From Leptolyngbyaceae cyanobacterium (GTDB lineage: Bacteria; Cyanobacteriota; Cyanobacteriia; Phormidesmidales; Phormidesmidaceae), in contig CBDHHL010000053.1 of the NCBI GenBank assembly GCA_965263355.1, positions 1 to 52,076 on the forward strand: 52,076 bases of DNA, given 5' to 3'. The notes beneath the pieces were generated by a model. It was given only the letters and a program-made list of their open reading frames with translations. It was not told where the DNA came from and did not search any database. Numbering within the stretch: position 1 is the stretch's first letter; every line of letters starts with the position of its first letter. The translations under genes were made by a program, and so were the position numbers. Below, in pieces: positions 1 through 52,076 of this stretch.

Positions 1-220
1 TTTTAGGGGGGCGCTAAGACTATCCTTGCTCGATGGGGTCAATATCTACCGTTTTTGACGGTTAAACCAGTGAAATGAGCATTTTTCCGGCCAGAAGCAT
101 CCCCTCAGTGCCTTGATGACAGCGTGATACAGCCCATTACGCTAGCTTGACTAAAGCCTAACCCCCGGTCTAAAGTAACCCAATGCTGCAAGTGCAGCTG
201 TTCTACTAGAACCTAATAAC

Positions 221-392
221 TTGGCACCATCGGCAGGTGCTGGTAACACCTAACCGATGGCTGACCCGCGGATTACCTAGCAATCCTTGGGATGGGCTTA
301 TTATGCCTCAGCCCCTGCGATTTGCCATACATCGCGGGGGCTGAGCTGTTGGGTTCTGGCTTTCCTTGTCGTATCTCTGGAGAACCAGAACC
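221..392 (+). promoter_or_regulatory. Structured 5' leader or putative cis-regulatory/antisense RNA with four hairpins
   Basis: Stems: CCATCGG 227-233/CCGATGG 254-260 with inner AGGTG/CACCT and loop CTGGTAA; GGATT/AATCC 270-286; 15-bp CTCAGCCCCTGCGAT 307-321/ATCGCGGGGGCTGAG 331-345; GGTTCTGG 352-359/CCAGAACC 385-392 enclosing GGAGAA just before ATG 393. Confidence 0.55.
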
Positions 393-632
393 ATGTTTCA
401 AGTCCCAACCCAGGGCGCATCAGCGCTCACCCGTCAGCCTGACCCGCTACCAGAATCTTCCTACGAAATGGGACGACATCTGCTGCTGGGCAGTTTGACC
501 TTTGTGCAGACCACCATCAAACTGCTGCATAAGCTCAACTACACTGAGCCCAACGACTGGAGCCGTCCACTACCCACCGGGCGACCCAATGAGGTGATGG
601 CGATTTTGACTAAAAAAGTGAAGATTAGTTAG
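393..632 (+). CDS. Small conserved cyanobacterial hypothetical protein (79 aa)
   Basis: ATG at 393 after GGAGAA; RHLLLGS...TIKLLHKLNY.EPNDWSRPLPTGRPNEVMAILTK resembles a recurrent small cyanobacterial family. Confidence 0.7.
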   Translation: MFQVPTQGASALTRQPDPLPESSYEMGRHLLLGSLTFVQTTIKLLHKLNYTEPNDWSRPLPTGRPNEVMAILTKKVKIS

Positions 633-814
633 GGCGATGCGATCGCATCCTTATCTAAAGGTGCGATCGCAGCCTTATTTAACGGACTAATCCTATGCTC
701 TATCAAGACTAAAGTTGCGGGTAAACAACATGGTCTGAAACATGATTCTCGTCAGTACTTTATACTTTTCTTTACCCCCATTAGCCTGCCCTCAGATAGA
801 AAGTATTTCAGAGG

Positions 815-1975
815 TTAGAGGCGTTCCTGGTTGGATAAAGACTGATGGTGCTGCCTACGTTGCCAAAGTGGACTGACAATCCACAGAACTATAAACGGCA
901 GGAGTGCAAACCATAGGGTTTGATAGCTAAGTACGCCAAAGAGGCCAAAGAGTTGACGCGGGATGGCTGTGGTATTCCAAAGCAGGCCAATGAGTACTGC
1001 CAAACCAACGGAGCCAGTCACTAACAGTGAGGGAGATAGTTTGTCTAAGCCCTTTACTCGTAATAGCTTGGGATAAAACCGTTCATAGAGCATTTGCCAA
1101 TCTGGAAAGGCAGCATAGATGCTTAAAACTGTTGTAAATGGAATGCCCAACAGTAGTGTATTGAAGCTGTGAAAAATAGGAGCTAAGCGCAAGATGATGG
1201 CCTGGGCAACCCGATTAAAGAGAACCAAAATAAACGCTGTTTCAAACAGTAGTACCGCATATTGGGCTGGAATGGCTAAGGCAGCGGTGCGACCCAGCTG
1301 AGGCCCCAGGGGATAAATGGGAAACCCATTACTGAGATGACTTTTAACCCCTTTTGCCAGGATAAAATCCCCCACCAATTGCGGTTCAACCAGCCAGGAG
1401 ACTTCCAAAAATTTGACGATGGCGGCTGATAAAAACAAGATTGCTAAGATCACCAACAGTCCCCGTGCTGGCCAGATATAACGCCAGGAAGACTCTCGGG
1501 GAGATGGAACTAGCTGTCCTTGCTTTTGTTTGAGTACAGCATCGATGGAATAGGTCGCCCCCCATTTAGAAAACAACATAAATAAGGGAACATAGAACAC
1601 AATCAGTACGATGGTTCGCTCTTGAATTAAAAAGCCAGTGCGAAACCCAGCTAACCCAAACCCGACAATTAAAACAACCAGATTGGCCAGACGGGTTTTA
1701 TAGCCCAGCAATAGCAAGATCAATGCCATCACCAAAAGCATTTCTAGGGTTGCATAGCCAACATCTGGCAGTGGCGATAACACTTTTAGCAAAATGGTAG
1801 GTTTCCATTGGTTAGTGGGCACCAGGCCAAGTTCCGCAAATCTGAGAGGACTGAGAAACCATAGATAGAAGACGCTGTATATGATGCGATAGAGACCCAT
1901 GCGGCCAGCTGCATTTTTCGCAGGGCGTGTGAGCCATTGACCATAGCGACGCTCAAGCTGCTGGAAAAATTTCAT
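815..1975 (-). CDS. Polytopic membrane protein, HTTM-domain-like
   Basis: 386 aa, many TM segments; LLLGYKTR, YSID, WP..LL...L.FLSAAIVK....W pattern typical of HTTM proteins. Confidence 0.65.
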   Translation of the reverse strand: MKFFQQLERRYGQWLTRPAKNAAGRMGLYRIIYSVFYLWFLSPLRFAELGLVPTNQWKPTILLKVLSPLPDVGYATLEMLLVMALILLLLGYKTRLANLVVLIVGFGLAGFRTGFLIQERTIVLIVFYVPLFMLFSKWGATYSIDAVLKQKQGQLVPSPRESSWRYIWPARGLLVILAILFLSAAIVKFLEVSWLVEPQLVGDFILAKGVKSHLSNGFPIYPLGPQLGRTAALAIPAQYAVLLFETAFILVLFNRVAQAIILRLAPIFHSFNTLLLGIPFTTVLSIYAAFPDWQMLYERFYPKLLRVKGLDKLSPSLLVTGSVGLAVLIGLLWNTTAIPRQLFGLFGVLSYQTLWFALLPFIVLWIVSPLWQRRQHHQSLSNQERL

Positions 1976-1995
1976 AGGGGCTATCTAGACAACAC

Positions 1996-2469
1996 TTAGT
2001 TTGTAGTATGAGCAGTAAAGCGATCAATAAAAACGCTTTGGGTTGGCTGTTGAATATCTAGCGGCGGGTGTTGCTCAAAGTCAACATGCCAAACGTGACG
2101 CCAGGCCTCCACCTGCTCGATTTTGGTGTCGAGCAGAAATTCCAGTTGTTGAATCAAGTAAGGGCGAGAAATTGCTTGCTGTTCTGCATTGCCTTCTACG
2201 GCGGCTTGCATCAGTCTATGCCCTGGTGTTTGGTTAGAGGTATCGTTATCTAGGGTGTAGAGGTCCATCGGACGTAATACATGCTGATGGCCAGCACTAT
2301 CTAAAACATGGAGTTCGAGACGACTTACTTTAGTCGGTGGCGTGTAACCATCGCTGGTGGAGTACATGTCCCACCAGGTAAATGGCCATAGGCTACCACC
2401 CAGCACTAACAGCACAAAGGCCATGCCTGCAGTGAAATATTTAGCGAACCGCAACTCCTGAGTTTCCAT
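1996..2469 (-). CDS. Membrane-anchored hypothetical protein, probable partner of the HTTM protein
   Basis: 157 aa, N-terminal TM followed by WPFTWWDMYS; 20 bp from the HTTM gene, same strand. Confidence 0.7.
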   Translation of the reverse strand: METQELRFAKYFTAGMAFVLLVLGGSLWPFTWWDMYSTSDGYTPPTKVSRLELHVLDSAGHQHVLRPMDLYTLDNDTSNQTPGHRLMQAAVEGNAEQQAISRPYLIQQLEFLLDTKIEQVEAWRHVWHVDFEQHPPLDIQQPTQSVFIDRFTAHTTN

Positions 2470-2533
2470 GAACGCAGTTTATCTCATTGCTGATAGCAAT
2501 ATGACTTAAACGCAACTCTGGCAATTGTCAAAT

Positions 2534-4291
2534 TTATTCCTCAGAAATACTCTCTGGTGCAGACTCTGCTGCCTCATCGATAGCGTCTTCCTGTTCTTGT
2601 TGGACGTCTTCGACAGCTTCTTCAATGTCTTCATCGTTAGCAACAGGTTCATCCTCAACGGTTTCGCTATTGTCAGCGTCATGGAGGGCGAGTTCTGCTT
2701 CGGCTCGTCGTTGCATGGCTTCGTGCCCCAGGACTCCCTCATAGGCATACCGGTTATAGCCACCATTTTCGACAATGGCTTGTAAATAATCGACGCGTTC
2801 TTGAGGGGCGGGGTGAGACGATAACCAGGGTACAACCTGACGATCGCCATAGCGGTCATCTAGGGCCAGCATTAGGCCGTGCATACCGTCGGCAGCATAA
2901 CCGCTGGAGGCAAGAATTTGGGTGCCGACGATATCGGCTTGTCGCTCCATTTGGCGGGAATAGTCAGAGACGATGGCGTTAGTCACCAGCCCAGCCAACG
3001 GTAAATATTGAGTCAAGCTGGCGGTGAGATTGCCTCGGGTAACTAGCTGAAAGCCATGGGATAAAACGGCATGGGATATTTCGTGCCCCAGGAGACCGGC
3101 TAATTCGGCTTCGGAGTCGGTGGCGAGAACGGCACCGGAATTAACGAACACTTTACCTCCGGGTAGGGCAAAGGCATTGAGTTCAGGATCGATGACGACA
3201 TCAAAGGTGTAGTCAAAGTCATCTCGACCGGCGGCAGCAGCGAGTTTATTACCAATGCCACGCACATAGGCCAGCAGTTCTTCATCTTGAGACATGGGCA
3301 GTTGGTCGCGGGCAGAGGCGGCCACGGACTCACCCAAGGATTTTTCGCCCTGAAGCAGGATAAAACTGGTGTTGAGGGCGGTAAACGGCCCGTATAAACC
3401 ACCGGTTAGGATATAGCCAGCGGCGCCGGTGATAATGTTTGCGATCGCATTCTCACGAATTCTGGCATTGGTGGACGACTTAAACCGCCGCAAATTTTCA
3501 TCGGCCAGGGCAGCATAGCCGTCTGCCTCAGGATGGTCAGGATTGAGCAAGGCAAACTGACGCGCGGCAATGGAGGCTTCAATCCACTGTTTTTGACTCA
3601 TCATCAGCTCAATCTGAGCACTGAGCAAATTAGGCTCATAGGGATAAAGCGTCAGAGCCTTTTCTAAGACCATTTCGGCCTCCTCTGGACGCTCGTACGT
3701 TTGGAGGACCTCGGCGTATAGTAGATGGCCAGGAATAAAGGCCGGGATTTCTGTCGTCAGTAAGTCCAGGGGAACCAGGGTTTGGGATTCGCGGCCCGCT
3801 TCTAGCCCACGGGCAGATTCACGCCAATAAACCGCTCCACCGGGGGAGAGCTGGGCTGGATCATTAAAAGGTTCGGCAGGAACATCTTCTAAATCGTCCT
3901 CATTTCTCCAACCAAAGGTTTTCGCCTCACGGTAAAGCGCTTCAGCCGCCGCAATATCCCCAGCTAAGTAAAGCCTATCTGCCTCAATAATCAGCTCTCG
4001 TTGGAACCAGGTTTCCTGCTCCAGGGCCGCCGCTTCTGGATCGTATTCAGGCTCTGCGGGCACCTCTTCTGCGGGCACCTCTTCTGAGGTATCGCCTGCA
4101 GGATCCGTCGGGTTGCTTTCTTCCTCAATGGGATCCACCGTTGGCTCTGAAGAGTCCTCAGCATTGCGCATTTGCACAATGTGCTCAGGGCGTTCGGGTG
4201 AAGCGGCACGACCTGGCAAGACAGGGCTAAGCAGTAGTGTCAGACTAAAGCCTACTGCTAGGAGCAGGGCAAAACGTTGATTGACCTTCAT
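2534..4291 (-). CDS. M48 family zinc metallopeptidase (BepA/YfgC-like) with TPR-like region
   Basis: NAFALPGG, HEISH zinc motif, YSRQMERQAD, SSHP; signal peptide after ATG 4291 (MKVNQRFALLLAVG), so the start is shortened from the ORF track. Confidence 0.9.
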   Translation of the reverse strand: MKVNQRFALLLAVGFSLTLLLSPVLPGRAASPERPEHIVQMRNAEDSSEPTVDPIEEESNPTDPAGDTSEEVPAEEVPAEPEYDPEAAALEQETWFQRELIIEADRLYLAGDIAAAEALYREAKTFGWRNEDDLEDVPAEPFNDPAQLSPGGAVYWRESARGLEAGRESQTLVPLDLLTTEIPAFIPGHLLYAEVLQTYERPEEAEMVLEKALTLYPYEPNLLSAQIELMMSQKQWIEASIAARQFALLNPDHPEADGYAALADENLRRFKSSTNARIRENAIANIITGAAGYILTGGLYGPFTALNTSFILLQGEKSLGESVAASARDQLPMSQDEELLAYVRGIGNKLAAAAGRDDFDYTFDVVIDPELNAFALPGGKVFVNSGAVLATDSEAELAGLLGHEISHAVLSHGFQLVTRGNLTASLTQYLPLAGLVTNAIVSDYSRQMERQADIVGTQILASSGYAADGMHGLMLALDDRYGDRQVVPWLSSHPAPQERVDYLQAIVENGGYNRYAYEGVLGHEAMQRRAEAELALHDADNSETVEDEPVANDEDIEEAVEDVQQEQEDAIDEAAESAPESISEE

Positions 4292-4560
4292 GGTGGATAG
4301 GAAGAACGAAGCGGTTAGGGCACGAAATAGGAATGGTTCTGAGCAGATGCTCCACTTTAAAAGTATGAACGTTGAGGGTTGACGTTCTATTGGATTATTC
4401 TGACAAATCTTGCTCGGAATAACCTGAACTAGGACGCTGTTGTAGGTGTTATCTCTGGAATTAGCCAGGTTATCTGCTGGTGAAAGGTGCTCAAATACGA
4501 CGGCAGAATGGAAGGAAGCAGAATATACTAAGTTTTGTAACGCGTTGATAATCACCCACT

Positions 4561-5046
4561 ATGAGCCCTGAAACCATTGAGGCGATTAAGCCATATTTGA
4601 ACTTTTTCCATCCGATTATGATGTGGGCCCTGTTTGGCCTGACGCTCTATGCCATGTATCTAGGCATTCAAAGCCGTAAGGTGCGCTTTGCTAGCGGTGA
4701 CGAAAAGAAGGAACTGATCAAAGGCAAATTTGCTGTTAAACACCACCAGATGGGATCGATTATTTTGGCGCTTATGGTGCTCGGTACCATCGGTGGTATG
4801 GCTGTGACCTATATCAATAATGGCAAACTGTTTGTCGGGCCTCACCTGTTGGCAGGTTTATCAATGACGGGTTTGATTGCGATCGCAGTCTCCCTTGTAC
4901 CTCTGATGCAGCGGGGCAACGAAACTGCCCGTCTAACTCACATTAGTATCAATGTTGTGATTGTGGGTCTGTTTGGCTGGCAGGCAGTGACCGGTATGCA
5001 GATCGTGCAGCGCATTCTAGAAAGTGCATTTGGGATTACGTTTTAG
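4561..5046 (+). CDS. DUF4079 family membrane protein
   Basis: HPIMMW...YAMYLG, HHQMGS, GKLFVGPHLLAGL motifs of the cyanobacterial/plant family. Confidence 0.85.
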   Translation: MSPETIEAIKPYLNFFHPIMMWALFGLTLYAMYLGIQSRKVRFASGDEKKELIKGKFAVKHHQMGSIILALMVLGTIGGMAVTYINNGKLFVGPHLLAGLSMTGLIAIAVSLVPLMQRGNETARLTHISINVVIVGLFGWQAVTGMQIVQRILESAFGITF

Positions 5047-5084
5047 GATACTGGCATTACCCCAACCTTGAATCTGACGGAAAG

Positions 5085-5112
5085 GGAGCTGGCTATGGGT
5101 CGGCTCCTTTTT
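5085..5112 (+). terminator. Probable intrinsic terminator
   Basis: GGAGCTGGC-TATGG-GTCGGCTCC stem (with G-U pairs) followed by a T run, downstream of the DUF4079 stop. Confidence 0.55.
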
Positions 5113-5176
5113 AAATGTTGTTTTGCATCGGGATGCCGTTGCGTTTTACCCTGAGCGCTAGTGTCTAACAACTGCT

Positions 5177-6997
5177 ATGGCTGATGTGAAAACGATTCAA
5201 GCAACTCCCTGGCTAACTCAGTTGGCGATGGCACTGAGTGGGCTGGTGGCCTATGGCTATACGTTTTCACGGGAAAATATATTCAATCAGATGCCTGCGG
5301 TAATGGCACTGTTGGATCCAGGGCTGTATCGCCAGGATTTTTATGTGCAGGCGATGACCCAGTTTACGCCCAGGTCGTATTACTACTATGGGCTGGCGTT
5401 GCCGGTAAAGCTGGGCTTGAGTCTGCCACTGGTATGTTTTATTTACTTTGCGATCGCATTTATGGCCTTTAGTCTGGGCCTCTATGCCATTGGTCGTCAT
5501 TTGGGGGGCTCAAAACTGTCAGCGGCGGGCTTAGCATTTTTAGGATTGGCCGTTGCCGATGGCACCGTCGGGTTTACCGATCTCTTTCGCCGCACTCCAT
5601 TGCCCAGTGTCTATGCCATGGGCATTGCGGTATGGGGCATTTACTTTTGTCTACAGCATCGCTGGCTACGGGGCTATGTACTGTTGGGCATCAGCTGTCT
5701 GCTGCAGTTTTTGATTGGTGTCCTACCAGGACTGTTATTTACCCCCGCACTGATCGTCCACAGTGTCAGAGCCAAACGTCTCCAGCAAGTATTATGGGCT
5801 TGGGGAGCGCTGCTACTGTTGGCCGGGTTAGTTTACAGCCCTATGGTACTGACCGGGAATACGGGCAGTGATTTGCTCAGTAATGCCGATTTTGTCTGGC
5901 TTTATGGCTATGTGCGCCATCCCCACCATATTATTTTGTCCATATTTCCCGTCAGTAGCTGGCGACGGTTCACATATTTCTTGCTAACAGGATTTGCCTG
6001 TCTCTATGGGTCTCAACGCCTGGGTCTCGATCAAAAAATTACCCTGGGCTTAACGATGGTCACTGGCTGTGGTCTGTTAGCGGTGGGATATGGTCTGGTG
6101 GAGCTGTATCCAGTGGCGACGGTGGCCAAGTTGCAATTTGCTAGAACGACGCCGTTTATTTTGCTGCTGGTGTTGGCTGCGATCTCTACATATGCCAGTG
6201 AGCTATACCATCAGAGCAATCGGGCCTTGGCACTGCTGTTAATCGCCACGCCAGTAATTGATAATGCGGGCGGTCTGATCACCCTGATTGCTGTTGGCTT
6301 GAGTTTGTTGAAACCAGGACCAAAACAGTTTTGGCAGCGCTTTAACCCAAATCGCAGATTGTGGTTACTATACACCGTCTTTTTAATTGTCTTGGGGGTG
6401 ACCTATGCCTACCATGTGGCCTTATTTCTAAGTTTTGCCTATCCGTTTTTAACCGATGAATTTCCTGGGTTATTTAAACGATTACGACCGGCTGCATATG
6501 CCGTAATCGCCGGGTGTAGTTTGTTTGTGTTACTGCATCTGGGTGGTGTGGTGGCCCATCGCAGTCTGAGTCCTTTACATCGGGCGATTAAGCTGGCCCC
6601 TGTGGTGGACAAACCGGTGAAAACCCTGGCGGTCAATTTTCGCAATAATTCGCCGCTAGATGCGTTAGTGATTGTCCCCCCATCGGATCGGCTGTTCCGG
6701 TTTTACAGCCAGCGCTCAGTGGTGGTGAACTTTAAAGGATTTCCCTTTACCGATGCGGGCATGGTCACCTGGCAGCAACGGATGGAGGCGTTACTGGGGA
6801 AACTGCCTGGGTCTGTAGAGGCGGTGTTAGACCAGCGCTTTAGTCAGCTGACGGGGGCAGAGCTGGGTGCGATCGCAGCCGACTTTAAGGCCACCCATAT
6901 TTTGACCCGCCAATCCTGGCATCCCGATATTCCAGGCAAAGTGGTTGCTCAACAAGAGGATTGGGTCCTTTGGGCAGTTATACGAAATCCTGGTTAG
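5177..6997 (+). CDS. Polytopic membrane protein with C-terminal DUF6798-like domain
   Basis: 606 aa, many TMs; DP.LY..DF, RHPHH, FR.YSQRSVVVNFKGFP...W..R motifs. Confidence 0.7.
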   Translation: MADVKTIQATPWLTQLAMALSGLVAYGYTFSRENIFNQMPAVMALLDPGLYRQDFYVQAMTQFTPRSYYYYGLALPVKLGLSLPLVCFIYFAIAFMAFSLGLYAIGRHLGGSKLSAAGLAFLGLAVADGTVGFTDLFRRTPLPSVYAMGIAVWGIYFCLQHRWLRGYVLLGISCLLQFLIGVLPGLLFTPALIVHSVRAKRLQQVLWAWGALLLLAGLVYSPMVLTGNTGSDLLSNADFVWLYGYVRHPHHIILSIFPVSSWRRFTYFLLTGFACLYGSQRLGLDQKITLGLTMVTGCGLLAVGYGLVELYPVATVAKLQFARTTPFILLLVLAAISTYASELYHQSNRALALLLIATPVIDNAGGLITLIAVGLSLLKPGPKQFWQRFNPNRRLWLLYTVFLIVLGVTYAYHVALFLSFAYPFLTDEFPGLFKRLRPAAYAVIAGCSLFVLLHLGGVVAHRSLSPLHRAIKLAPVVDKPVKTLAVNFRNNSPLDALVIVPPSDRLFRFYSQRSVVVNFKGFPFTDAGMVTWQQRMEALLGKLPGSVEAVLDQRFSQLTGAELGAIAADFKATHILTRQSWHPDIPGKVVAQQEDWVLWAVIRNPG

Positions 6998-7010
6998 TAG
7001 CGTCGATATC

Positions 7011-7040
7011 GCAGGGCATCCACAAGGGAGTGCCCCTACA
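7011..7040. repeat. Degenerate GTAG-type REP palindrome
   Basis: GCAGGGCATCCACAAGGGAGTGCCCCTACA between convergent genes; shares the GCCCCTAC arm with the other copies. Confidence 0.5.
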
Positions 7041-7085
7041 GAATCCTCACCCATCCCCCTAGGTGAGTCTTTACGCCGATATAGC

Positions 7086-7616
7086 CTATTTCAAGGCTAA
7101 AAGTCCCTGTTCCTTTAGCTTGGGGTTGAACTTAATGGAAATTTGGGCTCCTCGGGCTTCGACTTGGGCCTTAACATCGGCTTCAACGCGGCGCGCTAAC
7201 TGCTTGAGGAGTTTGTTGGTTTGAGAGGGTTCGGCGTTTGCGATCGCATCCCGTTCCGCCTCCGTCATAAAGGTTTTAGCATCAATCGGTTTTTCCCACA
7301 CCAGTTGTTGATCACCATTACCCGCAGGCACCGTGCCATATTCCGCCAGCCATGCAGTTCGAATCTCTTCCAATAGGGTGCGACTGGGACGAGCGACCGT
7401 GTAGACCTTAAACCAGTGACACTGATGAGGGCAGCGCACCAGATGCTGCGTCAGACCCACATTGATATCCCGTGAATAGCCCACATACTGTAGCGTTTGA
7501 GCCTGATCAAAAATGGCATAAATACCTACCTTGCCCGCCAAACCCGGCGGTAATTCCCCCTCCACTAGATAGGGGTGCATTTCTAAACTGGCCAAGGTAG
7601 GTAGGGAGTCTGACAT
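7086..7616 (-). CDS. GIY-YIG domain protein (cyanobacterial family)
   Basis: GIYAIFD...LQYVGYSRD motif; C-terminal FNPKLKEQGLL. Confidence 0.85.
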   Translation of the reverse strand: MSDSLPTLASLEMHPYLVEGELPPGLAGKVGIYAIFDQAQTLQYVGYSRDINVGLTQHLVRCPHQCHWFKVYTVARPSRTLLEEIRTAWLAEYGTVPAGNGDQQLVWEKPIDAKTFMTEAERDAIANAEPSQTNKLLKQLARRVEADVKAQVEARGAQISIKFNPKLKEQGLLALK

Positions 7617-7934
7617 GGCTGGACCGGATAAACGATAGGTTTGCGCAATACGTTCCCCATCCTAAGGTCGCCGGACTGCAAATCTAGATTCTTTCAAAGA
7701 AAATCAACGATTCTACCCTGTGAAAAATACAGTCTAAAAAGAAATACTATAGTGAAGGAAAATCATATTGCGCTGCCATGGATTCTCCTAAAGACATTAC
7801 AAATCGGATTGTTTTTGTGCTGCTGCTTTGCTTTATTGGCTGGCAATTATTTCGTGTCGGTTTAGTTGTGGGTGTCGCTAACGGCTGGCTATAAGCAGTG
7901 CGATAATGCTGATTGCTGTTTTTGACGGTAATCT

Positions 7935-10457
7935 ATGCCCACTTCCCAAATTCCTGCTGTTGCTTGGACCTGGCCCATAGGCGCAACCTGGGAGACGCCC
8001 TACATTGTGCGCTATGCCAGCAATTTAGACGACGGTCCCGAGCATGGCATCCCGCTAGGGGGACTGGGAGCTGGGTGTATCGGTCGAGCCCCAAACGGCA
8101 CGTTTAATCTCTGGCATTTAGATGGCGGAGAGCATATATTTGACCAGTTTCCAGCCTGTCAGTTTGCGGTGTACGAGCAAACAGCTGAGGCAACACAGGC
8201 CTATGCCATGGCCACCACAGGCAAAGGCTTAAGCAGCTGGCAATGGTACCCCACCAACCGTAAGGTGAGCACCGCCCGCCATTCAGAGCAAACGCCAGAT
8301 CCCGAACCACAATTACCCAATGGCGGCACCTACCACGCCCTTTATCCTCGAAGCTGGTATTCCTATAGGGACGTCTTTACGACAGAGCTAACCTGTGAGC
8401 AGTTTTCGCCCATTTGGCCAGATAATTACCAGGAAAGCAGCTATCCAGTCGCCATATTTGTATGGACCGCCCATAACCCCACAGAGCAGCCCATCACCCT
8501 CAGTATTTTGCTGAGCTGGCAGAATATGGTGGGTTGGTTTACCAATGCTGAGGCATCGTCAGACATTCAGCAGCGGGAGGATGGTAGCCCATTTTATGAC
8601 TATGTCCCCCCCCTGCGGCAGAGTGCCGGTCATTTTAATCAGCTGGTAACGGCTGAGAATGCGACGGGCACGGCAACGGGCATTGTCATGGATGGAGCCT
8701 GGAGCGGCAGCCCCAGGGAAGGAAAGGGGCAGTTTTGTATTGCGATCGCAACCGACGCAGCAGTAACGTATCACACACGCTGGAATCCCGATGGCGATGG
8801 CAGTGACCTATGGACCGACTTTGCTACCCATGGAAGTTTAAGTAATGTTGCAGATACAACATCTGCGGTGGGGGAGGAACAGGTGGGGGGTGCGATCGCA
8901 GTAAAGTTTACCCTGGCTCCCGGTGAAACTAAAGACATCCCCTTCGTGCTCAGCTGGGATTTGCCCGTCACCGAGTTTGCACCGGGCAAGCTAGCCTATC
9001 GACGCTATACGGACTTTTGCGATCGCGGCGGGCGCAATGCCTGGAAACTGGCCCAGGATGCCCTGACCCATTACCAAACCTGGCAACAACACATCATCGA
9101 TTGGCAGCAACCGATTTTAGACCAGGCAGATCTGCCCGATTGGTTCAAAATGGCCCTGTTTAACGAACTCTACGACATGGCCAGCGGCGGTACCCTCTGG
9201 TCTGCCGCCAGTGATACCGATCCGGTCGGCCAATTTGGCGTGTTGGAATGCCTGGACTACCGCTGGTATGAAAGTCTCGATGTGCGGCTATACGGCGGTT
9301 TTTCTACACTGATGCTATGGCCTGAGTTAGAGAAAGCCATTATCCGGGCCTTTGCTCGGGCTATTCCCACCGAGGACCCCACACAGCGAATTATTGGCTA
9401 CTACTACACAGTAGGTGAAGCCGAGCACCTGGCCCCTAGAAAACTAAAAGGAGCCACCCCCCACGACTTGGGTGCCCCCAATGAACATCCTTGGGTGGCT
9501 ACAAACTACACCAGCTACCAAGACTGCAATCAATGGAAAGATCTACCCAGTGATTTTGTACTGCAGGTCTATCGTGCTTTTCTGCTCACAGGTGGGGATG
9601 ATCTAGAGTTTTTAGCTGACTGCTGGCCTGCGGTAACTGAAACACTGCAGTATCTCAAACTGTTTGATAAAGATGGCGATGGGGTGCCTGAAAATGGGGG
9701 AGCCCCGGATCAAACCTTTGATGACTGGCAGTTACAAGGACTAAGCGCCTACTGTGGCGGGCTGTGGTTGGCGGCGTTAGAGGCTGCGATCGCCATGGGC
9801 GACATTTTGCAACAGCACAAAAAAATCTCCGGTAGCTTTGCCATTGTGAAATCTCAGTATCAACGTTGGATTAAACAGGGCAAAATCGTTTATCAAAACA
9901 AGCTCTGGACCGGCAGCTTCTATCGGCTAGATGCTGAAAGTAATTCTGATGTCGTGATGGCAGACCAGCTCTGTGGTCAGTTTTGCGCTCGCCTGATGGA
10001 TTTACCAGACATTGTGGATGAGGAGTACATCGACATCGCTCTCGACACTATTTATGACGCCTGCTTTGTCAAGTTCAACCAATATGCGGCCACCCATGCC
10101 AAACCCCAAAACCAAAAGTTTGCAGGGGCTCAAACAGGGTTGTTTAGTGCCGCCCAGTTAGGCATGGCCATTGGTGCTGCTAACGGTGTTAAACCAGACG
10201 GGTCGCCAGAGAATCCTGACGATACCCATCAGCTAGAAGTGTGGACCGGCATTAACTTTGGCCTAGCTGCGTTTTTGGCTCAAATGGGTAAACGCGAGCA
10301 AGCCATGGCCATTACCGAGGCCATCGTCCGCCAGATTTACGACTATGGTCTACAATTTCGCACCCCCGAAGCCATTACCGCCATGGGCACCTTTAGAGCC
10401 TGCCACTATTTGCGCCCTATGGCTATTTGGGGACTGTATGCTCAGCTGCAAACTTAG
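7935..10457 (+). CDS. GH116 family glycoside hydrolase (non-lysosomal glucosylceramidase-like)
   Basis: GIPLGGLGAG, LECLDYRWY, PHDLG, WKDL, PDQTFDDW, ADQLCGQ, EVWTG, FRTPEA, YLRPMAIW. Confidence 0.92.
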   Translation: MPTSQIPAVAWTWPIGATWETPYIVRYASNLDDGPEHGIPLGGLGAGCIGRAPNGTFNLWHLDGGEHIFDQFPACQFAVYEQTAEATQAYAMATTGKGLSSWQWYPTNRKVSTARHSEQTPDPEPQLPNGGTYHALYPRSWYSYRDVFTTELTCEQFSPIWPDNYQESSYPVAIFVWTAHNPTEQPITLSILLSWQNMVGWFTNAEASSDIQQREDGSPFYDYVPPLRQSAGHFNQLVTAENATGTATGIVMDGAWSGSPREGKGQFCIAIATDAAVTYHTRWNPDGDGSDLWTDFATHGSLSNVADTTSAVGEEQVGGAIAVKFTLAPGETKDIPFVLSWDLPVTEFAPGKLAYRRYTDFCDRGGRNAWKLAQDALTHYQTWQQHIIDWQQPILDQADLPDWFKMALFNELYDMASGGTLWSAASDTDPVGQFGVLECLDYRWYESLDVRLYGGFSTLMLWPELEKAIIRAFARAIPTEDPTQRIIGYYYTVGEAEHLAPRKLKGATPHDLGAPNEHPWVATNYTSYQDCNQWKDLPSDFVLQVYRAFLLTGGDDLEFLADCWPAVTETLQYLKLFDKDGDGVPENGGAPDQTFDDWQLQGLSAYCGGLWLAALEAAIAMGDILQQHKKISGSFAIVKSQYQRWIKQGKIVYQNKLWTGSFYRLDAESNSDVVMADQLCGQFCARLMDLPDIVDEEYIDIALDTIYDACFVKFNQYAATHAKPQNQKFAGAQTGLFSAAQLGMAIGAANGVKPDGSPENPDDTHQLEVWTGINFGLAAFLAQMGKREQAMAITEAIVRQIYDYGLQFRTPEAITAMGTFRACHYLRPMAIWGLYAQLQT

Positions 10458-10609
10458 GTCGGTAGACAGCATTGAGTCGCTTACATACCAGTCGTACTAT
10501 TGGTTAGGACGTTACCCAACTGGGAACATTTGCGTTCTCAGAAATCGTCACATTTAGGTCTGTTGAATCTTTTCAACCGACTATGTTGACTTACTAGGAG
10601 AACATTTAT

Positions 10610-10909
10610 ATGGGCGCTTTTTCAGGCACTAATAAGTATGACATCAGTGGTAACGTAGGCGTTGCCATCATTGCTGGTATCGGCGGTGAACTTGCCTTCC
10701 AAGATTTTGCGACCAATGCTGAGGGTGAACTCACAGTCTACTTGACCATGGGTGGCGATTTAGCCAAACAGACGATTGATCTAGGTCTGTTATCAGCCGC
10801 AGAGGGTTCATTTAATGTGTCATTTCCGGGAGATACGGATATTAGCCTGTTTGATACGGTAGTCGTTGCTGCTGGAGACACTAGTGTTGGGTCTGCCAGG
10901 GTTCCCTAA
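10610..10909 (+). CDS. Small DM13-like domain protein
   Basis: RBS AGGAG; G.F....SG.V...L.F.DF...L.VYL...IDLG.L...G...P..D.S.FDTVVV pattern. Confidence 0.55.
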   Translation: MGAFSGTNKYDISGNVGVAIIAGIGGELAFQDFATNAEGELTVYLTMGGDLAKQTIDLGLLSAAEGSFNVSFPGDTDISLFDTVVVAAGDTSVGSARVP

Positions 10910-10933
10910 AAAATCACACATTTAGCCAACAAC

Positions 10934-10979
10934 AAATCCCCTGTAGGGGTGTTGCATGCAACGCCCCTACAGGGGATTT
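10934..10979. repeat. GTAG-type REP palindrome, possible bidirectional terminator
   Basis: 46-bp near-perfect palindrome AAATCCCCTGTAGGGGTGTTGCATGCAACGCCCCTACAGGGGATTT between convergent genes. Confidence 0.8.
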
Positions 10980-10984
10980 ATAGG

Positions 10985-11578
10985 TTACGTATCCAGGAGA
11001 GAAAGTTGTCGGCCTGCACTCAGTTGTTGTTTTAATGTGCCCAGCTCCACACCTTCATGGTTTAGCAGCCAGCGCTTACGGTCTAAGCCACCGGCATACC
11101 CCGTGAGCTTGCCACTCGCCCCAATGACTCGATGGCAAGGCAAAATAATCGAAATCGGATTCAAACTATTCGTGGTGCCCACTGCTCTAACAGCGGCGGG
11201 ATTGCCCAACTGACGGGCTAGTTCACCATAGGACATAACATTGCCAGGAGAAATCGAGCGCAGGGCATGCCAAACGGTGGACTGAAATGGAGTGCCCCCT
11301 GGGTTGACGGAAATTGGGTCAATAGACGTAAGATCTCCATCTAAATAAGCGTGCATACGAGTGACTAAATCAGTTTCGAAGGTAGAAAGATCCTGATCAG
11401 CCGATGACGTTTCAACTAACTCAACGGGACCATAGCGTTTTGCCAGCAACCGCATCATCCTATGCTCATAGCCTGAATAGTCCAGGGATACTACAGTCTC
11501 TTGGTCGGTCACCAACAAAATATTACCGATGGGAGAGATGACGGTAGTGAGGCGCAATACCTTGGACGACTTAACCAT
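10985..11578 (-). CDS. ogt: Methylated-DNA--protein-cysteine methyltransferase
   Basis: GTPFQ..VW, SYGELA, RAVG, IILPCHRVIG active site, GYAGGL..K..LL; start taken at ATG 11578 to avoid overlapping the upstream gene. Confidence 0.93.
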   Translation of the reverse strand: MVKSSKVLRLTTVISPIGNILLVTDQETVVSLDYSGYEHRMMRLLAKRYGPVELVETSSADQDLSTFETDLVTRMHAYLDGDLTSIDPISVNPGGTPFQSTVWHALRSISPGNVMSYGELARQLGNPAAVRAVGTTNSLNPISIILPCHRVIGASGKLTGYAGGLDRKRWLLNHEGVELGTLKQQLSAGRQLSLLDT

Positions 11579-11597
11579 AGGACGCTCATGATGGTAG

Positions 11598-13145
11598 CTA
11601 CAAGGAGAAATCGTATAGCCCCACCATAGCCCCCGGATATTGTTTCCGTTCCACCTGCGTCCCAAGACGATTTAGCTGGTCTACAATTGCCTCTTCTGAT
11701 TTAGGCCGTTTACGAGCCAAGAGTACCCACACTCTTTTTTGGTTTTGTAATTCTGTTGTCTTAAGGATATTTAGCTCCTGGTAGTGTCGTTTTAAATCAG
11801 TATCAGACACTTTCCAAATGCCAGTGTTTTCTAACTGACTGAGGATAATATCAGGCGCGGGTAGCTCAAAGCGACGGTTATAAAATTGAAACTGCAGCTG
11901 TGCTCCCGGCAAAACGTAGAGCTTATCGCCTGATTGCCAGTGAGTATCGATATATTCAATCGTTGGTCTCACGTGATCAAAATGTAGACTCCCAGGTACT
12001 ATCGTAGCGTGTAGCCCCCGCATTAAAGGCATAAATATCAGGGTTATCGCCATGATGAGGCTGATAATGCCCAGTATCCTTGGCTTTTTTTTCCAGCGCG
12101 CCAACCAAAAAACAATTCCTTCTGCCAACAAAATAAGCGCGAAGGGGGTTAAAAACAATATCAGTCGTTCTCGAAACGGATATTTATGCCAAAAAGCTGC
12201 TATCAGAGAAATAATAAATGGACTACTCAGATAAAGCAGGCGTAGCTTAGCTGTACGGTACAACACAATACACCCTGTGATAAAGGCAACGATTGCAACC
12301 CCATCAGCAGGACCTGGAAAGCCTAAAGGGCGGTAAAAGAAACGACCAAAGGAATCGAATAGCCATGGGATATCCCACATATTATCTGGGTAACGACCGG
12401 CCCAGCTGCCAGCCAGACCTGTATCCGACAGGGTCTTGCGAATGATGCCAAAGTACAGGGCACAAAAGCTGGCTAGCCAAACACCATAGAGGGGTATACG
12501 ACGTAGGCAAAAGGGTTGTAGAGATTTCCGGGACCAGGGCTGCAATTTGAGTAGATTAGTGCCTTCGACCCCTGCGATAACAAAAATGCTGGGAAAGGAT
12601 AACCAAATGCTGACTATGCCTATAGTACCTGCTGTTAGAAGCTTGCTCAGACTGGGTTTGAGGCTATCTATGGAGGTTAATACTATGAATAGCAAGAGCG
12701 CGATCGCAACATCCCAGCTATAGGGTTTGGTTTCACTGGCAAAATAGGCGATATACCCTTGCACTGAAAATAGCAAAATAGCAATGGGTCTCACCCATCC
12801 ATGGGCAAAGGTTCGGGTCAATCGATAGAACAATACCAACGATAACAATCCTCCGCATAGGGGAAAAAAACGGAGGGCATATTCATGACTGCCCCACGTT
12901 TCCAGGGCAAATTTCTCAATCCAGAGAAATAGGGGAGGGGCCGCCTGATTGTAGGCTAAGGCATCCAGCAGTTCTCGATAATTACGGTCTAGCAGGTTAA
13001 GCACGAGGGCCACTTCATCAAACCAGAGAGAGCGATTGCTCAAGTATTGAGTCAGCCTGACTAAAACCCCGATCCCAAGGCCAAACAGAGAACAGACCTC
13101 TAACCAGCGGGCTTGGGATACGGATTTTAGTAGTTTGGTGACCAC
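11598..13145 (-). CDS. GT-C fold glycosyltransferase (family 39/PMT-like)
   Basis: RSLWFDE, PPLFLW, EYALR, ETKPYS, YPF.ERL motifs and multiple TMs. Confidence 0.85.
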   Translation of the reverse strand: MVTKLLKSVSQARWLEVCSLFGLGIGVLVRLTQYLSNRSLWFDEVALVLNLLDRNYRELLDALAYNQAAPPLFLWIEKFALETWGSHEYALRFFPLCGGLLSLVLFYRLTRTFAHGWVRPIAILLFSVQGYIAYFASETKPYSWDVAIALLLFIVLTSIDSLKPSLSKLLTAGTIGIVSIWLSFPSIFVIAGVEGTNLLKLQPWSRKSLQPFCLRRIPLYGVWLASFCALYFGIIRKTLSDTGLAGSWAGRYPDNMWDIPWLFDSFGRFFYRPLGFPGPADGVAIVAFITGCIVLYRTAKLRLLYLSSPFIISLIAAFWHKYPFRERLILFLTPFALILLAEGIVFWLARWKKKPRILGIISLIMAITLIFMPLMRGLHATIVPGSLHFDHVRPTIEYIDTHWQSGDKLYVLPGAQLQFQFYNRRFELPAPDIILSQLENTGIWKVSDTDLKRHYQELNILKTTELQNQKRVWVLLARKRPKSEEAIVDQLNRLGTQVERKQYPGAMVGLYDFSL

Positions 13146-13217
13146 GGTCGATGATGAATAAACATGGATACTCGTACTTGTTTACCATGTTTAGCCTATG
13201 CTCAATGGCGCTATCGT

Positions 13218-13480
13218 TTACCTCACTGCAACTGGGACGAAGGTTTTGCAGATCGCCTCAATATGTTTCTGCTCTGTGCCGCAACAGCCCTCTAAAATCG
13301 TTTGTGGAATAGAAGCTACGGGTGATTTGGAGTAGTGCGATCGCACGTCGGTTCACATCAGCGAGTTCTGCTGCCCCATAGCCCTGACGCTGACCCCAGT
13401 CAGCACTCGCTCGCCAGGTAGGGCTTTCCAGCACTAAACCCAACTTGTACTTTTGGGCCAATGCCCCATAGGTGATGTTC
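13218..13480 (-). pseudogene. Internally deleted homocysteine S-methyltransferase remnant
   Basis: One frame gives LESPTWRASADWG...VNRRAIAL (N-terminal part); a shifted frame then gives ILEGCCGTEQKHIEAIC (C-terminal GGCCGT motif) to TAA at 13218-13220. Confidence 0.7.
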
Positions 13481-13560
13481 ATCACGCCCACAGGACGTTT
13501 CCCAGAGCCATTCCCAAACAACCATGGCAAAATAGGCAGTGACCCACGCTACGTCTTCCC

Positions 13561-15183
13561 ATGCTGCGCCTTTCTGAGATCAAGCTGCCCCTCGACCATA
13601 CGGACGAGGATTTACATGCCGCTGTGTTAAAAAAGCTACGTCTCAAGGCAGCCGAGTTAACACACTATCAGGTATTTAAACGCAGCTATGATGCCCGCAA
13701 ACGTAGTGACATTCGTCTGGTGTATATCCTGGATGTGGAAACCCCCAAACAAAAACAACTACTGAGTCGGTTTAAGACAGATCCCCATGTCAATCTCACA
13801 CCAGATACCCGCTATCACTATGTTGCTCAGGCTCCTAAGGGTTTAGACCATCGTCCTGTGGTAATCGGCAATGGCCCCTGCGGTATGTTTGCTGGGTTGC
13901 TGCTGGCCCAGATGGGCTTTCAGCCAATTATTGTAGAGCGGGGCAAGGCAGTACATGAGCGCTCTGTAGATACCTTTGGCTTTTGGAGTAAACGCAAATT
14001 CAAACCCGAGTCCAATGCTCAGTTTGGTGAAGGGGGAGCCGGCACCTTTTCCGATGGCAAACTTTACAGTCGCATCAAAGATACCAACCACCATGGTCGT
14101 AAGGTCTTACAAGAGTTGGTCAATGCTGGAGCGGTGCCAGAAATTCTCTACATCAACAAGCCCCACATTGGCACCTATCGTCTGGTGAAGATTGTTGAGA
14201 ATCTGCGTAATACGATTCTCTCCCTTGGCGGCGACATACGGTTTGAAACCCGCGTAGACGATATTGATATTAAAGATCGTCAGGTGCGGGGTGTAATATT
14301 GGCCAATGGCGACTATATTCCTACTGACCATGTGGTGTTAGCAGTGGGTCACAGTGCCCGAGACACCTTTGAAATGCTCCATCGACGTGGCGTCTATATA
14401 GAACCGAAACCATTCTCTATTGGGTTTCGCATAGAACATCCTCAGCCATTGATTGATGAATGCCGGTTTGGAGAGCAGGCGGGCCACCCAATGCTGGGCG
14501 CTGCCGACTATAAACTAGTACACCATTGCAGTAACGGTCGTTCAGTCTATAGTTTTTGCATGTGTCCGGGGGGGCAAGTTGTTGCGGCTACATCAGAAAC
14601 TGGTCGAGTGGTGACCAACGGCATGAGTCAGTACGAGCGCAGCGGCAAAAATGCCAACAGCGGTATTGTTGTGGGCATCACTCCAGACGAGGATTATCCC
14701 GGCGATCCGCTTGCAGGTATTGCCCTTCAGAGAAAGTTAGAATCTCATGCCTTTGAGCTAGGGGGCAGCACATATGAAGCCCCTGGCCAACTGGTGGGAG
14801 ATTTTCTTGCAGGTAAACCTTCTACTCAGCTGGGGACAGTGAAACCTACCTATCGACCCGGTGTGCATCTATGTGATCTAAGCCCAAGCCTACCTGACTA
14901 TGCCATTGAAGCTATCCGTGAAGCCCTGCCTGTCTTTGATAAAAAGATAAAAGGCTTTGCCATGCATGATGCTGTTTTGACAGGAGTAGAAACGCGCACA
15001 TCGTCACCCATTCGCATTAAGCGAGGAGATAATTTTCAAAGTCTTAATACTAAAGGTCTCTATCCGGCTGGAGAAGGAGCAGGCTACGCGGGTGGTATTC
15101 TCTCTGCTGGCGTTGATGGCATCAAAGTCGCTGAAGCAGTTGCCCTTAGTATTGTCGAAAAAGTATCTTGTTGGGTTGGGTGA
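13561..15183 (+). CDS. FAD/NAD(P)-dependent oxidoreductase (COG2509-type)
   Basis: IGNGPCG, GEGGAGTFSDGKL, FCMCPGG, GVETRTSSP, GEGAGYAGGI. Confidence 0.9.
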   Translation: MLRLSEIKLPLDHTDEDLHAAVLKKLRLKAAELTHYQVFKRSYDARKRSDIRLVYILDVETPKQKQLLSRFKTDPHVNLTPDTRYHYVAQAPKGLDHRPVVIGNGPCGMFAGLLLAQMGFQPIIVERGKAVHERSVDTFGFWSKRKFKPESNAQFGEGGAGTFSDGKLYSRIKDTNHHGRKVLQELVNAGAVPEILYINKPHIGTYRLVKIVENLRNTILSLGGDIRFETRVDDIDIKDRQVRGVILANGDYIPTDHVVLAVGHSARDTFEMLHRRGVYIEPKPFSIGFRIEHPQPLIDECRFGEQAGHPMLGAADYKLVHHCSNGRSVYSFCMCPGGQVVAATSETGRVVTNGMSQYERSGKNANSGIVVGITPDEDYPGDPLAGIALQRKLESHAFELGGSTYEAPGQLVGDFLAGKPSTQLGTVKPTYRPGVHLCDLSPSLPDYAIEAIREALPVFDKKIKGFAMHDAVLTGVETRTSSPIRIKRGDNFQSLNTKGLYPAGEGAGYAGGILSAGVDGIKVAEAVALSIVEKVSCWVG

Positions 15184-15354
15184 TGCCAACCCCATGACGG
15201 TCAATAGCCAGATGCGATAAATAACAGCAATTCCTTGAAGCAGTGGATAATACCCCTGACCCTGTAGTCAAACAAACAACGAACGAATCGTATTTTAATC
15301 CGATTGATGCATCCAACCACCACTTTACAATATTTTACCAAGTGCCGGTACTGC

Positions 15355-15474
15355 TTGAGCAACGACGAGCTGATCGCGTACATGCTCAATGAGTTGGACA
15401 AAATCTTCGACGGCCAAGCCTCGCCCAATTATGTGAAGCATATCTTCCAAAATTGAAATGCAGAACCGTATGCA
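15355..15474 (+). pseudogene. Fragment resembling a flavin-containing amine oxidase
   Basis: LSNDELIAYMLNELDKIFDGQASPNYVKHIFQN*NAEPYA; the stop sits where this family usually has Trp (W..EP motif). Confidence 0.4.
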
Positions 15475-15574
15475 AGCAGACTAACCAGTTCTTGTAATAT
15501 TTTATGCCCTTGCTCTTGAGTGGGTCGGCTTTTGACATAACATCAAATTCGAGATTCAGAAGCAGCAGAGAGTA

Positions 15575-16312
15575 TCATGACAGGCTAACAATCTCAGGAC
15601 GAATCAGCCCATTGGTTGCAGCTGCCAGTCCCCCCAAAATGAACTGCGCTCCGATGGCACTGAGCAACAAGCCAAAAATACGTAGGCCAATATCCAATCC
15701 GGTTTCGGTAACAACTGTTTTCAGTTTCTCCCCTAATAGCAAGCTAATCAGCACAATGATCGCCGTTAGCACAATCACACCCACCAATCCTAGGAAAGTG
15801 GATCGATCTGTTGTCTGATTAGAATAGATAATCACCGTACTAATTGATCCTGGACCAACAAAGATAGGAACACAGAGTGGGACAATAATCTTTCCAAAGT
15901 CAGAAAGAGCTTCTTGCCATAATGCTCCAGCTCCCTCAATCTGGCTTTCTGACGGTTCGCATGGCAAGCATTGAAACTCACTCTGGCATTGCTCATCTAC
16001 CTCAGAGGCAATGGTTTGCTTTTGTTTAATCGATTGGCCCTGAGTCATCCCAATGCCAATCAGGAGCAATAAAATTCCTCCACTTAGTTGAAAAGCGGCT
16101 AATGAGATCCCAAAAAAGCGCAACAAAGTTTGACCCGTAAGCAGAAATAGAAGCAACAGTAACGTAATTGTAATCGTTGTGAGCAGTGCTAAAATTCTCT
16201 GGATGGAAACACGATATGTACTGGTGTAGGCCACAAACAGCAGCACATTTCCCACAGGGTTAATGATTGCCACCATAGCTGCTGCAAAGTTACTAACTAA
16301 TGACCATTCCAT
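15575..16312 (-). CDS. MarC family inner membrane protein
   Basis: IINPVGN, FFGISL.AFQ..GG, IVPLCVP..VGPGSI, RIFGLLL.AIG.Q. Confidence 0.92.
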   Translation of the reverse strand: MEWSLVSNFAAAMVAIINPVGNVLLFVAYTSTYRVSIQRILALLTTITITLLLLLFLLTGQTLLRFFGISLAAFQLSGGILLLLIGIGMTQGQSIKQKQTIASEVDEQCQSEFQCLPCEPSESQIEGAGALWQEALSDFGKIIVPLCVPIFVGPGSISTVIIYSNQTTDRSTFLGLVGVIVLTAIIVLISLLLGEKLKTVVTETGLDIGLRIFGLLLSAIGAQFILGGLAAATNGLIRPEIVSLS

Positions 16313-16462
16313 AATTTCAGCGCCTGTATAAAAGGTGATGAAGGGCTACAGAACGAATCCTATAATAAAGCTAGCAATAGCAGGGGTAGTTTTTCTAAGC
16401 CAACACACTGATTAACCCTATTTTATGAAAGGGTTTGTAAAATATTGCAAAGAATTATTAAC

Positions 16463-16965
16463 TTACAAGAGATCGTGAATGCCATTTTAGATTGGGTCGA
16501 TAACGGTATTAAATGGCGTGCGATGCCCCACGATCTACCCAACTGGTCAACGGTCTACAATTATTACCGTCGTTAGGTAAAGCTGGGCGTGTGAGACAAG
16601 ATGAATGGGCACTTGGTAAAGTTGGTAAGACTCGCAGAGGGACGAGATGAGCAACTGAGCTTGGCAAGTATCGATAGTCAATCGGTGAGGACCTCAGAAA
16701 CAAAGGGTCTGAGCAAGGGGTTGATGGTCATAAGCGCGTCAAAGGTCGTAAGTGTCATATGGTTGTTGACACCTTAAGCATGGTGTTGAATTGCTTTGTT
16801 AGTGCGGCCAATATGGCAGATATTAAGGCTGCTGTGGTGGTATTAGAGCCAGTATTAGAAGTGTTGTAAGACTTGAGAAAGTGTTGGCTGACCAAGCGTA
16901 TAAAGGAGGGCTAGGAGAGATTATAAACCAGGTTTATCACTTTATTCTAGAAGTCACAACAAAAC
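16463..16965 (+). mobile_element. Decayed IS5-family transposase fragment
   Basis: EIVNAI...G.KWRAMPHDLPNWSTVYNYY, IDSQSV, DGHKRVKGRK.H..VDT, V.AAN..D, ADQAY; several stops and a frameshift. Confidence 0.85.
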
Positions 16966-16968
16966 CTC

Positions 16969-17095
16969 ATAGGTGGATTTACCTTTATTGTTGGAAGCGT
17001 TTTCTTTTTGCCAGTTTATGCAAACCTCGCGACTCTTGGAGTGTGGATATATTTCGGGGATCTTTCCTCTATTTGATCGTAATCATTCACGACTG
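16969..17095 (+). pseudogene. YrhK-like membrane protein fragment abutting the IS remnant
   Basis: IGGFTFIVGSVFFLP...GVWIYF, then after a frameshift GSFLYLIV..HD*. Confidence 0.4.
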
Positions 17096-17171
17096 ACTTG
17101 AATCTATCAGTCACCTGAAATGTCAGAACCAGGTGAAGAGGAGATATCTAAAAGAGTAGTTTCTTGTTAGA

Positions 17172-18485
17172 TCAACTAGTCTGGAGGAACTCAAACAAGG
17201 GACGGAACTCCCAATCTCGATGCGCGCTAAACCAGCGATCGAAGGCTTGAATGCCCTCTGCCTCATTGCCATTCCCATGAACGAGAATAATACTGCCATC
17301 CTGCACAGGGTGACCGTACGTATGGGACATCCCTGTATAAGCGAGCCATGCATCGCAATCGATAGAAAACAGATCTAGCTGCAAAATCGCATCCAGCCTA
17401 GAATCGTCATGAATCAGCCCTGGGAAACGATAGTATACCGAGGGAACGATGCCCCATTCAAGCATCAACTGCTCCAGACGCAAGGTATCTGCTCGCAACT
17501 CAGCAATCGAAAAATCGTTGAGGAAACCTCCAGATTTTGGATGTGCCCATGAATGCAATCCCCATATTATGTCAACATTTTCTTGCTGAGATAGTTCAAT
17601 CAAGTCATGCATTTCGCCAGGATGCTGTTCCATCCAGCGCCCAGAAACAAATATCACCGGACTAACCGACTGTTGACCCTTGACCGCAACATCCTGTAAC
17701 AACTGAAAGAAGGATGCCTCGAATCTTCGTAGAGACCAACATAGGTCTACGGTTAGCGCAGTGCTTTTCACTAGCTTCTCACGTTTACCAAACTGAAGAG
17801 ATGACTTTTGTTGCACCTTACCCATAAACCAATTTGCATACTGCAACCAATCAGTTTTGGTGAGTTCACTGGGTTCTGACGCATTACGCAAATCACTTTC
17901 GCGAATCACGTAACTTTTTGGCTCGATCCCACAGTCTGTTGCCACTACCGAGGGCTTACCATCCAATAGCATTCGTCGGCGCAACAACAAAGTTGTACAT
18001 TCGGGAATCACATACTCACCATCGTGTAATGATTTGGACGCTGATAGAGGCACGGTTGTCCATACCGTTTGGTGAATTTGCTGTAAGTCCTGAACAATAT
18101 GAGTTCGAAAGGGAGAATCTACAGAAGAAACGTTCAAATGAAGAGTCTTACCGTTCACTTCGATCCTAAGGTACGGGTCTTCTTTTACGAGATAACCAAA
18201 TGGTATGGCGCATTCATGCAGAGGAATAAACAACCGTCCGTCTAAAACTAAGGGTAAATCATTAAGTTGGATTGTATTTTTATGAGCCTCCCTCAACTGA
18301 CTAGCACCATTGGCAAACTCCCACGTCTTGCCCTGGGCAGATATCATGATTCCTCGTGCCCATCGAGTAAATGCTAAAGTCCCGTCTATCATTTCTAGAA
18401 GAGTATCTAAAGAGAGATACAATATTCCCCGATAAGTCACGGCGTTAGTGGGGTTCGTCGCAACACAAAACGAAACTCGGTTCAT
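17172..18485 (-). CDS. Polysaccharide deacetylase (NodB-like) domain protein with an N-terminal copper-amine-oxidase-N-like domain
   Basis: LTVDLC, IFVSGRW, HSWAH, YRFPGL, GSIILVHGNGNE; N-terminal P.VLDGRLFIPL. Confidence 0.7.
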   Translation of the reverse strand: MNRVSFCVATNPTNAVTYRGILYLSLDTLLEMIDGTLAFTRWARGIMISAQGKTWEFANGASQLREAHKNTIQLNDLPLVLDGRLFIPLHECAIPFGYLVKEDPYLRIEVNGKTLHLNVSSVDSPFRTHIVQDLQQIHQTVWTTVPLSASKSLHDGEYVIPECTTLLLRRRMLLDGKPSVVATDCGIEPKSYVIRESDLRNASEPSELTKTDWLQYANWFMGKVQQKSSLQFGKREKLVKSTALTVDLCWSLRRFEASFFQLLQDVAVKGQQSVSPVIFVSGRWMEQHPGEMHDLIELSQQENVDIIWGLHSWAHPKSGGFLNDFSIAELRADTLRLEQLMLEWGIVPSVYYRFPGLIHDDSRLDAILQLDLFSIDCDAWLAYTGMSHTYGHPVQDGSIILVHGNGNEAEGIQAFDRWFSAHRDWEFRPLFEFLQTS

Positions 18486-18891
18486 TTATAAGTCCCTAGG
18501 AAGGTCCTGTCTAGTATAAGGGAAAGTCTATCCTGGCAGCCACTGTCAGAACATTTCACAAATAGCACCACCAGCTTTTCTCTGAAGTAACTTAACATCA
18601 GTGAAAGTGAAGAGCTATGACTTTATCAATCATAGCGACTTTCAGATAACTAACATTGTCCCTTACAATCACAGACAACTAGTTGGCGATAAAGCAAGCA
18701 ACCTGTAGAACACGGTTTTGATTTGCGACATTTAGCTCTTTTTGCCAAAGTCTAGGAAATCATAGACATTCATAATGATTTAGCACTTTCAGCGGGAGTT
18801 TCCGCCAATATGTGAGGGGCATGTGGATCTTAACTGCCTGAATCTGGGCAAACTTGCAGAAGTGCGCATAGCAACGGATTGTAGTGATGCC

Positions 18892-20640
18892 ATGAATAAA
18901 CAACAGCCAATCTCCATCCCGATTGGCCTTAAAGTCTTTGGAATTGCTGTGAGCTTACTCGGGCTATTACTGCTCGTTGCGTATAACTCCCACCAAAAAC
19001 TACGCCAACTCCGAAACGAGATTGGAGATCTGGCTGAATATATTATTCCGATCACCAATCTTGTCGATGAAGTTGATACCCAGGCACTTGAGCAAGAGAT
19101 CCATTTAGAGAGGATTTTAAAGCTCTATGAGGCGGAGCCACTGGACTTAGAACGCATTACCCATGAAAAACAACAATTCGAAGACCGCAGCCAGCAGGTA
19201 GATGTTGAGATTGCAGCAGCCATTAACCTTAGTCAGGAAGCGGTTACTCAAGCAATAATACAGGCCGATCGGGAGGAGTTAAGTCGAATTGGACCCCAAC
19301 TCACCCAGATTGAACAAGAGCATCAAGATTTTTATAATCACGCGGTTAAACTGCTGCAGCAACTGGAGGCAGGAGAACGAGGGAAGCAAATTTATACATT
19401 AGAACTGCAAATTGAGGCAGAGGAGGATCATCTCAATCAAGAGATTGAAGCAATCCTGGATGAACTTGGCAGCTACACCATTCATATGGTGCAATTGAGT
19501 AAACACCATCAAGCAGAGGTGCTGCGGAATAGCGTGTTGATTACAATAGGTGCCGTCGGACTAGGTTTGGCCTATGCTTCAGGCTTAACCTTCAGTATTG
19601 TTCATCCTTTGCGACACCTAACTAATCAGGTTCAAAGCTTGCAACAAGGTCAAGCGATCAACACCTTAAACCTCAAATCCAATGATGAAGTTGGACTTTT
19701 AAATGACACCTTTAATCATTTACTAAAGGAACTAGAGCAGAAAGAAAAACTTAAAGCCTTGTTTGGCAAGTATGTTGATCCTCGCGTGGTTAAACAACAT
19801 GAACAGCAGGGCAAGGCCTTACAAACGACTGGTGAGAAACAAATTGTGACTGTCTTAATGTCAGACATTGATGGATTTCAAAGCATTTCACAGACCCTGA
19901 TGCCTGAACAATTAGTAGATGTGATCAATCGTTATCTGAGTCTGTTATCTGCCACTGTGTCTGCTCAACACGGCTTCATCGAATTTGTAGATACGGTCAT
20001 CAAAGGATTTTGGACACCCCCTTTTGTGAGTGAAACTGCTCATGCCCAAGCTGCTTGTGAGGCTGCACTTGATCAAGTTGCAAAATTACCACAGCTGCGA
20101 CAGCTAATCCAACAGGCGACTAATGCGACAGCTGCTATTGCTGAAATTGATTTACATATTGGTCTGGCTACAGGTCCGTTAATCCTAGCCAATATAGGGC
20201 CTGAGTGGGCAACCGTTTATAGTGTCCTAGGCGATACCGTAAATACTGCTGCCCGTCTTAGGGGGGCTGCTAAGCAGTTTGGTATTCAAATCTTATTATT
20301 AGAAGAAACTCAGCAGCAGGTTCAGACAACGATGGTGACTCGTGAAATCGGCTTAGTTCAGGTTGTCGGTAAAGATGACAAACTTCGTGTTTTTGAACTT
20401 TTAGGTCGTCAAGGTGAGGTATCACCTAAAAAAATAGAATGGATAACAGCTTTCAGTCAGGGTTTAACCGCTTATCGTCAAAAAGCGTGGGATGAAGCAA
20501 CAGCAAAATTTGAGGCTTGTGTGCAGCTATGCCCTCAAGATAGACCGACCCAACACTATCTCCAGTCAATTGAGACATTGCGAGAGCAGGTCTTATTGAC
20601 AGACTGGGACGGTGTCTGGAAATTAACTCAGAAAGCATAA
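18892..20640 (+). CDS. Membrane-bound class III nucleotide cyclase, subunit A (2 TM, helical sensor, HAMP, cyclase domain, TPR-like tail)
   Basis: FGKYVDP.VV, VTVLMSDIDGF, IGLATG, YSVLGDTVNTAARL, WDGVW; KFIGD motif altered to EFVDT; ATG 18892 preferred. Confidence 0.9.
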   Translation: MNKQQPISIPIGLKVFGIAVSLLGLLLLVAYNSHQKLRQLRNEIGDLAEYIIPITNLVDEVDTQALEQEIHLERILKLYEAEPLDLERITHEKQQFEDRSQQVDVEIAAAINLSQEAVTQAIIQADREELSRIGPQLTQIEQEHQDFYNHAVKLLQQLEAGERGKQIYTLELQIEAEEDHLNQEIEAILDELGSYTIHMVQLSKHHQAEVLRNSVLITIGAVGLGLAYASGLTFSIVHPLRHLTNQVQSLQQGQAINTLNLKSNDEVGLLNDTFNHLLKELEQKEKLKALFGKYVDPRVVKQHEQQGKALQTTGEKQIVTVLMSDIDGFQSISQTLMPEQLVDVINRYLSLLSATVSAQHGFIEFVDTVIKGFWTPPFVSETAHAQAACEAALDQVAKLPQLRQLIQQATNATAAIAEIDLHIGLATGPLILANIGPEWATVYSVLGDTVNTAARLRGAAKQFGIQILLLEETQQQVQTTMVTREIGLVQVVGKDDKLRVFELLGRQGEVSPKKIEWITAFSQGLTAYRQKAWDEATAKFEACVQLCPQDRPTQHYLQSIETLREQVLLTDWDGVWKLTQKA

Positions 20641-20662
20641 AGAATTGAATATAAGCACTGTG

Positions 20663-22351
20663 ATGAAGTTTCTGCCGAAGCTATCAATTGGCCTCAAAAT
20701 CTACAGTCTGGTGGCAATGATTCTGATCATTTTGATGGGAGTTGCACTCAGTAATTATCAGCGTATGCGACGGGTAAATCAGGATGTTTTAGTTCTGGCA
20801 GAATATACAGCTCCCCTCAAAAAACATATTGCCAGTATTAATATCTATGCCCTGGAACAGGAAGTTCATTTTGAAAGAATGCTACGTATCCTTGAAGCTG
20901 AAATGCCTGACAAAGAACATTTTGGCCTTGAACAGCAACGCTTTGAAACCTTGGGCACGTTGGTGGATGAAGAGTTAGAGTCAGCCTTAGCCTTGGCTGA
21001 AACGGCGATGACCAATACATCTGATTCTCCGACAACTGTTCAATTTGCGCGGCTCAGCCCCTGGTTAGAGATTGTCGAAGAAGATCATCAAGACTTTCAG
21101 GATCAGGCCCTAAAAATTGTTAATTTGGTGCAAACGGAGCAAGGCGAAGCCGCCCGTTTACTGGATATTGAATTAGAAAGACGCGAAGAAATTTTCAATC
21201 AACGTATCTATGCAATTTTGCTTGATTTAGACCAATTTGCCGCCAAAACGGCGCAAACTATCGAGGTCCACGAGCAAAATTTGGTACGATTCAATCTCTG
21301 GCTGACAGCAATTGCCACAATTTCAGGGTTGGCTCTGGCAGCTATCCTGACTTTACGCCTGACCAACCCAGTTAAAAAGCTCGTTCAGGGGGCTCAATTA
21401 GTAGAGGCAGGTAATCTCGATACCGAGGTTGAAGTTCAATCTGGCGATGAGATTGAAACCCTAGCCAACTCTTTTAACATCATGATTCGGGATGTGCGTC
21501 AAAAACAAATCCTCAAAGAAGCCTTTGGGCAATATATTGATCCCCGCATTGTTGAGACTTTGATTGCTGAGCAAGCAGAGCAACAGGGACGAAAGGAAGT
21601 CATGACCGTGTTTTTCTCTGATTTGGCTAAGTTCAGTACAATCAGTGAACTGCTCACACCAACGCGCCTGGTTACCCTGATTAACCAGTATCTGACCCTG
21701 GCTACAGTTCCCATTATAGAAACACAGGGGGTGATTGATAAATTCATTGGGGACGCGATCGTTGCATTTTGGGGGCCACCCTTTGTGGCAGCTGCTGAAC
21801 ATGCACAACTTGCCTGTCAGACAGCCTTGGAACAAGCAACCCAATTACGCAAACTTCAGCGGCTCTTACCCGAGATTATTGGTATCCGCAAAGGAATCCC
21901 CAAGTTAGGTGTTCGCGTTGGACTCGATACAGGTGAGTTAGTACTTGGCAATATTGGGACTGAACATTTACAGTCCTATACCGTCATGGGACGAGCTGTA
22001 GAAATTGCTGAGCAACTGGAAAGCGCCAATAAGCGTTATGGCACACAGATTTTACTGACCGAACGGACGCGACAATTAGCAGGAGATGCCATTGAAGTAC
22101 GTGAAATTGATTGTCTACCAATTGGTGATAACAATACTCTCTTACCGATCTATGAATTGTTGGCCTGTGGCATTGAGTTAGATGAAGCAGTCGCAGAATT
22201 AAGAGACTATTTCAGCCAGGGGCTGCAGGCTTATCGGCAAGAAGATTGGTCAATAGCGCGATCGCACTTTGAAAGCTGCCTTAAGATTGAGCACAATGAC
22301 GGCCCTGCAAAATTTTATCTCAAGCAATTAAGTCAGTTAGCTAGGGCCTAA
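20663..22351 (+). CDS. Membrane-bound class III nucleotide cyclase, subunit B (same architecture)
   Basis: FGQYIDP.IV, TVFFSDLAKF, IDKFIGDAIVAFWG, RVGLDTG; GDTVNxAxR motif altered to GRAVEIAEQ; ATG 20663 preferred. Confidence 0.9.
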   Translation: MKFLPKLSIGLKIYSLVAMILIILMGVALSNYQRMRRVNQDVLVLAEYTAPLKKHIASINIYALEQEVHFERMLRILEAEMPDKEHFGLEQQRFETLGTLVDEELESALALAETAMTNTSDSPTTVQFARLSPWLEIVEEDHQDFQDQALKIVNLVQTEQGEAARLLDIELERREEIFNQRIYAILLDLDQFAAKTAQTIEVHEQNLVRFNLWLTAIATISGLALAAILTLRLTNPVKKLVQGAQLVEAGNLDTEVEVQSGDEIETLANSFNIMIRDVRQKQILKEAFGQYIDPRIVETLIAEQAEQQGRKEVMTVFFSDLAKFSTISELLTPTRLVTLINQYLTLATVPIIETQGVIDKFIGDAIVAFWGPPFVAAAEHAQLACQTALEQATQLRKLQRLLPEIIGIRKGIPKLGVRVGLDTGELVLGNIGTEHLQSYTVMGRAVEIAEQLESANKRYGTQILLTERTRQLAGDAIEVREIDCLPIGDNNTLLPIYELLACGIELDEAVAELRDYFSQGLQAYRQEDWSIARSHFESCLKIEHNDGPAKFYLKQLSQLARA

Positions 22352-22716
22352 ACTGTAGGAAAGCATCCAATAGACCTGGCCCAATAACGTTAGCCTATAG
22401 ACAGTTTGGGGTACGCTATGGGACGAAATTGTGTACAGGTGACTAGTCGTTAATTCTTACCTAACACACTTGTCCATTTTAACCGAAAACGTCCACTGCA
22501 CTGCTAAACTCACTGCTGTTAAGCAGCCCCGATTCAAGTATTAGACTTTATAGTTACCGTTCGGCTGGACTCGACAGCGGCCTCATCAGCACTATCCGGG
22601 CCATTTCTTGTGCCACTTGATCTTTCTGGAATCTTAGCAACCTCTCTAACTAAGAGGCTGAGGCTAACCATTGTAGCGCTCATGCAGCTTTAAGGTGATG
22701 CATTAGAGGTCCATGT

Positions 22717-22941
22717 GTGCTTCCTCTGAATCGAGAAAATGTTCGTAGTCCGGCGCGCTCCGTGGCCAATGTAGAATTTCACCACGCTGGGGACGAAATT
22801 GACAATATTGCCCGAAAAGTCGTTAGAGAGCTAGAGTCACGAGGCGTACGTGCCCTGAATCCAGCGCTGGGCTTTCCCATGGAAGCCCAGGATTTTCCAG
22901 AAAAGTGTTGGATCATTTCCCATAAACCCATAGCTGTAGAG
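22717..22941 (+). pseudogene. Fragment of an epoxyqueuosine-reductase-like Fe-S protein
   Basis: NRENVRSPARSVANVEFHH...GFPME...WIISHKPIAV, truncated before the expected AG.G motif and Cys clusters. Confidence 0.55.
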
Positions 22942-23066
22942 GAAAGTCTGAAGCATAATTCCAAGCTAGTATTTTATTTAGCTACTAGCCCCTGAGGTCT
23001 GACAATGCACTAGGCTAAAATGTAATTAACTGGTCTGCAGTTTTACTTACACTAGAAGTAATTGAC

Positions 23067-23837
23067 ATGACCCTAAAAAAAACTACCTTACTTTTTTTAA
23101 TACTGATATTTACCCTAATCCTAATATTGATTCTGTTGAGGGGAGTTAACACGATAAAAGCCTATCCAGAATTTAGGAAATCACCTACTACTCGAATTGT
23201 CTTCTTCGGAGATTCTATAACAGCAGCTGGTGTTCGACCTGGTGGTTATGTCACAAGTATCAAAGACGCCTTGAAACAGCAATATCCTAATCACTCAATT
23301 GAGGTGATAGGCGCTGGCGTTAGTGGAAACAAAGTATCTGATCTGCAAACACGGCTTGAAAAAGATGTCATAGCAAAACGCCCTAACCATGTTGTCATCT
23401 ATATTGGTATAAATGATGTGTGGTATTTCTATGAGTTTGACCAGGTTACAGGCACTGATCGAGTGGCATTTGAGCAAGGATTACGTGATCTAATCGCGCG
23501 GATAAGAGAAACTGGTGCGGCGGTATCGCTGTGCACCCCCAGCGTGATAGGAGAAAACCCTGATAGTGGCACACCAGTGAATCAGCGTTTGATGGAGTAC
23601 GCAGACATTGCACGCACTGTCGCCAATACGTCAGAAGCCCACTTATGCGACCTGCGATCTGCGTTTGAGCAATACCTCCGGCTCCATAACCTTGACAAAG
23701 CGTATGAAGGAATCTTAACAACGGACGGCATTCATCTCAATGATGATGGAAATCGCTTTGTAGCACATTTCCTATTAGAGCATTTGCTTCCTTTGCTCAC
23801 TCCACTAGCAAAATTATCAACAGCCCCCTCTAACTAA
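23067..23837 (+). CDS. SGNH/GDSL hydrolase, membrane-anchored or secreted
   Basis: FFGDSIT, GVSG, GIND, DGIH blocks; hydrophobic N-terminus. Confidence 0.92.
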   Translation: MTLKKTTLLFLILIFTLILILILLRGVNTIKAYPEFRKSPTTRIVFFGDSITAAGVRPGGYVTSIKDALKQQYPNHSIEVIGAGVSGNKVSDLQTRLEKDVIAKRPNHVVIYIGINDVWYFYEFDQVTGTDRVAFEQGLRDLIARIRETGAAVSLCTPSVIGENPDSGTPVNQRLMEYADIARTVANTSEAHLCDLRSAFEQYLRLHNLDKAYEGILTTDGIHLNDDGNRFVAHFLLEHLLPLLTPLAKLSTAPSN

Positions 23838-23914
23838 CACGTTACAACGGACAGATTAAATTCCTGATATTCATTAGCAAGCCTGGAATTGCCGCTAAAC
23901 TAACTGCGTTAACT
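23832..23914 (+). other. attC-like recombination site
   Basis: AACTAAC overlapping the SGNH stop, ACAACGGAC ... GCCGCTAAAC inner boxes, GTTAACT end; 83 bp; next ATG at 23938. Confidence 0.4.
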
Positions 23915-23937
23915 CGATTAAGTAAAGAGGTTATTTA

Positions 23938-24690
23938 ATGAACTCTCGCCAAACAAACCCGTTCTTACGATGGTCCTTCCTGCGACTATTAATTGGTATG
24001 CCAAAGTTACTCAAAACATGGCAAGTTGGTGATGGTCGTGAGGAGAAACTTCTAAACCATGTCTTGACAACGGCTACGAAAGGCGATGCCCTTGGAGTAC
24101 TGCAAGCCATTGACGATTTTGCGTGGACGCAAAGTTACCTGATTAACGTCGGGGAGGAAAAAGGAAAGATTCTGGATGATGCTATAAACATAAAACAGCC
24201 TAGCAACATTTTGGAACTTGGCGCTTACTGTGGTTATAGTGCTCTGCGCATGGCGATAGTAGCACCGGACGCGAAGGTCACCGCTATTGAAATTAGTGAC
24301 GCTAATGCACAAATTGCCCGAGCCATTCATCAACATGCCGGGGTAAGTGAGCGCGTAGACATTCTGGTTGGCTCAATCGGAGATAATGGGCAAACGATTG
24401 CAATGCTGAAAGACAAGTATGTGGCAGAAAGAGGAGCATTCGATTTTATTTTTATTGATCATGACAAGAAATATTATTTATCAGATCTGCAAGCATTATT
24501 GAATAATAATCTCTTAGATAAATCTGTCCTGGTTGTTGCAGACAACGTCAAATTTCCAGGTGCGCCGGATTATCTTGCCTATATGGAGGAAAGTGAAGGC
24601 AAAATGTGGTGTACTGAACAGCATGAGACCCATGTAGAGTATCAAAATGTGATTAAGGACCTGGTTCTTGTTTCTCGGCTAATACACTAA
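23938..24690 (+). CDS. Catechol O-methyltransferase-like SAM-dependent O-methyltransferase
   Basis: NVG.EKG.ILD, LELGAYCGYS, FIDHDK..YL.DL, VADNV..PGAPDY. Confidence 0.9.
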   Translation: MNSRQTNPFLRWSFLRLLIGMPKLLKTWQVGDGREEKLLNHVLTTATKGDALGVLQAIDDFAWTQSYLINVGEEKGKILDDAINIKQPSNILELGAYCGYSALRMAIVAPDAKVTAIEISDANAQIARAIHQHAGVSERVDILVGSIGDNGQTIAMLKDKYVAERGAFDFIFIDHDKKYYLSDLQALLNNNLLDKSVLVVADNVKFPGAPDYLAYMEESEGKMWCTEQHETHVEYQNVIKDLVLVSRLIH

Positions 24691-24716
24691 AATGACGTTG
24701 TCAAATTTGGATCAGT

Positions 24717-25532
24717 ATGGGCAGTCGTAAAACCCTTTGGCGCGTTTGGACAACCCTATTGTTAGGAATGGGGTGTATGGCTGCGATCGCATGCACCCTC
24801 AACTCCCAAGACCTAGCATCCAGCTCCACTATGACGACATCTGATACCTATGGCTGCTACCGTGCAGGCCAGTGTGACCATGCCCTTGCCAGTTCTCAAC
24901 ACTGCCAAGCAGGCCGCGATTACACCATTACCAGCAGTCAGCAATTTAAGACTAATGTCGTGGTGTTATCAATCCACGGTGGCAAAATTGAACTTAAAAC
25001 CAGCCACATTAGCCATGCACTCGCCAAGCGGTACCAATGGAATCGCTATGACTTTGCTGGCCATGGCACAGCTCAATGCCTCTCAGGTCGTCGTAACTTT
25101 GATGTGCTCCATGTGACCTCTTCTAAATTTGACGAACCCCAGGCCCTAAAACTGGTGCGTGCTCATCCCAAGGCTGTTTCTATCCACGGGTATGGAAACC
25201 ATAATGGTTACCCTCCAGGCACCATTTGCGTCGGTGGACGAAACGCAACCCAGATCGCCGAATTCATTCGTCACATTGAAAACAATCAAGAGAGCTTTTC
25301 TGCCTATACCCTTATCCCCGTTGATGCCAGACATTTAAAGCCAGGGGATGTGTGCGCAGGCTTGGGAGGGACTGCTCCCCGTAACATTGTCAATCAAACG
25401 TCTACAGGCATGGGGCTGCAACTAGAACTAAGTGCGCAAATGCGTAATGATTTGACTAATCGCCAAAGCCCTCAGACAGCAGAGCTGCAAGATATTGTCT
25501 ATGGCGCTATTTACCAGGCCCTGTCTCTATAA
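24717..25532 (+). CDS. Poly-gamma-glutamate hydrolase (PghP/DUF867 family), predicted lipoprotein
   Basis: SIHGGKIE..TS, LHVTS..FDEP, VSIHG, NIVN, GLQLELS..MR; signal peptide ending in AIAC. Confidence 0.85.
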   Translation: MGSRKTLWRVWTTLLLGMGCMAAIACTLNSQDLASSSTMTTSDTYGCYRAGQCDHALASSQHCQAGRDYTITSSQQFKTNVVVLSIHGGKIELKTSHISHALAKRYQWNRYDFAGHGTAQCLSGRRNFDVLHVTSSKFDEPQALKLVRAHPKAVSIHGYGNHNGYPPGTICVGGRNATQIAEFIRHIENNQESFSAYTLIPVDARHLKPGDVCAGLGGTAPRNIVNQTSTGMGLQLELSAQMRNDLTNRQSPQTAELQDIVYGAIYQALSL

Positions 25533-25548
25533 AAGAAAACTTGATAAA

Positions 25549-25604
25549 TTGACCGATTTCTAACCGAATTATTCCCCAGATTTTACCACCAGGTTGCCTA
25601 GGGT
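25549..25604 (+). promoter_or_regulatory. 11-bp-period imperfect direct repeats before a -10-like TAGGGT; candidate OmpR-family binding array
   Basis: TTGACCGATTT CTAACCGAATT ATTCCCCAGAT TTTACCACC upstream of ATG 25632. Confidence 0.4.
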
Positions 25605-25631
25605 GAAGGTGTCGTTACATCTATCCTCGTT

Positions 25632-26300
25632 ATGACACCTTTGTACGTTAAACTCTCTGCTGCAGTCCTCGGAACCCTTACCATTACAACAACAGCATTA
25701 GGCATGACCTGTAACGCTAGTGAGATGCCAGATTGTCCTGATACATTTGATGGCTTAAATCTGAGCGACCAGCAGCAGACTCAGCTATGGCAGCTGGAAG
25801 AAGATTTAGATCGCCAAATTGAGACCATTATGCCTGTTTCTGACGAAACAGAAATGGCGATTGAGCAGCTGGAGATACAAGTTGAGCAACAGATAAGTTC
25901 ACTATTATCTTCACAGCAAACGCAACAGATTGAGGAGCTAGATACCTGGATAGATCAAGAGTTCATGGCGATTGTACCTGAATGGTTTGAAGAAGAGGAG
26001 GAAGAGCAAGAGTCCCCCTTAACGCCAGATCAAGTCCAAAAAGTAGACGCCCTTGAAAAAGACTATGAGCAGCGATTACAGAACCTGTTAACTGCCGAAC
26101 AACAGGAGGAGATTAAACGTTTAGAAGAAAAGCTAGATGAGGACATCGACGCCCTGCTACCTGAACCGAGTACTGACCAGGAGGAAAAAATTATCGCTGC
26201 TGAAGAAGCCTTTGAAGATAAGGTCAGTCAGCTCCTTACCCCTGAACAATTACAAATCGTTGAACAAAATCTTACCTGTGAGTGGCCTGACGATGAGTAA
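25632..26300 (+). CDS. Secreted, highly acidic Spy/CpxP-like (LTxxQ repeat) protein
   Basis: Signal peptide; LNLSDQQ, LSSQQ, LTPDQ, LTAEQ, LTPEQ repeats; very Glu/Asp-rich including EEEEEE. Confidence 0.7.
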   Translation: MTPLYVKLSAAVLGTLTITTTALGMTCNASEMPDCPDTFDGLNLSDQQQTQLWQLEEDLDRQIETIMPVSDETEMAIEQLEIQVEQQISSLLSSQQTQQIEELDTWIDQEFMAIVPEWFEEEEEEQESPLTPDQVQKVDALEKDYEQRLQNLLTAEQQEEIKRLEEKLDEDIDALLPEPSTDQEEKIIAAEEAFEDKVSQLLTPEQLQIVEQNLTCEWPDDE

Positions 26301-26331
26301 ATTCCTTTGCGAAATATAAGAGTTTCCTAAC

Positions 26332-26367
26332 CCTGCTAGGGGCATTGCATGCAATGCCCCTAGCAGG
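26332..26367. repeat. REP-type perfect palindrome between convergent genes
   Basis: CCTGCTAGGGGCATTGCATGCAATGCCCCTAGCAGG, 36 bp. Confidence 0.85.
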
Positions 26368-26380
26368 AAAACCTATCCCG

Positions 26381-27388
26381 CTAAGACAATGCCCATATAC
26401 CCACCATGGATGTAGCAATCAAAAGGGCCATGCACCGCAAAACAGGTTTTGTGCGATACAAAATAGCATCATTAACACAGGACAACATAGCAATATTAAG
26501 TAAGTAAGAGCTACCATATCCAATATGCTGAGCCATGGCGGGTACCGTAGCGTGTAGCCACAGCTCACTCCCCCACAGGTAAAGTGTACTCAGACACAAC
26601 ACCACGACATAACGTTTTAATCCTACGGTGAGTGTGCGTTCACAAAACCATTGGGCGATTTGGTACACCAAAACACAGCCGATTAAAAAATGTAGGCCCA
26701 TCAAGGAATCAAACATGGTTAGGGCAATAATGGGCGTGACCATATAGCCCCCAGACCGAATATCTTGATGACGATAGATCAGATATCCGAGCCCTAAGGA
26801 GAGAAAGTAGTGAATCAGTGGGTATTGAAGTTGCATTGCAGGATTGGCCTCTAGATTGATCCCTGGATTGATCGCAGTGTGAACCAGAGATGAATTACCC
26901 AAGCTAAGACCCAAGATATGTAGCAATCCCAAAATCCCTAAAACACCTGCCAGGGTAAGCCCTGTACATAGAACAACCGCTCGACTTACCCGACCAACAT
27001 TTTGTTTCCCCAGATTAAAGGCAATCACACCAGGGAGTATGGTACCGATTTGGGTATCTAGGGAAAAGTCTAGCCAGCCAAAATAGTTATAACCGAGGGC
27101 AACCAGGGTAGAAATTGTAAGGGAAAGACAGGCCAAAATATACATAGGAGTGCGACGTTTGTAATCAGTTCGTCGCAGCCATTGCTGATATATCCAATAC
27201 ACCAAAACGGATAAGCCCAATACTGTTACAAACCATAGGGGTGAAATGGTGAGCAACACCACTAAACTACCCGGTACAATTAGTCCTCCAGGGATAACAC
27301 CGTAGGTGCTGCGATATTGAATGGCGATAAAAACACCGACGAGTAAGGCAAAGTGATGAATGCTAGATGTGTTGAGGAGAGCAAGCAT
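26381..27388 (-). CDS. pgsC: Poly-gamma-glutamate synthase membrane subunit with two tandem CapC domains
   Basis: YGVIPGGLIVPG and IG.ILPGVIA; second repeat DIRSGGYMVTP; 335 aa from ATG 27388; directly downstream of pgsB. Confidence 0.85.
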   Translation of the reverse strand: MLALLNTSSIHHFALLVGVFIAIQYRSTYGVIPGGLIVPGSLVVLLTISPLWFVTVLGLSVLVYWIYQQWLRRTDYKRRTPMYILACLSLTISTLVALGYNYFGWLDFSLDTQIGTILPGVIAFNLGKQNVGRVSRAVVLCTGLTLAGVLGILGLLHILGLSLGNSSLVHTAINPGINLEANPAMQLQYPLIHYFLSLGLGYLIYRHQDIRSGGYMVTPIIALTMFDSLMGLHFLIGCVLVYQIAQWFCERTLTVGLKRYVVVLCLSTLYLWGSELWLHATVPAMAQHIGYGSSYLLNIAMLSCVNDAILYRTKPVLRCMALLIATSMVGIWALS

Positions 27389-27431
27389 GATGTTGAATCG
27401 TAAAAGTTTATTGTTGAGTTGTTCTTTTCCA

Positions 27432-27458
27432 TAGGGGCATTGCATGCAAGGCTCCTAC
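27432..27458. repeat. Degenerate REP palindrome in the pgsB-pgsC gap
   Basis: TAGGGGCATTGCATGCAAGGCTCCTAC. Confidence 0.7.
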
Positions 27459-27470
27459 GGAACTCACTTA

Positions 27471-28763
27471 TCAGGCTGCCAGAGCCAATTGCAATTCAGG
27501 TTGCTGCGTAGGCATTTCGATTGTAAGAGGTTGTTGTACTAGCTCTTGTTTCAGCTGTTGTTCTGATTGTTGAGCTAAGTATTCGTCAAAGAAGTGTAAT
27601 AATGTTTCCGCTTGTTGTGTGTGAATATTGACAGTGCCGATTAACAAAATTGGCTGATCAGTCATACCTGCCGTAATCTTGTTAAGTAACTCTGGGGCAC
27701 TTGCCTGTTTATAGGCCGTAGAATTACCTAAGTTAACAATGAGATCGCACCGTTCTTCATCCGAAAAAACAGCATTGACTCCGTTCTCATAGTCGCCAAA
27801 GGTGACAATCCGATCAAATTTCAGTTCTTTGGCAATGGTTGCAAATAGTTCCACCCGCGTTGGTCGATCTAAGCGATTATTCAAAATCACCACTTTACGA
27901 TGGTGAGGATACTGTTCAAACAGCCGTTGACAGATAAAAATAAAGCTTTCGCGATCATTCACTGCAAACAGATTGGCCCAGGCTACCTGCGCATTGGTCA
28001 CCTGCATCTGCTGCATTGAAAAGGCTCCTGGATCGGGCAATGCTGTTTGGATGGCCCTGAGGGCCGTGGAACGTGGCACCTTGAGACAGGTGGCTACCTG
28101 CAGGGCAATGGCGATGTTTTCTGCGATCGCAAAATGGTCAAACCCCTGCATCTCCTCCGGCTGCACAAGATTTGCGTGGGCTGTTAACAGTTTGGAACCT
28201 TTCTCTGCGGCCCGTTTCTCCAAAATACTCAATAACTCTGGGTTTGTTTCCGATGTGATCAATATGCCGTTGGTCGGAATTGTTACCGCTAACGATTCCG
28301 CAATTTCCGGTAACGTTTCCCCCATATAATCCGTATGATCCAGACGAACATTGGTAATAATACCAATATGGGCCTGCATTACTTTTTGTTCTAGCCATTC
28401 GGCATAGACCGGATTGACGGCCATACACTCCATCACCACTGCATCTGCCCTCTGATGCATAAACTGTTTCAAAACAGAGACCTGTTCATTAACGTTGGCA
28501 GCCCCCTTACGCTCAATCGCTTGATCCATCCCATTGGGCAACAACACTCGGGCGGCTGTTCCAGTCGTTTTCCCATAGGTGTGGTAACCCGCTGCCCTAA
28601 AAACAGCACTTACATAGCGGGTAACCGTAGATTTTCCCCGAATTCCATTCACATGAACTCGCCATTGAATATGTTGACGTTGTCGAGTAAATTGGGTAGA
28701 AAAACGGAGAGCACCCAACGCACTAACCAAAATGCCTGTGCAAGAAAACGCAAATAAAATCAT
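27471..28763 (-). CDS. pgsB: Poly-gamma-glutamate synthase catalytic subunit (Mur-ligase fold)
   Basis: VHVNGIRGKSTVTR, GKTTGTAAR, ANVNEQ, ECMAV.P, ITNVRLDH.D.MG, PDPG, N.FAVND.ES, NR.DR..R. Confidence 0.93.
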   Translation of the reverse strand: MILFAFSCTGILVSALGALRFSTQFTRQRQHIQWRVHVNGIRGKSTVTRYVSAVFRAAGYHTYGKTTGTAARVLLPNGMDQAIERKGAANVNEQVSVLKQFMHQRADAVVMECMAVNPVYAEWLEQKVMQAHIGIITNVRLDHTDYMGETLPEIAESLAVTIPTNGILITSETNPELLSILEKRAAEKGSKLLTAHANLVQPEEMQGFDHFAIAENIAIALQVATCLKVPRSTALRAIQTALPDPGAFSMQQMQVTNAQVAWANLFAVNDRESFIFICQRLFEQYPHHRKVVILNNRLDRPTRVELFATIAKELKFDRIVTFGDYENGVNAVFSDEERCDLIVNLGNSTAYKQASAPELLNKITAGMTDQPILLIGTVNIHTQQAETLLHFFDEYLAQQSEQQLKQELVQQPLTIEMPTQQPELQLALAA

Positions 28764-28810
28764 AGGTCCCTTTAATTCTTATGGGGTTCTTCATTGAAAG
28801 TTAAAGAATG

Positions 28811-28855
28811 AAATGGGAAGAAAAGGGGGTAGAGGGGGGGAGATATCGGGTAGAT
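28811..28855 (-). promoter_or_regulatory. Four TCT(A/C/T)CCC direct repeats at 10-12 bp spacing upstream of pgsB
   Basis: Minus strand reads ATCTACCCGATATCTCCCCCCCTCTACCCCCTTTTCTTCCCATTT. Confidence 0.45.
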
Positions 28856-29018
28856 AGCTAATTTTAATAGCGGTGATCTCTGTCACATAAAGTGTTGACC
28901 TTGATCCGGCTGCTTCTTTATTACCAATGTCTTGATTTCGAAGATTCTCGGTTGATACTGTTGGGGTCAATAAAGATATATAAAGGTTGTGAAAGATACT
29001 GATATGGGGTACCCCAAC

Positions 29019-29702
29019 CTACGTTGATATTTGCTTTAGGCGATACCCCACACCGTGGACAGTCTCAATTAAATCCGAGGGAGCCCCAGCCTTACGTAGC
29101 TTCTGACGTAAACTTTTGAGGTGGGATTTAACCGTTTCCTCATCGGGTAAAACATCCATATCCCAGCATTGATCGATCATCACAGCACGACTCAACACCC
29201 GTCGACCATTACGCAGAAACAGGGCCAATAAACTAAATTCCTTGGGGGTCAATCGCAGAGATTCGCCGTTATAGAAAACCTCATGGGTTGCTGGATCCAG
29301 CTGCACCCGCTCCCAGGTGAGCATGGAACTAACCTCACCTAAATTGCCGCGTCGCAACAGCGCCCGTAAACGGGCCAGCAGCTCTAACAAGTCAAAGGGT
29401 TTGACCACATAGTCATCGGCTCCAGCATCTAGGCCCGCTACTTTATCTGTATTGGTATCCCGTGCCGTTAACATCAAAATAGGCATACGTTTACCAGCCT
29501 CCCTTAATTGCTGGCAAAGATGAATACCATTAATTTTAGGCAACATCACATCGAGAATTACCAGGTTATACTCCAGGTCAGCTGCTTGGATCCAACCCAT
29601 CTCCCCATCGGTTACCCAATCGACAATATAGCCCTCATCGGTCAAGGCCTCTGTTAAACTGTCACCAAGCTGTTGATCATCTTCAACTAAAAGAATACGC
29701 AT
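29019..29702 (-). CDS. OmpR/PhoB family response regulator
   Basis: LLVEDD, ILDVMLP, GADDYVVKPF, LTPKEF, IETVHGVGYRL. Confidence 0.95.
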   Translation of the reverse strand: MRILLVEDDQQLGDSLTEALTDEGYIVDWVTDGEMGWIQAADLEYNLVILDVMLPKINGIHLCQQLREAGKRMPILMLTARDTNTDKVAGLDAGADDYVVKPFDLLELLARLRALLRRGNLGEVSSMLTWERVQLDPATHEVFYNGESLRLTPKEFSLLALFLRNGRRVLSRAVMIDQCWDMDVLPDEETVKSHLKSLRQKLRKAGAPSDLIETVHGVGYRLKQIST

Positions 29703-29849
29703 AGCACTAAACCATTAGAAAACAGAGGGTGAGAGCCCAGAAATGGGAAAAATACAGACACTACAATGGTTCTAGTATATCCAAGTCACACCCCTGAATA
29801 TCCTTTATTAAACGCCACGGTTATTTAATGTACTCCCAGTCTCACTCTG

Positions 29850-31481
29850 ATGAAGATTCCCCCCATGCAAAAGTGGCTTACCCTTGGTTTTGGGATTGCC
29901 CTAATCATGCTGCTAATGAATGCAATTCTATTGCGTCAAAGCGTTATAGAACGAGAGCAACCCCTGGATTTTTATGAAGAAACATTGGACAATCACGACT
30001 ATTTTAACGACTTGGTGACTGTGATAGCTTTAGCAGAAGTCAGTCAGCAAACTTACCTGGAAACGGGCCAACAAGATGCCTTAAATACACTATATGAGCA
30101 AATAAATATTCTTGAAGAAAACCGTACAGACCTGTTGGCCGACGAGGAGCTACGCGATAGGCTCGCCTTGGAACCATCGTCCAATAGTGAAAACATTGAG
30201 GATGGAGACTTTGAAAGTCTAGACGAGTTTGACGATGAACCTCCTGAAGAGTTCGAAGAGGCGGAGCCGGAGGACATGGATTATCTTGAATCTTTAGTAG
30301 CATTGGATAGTGCCTTAGAAACCTATATCCAGCTTTTGTATAAAGGCATTGAACAATACGATACTGATAGCCTGGATGACACAATTCGCCTGCAGCTTGC
30401 TCAGCAAGTGAACGAGGCTCAATTGGGGATTCAACAGTCTGTAATTGAGCTGATGGATATTGAACTAGGAGACCCTCAAGAGATTGAATCCGACATCCGT
30501 ATCCAGATCAACAATGCTCTCTGGATCGGATGGCTAATGTTGGGTATCAGTGGTGGGATATTAAGTATTTTATATGGATGGCTCATACACACTTTAACTA
30601 AACGCGATCATAGAGAGCACAGTCTACGTAGCACCAATCACACCCTTGCTCAAAAGTTAAAAATAGCAACCAGTCAGCTCCAGACAACACAAACATCATT
30701 AAAAACAGAATTGAATCTGCGCCAAACATTGGAAGCAACCTGTCAGGAAATTGAACAGGCAAAAGAGCTAACCGATCTAAAACTAAATTTCTTTTCCTTG
30801 GCTTCCCATGAACTGCGTACACCTCTCAGCGCTATTTTAGTGTCAGCCCAACTCCTGGATAATCCCAATGCACCCTGGACTGAGGAAAAACGGTCTCGGA
30901 ACCTGCGTCGGATTCAGTCTTCTGCTAAAACAATGACCCAACTTTTGGCTGATATTTTGTTATTAACGCGTGCGGAAGCTGGCAAATTAGAGTTTAATCC
31001 CCAAATGATTGAGCTGCAACAATTTTGTCAACAATTGGTGGAAGAGGTGACGTTTAACACCCAGGCTCAGCACCATATTACAGTTGTACAACATGGACAA
31101 TGTGAGCATGCCTATTTAGATGAGATTTTGCTACGGGCTATGTTAATGAGCCTGTTAACCAATGCGATTAAATATTCTCCGCCAGAAAGTGAGATTCAAT
31201 TTACGATCCGGGGTGAGATAGACCATACAGCTTTTCAAATTCAAGATCAGGGCATTGGGATTCCGCCTGCAGACCAAAAACATTTGTTTGAAACATTTCG
31301 TCGAGGTGCAAATGTGAAGGGGATAACGGGGACTGGTCTAGGGTTGGCCGTTGTCAAAAAATGTCTTGATATCCATGGTGGGTCTATTGATGTGAAGAGC
31401 CAAGTTGGTATAGGCACGAGTTTTACCATAGATATCCCTTGGAGCACTTGGGAGGTCAATCAACTTCAACCAGAAATATAG
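29850..31481 (+). CDS. Sensor histidine kinase (HisKA/HATPase) with a very acidic periplasmic domain
   Basis: 2 TMs; SHELRTPL, NAIKYS, DQGIGI, GTGLGL; divergent from the OmpR regulator. Confidence 0.93.
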   Translation: MKIPPMQKWLTLGFGIALIMLLMNAILLRQSVIEREQPLDFYEETLDNHDYFNDLVTVIALAEVSQQTYLETGQQDALNTLYEQINILEENRTDLLADEELRDRLALEPSSNSENIEDGDFESLDEFDDEPPEEFEEAEPEDMDYLESLVALDSALETYIQLLYKGIEQYDTDSLDDTIRLQLAQQVNEAQLGIQQSVIELMDIELGDPQEIESDIRIQINNALWIGWLMLGISGGILSILYGWLIHTLTKRDHREHSLRSTNHTLAQKLKIATSQLQTTQTSLKTELNLRQTLEATCQEIEQAKELTDLKLNFFSLASHELRTPLSAILVSAQLLDNPNAPWTEEKRSRNLRRIQSSAKTMTQLLADILLLTRAEAGKLEFNPQMIELQQFCQQLVEEVTFNTQAQHHITVVQHGQCEHAYLDEILLRAMLMSLLTNAIKYSPPESEIQFTIRGEIDHTAFQIQDQGIGIPPADQKHLFETFRRGANVKGITGTGLGLAVVKKCLDIHGGSIDVKSQVGIGTSFTIDIPWSTWEVNQLQPEI

Positions 31482-31533
31482 CAATTCCCGGTTGAGATGC
31501 ATACACTCTAGTGGCATCATTGAGAGTCAGTCG

Positions 31534-32214
31534 TTAGCGAATAGTCTGGGGCCAAAATTGACTGGCATACAAAGCTGCTTGGGTCCGATCGCGCAGTTGG
31601 AGCTGGCTTAAAATACTGGTGACATGGTTCCGCACAGTGCGCTCAGAGATAAAGAGAGTTTCGCCAATTTCGCGGTTATTGAGTCCTGCCACAATCAGTT
31701 GAAGTACTTCTTGTTCTCGTGGGGAGAGCGATCTCAACTTCGCAGGCAGCGCAATTTCCGCAGCAACAGGCGATACTCCTGATAGTTGAGATGAGCCTAA
31801 GGTTTTTTCAAAGAGACCAGGCCCCATGTGGGTATAACCTTGCTCAACGGCTCGAATAGCCATCACTAAGTCGTGAATCGGTGTTTGTTTGAGCAGATAG
31901 CCTTTTGCCCCCCAACGCATTGCTTGCTGCACATATTCGGTATCGTCAAATGTAGTGAGCACCAGAATTTTTACCTCTGGAAAGTCAGCACAGATTTGTT
32001 TTGTTGCTGCCACACCATCCACAACGGGCATCCGTACATCCATCAAAATCACATCGGGCTGCTTTGGGGTGCCATAGACTGTCGAAACTTGGTCAATGGC
32101 CTGCTGACCATTGGCGGCATCACCCACCACCTGCAGATCAGGTTGATTTTCTAGCAGATTGGCCAGACCCTGCCGAATAATGGGTTGGTCATCCACCAGT
32201 AAGACACGAATCAT
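31534..32214 (-). CDS. NarL/LuxR family response regulator
   Basis: LLVDDQ, LMDVRMP, LTTFDD, LSPREQEVL..GLNNREI...ISERTVRNH. Confidence 0.95.
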   Translation of the reverse strand: MIRVLLVDDQPIIRQGLANLLENQPDLQVVGDAANGQQAIDQVSTVYGTPKQPDVILMDVRMPVVDGVAATKQICADFPEVKILVLTTFDDTEYVQQAMRWGAKGYLLKQTPIHDLVMAIRAVEQGYTHMGPGLFEKTLGSSQLSGVSPVAAEIALPAKLRSLSPREQEVLQLIVAGLNNREIGETLFISERTVRNHVTSILSQLQLRDRTQAALYASQFWPQTIR

Positions 32215-32226
32215 CGGTTTGTTTCC

Positions 32227-33543
32227 TCAGATTTTCCCATCAGCCCGTAGGGGCATCGCATGCAATGCCCCTACGGGATTGTCCCCTACAGGAGTTGGGA
32301 AGGGCAAAATCACACGAATGCGACAGCCAGCACCCGGTGAACTCTTGATTTGACAGATTCCCCCTAATGCGATCGCACGTTCTTTCATTCCCCGTAAACC
32401 AAACCCTGTCGTGTTTTTGCCGGGTTCAAACCCGATACCATTATCCAGTACTTGCACATACAGACTCTGCGGTTTAGTGGATATCTGCACAGATAGCTGG
32501 GTGGCTTGAGCGTGTTTCACCACATTGGTGAGGGCTTCTTGCACAATCCTGTAGGCGGCCAGGCTCAGTTCATCGGACAGTGGCGCAGTGATATTAACCT
32601 CACATGTTGGCGTCATCGGTGTGGATTGACAGACCTGATGCACCAATTCAGTAATCGCAGCCTGTAGGGGTTTATCGGGTTGAGGAGAGTCACGCAGGGC
32701 CGCCACAGCCCGTGAAACCTCTTTGAGTGCCTGATACGAGGAATCTTTAGCTTGCAGGAGATAAGATTTTGCCCGTTCAGTATCTTGTTCCCAAAATAAA
32801 AGCACATTTTCTAGCAGAATCGTTTGAGCCGTCAAAGCATGTCCAAGGGAGTCATGGATTTCACGGGCAATACGATTGCGTTCCTGCAATGCGGCCTGGC
32901 CTTCAACCTGAAGCGCATATTGTTGCAGCTGGGTATGGGCAATTTCCAGCTGCTGTTGATTCCTATGAACGCTGAGTAAGGCATCCACCAGTAAGAAAAC
33001 AAACAGCAATGCCAGGGTAAAGAGAATAATCACATTGGTCTGGAACACGCTCACTTGCCAGGACTCAGGGGTCGATATGAGTCGGGACAAATTTTTACTA
33101 ATGGCCGTTTGGCCCAATGTCAGTGAGGCAAATAAATGCAGGCCAAACGTAACAACTGCTACCACGAGTCGCCCTTGGGTCTGAAAGATTTGGCAGCTGC
33201 GGATCACGATGACTAGTCCCAGGAGCGGGATCATCCGCATCATCAGGGGATTATCGAGGCAACGCATCACCAAAATGCCGAAGAGGCTGAGTTCGACGGC
33301 GGTGTAGAAAAGCTTAGCCCGCAGCTGAGTCAGGGGCAGATACAGCCCCATTAAACCAATCAAACCAAATAGGAGCAGTTCTAGCCAGGGCACCTGAATC
33401 GTCTGATAGAGAACCGTTGCGGTAACTCCAATCAATGCTCCCATACTGAGTAAAATCCACTCAACATACAGTAGTAGACGCAAGGGTCTGGCAGCTGCAC
33501 GATTTGGGGATAGTTGGGCGGGTGGATTGAGTAGCATTAGCAT
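32227..33543 (-). CDS. Membrane sensor histidine kinase (HisKA_3)
   Basis: ERNRIAREIHDSLGHALT, RIVQEALTNVVKHA, DNGIGF, GFGLRGM.ER. Confidence 0.93.
   Translation of the reverse strand: MLMLLNPPAQLSPNRAAARPLRLLLYVEWILLSMGALIGVTATVLYQTIQVPWLELLLFGLIGLMGLYLPLTQLRAKLFYTAVELSLFGILVMRCLDNPLMMRMIPLLGLVIVIRSCQIFQTQGRLVVAVVTFGLHLFASLTLGQTAISKNLSRLISTPESWQVSVFQTNVIILFTLALLFVFLLVDALLSVHRNQQQLEIAHTQLQQYALQVEGQAALQERNRIAREIHDSLGHALTAQTILLENVLLFWEQDTERAKSYLLQAKDSSYQALKEVSRAVAALRDSPQPDKPLQAAITELVHQVCQSTPMTPTCEVNITAPLSDELSLAAYRIVQEALTNVVKHAQATQLSVQISTKPQSLYVQVLDNGIGFEPGKNTTGFGLRGMKERAIALGGICQIKSSPGAGCRIRVILPFPTPVGDNPVGALHAMPLRADGKI
32244..32277. repeat. GTAG-type REP palindrome inside the 3' end of the kinase ORF
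   Basis: CCCGTAGGGGCATCGCATGCAATGCCCCTACGGG. Confidence 0.8.
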
Positions 33544-33644
33544 CGATTTTTAACACAAGGGTTTCCTCTGACTTTTAGGAAGATACTGCTTGTAGCAAGC
33601 TATAGTACTTACCTTATCCTTAGGGAATTGAGGCTGCCCAGTCA

Positions 33645-33689
33645 CGCAAGTCCTAATTCTATGGGACTTGCGATAGGACAATAGTCCTA
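33645..33689. promoter_or_regulatory. Inverted repeats upstream of the NarL two-component operon; candidate NarL-type operator
   Basis: TAGGAC-AATA-GTCCTA at 33674-33689 and CGCAAGTCC...GGACTTGCG at 33645-33672. Confidence 0.5.
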
Positions 33690-33756
33690 GCTAGATATGA
33701 TGAGTTCTTGCAAGAACGTATAGGTATGACACGTCTTGGCAAAGCACGATATTCTC

Positions 33757-34488
33757 TCAGTTGCGCATAACGAAGAAGGCATAGCTGTAGTAATCAGAGT
33801 ACCTGCGGAAGATTGAGACCTCGTCTCTCGCTTCTTTCAAAACAGCCTCTGCTTCTGGTATGCCACTCCACTCCACTGTTTTCTCAGCGATGCGCTTCTC
33901 CATCGGATCATAGTAATGTTCAGTCCATGCCATGGCTGGAAATATAAAATGCCCGACAGACTCGTACCCAATACGCTTAATGACTTCAAGTTTTGCAGCT
34001 ACGGTGTCAATCTCGGGATACTGTTTCCAGAATTCAACGACCTCAGACGGAGGGTTGGGCTGCAACCACACGACTTCGCTTACGGCTACGTAACCACCTG
34101 GCTTAACCAAGTTTCTGACCTTTTTTAGTCCAGCTTCGAATCCTAAGAAATAGATCGCACCCTCAGACCAAACAACATCAAAGCTTGCCTCTGGGAAAGT
34201 CATCTCCGCCATGTCCTGCTCTATCGTTTCGAGGCGATCAGAGACTCCAGCACTTTCTGCCCTCGCCCTGACCTGGGTAATCATCTCTGGCAGGAGGTCA
34301 AGGGCGACAACTGTGCCTGATGTGATACTCAAAAGCTCAACCGTCTGCATGCCAGGACCGCAACCGACATCAAGGATTTGTGGTGACTCAGGGACATTCA
34401 ACATCATTGCAAATGCTCTCCGGGTCAGCTCGTTGGAGCCGGGGCCAGCTCGCGGTAAGGTGCCATAGATCTGGAGAAAGTGGTCCAT
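33757..34488 (-). CDS. Class I SAM-dependent methyltransferase
   Basis: LPRAGPG, ILDVGCGPG, FDVVWSEGAIY, KPGG.VAVSE. Confidence 0.92.
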   Translation of the reverse strand: MDHFLQIYGTLPRAGPGSNELTRRAFAMMLNVPESPQILDVGCGPGMQTVELLSITSGTVVALDLLPEMITQVRARAESAGVSDRLETIEQDMAEMTFPEASFDVVWSEGAIYFLGFEAGLKKVRNLVKPGGYVAVSEVVWLQPNPPSEVVEFWKQYPEIDTVAAKLEVIKRIGYESVGHFIFPAMAWTEHYYDPMEKRIAEKTVEWSGIPEAEAVLKEARDEVSIFRRYSDYYSYAFFVMRN

Positions 34489-34602
34489 CAGTTCCTCGCT
34501 TAACGTCTCATGTTCAGACAGAGCAAATTATAACGTCAAGAACTCATAAGCTATGGTCACATCCTCGCATGACAATAGTGCTTCTTTCTAGAAACAATCG
34601 AA

Positions 34603-35508
34603 TCAATCCAGATGTTTCATCAGCCAAGCGAAAATCTTTGCCATATTGTCTGCGTTCTCAAATTCTTTACCGCCATGGCCAGCACCATCTAGAAGTTCAA
34701 AGACGACTTTATCGTCTCCGATGGTTGCCGAAAGTTTATCAGCAAAATTCTTTGACTGAAGATAAGGAATGTTAGTGTCAGCACTGCCATGCTGAATATA
34801 CATCGGCGGATCACTAGAATCGATGTAAGTTGCTGGGTTTGCCTCCGTGACCAGAACAGCTGCTTCGTCAGTTCCCACAGTTACGCCAAGGTACCTTGAC
34901 TCAGGAGAGCTATCCGAACTTGTTTTACCCATTTTAGGCTTTAGTCCAAGCTGTTCAAATTGCGCATCCATCGTATCGAACTCAATAGGGCCAAACCAAT
35001 TCACAGCCGCCTGAACATCCGTTCCGTCCTTAGCACTCCCTTTGGTTGCGACCATGGCAGCAAGGTTGCCGCCTGCAGAACTACCCCAAACGACAATTCT
35101 GTTGGAGTCGATATTATAGGCCTCAGCATTTGCTTTGAGGAATCGTACTGCGGCTAAGGCATCATTGACAGCAGCGGGAAACAGCGCTTCGCCCGAAAGT
35201 CTGTAGTCAATGGTCACAAACGCATAGCCCTTAAGCAGGGCAGGTTGTGCGATCGCATTAGCACCACCATATTTATTACCAGCCATAAACCCGCCTCCAT
35301 GAATATGGAAAATAATCGGATAGGGAGGGTTACCGGTTATCGGTAGAAAAATATCTAAATTTTGGGCAGGAGATTCGTTTGCATACTCAAGAGACTGCCA
35401 ATGTTTGGATACAGTCTTCTGACTGATTCCACAGCCGAACATGCCGAAAGCAAGGATGGCACCAAGTAGTACTCTAGAAAATCGAATCTGCATAATGAGT
35501 GGCTGCAT
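34603..35508 (-). CDS. Alpha/beta hydrolase (HSL-like esterase), predicted lipoprotein
   Basis: HGGGF, GSSAGG, HG.AD, AGHG; lipobox-like MFGC. Confidence 0.9.
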   Translation of the reverse strand: MQPLIMQIRFSRVLLGAILAFGMFGCGISQKTVSKHWQSLEYANESPAQNLDIFLPITGNPPYPIIFHIHGGGFMAGNKYGGANAIAQPALLKGYAFVTIDYRLSGEALFPAAVNDALAAVRFLKANAEAYNIDSNRIVVWGSSAGGNLAAMVATKGSAKDGTDVQAAVNWFGPIEFDTMDAQFEQLGLKPKMGKTSSDSSPESRYLGVTVGTDEAAVLVTEANPATYIDSSDPPMYIQHGSADTNIPYLQSKNFADKLSATIGDDKVVFELLDGAGHGGKEFENADNMAKIFAWLMKHLD

Positions 35509-35514
35509 CGTGTG

Positions 35515-35898
35515 TTAGCGACTGCTCTTATACTCTTGTAGCCATTTTACAAAAGCTTCGCGACTTGTTGCACCTGAGGTAATTGCCAAAATAACATTCT
35601 CTTGTTCATCTACAGAGACACTTATTTCCATTCCATTTAAAATAAGAAAAGTCTCCAATGCAGCATGCCCTGTACGTTTGTTTCCATCTATGAACGGATG
35701 ATTCATGATGATGGAAAATCCTAGAGCTGCTGCCTTCTCGATTAGACTTGTGTAAAGTTCTTCTCCGGAAAACGTCATTCGAGGCTGAGCAATGGCTGAT
35801 TCCAATAAACCAAGATCTCGAACGCCTAAGGCTCCACCTGATTGCTGAATAATTCTACGATGTAATTCTAATACTTCAATTAGAGTCAAGTATCGCAT
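35515..35898 (-). CDS. Doc/Fic family toxin (type II TA)
   Basis: GVRDLGLLESA..P, HPFIDGNKRTG. Confidence 0.92.
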   Translation of the reverse strand: MRYLTLIEVLELHRRIIQQSGGALGVRDLGLLESAIAQPRMTFSGEELYTSLIEKAAALGFSIIMNHPFIDGNKRTGHAALETFLILNGMEISVSVDEQENVILAITSGATSREAFVKWLQEYKSSR

Positions 35899-36095
35899 TA
35901 TGCTAGACGCCGATACAGTTCAGTATTTTTTGTCAGCACATAATCAGCTGCATCAACGAAATCAGCTTTTTGAGTACTCAGCCAATTTTCTAAGCTAGAC
36001 CGTAAAAGTACATCAAGTGGAATACTATACTGATCTGCAAGATTTTGTAATGCCTGGTAGTAACTGTCTGAAAGCTCAATCGTAATCGAAGCCAT
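35898..36095 (-). CDS. Antitoxin / small DNA-binding protein
   Basis: 65 aa; stop overlaps the toxin start; RHH-like N-terminus and KNTELYRRLA C-terminus. Confidence 0.8.
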   Translation of the reverse strand: MASITIELSDSYYQALQNLADQYSIPLDVLLRSSLENWLSTQKADFVDAADYVLTKNTELYRRLA

Positions 36096-36305
36096 CGCTA
36101 TTACCTTGGAAATAGTTTTGCAGACAGTTTATCATTTCCGTTAAACCGTTAAACGGTTAGCTCAACAGGCCGCAGACCACTGCAAATAGAGGTGCCCCAC
36201 AGTATCCACATTTTTTAATGCGACTTTACGAGACACAATGATAGTGCATCTTTTGGGAAATTAAGATGTCGAAATTTGTATAGATTATTATGAGCAGTGC
36301 CCACC

Positions 36306-36689
36306 TTACTCCTCTCGCACTAATGCCATAGAGTCAGCCAGTTTACGCTCTCGCATAAATAGAAACAACGGAAAGCCAAAGCCAAAGGAGACAAGGAACA
36401 TAGCAGCAATGTACAGACCCCACAGCTGCATTTTGAGCCGTTGTCCCTCAGTCACAATCAACAGAATGGCACAGACGGCCCCTACGGTGACATCCACCCC
36501 AATAAAGCTAGAGGCTGGATTGGCGTAGACCTGATCGATAAAGGTAGCTATATCGAAATTTAGAAAATTAGCCAGGGTCATGGCTCCTTTGGTGTCAACG
36601 ACGAACTGCACCAGATAGTAATTGGTCCAGACAAAGCCAAGGATGGTTAAGATCGCATAGATAGCCTGCCGAATACGGTTCCAGAACAT
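36306..36689 (-). CDS. DUF2834 family membrane protein
   Basis: ANPASSF..D, EGQRL.M..W, VSFGFG.PLFL.MRE. Confidence 0.8.
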   Translation of the reverse strand: MFWNRIRQAIYAILTILGFVWTNYYLVQFVVDTKGAMTLANFLNFDIATFIDQVYANPASSFIGVDVTVGAVCAILLIVTEGQRLKMQLWGLYIAAMFLVSFGFGFPLFLFMRERKLADSMALVREE

Positions 36690-37026
36690 AGGGATTGCTT
36701 TAAAGACTCAATATCTCTATTGTCATGCTTCGTGGAGAAATTGCTTAGCAATAAGCAAAATACCCAGCTACCTACGATATATAGCCCAAGCTGGAGGGCT
36801 TCTTGCCATCCCAAACGTTCATCAATAAGAGAGCATCGGCTTGTAACTCAAGTGCTAGCGCGTATTTCTTTGGAAATAACCATGTCTAGATTGAAAAATC
36901 AATTCACTGCAAATCCATCATATTGACGAATAAACGGAGAATGGTAGGCTAACACAATATCTGTTTTGGAATACCTTGTTCTGCAAGTTCGTTGGCAACA
37001 CCAACTTCAATACCATCGTCTTGAAT

Positions 37027-37752
37027 TCAAATCTTTTTTTCTTTAATGTCAATATACTCAAATAAAGTTGATACTCTGGTGGGCTCGACGATGCTGCCAT
37101 CCCGAAAGGTAATTGTACGTCGACAACGCTGGGCGACTTCCGGATCGTGGGTGACCATCACCAGGGTCATCCCCTGCTGGTTTAGCTCAGCAAAAATATC
37201 CATAATTTCCTGACTCATCTGGGAGTCCAGGGCTCCTGTTGGTTCATCCGCCAAGAGTAATTTGGGTTGATTGACAATGGCCCGTGCAATAGCCACCCGC
37301 TGCTGCTGTCCACCAGAAAGCTGATTAGGCCGATTGGCCAGTCTGTCTCCCAAACCCACCCGCTGCAGCGCTGTAATAGCCCGAGACTCTCGTTCACCAG
37401 CGGGTACCCCAGCATAGATCATGGGCAAAACAACATTCTCCACGGCTGTCAGTTGATGGAGTAAATGAAACTGTTGAAAAATAAAGCCAATTTTACGATT
37501 ACGAATACTGGCTAATTGCTTAGCGGTTAAGTGTGAGATCTCCACACCGTCCAACCAATAGTCTCCCTGGGTGGGCCTATCAAGACAACCAATCATATTC
37601 ATCATCGTTGACTTCCCCGATCCAGACGGTCCCATAATGGCGCAATATTCTCCTGACTCAATGGTCAGATCAACAGACTTTAAGGCATACACCTGGAGGT
37701 CATCTACACCATAGGTTTTAGATATATTTTGGAGTCGAATAAGATAATTCAT
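37027..37752 (-). CDS. ABC transporter ATP-binding protein (MacB/LolD type)
   Basis: GPSGSGKS, LSGGQQQR, LADEPTGALD. Confidence 0.95.
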   Translation of the reverse strand: MNYLIRLQNISKTYGVDDLQVYALKSVDLTIESGEYCAIMGPSGSGKSTMMNMIGCLDRPTQGDYWLDGVEISHLTAKQLASIRNRKIGFIFQQFHLLHQLTAVENVVLPMIYAGVPAGERESRAITALQRVGLGDRLANRPNQLSGGQQQRVAIARAIVNQPKLLLADEPTGALDSQMSQEIMDIFAELNQQGMTLVMVTHDPEVAQRCRRTITFRDGSIVEPTRVSTLFEYIDIKEKKI

Positions 37753-38978
37753 GTTCGCAACGCCACAATCGGATCAAGATTCGCCGCCCTTTGAGCAGGC
37801 GCAATACCAAAAATCAAACCAATACTGCCCGACACAGTAAACGAAACCATAACAGCGCTCAGGCTAAACACAGCTTCCAAGGGACTAAATAAGGCTAGGC
37901 ACACCACCCCAACCAGGCCCACACCAATGCCAATCATGCCCCCCGTTGCCGCCAGAATGACAGCCTCAATGGTGAACTGGGCTAAAATATCTGCCCCGGT
38001 TGCCCCAATTGCCTTACGAAGACCAATTTCCCCCGTGCGTTCTGTCACCGAAACCAACATAATATTCATAATGCCAATTCCTCCCACCAAGAGGGAAATA
38101 CCAGCGGTAAACGCCAGCACCAGCACCAAAATGTCTGTGATGCTGCTAGACTTCTCAAGCAATTCTTGTTGACTTTGCACCACAAAGTCATCCTCTCCCT
38201 GCAAAATGTTGTGACGCAACCGCAACAGATTTCTGATTTGGTACATGGCTGCATTTGTCATGTCCGGGCTTTCCAAAGACACTGAAATTACCTGCACAGT
38301 AGGGCTAATCTTGCCGGTCTCCTGACCTGTTAACTGACTCGCCATCACATTAATTGGAATGTAGACCAGTTCATCCTGGTTTTGGCCAAACGAAGAACCT
38401 CGTTCTTCCACAACGCCGCTGACGGTAAAACTTAGGTTACTAATCCGAATTTTGCGACCGATCGGCTCCTGGTTAACAAACAAGGTACGAGCAATTTCAC
38501 TACCCAGAACAGCCACCCGTGCATTGGTTTGCAGATCAATCGGACTAAAGAACTGTCCTTGGGACATCTGCACATCGCGTACTACCAAGTAGTCTGGTGT
38601 GGTGCCCATAATGCTGGCCTGAGTCTCTGCTGCCCCTTGGGTGATACGTAAACGCGTATTCTTCTGAGGCGCGATCGCACCCACCGCCAACACTTCTTGA
38701 GTAATCGCTTCAGCATCCGCTAAAGTCAGAGTATTGGCCTGGGCTGCACCAGCCAGCGGCCCCCGCTGAGCATCACCAGGGGCAATAAACAACAGATTGG
38801 TGCCTAAAGATTCAAATTGTGCCGTGACAAACCCTTGGGCGGCTTCTCCTGCGGCTACCATGGCAATCACAGAGGCATTACCGATGATAATCCCTAGCAT
38901 GGTGAGACCGCTTTGCAGTTTATTGGCCGCCAGGGTTTTAAAGGCCATCTTGGCATTTTCGAGAACATTAAATCCCAT
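37749..38978 (-). CDS. ABC transporter permease (MacB/FtsX type)
   Basis: LTMLGIIIG, LLVGGIGIMNIMLVSVTERT.EIG.RKAIGA, PA..AA.LDPI.ALR. Confidence 0.95.
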   Translation of the reverse strand: MGFNVLENAKMAFKTLAANKLQSGLTMLGIIIGNASVIAMVAAGEAAQGFVTAQFESLGTNLLFIAPGDAQRGPLAGAAQANTLTLADAEAITQEVLAVGAIAPQKNTRLRITQGAAETQASIMGTTPDYLVVRDVQMSQGQFFSPIDLQTNARVAVLGSEIARTLFVNQEPIGRKIRISNLSFTVSGVVEERGSSFGQNQDELVYIPINVMASQLTGQETGKISPTVQVISVSLESPDMTNAAMYQIRNLLRLRHNILQGEDDFVVQSQQELLEKSSSITDILVLVLAFTAGISLLVGGIGIMNIMLVSVTERTGEIGLRKAIGATGADILAQFTIEAVILAATGGMIGIGVGLVGVVCLALFSPLEAVFSLSAVMVSFTVSGSIGLIFGIAPAQRAANLDPIVALRT

Positions 38979-39013
38979 TGGTTTCCAGAGTAATTATCTT
39001 CAGAATATTTCGA

Positions 39014-39262
39014 GAGGCTGTTTAGAAAACGTAGTTTAGGCTGTCGATGGGGTGTTTAAAGATGTTGCTTGGGGTCCCTCCGAGTTCCCCTAAAACCCCT
39101 GGTTAGGGCCGGAACGCCGCCCTAAGACCCAACGTACTGAGTTATCCCTAATTGCATTTAGTTGGAGTTACGGCAGGGGCGATGATAAATATTCTGGATC
39201 GATTTTTGCGGGAGATTTAGTATACGATACTCAAATCATAAAGCTGTTTTTTAATCACTCCT
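39014..39262. mobile_element. Possible MITE-like non-coding insertion inside the efflux operon
   Basis: About 250 bp non-coding; imperfect terminal inverted repeats GAGGCTGTTTAGAAAAC / GTTTTTTAATCACTCCT; internal TTAGGGC...GCCCTAA hairpin. Confidence 0.35.
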
Positions 39263-39265
39263 TAG

Positions 39266-40654
39266 TTAAGGAAAGGGTAGCCCAGAGCTACCAGAGCGTT
39301 TTATTTCTGGTGGCAGCTCCAAAAAAATTCGATCACCTACTTCCAGTCCCTGCAAAATTTGAGTTCTCCCGGCTTGGGTGATACCAACGGTGACGGGTTG
39401 AAAGTCAGCATTTCCCTTACTATCTGGCATCTGTACGCCGAGCTGTCCGTCTTGGGTTGCGATCGCAACCGTAGGCACCATCAAGGCATCAGTTAATGTC
39501 TCACCAATAAAAGTGGCATCTACCGTCATACCTGATCTCAGGTGGTCAGCCCCCGTCAACAACTCAACAACAACTTGAAAAGTGGTAACATTATTTTCAA
39601 TAATTGCTTCTGGGGCAATGCGCTGCACTCGGCCTGCATAGACCTGATTAGGAAATGCTTCTGCTACAATTTCAACCGATTGGCCCACCTGAATTTGACC
39701 AATATTAGCTTCTAAAATATCAATCTCGACTTCCAGCCCCGAAGACAATGCCAAAATTGAACTGGATGTGGCGGAGGCCGTAGCAGTAGCCGTCGTGGTG
39801 GGGGTGACAATTGCCCCAATGGTGGCGTACGTTTGGGTAACATATCCGGCAAAGGGAGCGTGGATATTTGCGTCTGCCAGTTCTGTTTCAATTACTTGAA
39901 TCTGAGCTTGGGCCGCTGCCACATTTGCTGCCGCCGCTGCAATCTCTTCAGGACGCGAACCACTGGTGGTTGCCTTAAGTTGTTGCTCCACTTCACTAAA
40001 ATTCGCCACGGCATTTTGGGCTTCATTTACATATTGATCCAGATCATTTTGAGAAATTGCCCCCTGTCGCGCTAAATTCTCAAACCGCTCTAGACGATTT
40101 GTTGTCAAATCAACATGGGATTGAGCAGATGCCAAACGGGCTTCAACCTGGAGGATATCCTCTTGTCGATTACCCGCCAGAATCCTGGCATAATCAGCTT
40201 CGGTCTGGTCAAGCTGCGCTTTTCGTTGTTGTAGCTCAGCCGCCAAACTACCAATTTCCATGCGAGCAACCACCTGACCTGCTTCAACGAGATCGCCTTG
40301 CTGAACATAGAGATCGGCTAGACGACCTGTTGTTTTTGGACTGAGGTTGACGGTATCCTTTGAAATCACAGTGCCGTTGCCCTCAACCCTGATCGCCAAG
40401 GGTTCAAGGCTTACAGGTACGGTCAATGATTCCAGTAACTCAGCTTGGTTAGCCTCACGCTTGACAATTGGTATAGATGGGAAACGTAGCGCAATGCCAA
40501 CACCTAGACGTAACAACAAACTGAGCATGAATGCTCTCCTCAGCCACAAAAGCCAGGGACGGCGAGGCGCTGTTTTCTCAGAGGTTATCGGTGGTGGGGC
40601 TGATTTTTCAGGTGCGATCGCTAGTGTACTACTAGCATCAATATGATCATTCAT
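39266..40654 (-). CDS. Efflux periplasmic adaptor subunit (MacA/HlyD type)
   Basis: N-terminal TM, NLSPK..G.L..L.V.QGD.V, coiled coil, I.APF.G, LRSGM.V. Confidence 0.92.
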   Translation of the reverse strand: MNDHIDASSTLAIAPEKSAPPPITSEKTAPRRPWLLWLRRAFMLSLLLRLGVGIALRFPSIPIVKREANQAELLESLTVPVSLEPLAIRVEGNGTVISKDTVNLSPKTTGRLADLYVQQGDLVEAGQVVARMEIGSLAAELQQRKAQLDQTEADYARILAGNRQEDILQVEARLASAQSHVDLTTNRLERFENLARQGAISQNDLDQYVNEAQNAVANFSEVEQQLKATTSGSRPEEIAAAAANVAAAQAQIQVIETELADANIHAPFAGYVTQTYATIGAIVTPTTTATATASATSSSILALSSGLEVEIDILEANIGQIQVGQSVEIVAEAFPNQVYAGRVQRIAPEAIIENNVTTFQVVVELLTGADHLRSGMTVDATFIGETLTDALMVPTVAIATQDGQLGVQMPDSKGNADFQPVTVGITQAGRTQILQGLEVGDRIFLELPPEIKRSGSSGLPFP

Positions 40655-40744
40655 AGTAGGACTGAATAATTAATTCAGGTCGAAGGCATGATAAGCAATA
40701 AGAGAAAACAGGAACCAGGCAAGCCAAGCAATTCTGGTTAGGTA

Positions 40745-40805
40745 AGGAATCAGAATCCGGAATCCAGTACTTTCCAGACTCCTGATCCCGACTCCTAACT
40801 TCCAG
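40745..40805. repeat. Short 7-mer tandem repeats (STRR-like) in inverted arrangement
   Basis: GGAATCA/GAATCC units followed by GACTCCT/GATCCC units. Confidence 0.5.
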
Positions 40806-40841
40806 CCATTAGAAAAGTGTCGCTTTCAGTTGGTATCTGCT

Positions 40842-41264
40842 TTAAAACTGACTAAACGCAGTCAGTTCCATAATCCCTTCAAGTTGATAAGGCTGTAGAA
40901 CCGCTTGCAGATCTAAAACCATTTCTTCGCGTGCTGCAGCCAGCTGGGTCGACTGAGCATCGGTCAAATTTAGTGCATCCTGCAGTTGCTGAGGTTCCTG
41001 AGGTGGTTGCTCCTGGGCAGTTTGTAGTATTTCAAGCTGCTCTGATGTAAGAATTGTTTCAATATCAGATTTGAAATCTCGCATAATACCAGCCGTTTCT
41101 CTCATTTGAGATCGACTTAAGTTAAGTTCTTGCGCCGTTTCACGAAAGGTACTCCGGTCAAGTTGGGCTGAAGCAGGCTGATTGTTGAAACTCCCCATGC
41201 CCAAGGTCAAAGTAGTAATTAATAGTGTTTTGATAAGTCCTTTGCGAGTGAGTTGACGTTGCAT
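40842..41264 (-). CDS. Secreted Spy/CpxP-like (LTxxQ) protein heading the efflux operon
   Basis: Signal peptide ending ASA; LNLSRSQ, LTSEQ, LNLTDAQ. Confidence 0.7.
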   Translation of the reverse strand: MQRQLTRKGLIKTLLITTLTLGMGSFNNQPASAQLDRSTFRETAQELNLSRSQMRETAGIMRDFKSDIETILTSEQLEILQTAQEQPPQEPQQLQDALNLTDAQSTQLAAAREEMVLDLQAVLQPYQLEGIMELTAFSQF

Positions 41265-41365
41265 AAGAATGCTCCGATTAGTAACTAGTGTATTGCTCTG
41301 TTTGGAACATGTTCATCCTATAAAACTGACCCTATCTTCACCTGTACCAAACTTCCTAAATCGAA

Positions 41366-41404
41366 TAGGACATGTGTCACGATTATGGGTAGGACATATG
41401 CCGA
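41366..41404. promoter_or_regulatory. Two TAGGACAT boxes; candidate NarL-type operators
   Basis: TAGGACATGTGTCAC at 41366 and TAGGACATATGCCGA at 41390, sharing the half-site of the 33674 palindrome. Confidence 0.45.
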
Positions 41405-41780
41405 GGGTTAAGACTAAGGATAAAAAATATGGGTGAGGGCATGACTCGATACTTCATGTTTCAGACACCACATGTAGAGCGCATAAACACAACATGGCAA
41501 AGCAACATTAGCCACACAACCAACGCTCATAACCAGTCCAGCTCGCCATCGTAACGTCTGCCATGGAGTTGAACTTCGCAACTGACGATATAGCCCATGG
41601 CAAACCGTGATTATCTTAAGTTAAGACACCAAAAAGGCCAGGTGTCACACGTACTATTAATGCATTTGGGTAAGACGATATTCTTAAAGTATGACTGAGC
41701 ATATTCACCCTTGGCTCTTGCTCATCCGTTAACTATTAACATAGGGTCAACGTATACTTATTTATCGCTAGGAATCACTA

Positions 41781-43139
41781 ATGTTGTCAGCTGTCGAGCC
41801 CAGATTGGATACAGATAATAAGACGGTTTATTTTCGTTGCATTGCGGGCTGTCCCGGTAAGCACTCGATCTTTGACGTGATCTACACCTGTCCAATATGC
41901 GGCAGTCTGCTAGAAGTTCACCATGAACGTGAACCGCTAAAAAAACGCAACGCAGATGAATGGAAACAGCTCTTCGAGTCACGGGTTGGCACAACAACAT
42001 GGCCCTATGGCAGCGGCGTATGGGGCCTACGGGAGTGGGTCATTCCTGCCCTGACTGATGACAACGTAGTCAGCATGTTTGAAGGCAATACCAACTTATT
42101 TTGGGCAGAACGATTAGGCCAGCAGCTAGGCGTACCCGACCTATGGATTAAACTCTGCGGCAATAGCCATACCGGCAGCTTTAAAGACCTGGGCATGACT
42201 GTCCTGGTTAGTGTGGTCAAACAAATGATGGCCCAGGGTAGCTCTGTAAAAGCCGTTGCTTGTGCCAGTACGGGGGACACCAGTGCCGCCCTGGCGGCCT
42301 ATGCGGCATATGCTGGCATCCCAGCGGTCATCTTTTTGCCTGCCGGGAAAGTGAGTACAGCACAATTGATTCAGCCTGTCGCCAATGGAGCCCATGTGCT
42401 TGCCCTGGATACCGACTTCGATGGCTGTATGAAAATTGTCAAAGACGTCACCCAGGACAACTCGATCTACCTGGCCAATTCGATGAATAGTCTGCGCATT
42501 GAGGGGCAGAAAACCGTTGGTATTGAGATTGTTCGACAGTTTGACTGGGCAGTGCCCGACTGGATCATTATCCCAGTAGGCAATCTTGGAAATATCAGTG
42601 CACTCTACAAAGGGTTCCAGCTGATGATGGACCTGGGGGTGATCAATCGCATGCCCAGGTTGGTGGCAGCCCAAGCCGCTAAGGCTAATCCGTTTTACGA
42701 ATCGTTCAAAAACGGATTCAAAGAAAAAATCAGTGTGAAAGCCCAAAAAACCCTGGCCAATGCCATCAGAATTGGTGACCCGGTTAGCTACGAAAAAGCC
42801 ATTAAGGCTGTCATCGAGACCGATGGCATTGTCGAGCAAGCCACTGAAAACGAATTAGCGGCGGCAGCGGCCCATGCTGATTTGACCGGTATGTTCACAT
42901 GTCCACACACTGGTGTTGCCCTAGCCGTCTTGACTAAGCTAATTAACCGAGGTGTGATCAAAGCCAGTGATAAGACAGTTGTCATCAGCACAGCCCACGG
43001 CTTGAAGTTCACTGACTTTAAGGTCGGTTACCATGAATCGACGCTAGAAGATGTAACTAGCCAGTATCCTAACCCTGCCGTTCACCTACCGGCCAATGCA
43101 GACGCTGTGAAAGCTGAAATCGTAAAACGGCTAAGTTAA
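41781..43139 (+). CDS. thrC: Threonine synthase (plant-like long form)
   Basis: [10 protein letters not shown] (PLP Lys), [37 protein letters not shown]. Confidence 0.95.
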
Positions 43140-43169
43140 GTATTGAGTCACAGCTTCCCATGCCTATGA

Positions 43170-43610
43170 GTGTTGTTGTCTAAAAGTTCTATGCCAAATC
43201 CATTTTGCAGACAATCAAGACTTCTGTTGTGCACCATAGGCATGACGTTCTTTCACCTGGTTACAGCCTCTTCAGCCTGGGCAGAAGAGACCTTAGCCTA
43301 TTGTGATTCTCCTCTTTACGCTGTCAATGTTTATCACGACAATACACTAGAGTCGACGGAGACAATATTGAAAATACGTGTCTTCTGGCGCGAGAAAGCA
43401 CTAATTTTTGCCGATTTGCCAGCAACTCGTAGTCACTTTTTTGGCGAGGGGTTTACTTACACCAGCCAATCGGAATTATCCGATGATTACAGTTCCTCTC
43501 TTTGGACATTGTTTGTGCCCGATAGTGAAGGACAGCCTTGTTTACTATTTAGAAACGGTGCCGCCTTTGATAGTGGTGATGTAACTCAACGCGAAACACA
43601 TACTAACTAA
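43170..43610 (+). CDS. Secreted hypothetical protein
   Basis: 146-aa ORF with signal-peptide-like segment ending AWA; start uncertain. Confidence 0.55.
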   Translation: MLLSKSSMPNPFCRQSRLLLCTIGMTFFHLVTASSAWAEETLAYCDSPLYAVNVYHDNTLESTETILKIRVFWREKALIFADLPATRSHFFGEGFTYTSQSELSDDYSSSLWTLFVPDSEGQPCLLFRNGAAFDSGDVTQRETHTN

Positions 43611-43663
43611 TGCAAAGATTGGCATTGGTTATGACATGCAAACCTTTATTTTCTAATTGTTTT

Positions 43664-44119
43664 ATGAAATATACCGATCTCTTAGAACATCCCGAAGGCG
43701 GACGTTATCTTGAAGTTTATCGCTCTCAAACGAAGGTTTTGATCGGTGATAAAACAAGAACTGCGCTAACACACATTTACTTTTCTCTGGAGCCCCATGA
43801 GGTTAGTCGGTTTCATCGGGTCAGTCATGATGAAGTATGGAATCTTTATCAGGGGGAAGGTCTTTATCTCTATCAGTGGGATGGCAGCGCTACTAGTATT
43901 GAGGCAATTGAACTCTCTGTGCAGTCTATGAACTTTTGTCATGTAATTCCTGCAGGATACTGGCAGGCAGCTGTACCAATGCAGAATCGGGTGTTAGTGG
44001 GCTGCTCTGTTGCGCCAGGGTTTGAATTTGAAGATTTTGAGTTAATTGAGCCAGATTCAGAAGTAGCAAAAACTTTACTGACGATGGATTCAGGTTTGTC
44101 GAAATTAATTGGGGATTGA
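43664..44119 (+). CDS. Cupin_5 (DUF985) family protein
   Basis: HPEGG.Y.E, IYF.L, S.FHRV..DE.W, IPAG.WQAA, LVGC.VAPGF.F.DF; ATG 43664 preferred. Confidence 0.9.
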   Translation: MKYTDLLEHPEGGRYLEVYRSQTKVLIGDKTRTALTHIYFSLEPHEVSRFHRVSHDEVWNLYQGEGLYLYQWDGSATSIEAIELSVQSMNFCHVIPAGYWQAAVPMQNRVLVGCSVAPGFEFEDFELIEPDSEVAKTLLTMDSGLSKLIGD

Positions 44120-44224
44120 TGGAACGATGAAGTTTGGGGTTAGTAGCGCCAATATCTAGCTTTTAGATTGTGCCGTTAGCTTATAAATATTTCAGCAAAA
44201 GGGGGTCACTTTTTGCCCAATTTC

Positions 44225-45043
44225 TTACTGTGACGGCTCTAAATTTAACAATAGATCTTCGACCAAAAAATCATCGTCTATATCTAGGTTTAAAGGAGAA
44301 TTAGGACTACAGAATATCTGCAGTGGAGACTGATCAAGCAACTCTTGATTCACTTGCTTGGGATCCTTGAAAAGTTTAATAAACCAAGAAGATAATTGTA
44401 GAGAACTCTGACTATTTTCAGTCGAAATTTTCACAAGCTTCACGTCATCGTCACTCACCTTTGATTCAATGCCTGAATCACCTAACATCGGTAGATTTTT
44501 AATTTGAGTGCGCACTTGTATGATAGCTGCTAAAGCAGGATAAATAGTTTCTGCAACAAAATATGATTGGCGAGATTTCTCATCACTATTAGCCAATCGA
44601 AGATTAGGCTTCTCAAAAACTACCAACGTTTTAATATTGCCTCTACCTTGGTTATATAGATGAATTAACTCTTTAAGGTTTTTGGGAGGACGATAATTAG
44701 CTGAATCGTCATCACCTAGCGTATTACGATCATCAAATACGCCAATAATATATGGATCATCAATCAAAAATAATTTGCCATAGCTTCTCTGACCAGTAAA
44801 TCCACCTTTTATCTTTAGTAAATCAGCCCACTTTAAACCTTGATAGAGCGTTTTAATACATCTTTGGACATTTTCAACCTGCCATGCAGATATCTGCAAA
44901 TCCATGCAACGCAATGGATCTTGAGGGTCCAGCATACTATTATCTGTCAGCATGACATTACGTGCTTCCTCCCAAAGTAGGGCTGAGGCAGAATCTACAG
45001 CTTTGCCAGAATATTCAGCGTTGAGTGGATCCGACTGAGACAT
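44225..45043 (-). CDS. Hypothetical protein, divergent from the NACHT gene
   Basis: 272-aa uninterrupted ORF in AT-rich DNA; no motif recognised. Confidence 0.7.
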   Translation of the reverse strand: MSQSDPLNAEYSGKAVDSASALLWEEARNVMLTDNSMLDPQDPLRCMDLQISAWQVENVQRCIKTLYQGLKWADLLKIKGGFTGQRSYGKLFLIDDPYIIGVFDDRNTLGDDDSANYRPPKNLKELIHLYNQGRGNIKTLVVFEKPNLRLANSDEKSRQSYFVAETIYPALAAIIQVRTQIKNLPMLGDSGIESKVSDDDVKLVKISTENSQSSLQLSSWFIKLFKDPKQVNQELLDQSPLQIFCSPNSPLNLDIDDDFLVEDLLLNLEPSQ

Positions 45044-45845
45044 GTATGTAAATCTGACTATACAATCAGGACAGCTGAAAAATTGAAATCCAACAAAATT
45101 TAAGGAGCAAGCCTCTAGTATATGAAATTAACAAAAGGATTTCGTGATTCTTATCACACGACTTTAAAAAGCTTTTATATTTTTAGATACTCTTAGAACA
45201 ATTAATTCCATTCCAGTTGCTACGCAATAGCAGGCAACATTTACCGTACAAGGTCTTGAATAGTTAAGTATGAACACTTCAACTATTTACTAATAACTAC
45301 ATATAGCGTTGGGCTACTGACACTTGCAATTAGCTATTGAAAAAGCTACAACGCCCTAAACCAATGTTCCAGATGCAGGATAAAGTAAATATAATAATAA
45401 CTTGTAGATTCATAGAGGTAAGCCTATATCAACTATTAAATTACTTAAATTTCCTAAGATCTTGAATGACTGAATAACAAGACAGTCCTCGCATAGCGGT
45501 CTCCAAGCAGCTTTTCTTGTTTTATCAGAAAGATCTATTTAAATAGACTCAACTACAGTCAGCAATCCAGGAAGTTTTTGAGTCATTTTTTAACAGGGTA
45601 GATTTTCTCAAGAGCTAGTTGAAACTATGCATATATTGTTGTTTCTATGCACATACTGTTTTAAGTCGGTTAATCCTTGCTAGTTTTCTAAGCTTTAAGA
45701 CCTGTCATTGATGTAGGGTTTATTTTTTACAGAAAGCATATGCATAAAAATACCACCGTATAAGATAAAAGCTTTAAGAAATAAAGGGTTTAAGGACTAG
45801 CTTAATCTGAGATTTATAGATTTTGATAAGGGAGGTATAGACCAA

Positions 45846-48296
45846 GTGAGCGAGGTGCTACAGCCAAATTTTCAGCTAAATGAAGATTATGCAAGAGCCA
45901 TTAAAGAATATGCCATAGAGCGTTTTGGTAAGCATGAATACTTAGTTGGCTTAACTGGCTGGTTAGTCGATCATCGGAAAATACGCTATAGCGAAAAGCA
46001 AATTGACAGTGCTCTCAAAGGACAACGGTCTCATCGTGATTTGCTCAAGGGACTATGTCGCTTTATTGGTGCTGACCTAAGCAATGCAGTGTCTAGTCCA
46101 AGCTCACGGTCTTTAATAGCTCTTAATCCTCCCAAACCAGGTGATATCACCACAACCATTGGTACATTACAAAGTAATAAGGATATTGACTACATCGTCA
46201 ATAAAATATCTGGAAAAATCAGGTTTTGCTTTGAGGAAGAAGACGCTCCTTGCAGTGATAATCGTTTTACACAAGTTGATTGGATTCAAGATAACTTCAT
46301 TGATCTAGACGTCCTTGAAGTTGAACACTTACCCTCACAGAACCCCGCTGTTCCCAGTGCGAGTGCGCTTCAAAATAACGATGAGGTCAAAAAACACGAT
46401 GAGTATGACGATGAGTATGATCGTCTAAACATTAGGCCTTTGCATGCTCATAAGACAACCAGTCGAAAGTTACTCAAAAAGTACGAACGTGCATTTATAT
46501 ACGGTAATCCTGGTTCTGGAAAGTCAACTTACCTGAGATGGGCTGCTCTCAAATGCCGCGATCAAGACCCATTCGAAAAGCGGTATGTGCCCTTGTTTCT
46601 AGAAGTGCGAAATTTTACTCTTTTGGGGTCTGGCCAAACCCTAATGACCTATTTCGAATCCACCCTAGAAAAGATTGGAATTACCTCAGCTGAGCTAGAA
46701 GCAGTCAGCAGCGATGGCAGGGTATTTTTTATACTCGATGGCGTTGATGAAATTAGTAAAGCTGATTATCGACGCCTTGCAAAAATGATCAGAAGTTTGC
46801 TTACAAACTACAGTAATTGTCGTTTTCTAATTAGTTCTAGACTCGGATTTGATGTTCGCTTTCCTGGTCTTAAAAAGGTCATTATTTCTCCTTTTACCTC
46901 GAAGAAACACATACCAAAATTTGTATATAATTGGTTTAGCGGTCTTAAGGACGGAAAGAACAAGGCCGAAATGATGTTGGAAAAGTTCAGGTCTTCTGGT
47001 TACCAAAATATTCGAGAAATTGCTAGACGACCTGTTTTATTGAGGCTGCTATGCATATTATTTGAACAAGATAGCGATTTTCCCACGCGACGGGCAGATG
47101 TTTTTCAACAAGGCATTAATGCTTTAGTACAACAGTCATCTCAAGAACCTCTCAGCACTAATATAGCCGCTCATCCTGAGTTACTGCCTAACGATGTTAC
47201 TCAGATTCTTTGCCGTGTGGCCTATCTTTTCTTTGTTGATATGGAAGGCGATACATTATTCCATACTCAAGAGGTCAAAAATGTTATTCGTAGTTATTTT
47301 CATGAGACTTACAATATTCCCCAAGCGCAGATAGATGACGAACATATCCTCAATTTAATTGAGCAATATAACGGGTTGCTAGTGAGATGGGCCAATACCT
47401 TCTGTTCTTTTTCGCATTTAACATACCAAGAGTATTTTGTTGCTCATCACCTTGTTTATCAAAACCAACAGGAGCTTGTTTATGAGTTCTTTAACAACCC
47501 TCGGTGGAAATTTATTACGGAGCTAGTTGCTGAACTCTTGCCTAATGGGCAGGCTGTCAGTTTTCTTGAAGGATTTAAATCTAATGTGGATACCCTTGTC
47601 AATACTGATGAAAAGATTGAGGACTTTCTTGAAGAATTGAATAGGGGGGCATCCTTAGCTGTACATATAAGTGGAAATCCACATCCATTTACCCCCGTTC
47701 TTATTCGCGCCTGGTATTTAGCGTATGCTGTCGGGGAAGAAACGAGTAAAATTAATGGCTCGCTTCCTAATCGAGACACGTACAGTTTTCCTGACATGTT
47801 TTATGCAACCAGCATGGTCAGCAATGAAATTTTAGAGCTGCATGGCATGGTTTACGACCTATACTACTGCGTTGTTCGTCCAAATTCAGAGTCTGGTAGC
47901 TTGCAAAAGCAGATAAGCAAACTAAAACGACTTTTCAAGACAAAAGATTCTCGCAAGGTCGATACCTTTAAGAGCTGGGAAGACCAGATTAGATATCAGA
48001 TAGATAACAATTTTAATGGTGATAAGGAGCATTGGTGGACAGATAAAAACATTCGTAATGGGTGGAGAAGGCGGGTGATTTCTCTGATGGCAACTCTAGG
48101 AGTACCCTGTACTGATAGTTTGAGTCAAGCACAAACCAAGCAGTTACAAAAGTACTACACAGCTACACATCTTTTTTCAAGGTGTCTGGATCGAGCAGTC
48201 ATCAATGATAAAAAACAGAAAAAACTAGCAAGTTCAATGCTTTTGGTCGAACAAAGCCCGCAGAATAAAGGTGACTATAACAATCAATTTTTTTAA
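45846..48296 (+). CDS. NACHT (STAND) NTPase domain protein
   Basis: Walker A GNPGSGKST, Walker B FILDGVDE, ISSR, P.LL.L.C, FSHLTYQEYF. Confidence 0.9.
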   Translation: MSEVLQPNFQLNEDYARAIKEYAIERFGKHEYLVGLTGWLVDHRKIRYSEKQIDSALKGQRSHRDLLKGLCRFIGADLSNAVSSPSSRSLIALNPPKPGDITTTIGTLQSNKDIDYIVNKISGKIRFCFEEEDAPCSDNRFTQVDWIQDNFIDLDVLEVEHLPSQNPAVPSASALQNNDEVKKHDEYDDEYDRLNIRPLHAHKTTSRKLLKKYERAFIYGNPGSGKSTYLRWAALKCRDQDPFEKRYVPLFLEVRNFTLLGSGQTLMTYFESTLEKIGITSAELEAVSSDGRVFFILDGVDEISKADYRRLAKMIRSLLTNYSNCRFLISSRLGFDVRFPGLKKVIISPFTSKKHIPKFVYNWFSGLKDGKNKAEMMLEKFRSSGYQNIREIARRPVLLRLLCILFEQDSDFPTRRADVFQQGINALVQQSSQEPLSTNIAAHPELLPNDVTQILCRVAYLFFVDMEGDTLFHTQEVKNVIRSYFHETYNIPQAQIDDEHILNLIEQYNGLLVRWANTFCSFSHLTYQEYFVAHHLVYQNQQELVYEFFNNPRWKFITELVAELLPNGQAVSFLEGFKSNVDTLVNTDEKIEDFLEELNRGASLAVHISGNPHPFTPVLIRAWYLAYAVGEETSKINGSLPNRDTYSFPDMFYATSMVSNEILELHGMVYDLYYCVVRPNSESGSLQKQISKLKRLFKTKDSRKVDTFKSWEDQIRYQIDNNFNGDKEHWWTDKNIRNGWRRRVISLMATLGVPCTDSLSQAQTKQLQKYYTATHLFSRCLDRAVINDKKQKKLASSMLLVEQSPQNKGDYNNQFF

Positions 48297-48404
48297 GGAC
48301 TTTTCCTAGGGACTGGACTCTCATGTTTGAATTTCCTTGAGCTTGACCAGACCTAACATTTAGCACTTTAATCTTCAGTTAAGATATCAATCAGTGGAGA
48401 AAAT

Positions 48405-49592
48405 ATGAATATTCCGCCAAAGTTAAAATCCAATGCTTTGAATACTATCAAATCTCAGGTTGAATTGTTCGAACCCACTAAAGTGAAGTCTTCTTTTGGA
48501 TTTCTTCGGTCCAAAACCTTTTTGGTTGCTGTTGTCGTTCTTACAATGTCTACGTTAGCCATCGGGATGCAATTTATCAAACCGGATGAAGATAAACCGC
48601 TTAAAAATGGCAAGTTAGACATGGCTATCGGCATTCTTGATTCGCTATTCGAAAAAGCAGAATCAATTGCAGTCTGTTCAGCAGCTGTCCTCTTTTTTTT
48701 AGAAACTCCTGAGCGTCGTAAACGCGAACAGTATGAAGCCTGGCGGGTTGTTAATTCTGCTGTATCTCAAGCTGGTAGTGGGGGCCGCATAGATGCCCTG
48801 AAAGATTTGAAGAATAGCGGTGCTGACTTAGAAGGGTTAAGTGCTCAAAATGCTGATTTATCGCGCATCGACCTGAGTGGTGGCAGGTTATCTGGAGCCA
48901 ATTTCAAAAATTCAAAATTAGAGGATGCCAATCTCCAATCTGCTCAACTGTCAGGAGCATGTCTTCAATCTGCCCAACTGTCGCGTGCGAAATTGCAGAA
49001 AGCTAATTTGTCATTAGCCCATTTGGAAGGGTGCTGGCTGCACGAAGCTGACTTGCGAGAAACGTTATTATTAGATGCTAAATTGCACAAAGCAGACTTA
49101 CGATCAGCAAACCTGCAAAACGCTAATTTGGAAGATGCATCATTAGAGTCAGCATCGCTCTGGAATGCTAATCTGCAGCATGCTAGTTTGAAAAACGCAA
49201 AGTTACGGAAAGCATCGTTGTATGACGCCCAGCTTCAATACGCGAATTTACAGCTGGCTGACCTCAAAGAGGTAAATATGCAAGATGCTAATCTGGAACT
49301 TGCAGACCTGACAGAGACAACGTTACAAGATGCAGACTTGAGAAGTACCCGGCTCACTGGCGCTACTCTTGAAAATGCTAATTTGACCAATGCTAATCTC
49401 GAAAGTGCTAGTTTAGTCAATGCTAACTTGAAAGGCATAGACCTAACTGAGGCCAATCTTCAAAACGCTGATTTAACTAATGCCAACCTTGAAAATGCTA
49501 ATCTCAGTTATGCCAATCTTGAAGGAGCAATACTGACTGATGCTAACTGGAAAAATGTTAAGAGAGTAGAGGTTGGTGGTTGGGATGAATAA
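48405..49592 (+). CDS. Membrane-anchored pentapeptide repeat protein
   Basis: Long run of A(N/D/S)Lxx repeats after YEAW..N...GSGGRIDAL; N-terminal TM. Confidence 0.93.
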   Translation: MNIPPKLKSNALNTIKSQVELFEPTKVKSSFGFLRSKTFLVAVVVLTMSTLAIGMQFIKPDEDKPLKNGKLDMAIGILDSLFEKAESIAVCSAAVLFFLETPERRKREQYEAWRVVNSAVSQAGSGGRIDALKDLKNSGADLEGLSAQNADLSRIDLSGGRLSGANFKNSKLEDANLQSAQLSGACLQSAQLSRAKLQKANLSLAHLEGCWLHEADLRETLLLDAKLHKADLRSANLQNANLEDASLESASLWNANLQHASLKNAKLRKASLYDAQLQYANLQLADLKEVNMQDANLELADLTETTLQDADLRSTRLTGATLENANLTNANLESASLVNANLKGIDLTEANLQNADLTNANLENANLSYANLEGAILTDANWKNVKRVEVGGWDE

Positions 49593-49666
49593 GCTGTAAG
49601 GTTCTATTGGGCCAAGCCATAACGCATCGTCTATCTCAGCCATAAACTTTTTCAAATTTATTAGTT

Positions 49667-51544
49667 TTAGCTATTTTTTGTAGCAGAGTTACCTGCTCGT
49701 TTCACCCAAATCCAAAGGCGTTGTTGATAGCGTCTAAAATGGGTGATTGGGTTCAAGTATCGTCGGATTAGTCCTGGAATATCGACGACGGTATCGGCTG
49801 GTGCTTGCCATTCATCCAAACTATCTAACTCACCACTGCGATACTTATCTCGACAGATGGAACGCTGAATTTTACCGCTGGAGGTTTTGGGAATCCCCCC
49901 CGGTCTTAAAAGAACAATGGCATAAACATCGACAAAGTGTTGGTCAAATACTTGCCAACGAACGCTTTCGACCACATCCTGAGCCTTAATTTGATGGCGA
50001 TAGCTACGCTCTACTTCTTGGGCGACTACTAAGCGATCGCAACCATTCACCTTAACAGCAAAAGCCGCACCACTATTCGCCCGAAAGGCAGGATGACATT
50101 GTTCAACAGTTTGCTCAATATGTTCAGGAAAGTGGTTTAAACCCCAGAAGACAAGCAGGTCATTGAGTCTGCCCAGAATAAATAACTCATTGTTGTGGAG
50201 AAACCCAAAATCACTGGTGCGTAAAAAAGGCCCCTCACCCGTCTCTGGGAAGTAAGCCTGAAATGTTTGTACAGTTTTCTCAGGCTCATTCCAATAGCCT
50301 GTCCCCAAGCCTGCCCCTGATACCCAAATCTCCCCAACTTGGTTGGGCTTACATAGCTTCTGCGTTTTAGGATCAACAATGCAAACCTTGCTATCTAACC
50401 AGGGATAGCCACAACCGACTATTGCACGGGTGGTGGCGTTAGGAGAGTCAGCCCAAACCACACGGTTCTCTTGTAGAGCGATTTCATCCACATAACCAAT
50501 GGTGGGAGGTGCAGCTTTCTTACCCCCTGCAATAAACAAGGTGGCTTCGGCCATACCATAACAAGGATAAAAAGCCTCTTTACGAAACCCACAGGGCGCA
50601 AATTTTGTGGCAAAGTTCTCCAAGGTTTGGGGATTAATGGGTTCAGCCCCTGAAAACGCAACGTCCCAGCCACTCAGGTCTAATTGCTGCAGCTGCTTGT
50701 CAGTGACGTAGCGACAGAGCAGATCGTAGGCAAAGTTGGGTCCCCCGCTGGTGGTGGCCTGATAGCGGCTAATGGCCTGCAGCCAGCGCACAGGTTTTTG
50801 GATAAACGCCACCGGGGACATCAGCACACAGGAAGTGCCTAAGTATAAGGCCTGCAAGACATTACCAATAAGCCCCATATCGTGGAATAGCGGTAACCAG
50901 CCCATGCCCACAGCTTGCTCACTGTGTCCAAAAGCAAGCTTGAGCAGTTGTTGATTATGCATTAAACAAGCATGGGTGATCATCACACCTTTGGGTAGTC
51001 CACTGGACCCAGAGGTGTATTGCAAAAATGCCAGGTTGTCTTGGGTGAGGGCTGGTCGCCGCCAGTTAGTTGCAGTGTCAAGAGGAATTGTTTCAGGCAC
51101 AATCCACTGACAGGTCTCTGGCAGCGAGAGATCTACTGACTTCTTTAGTTGTTTTTGTAGCTTAGTCTCTAGGGATTTAGTGGTCAGAATAAGGTTGGCG
51201 TCTGCGGAGACAATACGCCCAACAACATCGGGTATGGCGTAGCGATTGCGGGGCGGATGGGTAGGCACTGCCACAATTCCCGCATACAAGCAGCCTAAAA
51301 ATGCGGTGATAAAGTCGATGCCAGCATCGTAGGGATAGACCAACAGGGCACGGTCACCAACGGTGGCTAAAGTACTCAGGTAAACGGCGATCGCCCTGGC
51401 CCGTTGGTTTAGCTGGCCATAGGTGATGGTCAGCTCAGCGGTTTCTCCATCTTTGAGAAAGACGAATGCAGTTTGGTGGGCGATTGATTGGGTGCGATCG
51501 CACACCAGATCAACCAAGGTCGGATAGGTCTCTAAAGTCTTCAT
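49667..51544 (-). CDS. Fatty acyl-AMP ligase (FAAL)
   Basis: AFLQYTSGS.G.PKG, WLPLFHDMGLIG, PCYGMAEATL, FAAL-type insertion before VGCG, IPKTSSGKIQR; ATG 51544 or GTG 51562. Confidence 0.9.
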   Translation of the reverse strand: MKTLETYPTLVDLVCDRTQSIAHQTAFVFLKDGETAELTITYGQLNQRARAIAVYLSTLATVGDRALLVYPYDAGIDFITAFLGCLYAGIVAVPTHPPRNRYAIPDVVGRIVSADANLILTTKSLETKLQKQLKKSVDLSLPETCQWIVPETIPLDTATNWRRPALTQDNLAFLQYTSGSSGLPKGVMITHACLMHNQQLLKLAFGHSEQAVGMGWLPLFHDMGLIGNVLQALYLGTSCVLMSPVAFIQKPVRWLQAISRYQATTSGGPNFAYDLLCRYVTDKQLQQLDLSGWDVAFSGAEPINPQTLENFATKFAPCGFRKEAFYPCYGMAEATLFIAGGKKAAPPTIGYVDEIALQENRVVWADSPNATTRAIVGCGYPWLDSKVCIVDPKTQKLCKPNQVGEIWVSGAGLGTGYWNEPEKTVQTFQAYFPETGEGPFLRTSDFGFLHNNELFILGRLNDLLVFWGLNHFPEHIEQTVEQCHPAFRANSGAAFAVKVNGCDRLVVAQEVERSYRHQIKAQDVVESVRWQVFDQHFVDVYAIVLLRPGGIPKTSSGKIQRSICRDKYRSGELDSLDEWQAPADTVVDIPGLIRRYLNPITHFRRYQQRLWIWVKRAGNSATKNS

Positions 51545-51600
51545 ATAGCCCGTCTTCGTCACCTTGCACCAGAGGACGTACTATAGCATTGTCTCAATGA

Positions 51601-51638
51601 AGAGGGGGAGCAGGGGAGACAAGGAGAGGGGGAGCAGG
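51601..51638 (+). repeat. Purine-rich short tandem repeat
   Basis: AGAGGGGGAGCAGG occurs twice, separated by GGAGACAAGG. Confidence 0.5.
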
Positions 51639-51672
51639 CCAAGAACAATCTACAGTAGTTGCTTTGATTGCG

Positions 51673-52076
51673 ATGCAAATCTTTAAATCTGGATTTCGAC
51701 CGTTGGTATCACCGTTATCTCTGCAAACACCAACGATTCCGTTTTGGCTGGGAGTAAGTTTTATTGCACCCCTCTATTTTGGTTCAATCTCCCTGTACCA
51801 CGTTGCTACGTCGGATTACCTTGTGCAGGATGATGCACGGTTACACATTGTGTGGCTCCACCGCCTGATGGATCCAGAGTTATTTGCTAGCGATCCCATT
51901 GCCAACTACTACACCGCTATTCAACCCGTTGGCTTCAAAAGCTTTTATGGCTTGATAGCTACCCTGGGCATTGACCCGGTTGCCTTTGCCATGGTGGTGC
52001 CGCTGATCCTGGCACTAATGGCCACGGTCTATCTATTTTGGGTGGCGCTGCTGATTTTGCCAGTGCCCATGGCTGG
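51673..52076 (+). CDS. Polytopic membrane protein, partial (runs off the window; not in the ORF track)
   Basis: Open frame from ATG 51673: YLVQDDARLHIVW...DPELF.SDPIANYY...P.GF; N-terminus resembles the 5177-6997 family. Confidence 0.75.
   Translation, partial: MQIFKSGFRPLVSPLSLQTPTIPFWLGVSFIAPLYFGSISLYHVATSDYLVQDDARLHIVWLHRLMDPELFASDPIANYYTAIQPVGFKSFYGLIATLGIDPVAFAMVVPLILALMATVYLFWVALLILPVPMA

Follow-up and report, generated by a model that had tools for sequence, protein, structure and literature searches.

Bacterial class III nucleotide cyclases are described in reviews as homodimers (PMC9552081, PMC4886424). The class IIIb enzymes CyaB of Pseudomonas aeruginosa (3R5G) and CyaC of Spirulina (1WC1) are of this kind, with all of their catalytic residues on one chain, and Cya2 of Synechocystis (2W01) is a homodimeric membrane sensor cyclase with CHASE2. 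In the mammalian adenylyl cyclase (AC) core C1/C2 (1CJK, 1AZS), one half of the active site serves the metals and the gamma-phosphate, the other provides the base pocket, Asn, Arg and Lys, and there is in addition a pseudo-site. Soluble guanylyl cyclase, sGC alpha/beta (3UVJ, 4NI2), is a two-gene heterodimer of paralogues with its eight active-site positions divided between them. The chytrid rhodopsin guanylyl cyclases NeoR and RGC1/2 are likewise an obligate two-gene sensor-cyclase heterodimer, in a eukaryote; this obligation does not come from split sites, because RGC1 and RGC2 keep all catalytic residues. Single-chain bacterial C1-C2 cyclase tandems are already known, and Kobayashi reportedly described such a two-domain layout in the sAC-like enzymes of Chloroflexus in 2004. 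Another such tandem is an AC-like protein of P. aeruginosa, whose structure entry (6YII) has a chain of 473 residues.

The genes A and B described here are neighbours in a Leptolyngbyaceae cyanobacterium; the window is the whole stretch of 52,076 nucleotides that was analysed (contig CBDHHL010000053.1). In sequence and fold they are closest to CyaB and CyaC, which have the Lys/Thr pair of the family majority and whose homodimeric behaviour is expected of the intact relatives of A and B, whereas neither A nor B has all of the catalytic residues. They share with C1/C2 the two unlike half-sites and, as predicted, the pseudo-site, but are two genes for bacterial receptors (two transmembrane (TM) helices, four-helix bundle (4HB), HAMP), have the class IIIb-type Thr rather than Asp, and arose within a bacterial family of intact single genes. 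The likeness to sGC lies in the two paralogous genes, the same eight-position division and, in the branch to which the window's A belongs, a Glu that appears to fall in the base register, as in the beta subunit. Unlike sGC, A and B are membrane receptors without H-NOX or PAS, have Ser/Thr rather than Cys and no supporting Arg on beta5, and the Glu of A arises from a deletion. Cya2, too, is a membrane sensor cyclase of a cyanobacterium, and the Glu and supporting Lys of its base position have possible counterparts in E364 and K371 of A; it differs in its Glu-Gly pair and its Tyr, where A/B is split, has Glu-Ser, lacks the Tyr and carries the Lys on beta3. The bacterial tandems share with A/B an asymmetric two-domain class III core but are soluble and fused, whereas A and B are two membrane receptors with a sensor each.

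No two-gene bacterial split-site cyclase was found in the literature searched, and papers beyond it may hold a prior mention. The A/B family appears to contain all stages of the homodimer-to-heterodimer transition that lies behind the adenylyl cyclases and soluble guanylyl cyclases of animals, from single genes that are intact, through split pairs with Lys/Thr, to a split pair whose base pocket has been rebuilt. In these small bacterial proteins, the purpose of a degenerate pseudo-site and a natural ATP/GTP specificity switch become testable. Either gene alone would be called inactive in annotation or assays.

Organization of the gene pair

The layout of A is TM, 4HB sensor, TM, HAMP, transducer element, class III cyclase, TPR-like helices and a conserved C-terminal tail (Table 1). 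B has the same layout without the tail, its residues 508-561 forming a helical region that matches the TPR-like helices of A. The two proteins are 34% identical over 561 aa. Each has two hydrophobic segments, at 11-29 and about 212-233, with a helical region between them, and each has HAMP and Guanylate_cyc matches in Pfam. The genes are separated by 22 bp if B starts at ATG 20663, or by 4 bp if the in-frame TTG at 20645 is used. The spacing of 22 bp and the common TM-sensor-TM-HAMP-cyclase layout, both given in the first-pass annotation, are confirmed by the open reading frames, Pfam and the hydrophobic segments.

Table 1. Positions of genes A and B and of their parts in the window
Feature	Positions	Strand	Remarks
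Gene A	18892-20640	+	ORF, 582 aa; predicted to supply the base, ribose and phosphate contacts (C2-like, sGC beta-like)
A periplasmic four-helix-bundle sensor, about residues 33-212	18988-19527	+	31% identical to that of B; Atlas 4HB_MCP_1/TarH 0.93-0.94
A HAMP, residues 235-283	19594-19740	+	PF00672 E 3e-8
A class III cyclase domain, residues 316-496	19837-20379	+	PF00211 E 3e-14
A M323 and first metal Asp D325	19858-19866	+	D325 kept; predicted pseudo-site member
A remodelled beta2-beta3 hairpin (E364, D367, T368, K371)	19981-20004	+	
A S444 (second base-selecting position), N451, R455	20221-20256	+	all kept
A K494, phosphate-binding Lys	20371-20373	+	AC K1065 / sGC beta K593 position; role per PMC3591389
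A C-terminal TPR-like helices, residues 512-563	20425-20580	+	weak TPR_2 match, E 0.01; models
Gene B	20663-22351	+	ORF, 562 aa; predicted to supply the metal and gamma-phosphate contacts (C1-like, sGC alpha-like)
B HAMP, residues 229-279	21347-21499	+	PF00672 E 4e-12
B class III cyclase domain, residues 309-472	21587-22078	+	Pfam

With two TM helices around a four-helix bundle and HAMP after it, both proteins are 4HB-sensor HAMP receptors, and the PF00211 domain and fold of each are those of class III nucleotide cyclases. The A sensor matches the LytS sensor (5xsd_L; Z 16.2, rmsd 1.5, 121 aligned) and PcaY_PP (6s18_A; Z 16.1, rmsd 2.2, 143 aligned), and its cyclase domain matches CyaB (3r5g; Z 22.5, rmsd 2.9, 192 aligned). 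Among the family members searched with Pfam, 30 of 67 A matched TPR_2, while 4HB_MCP_1 was matched by 11 of the 67 A and by 9 of 81 B. Neither H-NOX nor PAS is present in A or B, the notable Pfam matches being HAMP, cyclase, TPR and 4HB-type, and the models leave no space for such domains. A scan for promoters and terminators was at chance level (10 against 8.1 expected and 3 against 4.5 expected) and gave no terminator-like site between the genes, which are probably co-transcribed.

Division of the active site

When the eight-position scheme for asymmetric cyclases (PMC3591389) is applied, positions 1, 3 and 4 are on B (D320, D364, R418) and positions 2, 5, 6, 7 and 8 are on A (E364, S444, N451, R455, K494). 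A lacks the second metal Asp and the gamma-phosphate Arg. B lacks Asn and Arg, replaced by E447 and Q451, and the phosphate Lys. All seven codons named in the first-pass annotation were found where it had placed them, these being E364 (19981), N451 (20242) and R455 (20254) in A and D320 (21620), D364 (21752), E447 (22001) and Q451 (22013) in B. To them can be added R418 of B (21914), which is predicted to belong with D320 and D364 to the live site, and K360 (21740) and T440 (21980), which B keeps on the pseudo-site side.

Strand beta2 has one residue fewer in A than in B, from which it follows that the Lys was deleted and that the Glu of A descends from the preceding Asp. In the models the two-residue turn of the hairpin is 367-368 in A and 363-364 in B, so that the second metal-Asp position in A is T368 and not D367. 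The EFVDT motif had been read earlier as a lost or shifted second Asp together with a change of the purine-selecting Lys to Glu; the loss of the Asp stands, with T368 in its place, and the substitution as a history is ruled out by the one-residue deletion. At the position of T368, C2 has Ser. Across the beta2-beta3 hairpin, E364 is faced by K371.

Conservation of the split

A total of 226 homologues were sorted by motifs, giving 73 A-type sequences (Asn, Arg and phosphate Lys kept, second metal Asp lost), 98 B-type sequences (both Asp and the gamma-phosphate Arg kept, Asn/Arg pair lost) and 55 intact single genes. The reciprocal half-site pattern is thus found in 171 homologues, and none of the 226 lacks both halves. 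Three positions unused in the sorting divide likewise. The gamma-Arg is invariant in B (98 of 98) and in the intact sequences (55 of 55) and occurs in 18 of 73 A. The phosphate Lys is found in 72 of 73 A and in 54 of 55 intact sequences, as against 7 of 98 B, and the phosphate-loop Phe in 98 of 98 B and 43 of 73 A. The claim of reciprocal half-sites is upheld, the eight-position scheme splitting cleanly even at positions that played no part in the sorting. In motif-masked trees, A (support 1.0) and B (0.98) form separate clades; A is sister to B with moderate support (0.76), and both are nested among the intact genes.

Among 29 cyanobacterial genomes with a match, A is directly followed by B in 24, a contig edge intervenes in four, and the two are unlinked in one (G002). 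The order is therefore kept in 24 of the 25 informative genomes while the neighbouring genes vary, and the adjacent reciprocal pairs in other genomes that had been proposed as a check do exist. When 13 flanking regions were compared with the window, no third gene beside the pair proved to be shared by them all. Beside the intact relatives, no cyclase domain of the same family was found in any of 11, within limited flanking DNA (four with more than 2.9 kb on both sides); one extra match there, in L011, is to a TPR family only.

The genome searches scored the best 3 to 9 candidates per genome, and a contig search with A alone as the query gave 5 loci. A metagenome search with the A alignment, through generic patterns, gave no split pair among the 80 loci kept from the matches listed, and these intact or distant cyclases served as controls and outgroups. 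A phylum sample yielded nothing beyond members already found. The absence of a fused A-B form among proteins of 1020-2910 aa at E 1e-20 is weak evidence.

Measured against the closest relative, the dN/dS values are 0.085 (A) and 0.088 (B), with about 0.055 in the cyclase domains. Both genes are under purifying selection. It is hardly credible that A and B are tandem duplicates decaying separately, their complementarity due to chance. The nearest relative, L001, has a premature stop in B and a truncated second copy of A, as decay would produce; however, dN/dS is below 0.1 in both genes, and the same split is seen in 171 homologues and in side-by-side gene pairs whose order outlasts changes of neighbours, which argues that the complementarity is not chance. 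The first-pass annotation had held that intact motifs in orthologues would imply strain-specific decay; the split proved to be conserved across homologues and genomes, and strain-specific decay is rejected. A and B are a conserved two-gene system. For 19 A/B pairs, including Desulfococcaceae HSG8, the distances of A and B correlate (Spearman 0.90, 0 of 2000 permutations), a result that shared host ancestry also predicts and in which 18 of the 19 pairings depend on contigs of equal length.

A probable A:B heterodimer

Each protein retains the part of the site that is missing from its partner, so that A and B probably work only as a mixed pair, in the manner of the animal cyclases. A heterodimer with one catalytic site is likely: the motif split, the separate clades and the adjacency of the genes all favour the obligate A:B arrangement, with one live site and one pseudo-site, that had been proposed from the window. 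A model of the A:B complex scored 0.65 against 0.00 for the best control, which shows likeness only, because class III dimers have already been solved; of the solved pairs 116 of 157 attain the score mark, as do 2 of 215 mismatched ones. The model runs agree on at least 89% of contacts with partner pLDDT of at least 83, the cyclase interface being head-to-tail and the HAMP domains paired. The catalytic interface of sGC takes both homodimers and heterodimers, which speaks against reading a preference for the mixed pair from the model.

It is improbable that A is instead an active homodimer, with metals on D325 and a shifted D367, and that B is an inactive modulator which titrates or inhibits it. 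The window's A does have both of these residues and all of the base-side residues, and Asp is found at 367 in 11 of the 18 members of its branch. Of the 73 A-types as a whole, though, 43 have Gly, Asn or Arg at position 367, 17 are without the first Asp and 55 without the gamma-Arg; a purely inhibitory B would have no need of the Asp pair and Arg, yet these are kept in 98 of 98. Weak activity of A:A is possible, because the window's A keeps D325 and D367.

In the heterodimer that is preferred here, A and B would be two subunits of one membrane receptor nucleotide cyclase, descended from an intact homodimeric TM-4HB-TM-HAMP-cyclase gene that was duplicated and whose two copies then lost complementary functions. 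The co-expressed chains would dimerise along their whole length, and a periplasmic cue on the paired four-helix bundles would pass through TM2 and HAMP to the transducer element, closing the head-to-tail catalytic dimer. In the live site, D320 and D364 of B would bind the metals and R418 the gamma-phosphate, with the base pocket, N451, R455 and K494 coming from A. The mirror site, made of D325, T368 and H422 of A with K360, T440, E447 and Q451 of B, would not carry out cyclisation but may serve to bind a regulator, whether a nucleotide or something else. Little or no activity would be expected of A:A and B:B. An AND gate over two different sensors had also been suggested and is unsupported, since the periplasmic domains are paralogous four-helix bundles with conserved residues in common and the genes are probably co-transcribed.

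There is a slight chance that A:B is a catalytically dead nucleotide-binding receptor that signals through the TPR region. The tandem protein of P. aeruginosa is reportedly catalytically inactive. By its title, it is an ATP-binding bacterial class III-like protein (6YII), a precedent for such a receptor, and the base pocket in the branch of the window's A is non-canonical. Against this, no catalytic position of the composite site is lost in the branch: N451, R455 and K494 are found in all of its 18 members, and every B-type has the two Asp and the Arg.

Nucleotide specificity

Of the 73 A-types, 55 keep the adenine Lys/Thr pair that marks class IIIb adenylate cyclases, as do all 55 intact relatives. 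Judged by sequence, the family at large bears an adenylate signature, and the Lys/Thr majority is predicted to produce cAMP; a family-wide guanylate cyclase (GC) is ruled out by these 55 A-types. The window's A lies in an 18-member branch with a rebuilt base pocket, in which the Lys/Thr pair is gone through deletion of the Lys and E364, K371 and M323 are found. The GTP preference foreseen in the first-pass annotation could apply only to these 18 of the 73 A-types. M323 takes the place of a Phe that all 55 Lys-type A and all 55 intact relatives have. At position 364, Glu is found in 17 of 18 branch members and Asp in 55 of 55 Lys-type A. K371, which 17 of the 18 members of the branch have in place of an otherwise invariant Met, is found in none of the 55 Lys-type A. 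The second base position is Thr in 15 members of the branch and Ser in three, among them the window (S444), Ser being, with Cys and Gly, a residue expected there in guanylate cyclases.

For the branch, cGMP-preferring and other products are about evenly balanced. It may be tentatively proposed that the pair is a two-gene bacterial receptor guanylate cyclase, which would have reached the sGC alpha/beta design independently and passed from ATP to GTP through deletion of the Lys, a shift of the acid and the new K371, with a pseudo-site that keeps Lys/Thr and may read ATP allosterically. This route by Lys deletion and a facing Lys (E364/K371) would be an undescribed one, and a cGMP product would enlarge the very small number of guanylate cyclases from bacteria. 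If residues are counted from the hairpin turn in the models, E364 falls in the Glu register of guanylate cyclases after the one-residue deletion, and it lies four residues before the second-Asp position, as Glu523 does before Asp527 in CYG12. The supporting basic residue of guanylate cyclases lies two positions before the second base position, and is a Lys in Cya2 by alignment. The branch has neither this residue, having Val, Ser, Met, Ala, Thr, Ile or Asn at 442, nor the Tyr at Asn+3 (Ala or Ser), and K371 may substitute for the missing helper.

A less probable but serious reading, fully compatible with the single-site heterodimer, is that the branch is still an adenylate cyclase producing cAMP, in which K371 takes over from the deleted Lys and E364, paired with it across the hairpin, orients it. 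The ancestral Lys/Thr state, the Thr/Ser kept at the second position and the absent helper residues all agree with this, and single Lys-to-Glu changes often leave nucleotide preference unswitched; the mycobacterial enzyme Ma1120, with Lys changed to Glu beside Thr (K101E/D157T), still prefers ATP (kcat/Km 3.16 against 0.23; PMC4215837). On the other side are the canonical GC register of the Glu and the near fixation of the Asp-to-Glu change in this branch only. An acid with a neighbouring base is moreover the arrangement at the base position of Cya2, where the one change E488K is enough for AC activity. Glu/Ser is among the listed GC base pairs, and the contact made by Glu497 of RhGC, which E364 resembles in its placement, is said to dominate. 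A dual or other product is unlikely.

In the A:B model, K360 of B is among the named interface residues and E364 of A is not, a point against GTP, since the side chain of E364 may or may not turn towards the base. The pseudo-site Lys is present in 16 of 16 partner B subunits of the branch, compared with 45 of 80 other B-types.

The gene pair and its distribution

The proteins encoded by A (P0001) and B (P0002) are 34% identical on pairwise comparison, and each has two hydrophobic segments, a HAMP domain and a class III cyclase domain. Among the matches listed, A has its closest relative in a cyanobacterial MAG, at 85% identity, which makes a cyanobacterial host probable. All seven codons cited in the first-pass annotation were confirmed at their positions. 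Strand beta2 is one residue shorter in A than in B. In the AlphaFold models, strand and turn occupy residues 362-366 and 367-368 in A, and 357-362 and 363-364 in B. This places T368 of A where the second metal-binding Asp would be and, counting from the turn, E364 in the register of K360 of B.

Features of the cyclase pair, its neighbours and related loci (window positions unless a locus is named)
Feature	Location	Strand	Remarks
A	18892-20640		ORF, 582 aa
B	20663-22351		ORF, 562 aa
Trp/Lys tail	20593-20637		C-terminus of A
Glu at Asn+3	22010-22012		B
Upstream gene	17172-18485		Divergent from the pair; weak polysaccharide deacetylase domain
Poly-gamma-glutamate synthesis and turnover cluster (likely)	24717-28763
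Poly-gamma-glutamate hydrolase gene	24717-25532	+	Faces the CapB-like and CapC genes
Acidic, repetitive helical protein	25632-26300		222 aa; hydrophobic N-terminus; between hydrolase and CapC genes
CapC gene	26381-27445	-
CapB-like ligase gene	27471-28763	-
NACHT NTPase with NCH2 domain	45846-48296		Adjoins a pentapeptide-repeat gene
Premature stop in B of the closest relative	L001:8504-8506		Single, in frame, at start of HAMP
Second A-type copy in genome G001	L136:4884-6056		Truncated; Lys-type branch; no B neighbour

The best 120 of 334 matches to A and the best 120 of 884 matches to B were pooled, giving 226 sequences once the duplicate of the window was removed. Classified on whether they keep both Asp and the Asn/Arg pair, these listed matches comprise 73 A-type sequences (second Asp lost), 98 B-type (Asn/Arg lost) and 55 intact; none of the 226 lacks both halves. 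Sorting on these residues is circular, therefore the split was checked at positions outside the sorting. In the division of labour outlined in PMC3591389, the alpha/C1 chain supplies positions 1, 3 and 4 and the beta/C2 chain positions 2, 5, 6, 7 and 8. Among the listed matches, the gamma-phosphate Arg is present in all 98 B-types, all 55 intact sequences and 18 of 73 A-types. The phosphate Lys is found in 72 of 73 A-types, 54 of 55 intact sequences and 7 of 98 B-types, where this loop is poorly aligned, and the phosphate-loop Phe in 98 of 98 B-types and 43 of 73 A-types. Thr replaces the second Asp in 69 of the 73 A-types, and the first Asp is missing from 17.

Motif-masked trees of 222 sequences, with four short ones left out, separate A, B and intact genes into distinct groups. 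When 11 outgroups and nine more intact genes were added, with one truncated sequence left out, A (support 1.0) and B (0.98) were sisters (0.76) nested among the intact genes. The history reads as a duplication followed by reciprocal loss, with only moderate support at the root.

Cyanobacterial genomes were sampled in five overlapping sets (401, 201, 1, 150 and 391), and 29 different genomes had a match. B comes immediately after A, in the same orientation, in 24 of the 29, six of which are represented by fragments at contig ends; four others are uninformative due to contig ends. Only in G002 are A and B both present and unlinked. Adjacent pairs, for which the first-pass annotation had proposed a check in other genomes, are thus conserved in 24 of 25 informative genomes. 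At the G002 B locus (L122) a small gene pair, judged by eye from its translations to be toxin-antitoxin-like, precedes B. Apart from small groups of 4 and 2 loci, 13 flanking regions have no third gene in common with one another or with the window, so the pair travels as a unit. The deacetylase-like upstream gene is likewise not conserved beside the pair in the flanking regions compared. No same-family cyclase was found beside any of 11 intact relatives in the flanking DNA examined, which was long on both sides in 4.

In 19 A/B pairs the contigs of the two genes are identical in length; one pair is from Desulfococcaceae, therefore the system extends beyond the cyanobacteria. A and B distances across the 19 are correlated (Spearman 0.90), as host common ancestry would also produce. 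Compared with the closest relative, A has a dN/dS of 0.085 and B of 0.088. The premature stop in that relative's B, with low dN/dS on either side of it, is either an assembly error or a recent loss.

Assembly and sensing

A complex of A 236-582, B 230-562, GTP and two Mg was modelled. It scored 0.65 versus 0.00 for the best control; the score mark is reached by 116 of 157 solved pairs and 2 of 215 mismatched pairs. Contact agreement between runs was at least 89% and partner pLDDT at least 83, and the two chains meet in the head-to-tail arrangement typical of cyclase dimers, with paired HAMP helices. The model speaks for compatibility rather than preference, since like dimers have been solved, A:B was the only combination run, and the sGC catalytic interface is described as promiscuous (PMC3591389). 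Overall, A and B are a real and conserved gene pair that likely encodes an obligate two-gene receptor cyclase with a single live site.

The Trp/Lys tail of A is invariant in all 73 listed A-types, nearly invariant in intact genes and truncated or degenerate in B-types, a distribution that tracks the Asn/Arg donor role. In 91 of 98 B-types Asn+3 is Glu, Ser or Ala being the residue there in A-types and intact sequences; this Glu may block or shape the pseudo-site, the mirror of the live site. Five B-types (P0189, P0197, P0202, P0061 and P0175) are 670-745 aa in length; their N-terminal region is extended, has no Pfam family and is possibly a second sensor module.

The periplasmic regions of A and B are both four-helix bundles, 31% identical, with Glu, Gln, Arg and His conserved at positions that the two clades have in common. 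A heterodimer would join them into one unit, for which two inputs and one shared sensor site are equally plausible. The 22 bp gap and the lack of a terminator-like site in a scan of it make co-transcription probable. With co-transcription probable, the proposed AND gate over two different sensors is unsupported.

In working mode the pair resembles the mammalian adenylyl cyclase C1/C2 core and sGC alpha/beta, but belongs to neither group. Single-chain bacterial tandem cyclases were reportedly described by Kobayashi in 2004, and PDB 6YII is presumably another; as such tandems are known, asymmetry in bacterial class III cyclases is not in itself new. Prokaryotic class III cyclases are typically homodimers (PMC4886424), and a passage of PMC9552081 likewise has the bacterial enzymes homodimerising and describes the fused form alone as unknown from bacteria. 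The chytrid RGC1/2 are described as obligate heterodimers with NeoR that keep all catalytic residues (PMC8815786). No two-gene bacterial split cyclase was found in the full-text literature searched, which covers only a minority of subscription papers.

Nucleotide selectivity

The A of the window belongs to an 18-member branch (support 0.98) with members down to 37% identity, whose cytoplasmic part carries some 20 concerted changes. Of these, three lie in the base pocket or next to it: M323 replaces Phe (17 of 18), the base-selecting Lys is deleted and the Asp has become E364 (17 of 18), and K371 replaces Met (17 of 18, compared with 0 of 55 Lys-type A). M323 and K371 occupy positions with a presumed role in the pocket, and E364 and K371 are paired across the hairpin. 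The first-pass annotation had seen Lys replaced by Glu; counted from the hairpin turn a Glu does occupy the Lys register, but through a one-residue deletion rather than a substitution. E364 descends from the Asp preceding the Lys, a residue that one member of the branch retains. Asn, Arg and the phosphate Lys are retained in all 18, so the catalytic site is still maintained.

Elsewhere the Lys and Thr base pair is kept, in 55 of 73 listed A-types and all 55 intact sequences. Lys/Thr is the class IIIb adenine pair (PMC2613629), therefore the family is adenylate-type. For the branch, several points favour GTP. The spacing of E364 equals that of Glu523/Asp527 of CYG12 (PMC2576301), the contact made by Glu is described as the main determinant of guanine recognition and Glu/Ser as a guanylate cyclase pair (PMC7384201), in Cya2 a Lys supports the Glu (PMC6005667), and the Cya2 variant E488K acts as an adenylate cyclase (PMC5995499). 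Against this, the branch is without the known guanylate cyclase helper residues, Ma1120 K101E/D157T is reported still to prefer ATP (PMC4215837), K371 itself could read adenine, and E364 is absent from the named interface residues of the A:B model. The guanylate prediction thus fails for the family and survives for this branch, alone in having the Glu, with an even chance of GTP; ATP is a less probable substrate, and dual or other use is unlikely. The distinctive possibility, at somewhat below even chance, is that the branch is a guanylate cyclase that arose by a new route.

The B partners of the branch group together as a clade of 16 (support 1.0). All 16 have the pseudo-site Lys, versus 45 of 80 other listed B-types, a hint that their pseudo-site may still bind something; as the 16 share one ancestor, this counts as one event.

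Elsewhere in the window, the 222-aa protein within the likely poly-gamma-glutamate cluster has no Pfam match, and its gene lies between those for turnover and synthesis.

Follow-up and report, generated by a model that had tools for sequence, protein, structure and literature searches.

A cyanobacterial pgsB-pgsC locus with a doubled CapC protein and a neighbouring PghP-family hydrolase, predicted to act on poly-gamma-glutamate

Cyanobacterial sheaths are regarded as polysaccharide. The closest described systems for poly-gamma-glutamate (gamma-PGA) are PgsBCAE with PgdS in Bacillus subtilis and CapBCADE in the B. cereus group. The genes capB and capC are considered mandatory for a PGA system (PMC5542703), and in CapsuleFinder two-gene capBC systems lacking capA are counted as such in Fusobacterium, Francisella, Corynebacterium and on a plasmid of Chroococcidiopsis thermalis PCC 7203 (S1 Dataset). 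Hydrolases of the PghP type comprise PghP of phage PhiNIT1 and PghL/YndL, and PghL is reported to cleave stretches of L-Glu only (PMC6506827). Cyanobacterial matches to pgsB and pghP were already contained in supplements of 2015 and 2017, and a PGA_cap gene is listed in S. elongatus PCC 11801 (PMC6226537). In the literature searched, which left out subscription papers and bioRxiv supplements, neither a characterised PGA in a cyanobacterium nor a link between PgsB and PilZ was found.

The window, by which we mean the whole analysed stretch of 52,076 nucleotides, contains all four ORFs of the earlier note at unchanged positions. pgsB/capB (27471-28763, minus strand) encodes a predicted ATP-dependent gamma-glutamate ligase of 430 amino acids with an N-terminal membrane anchor, and is followed by pgsC2 (26381-27388, minus strand), encoding a tandem double CapC membrane protein. 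The gene of a zinc gamma-PGA hydrolase of the PghP/PghL family, predicted to be exported (24717-25532, plus strand), converges on this pair from the opposite strand, with an unrelated gene in between (25632-26300, plus strand). The hydrolase gene starts 26 bp past a methyltransferase stop codon and could be the last gene of a GDSL-methyltransferase run. Directly upstream of pgsB on the same strand lies an OmpR-type response regulator gene (29019-29702, minus strand; candidate regulator), and divergent from it a gene for a histidine kinase with an acidic sensor region (29850-31481, plus strand), both assigned by Pfam. In a related locus (L001) an 84% identical counterpart of the regulator occupies the same position and the kinase is syntenic. 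A promoter and terminator scan remained at chance level. The earlier note had recognised no capA, capD or capE in the window; this stands for the 39 ORFs scanned with Pfam, all of at least 120 amino acids and hence above the CapE size class. Among these 39 ORFs no Bacillus-type operon of capA and capE with capD or pgdS was found.

The ligase is recognised as PgsB by the equivalog model TIGR04012 (323 bits; cut-off 222.7), far above FolC and Mur models, which reach at most 50 bits (FolC 50). Its motifs GIRGKS, KTTG, ECMAV, NVxxDH and NxRxDR, the same as in Bacillus, align with annotated CapB/PgsB proteins. A PDB sequence search with PgsB was without a match. The partner protein matches CapC (PF14102) with 86.9 bits (threshold 27) in two stretches, and the two halves align with each other (92.6% probability, E 4.5e-7). 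PgsC2 is therefore a tandem double CapC of about 335 amino acids compared to 149 in Bacillus; PgsC of the Corynebacterium capBC system is also double-length. A CapC-family gene, in doubled form, adjoins pgsB, as throughout the clade, and both proteins are genuine in this cyanobacterium, as had been proposed. PgsC2 scores 53.8 bits against TIGR04011, below the cut-off of 96.45. Its predicted model is all-helical (pLDDT 90) and gave no Foldseek match at E <= 0.001; the best VIA match (Z 7.6) was an ordinary helical one, and PDB sequences yielded a chance match only. The ORF was called to 27445, but since its first ATG falls within a repeated palindrome (27429-27460), the true start is likely 27388; homologs align from about residue 20. 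The CapC doubling does not appear in the earlier note.

The hydrolase matches PF05908 (123 bits) and, in the PDB, YndL/PghL (E 2e-17) and PghP (E 9e-11). The zinc site (H87/E92/H157), the catalytic Glu (E237) and the substrate residues H132/T134/S135 (H-x-T-S), N223 and R243, the last answering to the family's Arg171, are present, so that all nine catalytic and substrate positions of PghL that were checked are kept, and the protein reads as a catalytically complete PghP-type enzyme. It differs from PghP and PghL in carrying a signal for export at its N-terminus and five Cys residues that are conserved. The lipoprotein-like signal reported before is weak: A-I-A-C26 falls short of a strict lipobox, relatives do not retain Cys26, and a match to a signal-peptidase-I-like motif is present in 10 of 11 of them. 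The proposal that the enzyme is a domesticated phage-type hydrolase, at least a recently acquired one, found no support. Its nearest relatives are cellular (45-61% identity), the clade consisting of cyanobacteria and a gammaproteobacterial tubeworm symbiont with no phage member found, whereas phage matches reach at most 38% among the 20 listed. Profiles of PghP and PgsB had no match in viral contigs, and no phage family occurs among the window ORFs.

Comparison with other genomes showed the window locus to be a reduced form of a cassette found in cyanobacteria. The usual cassette combines pgsB-pgsC2 with genes for a secreted peptidase and an Alg44-like adaptor, and is complete on the plasmid of C. 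thermalis PCC 7203, a cultured strain; adaptor, F5 (see below) and PghP pairing are absent from the accessible CapsuleFinder account. Its distribution is patchy, a cyanobacterial profile finding pgsB in 18 of the 401 genomes sampled from one order; a phylum-wide sample searched with TIGR04012 gave 0 of 400 besides the central genome, the two counts differing in sample make-up, completeness filter and query profile. The adaptor accompanies pgsB (14 of 18 pgsB genomes, 2 of 383 others) and is found at 24 of 33 locus clusters. Like Alg44 of the Pseudomonas alginate system Alg8-Alg44, it combines a PilZ domain, a membrane helix and a membrane-fusion domain (Pfam PilZ, HlyD), but it pairs with an amide ligase instead of a glycosyltransferase. 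Alg44 was also the best PDB match of the PilZ part (E 1.3e-3). The PilZ motifs RxxxR and D/NxSxxG are visible in most of 19 rows and degenerate in some, and the domain is missing in L006 and L007; PilZ as a candidate binding domain could link the cassette to c-di-GMP. At E 1e-6 nothing in the window matched the adaptor profile (A4), including the HlyD/ABC genes at 37027-40654, which had been considered as a possible adaptor and were set aside for this reason.

The peptidase position is filled by an unannotated PghP-like family (F5), an NlpC/P60-like protein or PghP; 22 of 33 clusters have one predicted peptidase and none has two. F5 is likely a distant PghP homolog, judged from profile comparison with hhalign (63.9%, E 6.6e-5; two His and one Glu in register; below 0.5% for each of four control profiles) and an Atlas score of 0.88. 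A PDB sequence search with F5 was without a match, and its model (pLDDT 51) gave Z 6.1 to PghP over 122 aligned positions (rmsd 4.0), on a par with amidases (Z 6.8). F5 adjoins the adaptor also in the two genomes that have the adaptor without pgsB, in which PgsC2 was not found; these assemblies are small and may be incomplete. CapA-like genes are never present at F5 or PghP clusters (n=13) and always at NlpC-like clusters (n=9), a pattern that stems from few independent lineages; NlpC/P60 adjoins pgsBC without CapA in L034, L037 and a Streptomyces plasmid. Genome-wide, no CapA-like gene was found in 8 of 21 pgsB genomes, so pgsBC without CapA does occur, and one is present somewhere in the other 13, including the closest genome (G001). 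The description of the locus as minimal is overstated: the usual cassette adds adaptor and peptidase, and G001 carries its CapA-like gene elsewhere.

PghP itself is rare in this setting. It is present in 4 of 401 genomes of the order, in none of the 18 with pgsB, and at 1 of 33 locus clusters, which argues against PghP as the standard release enzyme. Synteny with pgsBC does exist elsewhere: directly in L018, with the gene run pgsB-pgsC2-adaptor-PghP on a branch unrelated to the lineage of the window, and by inference in a second case, where the PgsB (P0006), PgsC2 (P0152) and PghP (P0124) proteins each derive from a contig of 10,478 bases and would share one contig. PgsB and PghP trees show the same branching for window, 10,478-base contig and G001. 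It seems that PghP was acquired, and the adaptor lost, in the lineage of the window.

We conclude with moderate confidence that intact PgsB, doubled PgsC and the PghP-family hydrolase form a system that likely makes gamma-PGA, for which an L-rich chain is predicted; beyond the cytoplasm, the hydrolase would cleave this polymer or set it free. The observations cover the families and catalytic residues of the three proteins and the architecture seen across genomes; the following steps are a model. Membrane-anchored PgsB would join glutamates at the expense of ATP, and PgsC2, with two fused CapC units, could provide as a single chain the membrane site or channel for which a single CapC would need a dimer. 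PgsA/CapA is a peptide epimerase, and since no CapA is encoded at the locus the chain would stay L-rich; the CapA of a relative matches the MslH epimerase weakly. This prediction fits the L-specific PghL residues kept in the hydrolase and is weakened by the CapA-like genes of 13 pgsB genomes. The exported hydrolase would occupy the slot of PgdS/CapD, and the adjacent two-component pair would control pgsBC. The ancestral cassette probably included adaptor and F5, both likely lost with the gain of PghP, and products might pass the outer membrane as short chains via porins or with the help of an unlinked adaptor, or stay periplasmic. The position of pgdS, reported directly behind pgsBCA in B. subtilis (PMC4928254), counts for the hydrolase as a partner of the system, as a hydrolase again lies beside synthase genes; in Bacillus the hydrolase is neither PghP-type nor convergent, and the host is not a two-membrane phototroph. 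Counting against this reading are the adaptor and F5, missing here and not found in G001, which bears on export, the score of PgsC2 under the TIGR04011 cut-off, and the finding of Mamberti 2015 that outside Bacillales just 13% of species have PghP together with pgsB.

The genomic position of the hydrolase gene also counts against it, and would suit an alternative in which pgsBC makes gamma-PGA while PghP independently scavenges environmental PGA and lies nearby by chance or through clustering of acquired genes. The opposite strand, the intervening gene, the separate contigs of PghP and pgsB in G001, the lack of PghP in the 18 pgsB genomes, its relative in the tubeworm symbiont and copies on two cyanobacterial plasmids with no pgsBC nearby are all in line with this, as is a published scavenging hypothesis (PMC4497714). 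We nevertheless consider it unlikely, given that PghP adjoins pgsBC in L018 and is likely to do so on the 10,478-base contig as well, that both pgsB and PghP are present in G001 alone among the 17 genomes of its family, and that PghP replaces a likely distant homolog.

Still less probable is that PgsB-PgsC2 places short gamma-glutamyl chains on an acceptor in the envelope (a lipid, a glycan or peptidoglycan), or that its product is a periplasmic polymer bound to the cell, in either case edited by the hydrolase, instead of a free high-mass capsule. The divergent double CapC, the absence of adaptor, F5 and CapA at the locus, the identity of about 35% between PgsB and Bacillus CapB and the role reported as proposed for CapB in glutaminylglycan of Halobacteria (bioRxiv 2022.11.30.518518) would agree with such a product, but the dedicated membrane-fusion adaptor of most clusters points to polymer export and the spacing of the PghL residues suits extended gamma-PGA. 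It seems very improbable that adaptor loss has left a locus that is silent or in decay. Loss of adaptor and F5, a patchy and mobile distribution with one plasmid copy, and the pgsB of G462, which contains two stops, speak for decay, but the ORFs are full-length with all motifs present, a subclade comprises at least 8 proteins at 71-76% identity, and L001 retains the upstream regulator pair.

Beyond the favoured reading of the locus, a doubtful but possible generalisation is a cyanobacterial hybrid machine in which PgsB, a fused PgsC dimer and an Alg44-like, c-di-GMP-sensing adaptor would export gamma-PGA through both membranes, with a swappable peptidase matched to handedness (where CapA is lacking, PghP or F5 for L-polymer; where it is present, NlpC/P60 for DL-polymer). 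The window would then represent one of two independent swaps of PghP for F5, and such a machine could yield L-gamma-PGA photosynthetically from CO2. A native polyglutamate, if made, would bring to mats, crusts and epiphytic films a nitrogen-rich polymer that binds calcium and metals. The cassette suggests a route, open to testing, by which gamma-PGA could leave bacteria with two membranes, F5 is a candidate new hydrolase family, and a CapA-free phototroph synthase could supply L-PGA for biotechnology.

The intervening gene (25632-26300) encodes an acidic protein (26% Asp+Glu) with five L[ST]x[DEQ]Q motifs, a lead towards Spy/CpxP-like proteins (PF07813 E 0.036, under the cut-off; Atlas LTXXQ 0.82; weak PDB matches only). 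Its signal peptide was read by eye, hydropathy windows all being <=1.6. The earlier note had counted it as part of the system; it is beside none of the other pgsB loci examined, was not found in the 5 genomes searched, and probably does not belong to the PGA system. The HIP1 sites in the hydrolase gene (24783-24790) and in pgsB (28123-28130) were both confirmed, among 24 in the window (0.43 expected). They do not prove long residence, as had been suggested, because likely donors are also cyanobacteria; moreover, HIP1 density is lowest (0.25 per kb) at 17-37 kb.

A perfect REP-like palindrome (26332-26367) between the converging genes is possibly a two-way terminator or an RNA-stabilising hairpin. 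Contigs of two near-identical runs (X1, X2) break at it (about 26340-26369), and none bridges the hydrolase-pgsC join by 31 bases; depth on either side is alike (23.8 and 24 in X1, 24.9 and 31.7 in X2). Runs with a low share yielded fragments only. The second copy of the palindrome (27429-27460) separates pgsB and pgsC2, and further copies lie at 32245-32276 and near 10947.

All four open reading frames that the earlier note had proposed for 24717..28763 were borne out: pgsB (27471..28763) and pgsC2 (26381..27388) on the minus strand, and the hydrolase (24717..25532) and an acidic protein (25632..26300) on the plus strand. The PgsB scored 323 bits against TIGR04012 (cut-off 222.7) and at most 50 bits against FolC and Mur models, which upholds it as PgsB and not another Mur-type ligase. 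Its motifs align with annotated CapB/PgsB from Bacillus, Corynebacterium, Streptomyces and Chroococcidiopsis. The pgsC product is a tandem double CapC: PF14102 is found twice along it, its N- and C-halves align with each other at 92.6% probability, and its structure model is all-helical and confident (pLDDT 90). The first ATG of the pgsC frame, called to 27445, sits within a palindrome and the likely start is therefore 27388, the palindrome copy (27429-27460) probably making a spurious start. This repeat, which we take to be REP-like, also occurs in the window at about 10947-10966, 26332-26367 and 32245-32276, where it may lengthen a kinase frame at 32227. In the hydrolase-pgsC gap, the palindrome interrupts the contigs of a pair of near-identical runs, and depth is similar on either side. 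Judged by sequence, the locus is a real, intact and reduced member of an uncharacterised cyanobacterial PgsBC variant.

The hydrolase scored 123 bits against PF05908, matches the PghL and PghP structures, and keeps H87/E92/H157, E237, H132/T134/S135, N223 and R243, the PghL residues named in PMC6506827, according to which PghL liberates L-Glu oligomers only. The suggestion that a phage-type enzyme was domesticated finds no support as a recent event, because its closest PghP relatives are cellular, phage matches reach at most 38% identity among those listed, and the viral contigs searched for PghP gave no match. The cyanobacterial PghP clade (protein cluster of P0131) takes in the tubeworm symbiont Ca. 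Endoriftia persephone, apparently by transfer across phyla. Synteny of the hydrolase with pgsBC was also found elsewhere. PghP lies beside pgsBC in the window and in L018, a locus on another branch, and PghP, PgsB and PgsC2 proteins (P0124, P0006, P0152) are probably encoded together on one 10,478-base contig, to judge by the identical length of the contigs that carry them. G001, the genome closest to the window, has PghP unlinked to pgsBC; among G001 and its relatives (n = 17), pgsB and PghP each occur in G001 only. Within the order sampled, PghP was present in 4/401 genomes and in none of the 18 with pgsB, which counts against a general link, and Leptolyngbya and Nostoc plasmids carry PghP alone in the stretches read.

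The related loci (44, forming 33 clusters at 90% PgsB identity after omission of duplicates, the broken L124, loci lacking pgsC in view, seven sister-group loci and distant loci with PgsB scores <500) were scanned with profiles made from the same loci, which favours recall within the clade. An Alg44-like adaptor with PilZ and membrane-fusion domains plus a membrane helix (e.g., L035:11390-13177, L091:15414-17168) was present in 24 clusters, and in 16 of the 19 where the flank suffices. The best PDB match of its PilZ domain, missing or degenerate in some copies, is Alg44 (E 1.3e-3). Genome-wide the adaptor occurred in 14/18 pgsB genomes versus 2/383 others (Fisher p 1e-20, uncorrected for kinship). 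Twelve clusters carried the peptidase candidate F5, nine an NlpC/P60-like protein (a weak match, E 0.025-0.13; PDB E 1.1) and one PghP, with no cluster combining two types; a CapA-like gene was found in 14/33. The CapA-like proteins next to pgsB at L005:4782-7145 and L003:5755-7812 are long (685-800 aa) and carry additional domains.

F5 (~350 aa) lies directly behind pgsC in cyanobacteria and distant bacteria (L019:10264-11307, L012:4444-5493, L051:10204-11220 and others) and has no match in Pfam or NCBIfam. It shows the motifs ExPH..D, xHGF and HxE[LI] and an often twin-Arg-like N-terminus. Against the PghP clade profile it reached 63.9% (E 6.6e-5; controls <0.5%), falling to 12.7% with a smaller alignment. 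The Atlas assigns it to the PghP family at 0.88; its structure model is poor (pLDDT 51), with PghP and amidases tied as matches. F5 is a candidate new PghP-like zinc hydrolase family.

The profile scan found neither adaptor nor F5 at the locus in the window or in L001 (PgsB 74% identical), and a search of G001 found neither. This subclade nests among adaptor-bearing loci (UFBoot 98), and adaptor loss is therefore the simplest reading. PgsB likely polymerises glutamate on the fused PgsC dimer, and the predicted-exported PghP likely trims or frees the polymer, taking the place held by PgdS at the B. subtilis synthase locus (PMC4928254). At the locus itself, a CapA-like gene accompanied F5 or PghP in 0/13 clusters and the NlpC-like protein in 9/9, a pattern drawn from few lineages and broken at some loci outside cyanobacteria. 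The CapA of one relative matches the MslH epimerase model (E 3e-9); if CapA acts as the epimerase of such systems, the window polymer would be L-rich and suited to an L-specific hydrolase. CapA-like genes were found in 13/21 pgsB genomes, G001 included, and none in the other eight, one of which has pgsB on a 5.3-Mb contig.

The window holds 24 HIP1 sites (0.43 expected) and its nearest named homologs are cyanobacterial MAGs, which together point to a cyanobacterial host; among the 120 of 1012 PgsB matches listed are Chroococcidiopsis, Microcoleus, Coleofasciculus, Halothece, Xenococcaceae and others. Distribution in cyanobacteria is patchy: a cyanobacterial profile found pgsB in 18/401 genomes of one order (two known beforehand), TIGR04012 in 0/400 genomes of a phylum sample besides the centre genome, and the window PgsB as query in 1/17 genomes of G001's family. 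One copy is carried on a conjugative plasmid. The cyanobacteria-like PgsBs (47 of 102 sequences) form a single clade (UFBoot 83), whose sister also has double CapC. Sister groups include L031, L032, L034, L037, L049 and L083, with pgsB and double capC on HIP1-poor contigs (some 1.15-1.24 Mb), suspected to be Patescibacteria; two have an NlpC/P60 neighbour. On the HIP1-free bacterial contig of L006, pgsB is 70% identical, the adaptor lacks PilZ, and the neighbours resemble, by eye, a baseplate or contractile-injection cluster. The pgsB of L101/L124 (G462), at a contig end, has two stop codons and is possibly decaying.

The presence of pgsB and pghP in cyanobacteria is in part already in print. 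Rendueles 2017 (PMC5542703) treats capB and capC as sufficient for a PGA system and lists a two-gene system on a C. thermalis plasmid. Mamberti 2015 (PMC4497714) records PgsB from C. thermalis and Scytonema millei, and PghP from Leptolyngbya boryana and Mastigocoleus, with pghP accompanying pgsB in 13% of non-Bacillales species. Within the open-access literature searched, no characterised cyanobacterial polymer and no link of adaptor or F5 to PgsB was found; as far as searched, no publication describes the cassette logic of PilZ adaptor, swappable peptidase and F5.

The acidic protein shows a likeness to Spy/LTXXQ in matches that are all weak; it was found beside no other pgsB locus and is probably not part of the system. 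The same regulator-kinase pair lies upstream of pgsB in the window and L001. The sensor regions of both histidine kinases (window 29850-31481, L001:2687-4408) are very acidic, and in L001 the kinase and regulator frames overlap head to head at their starts. Elsewhere in the window, 18823-22351 encodes, in tandem, two membrane proteins that each combine HAMP with an adenylate/guanylate cyclase domain and may form a heterodimeric cyclase, and 45846-49592 a NACHT protein of low GC followed by a pentapeptide-repeat protein.
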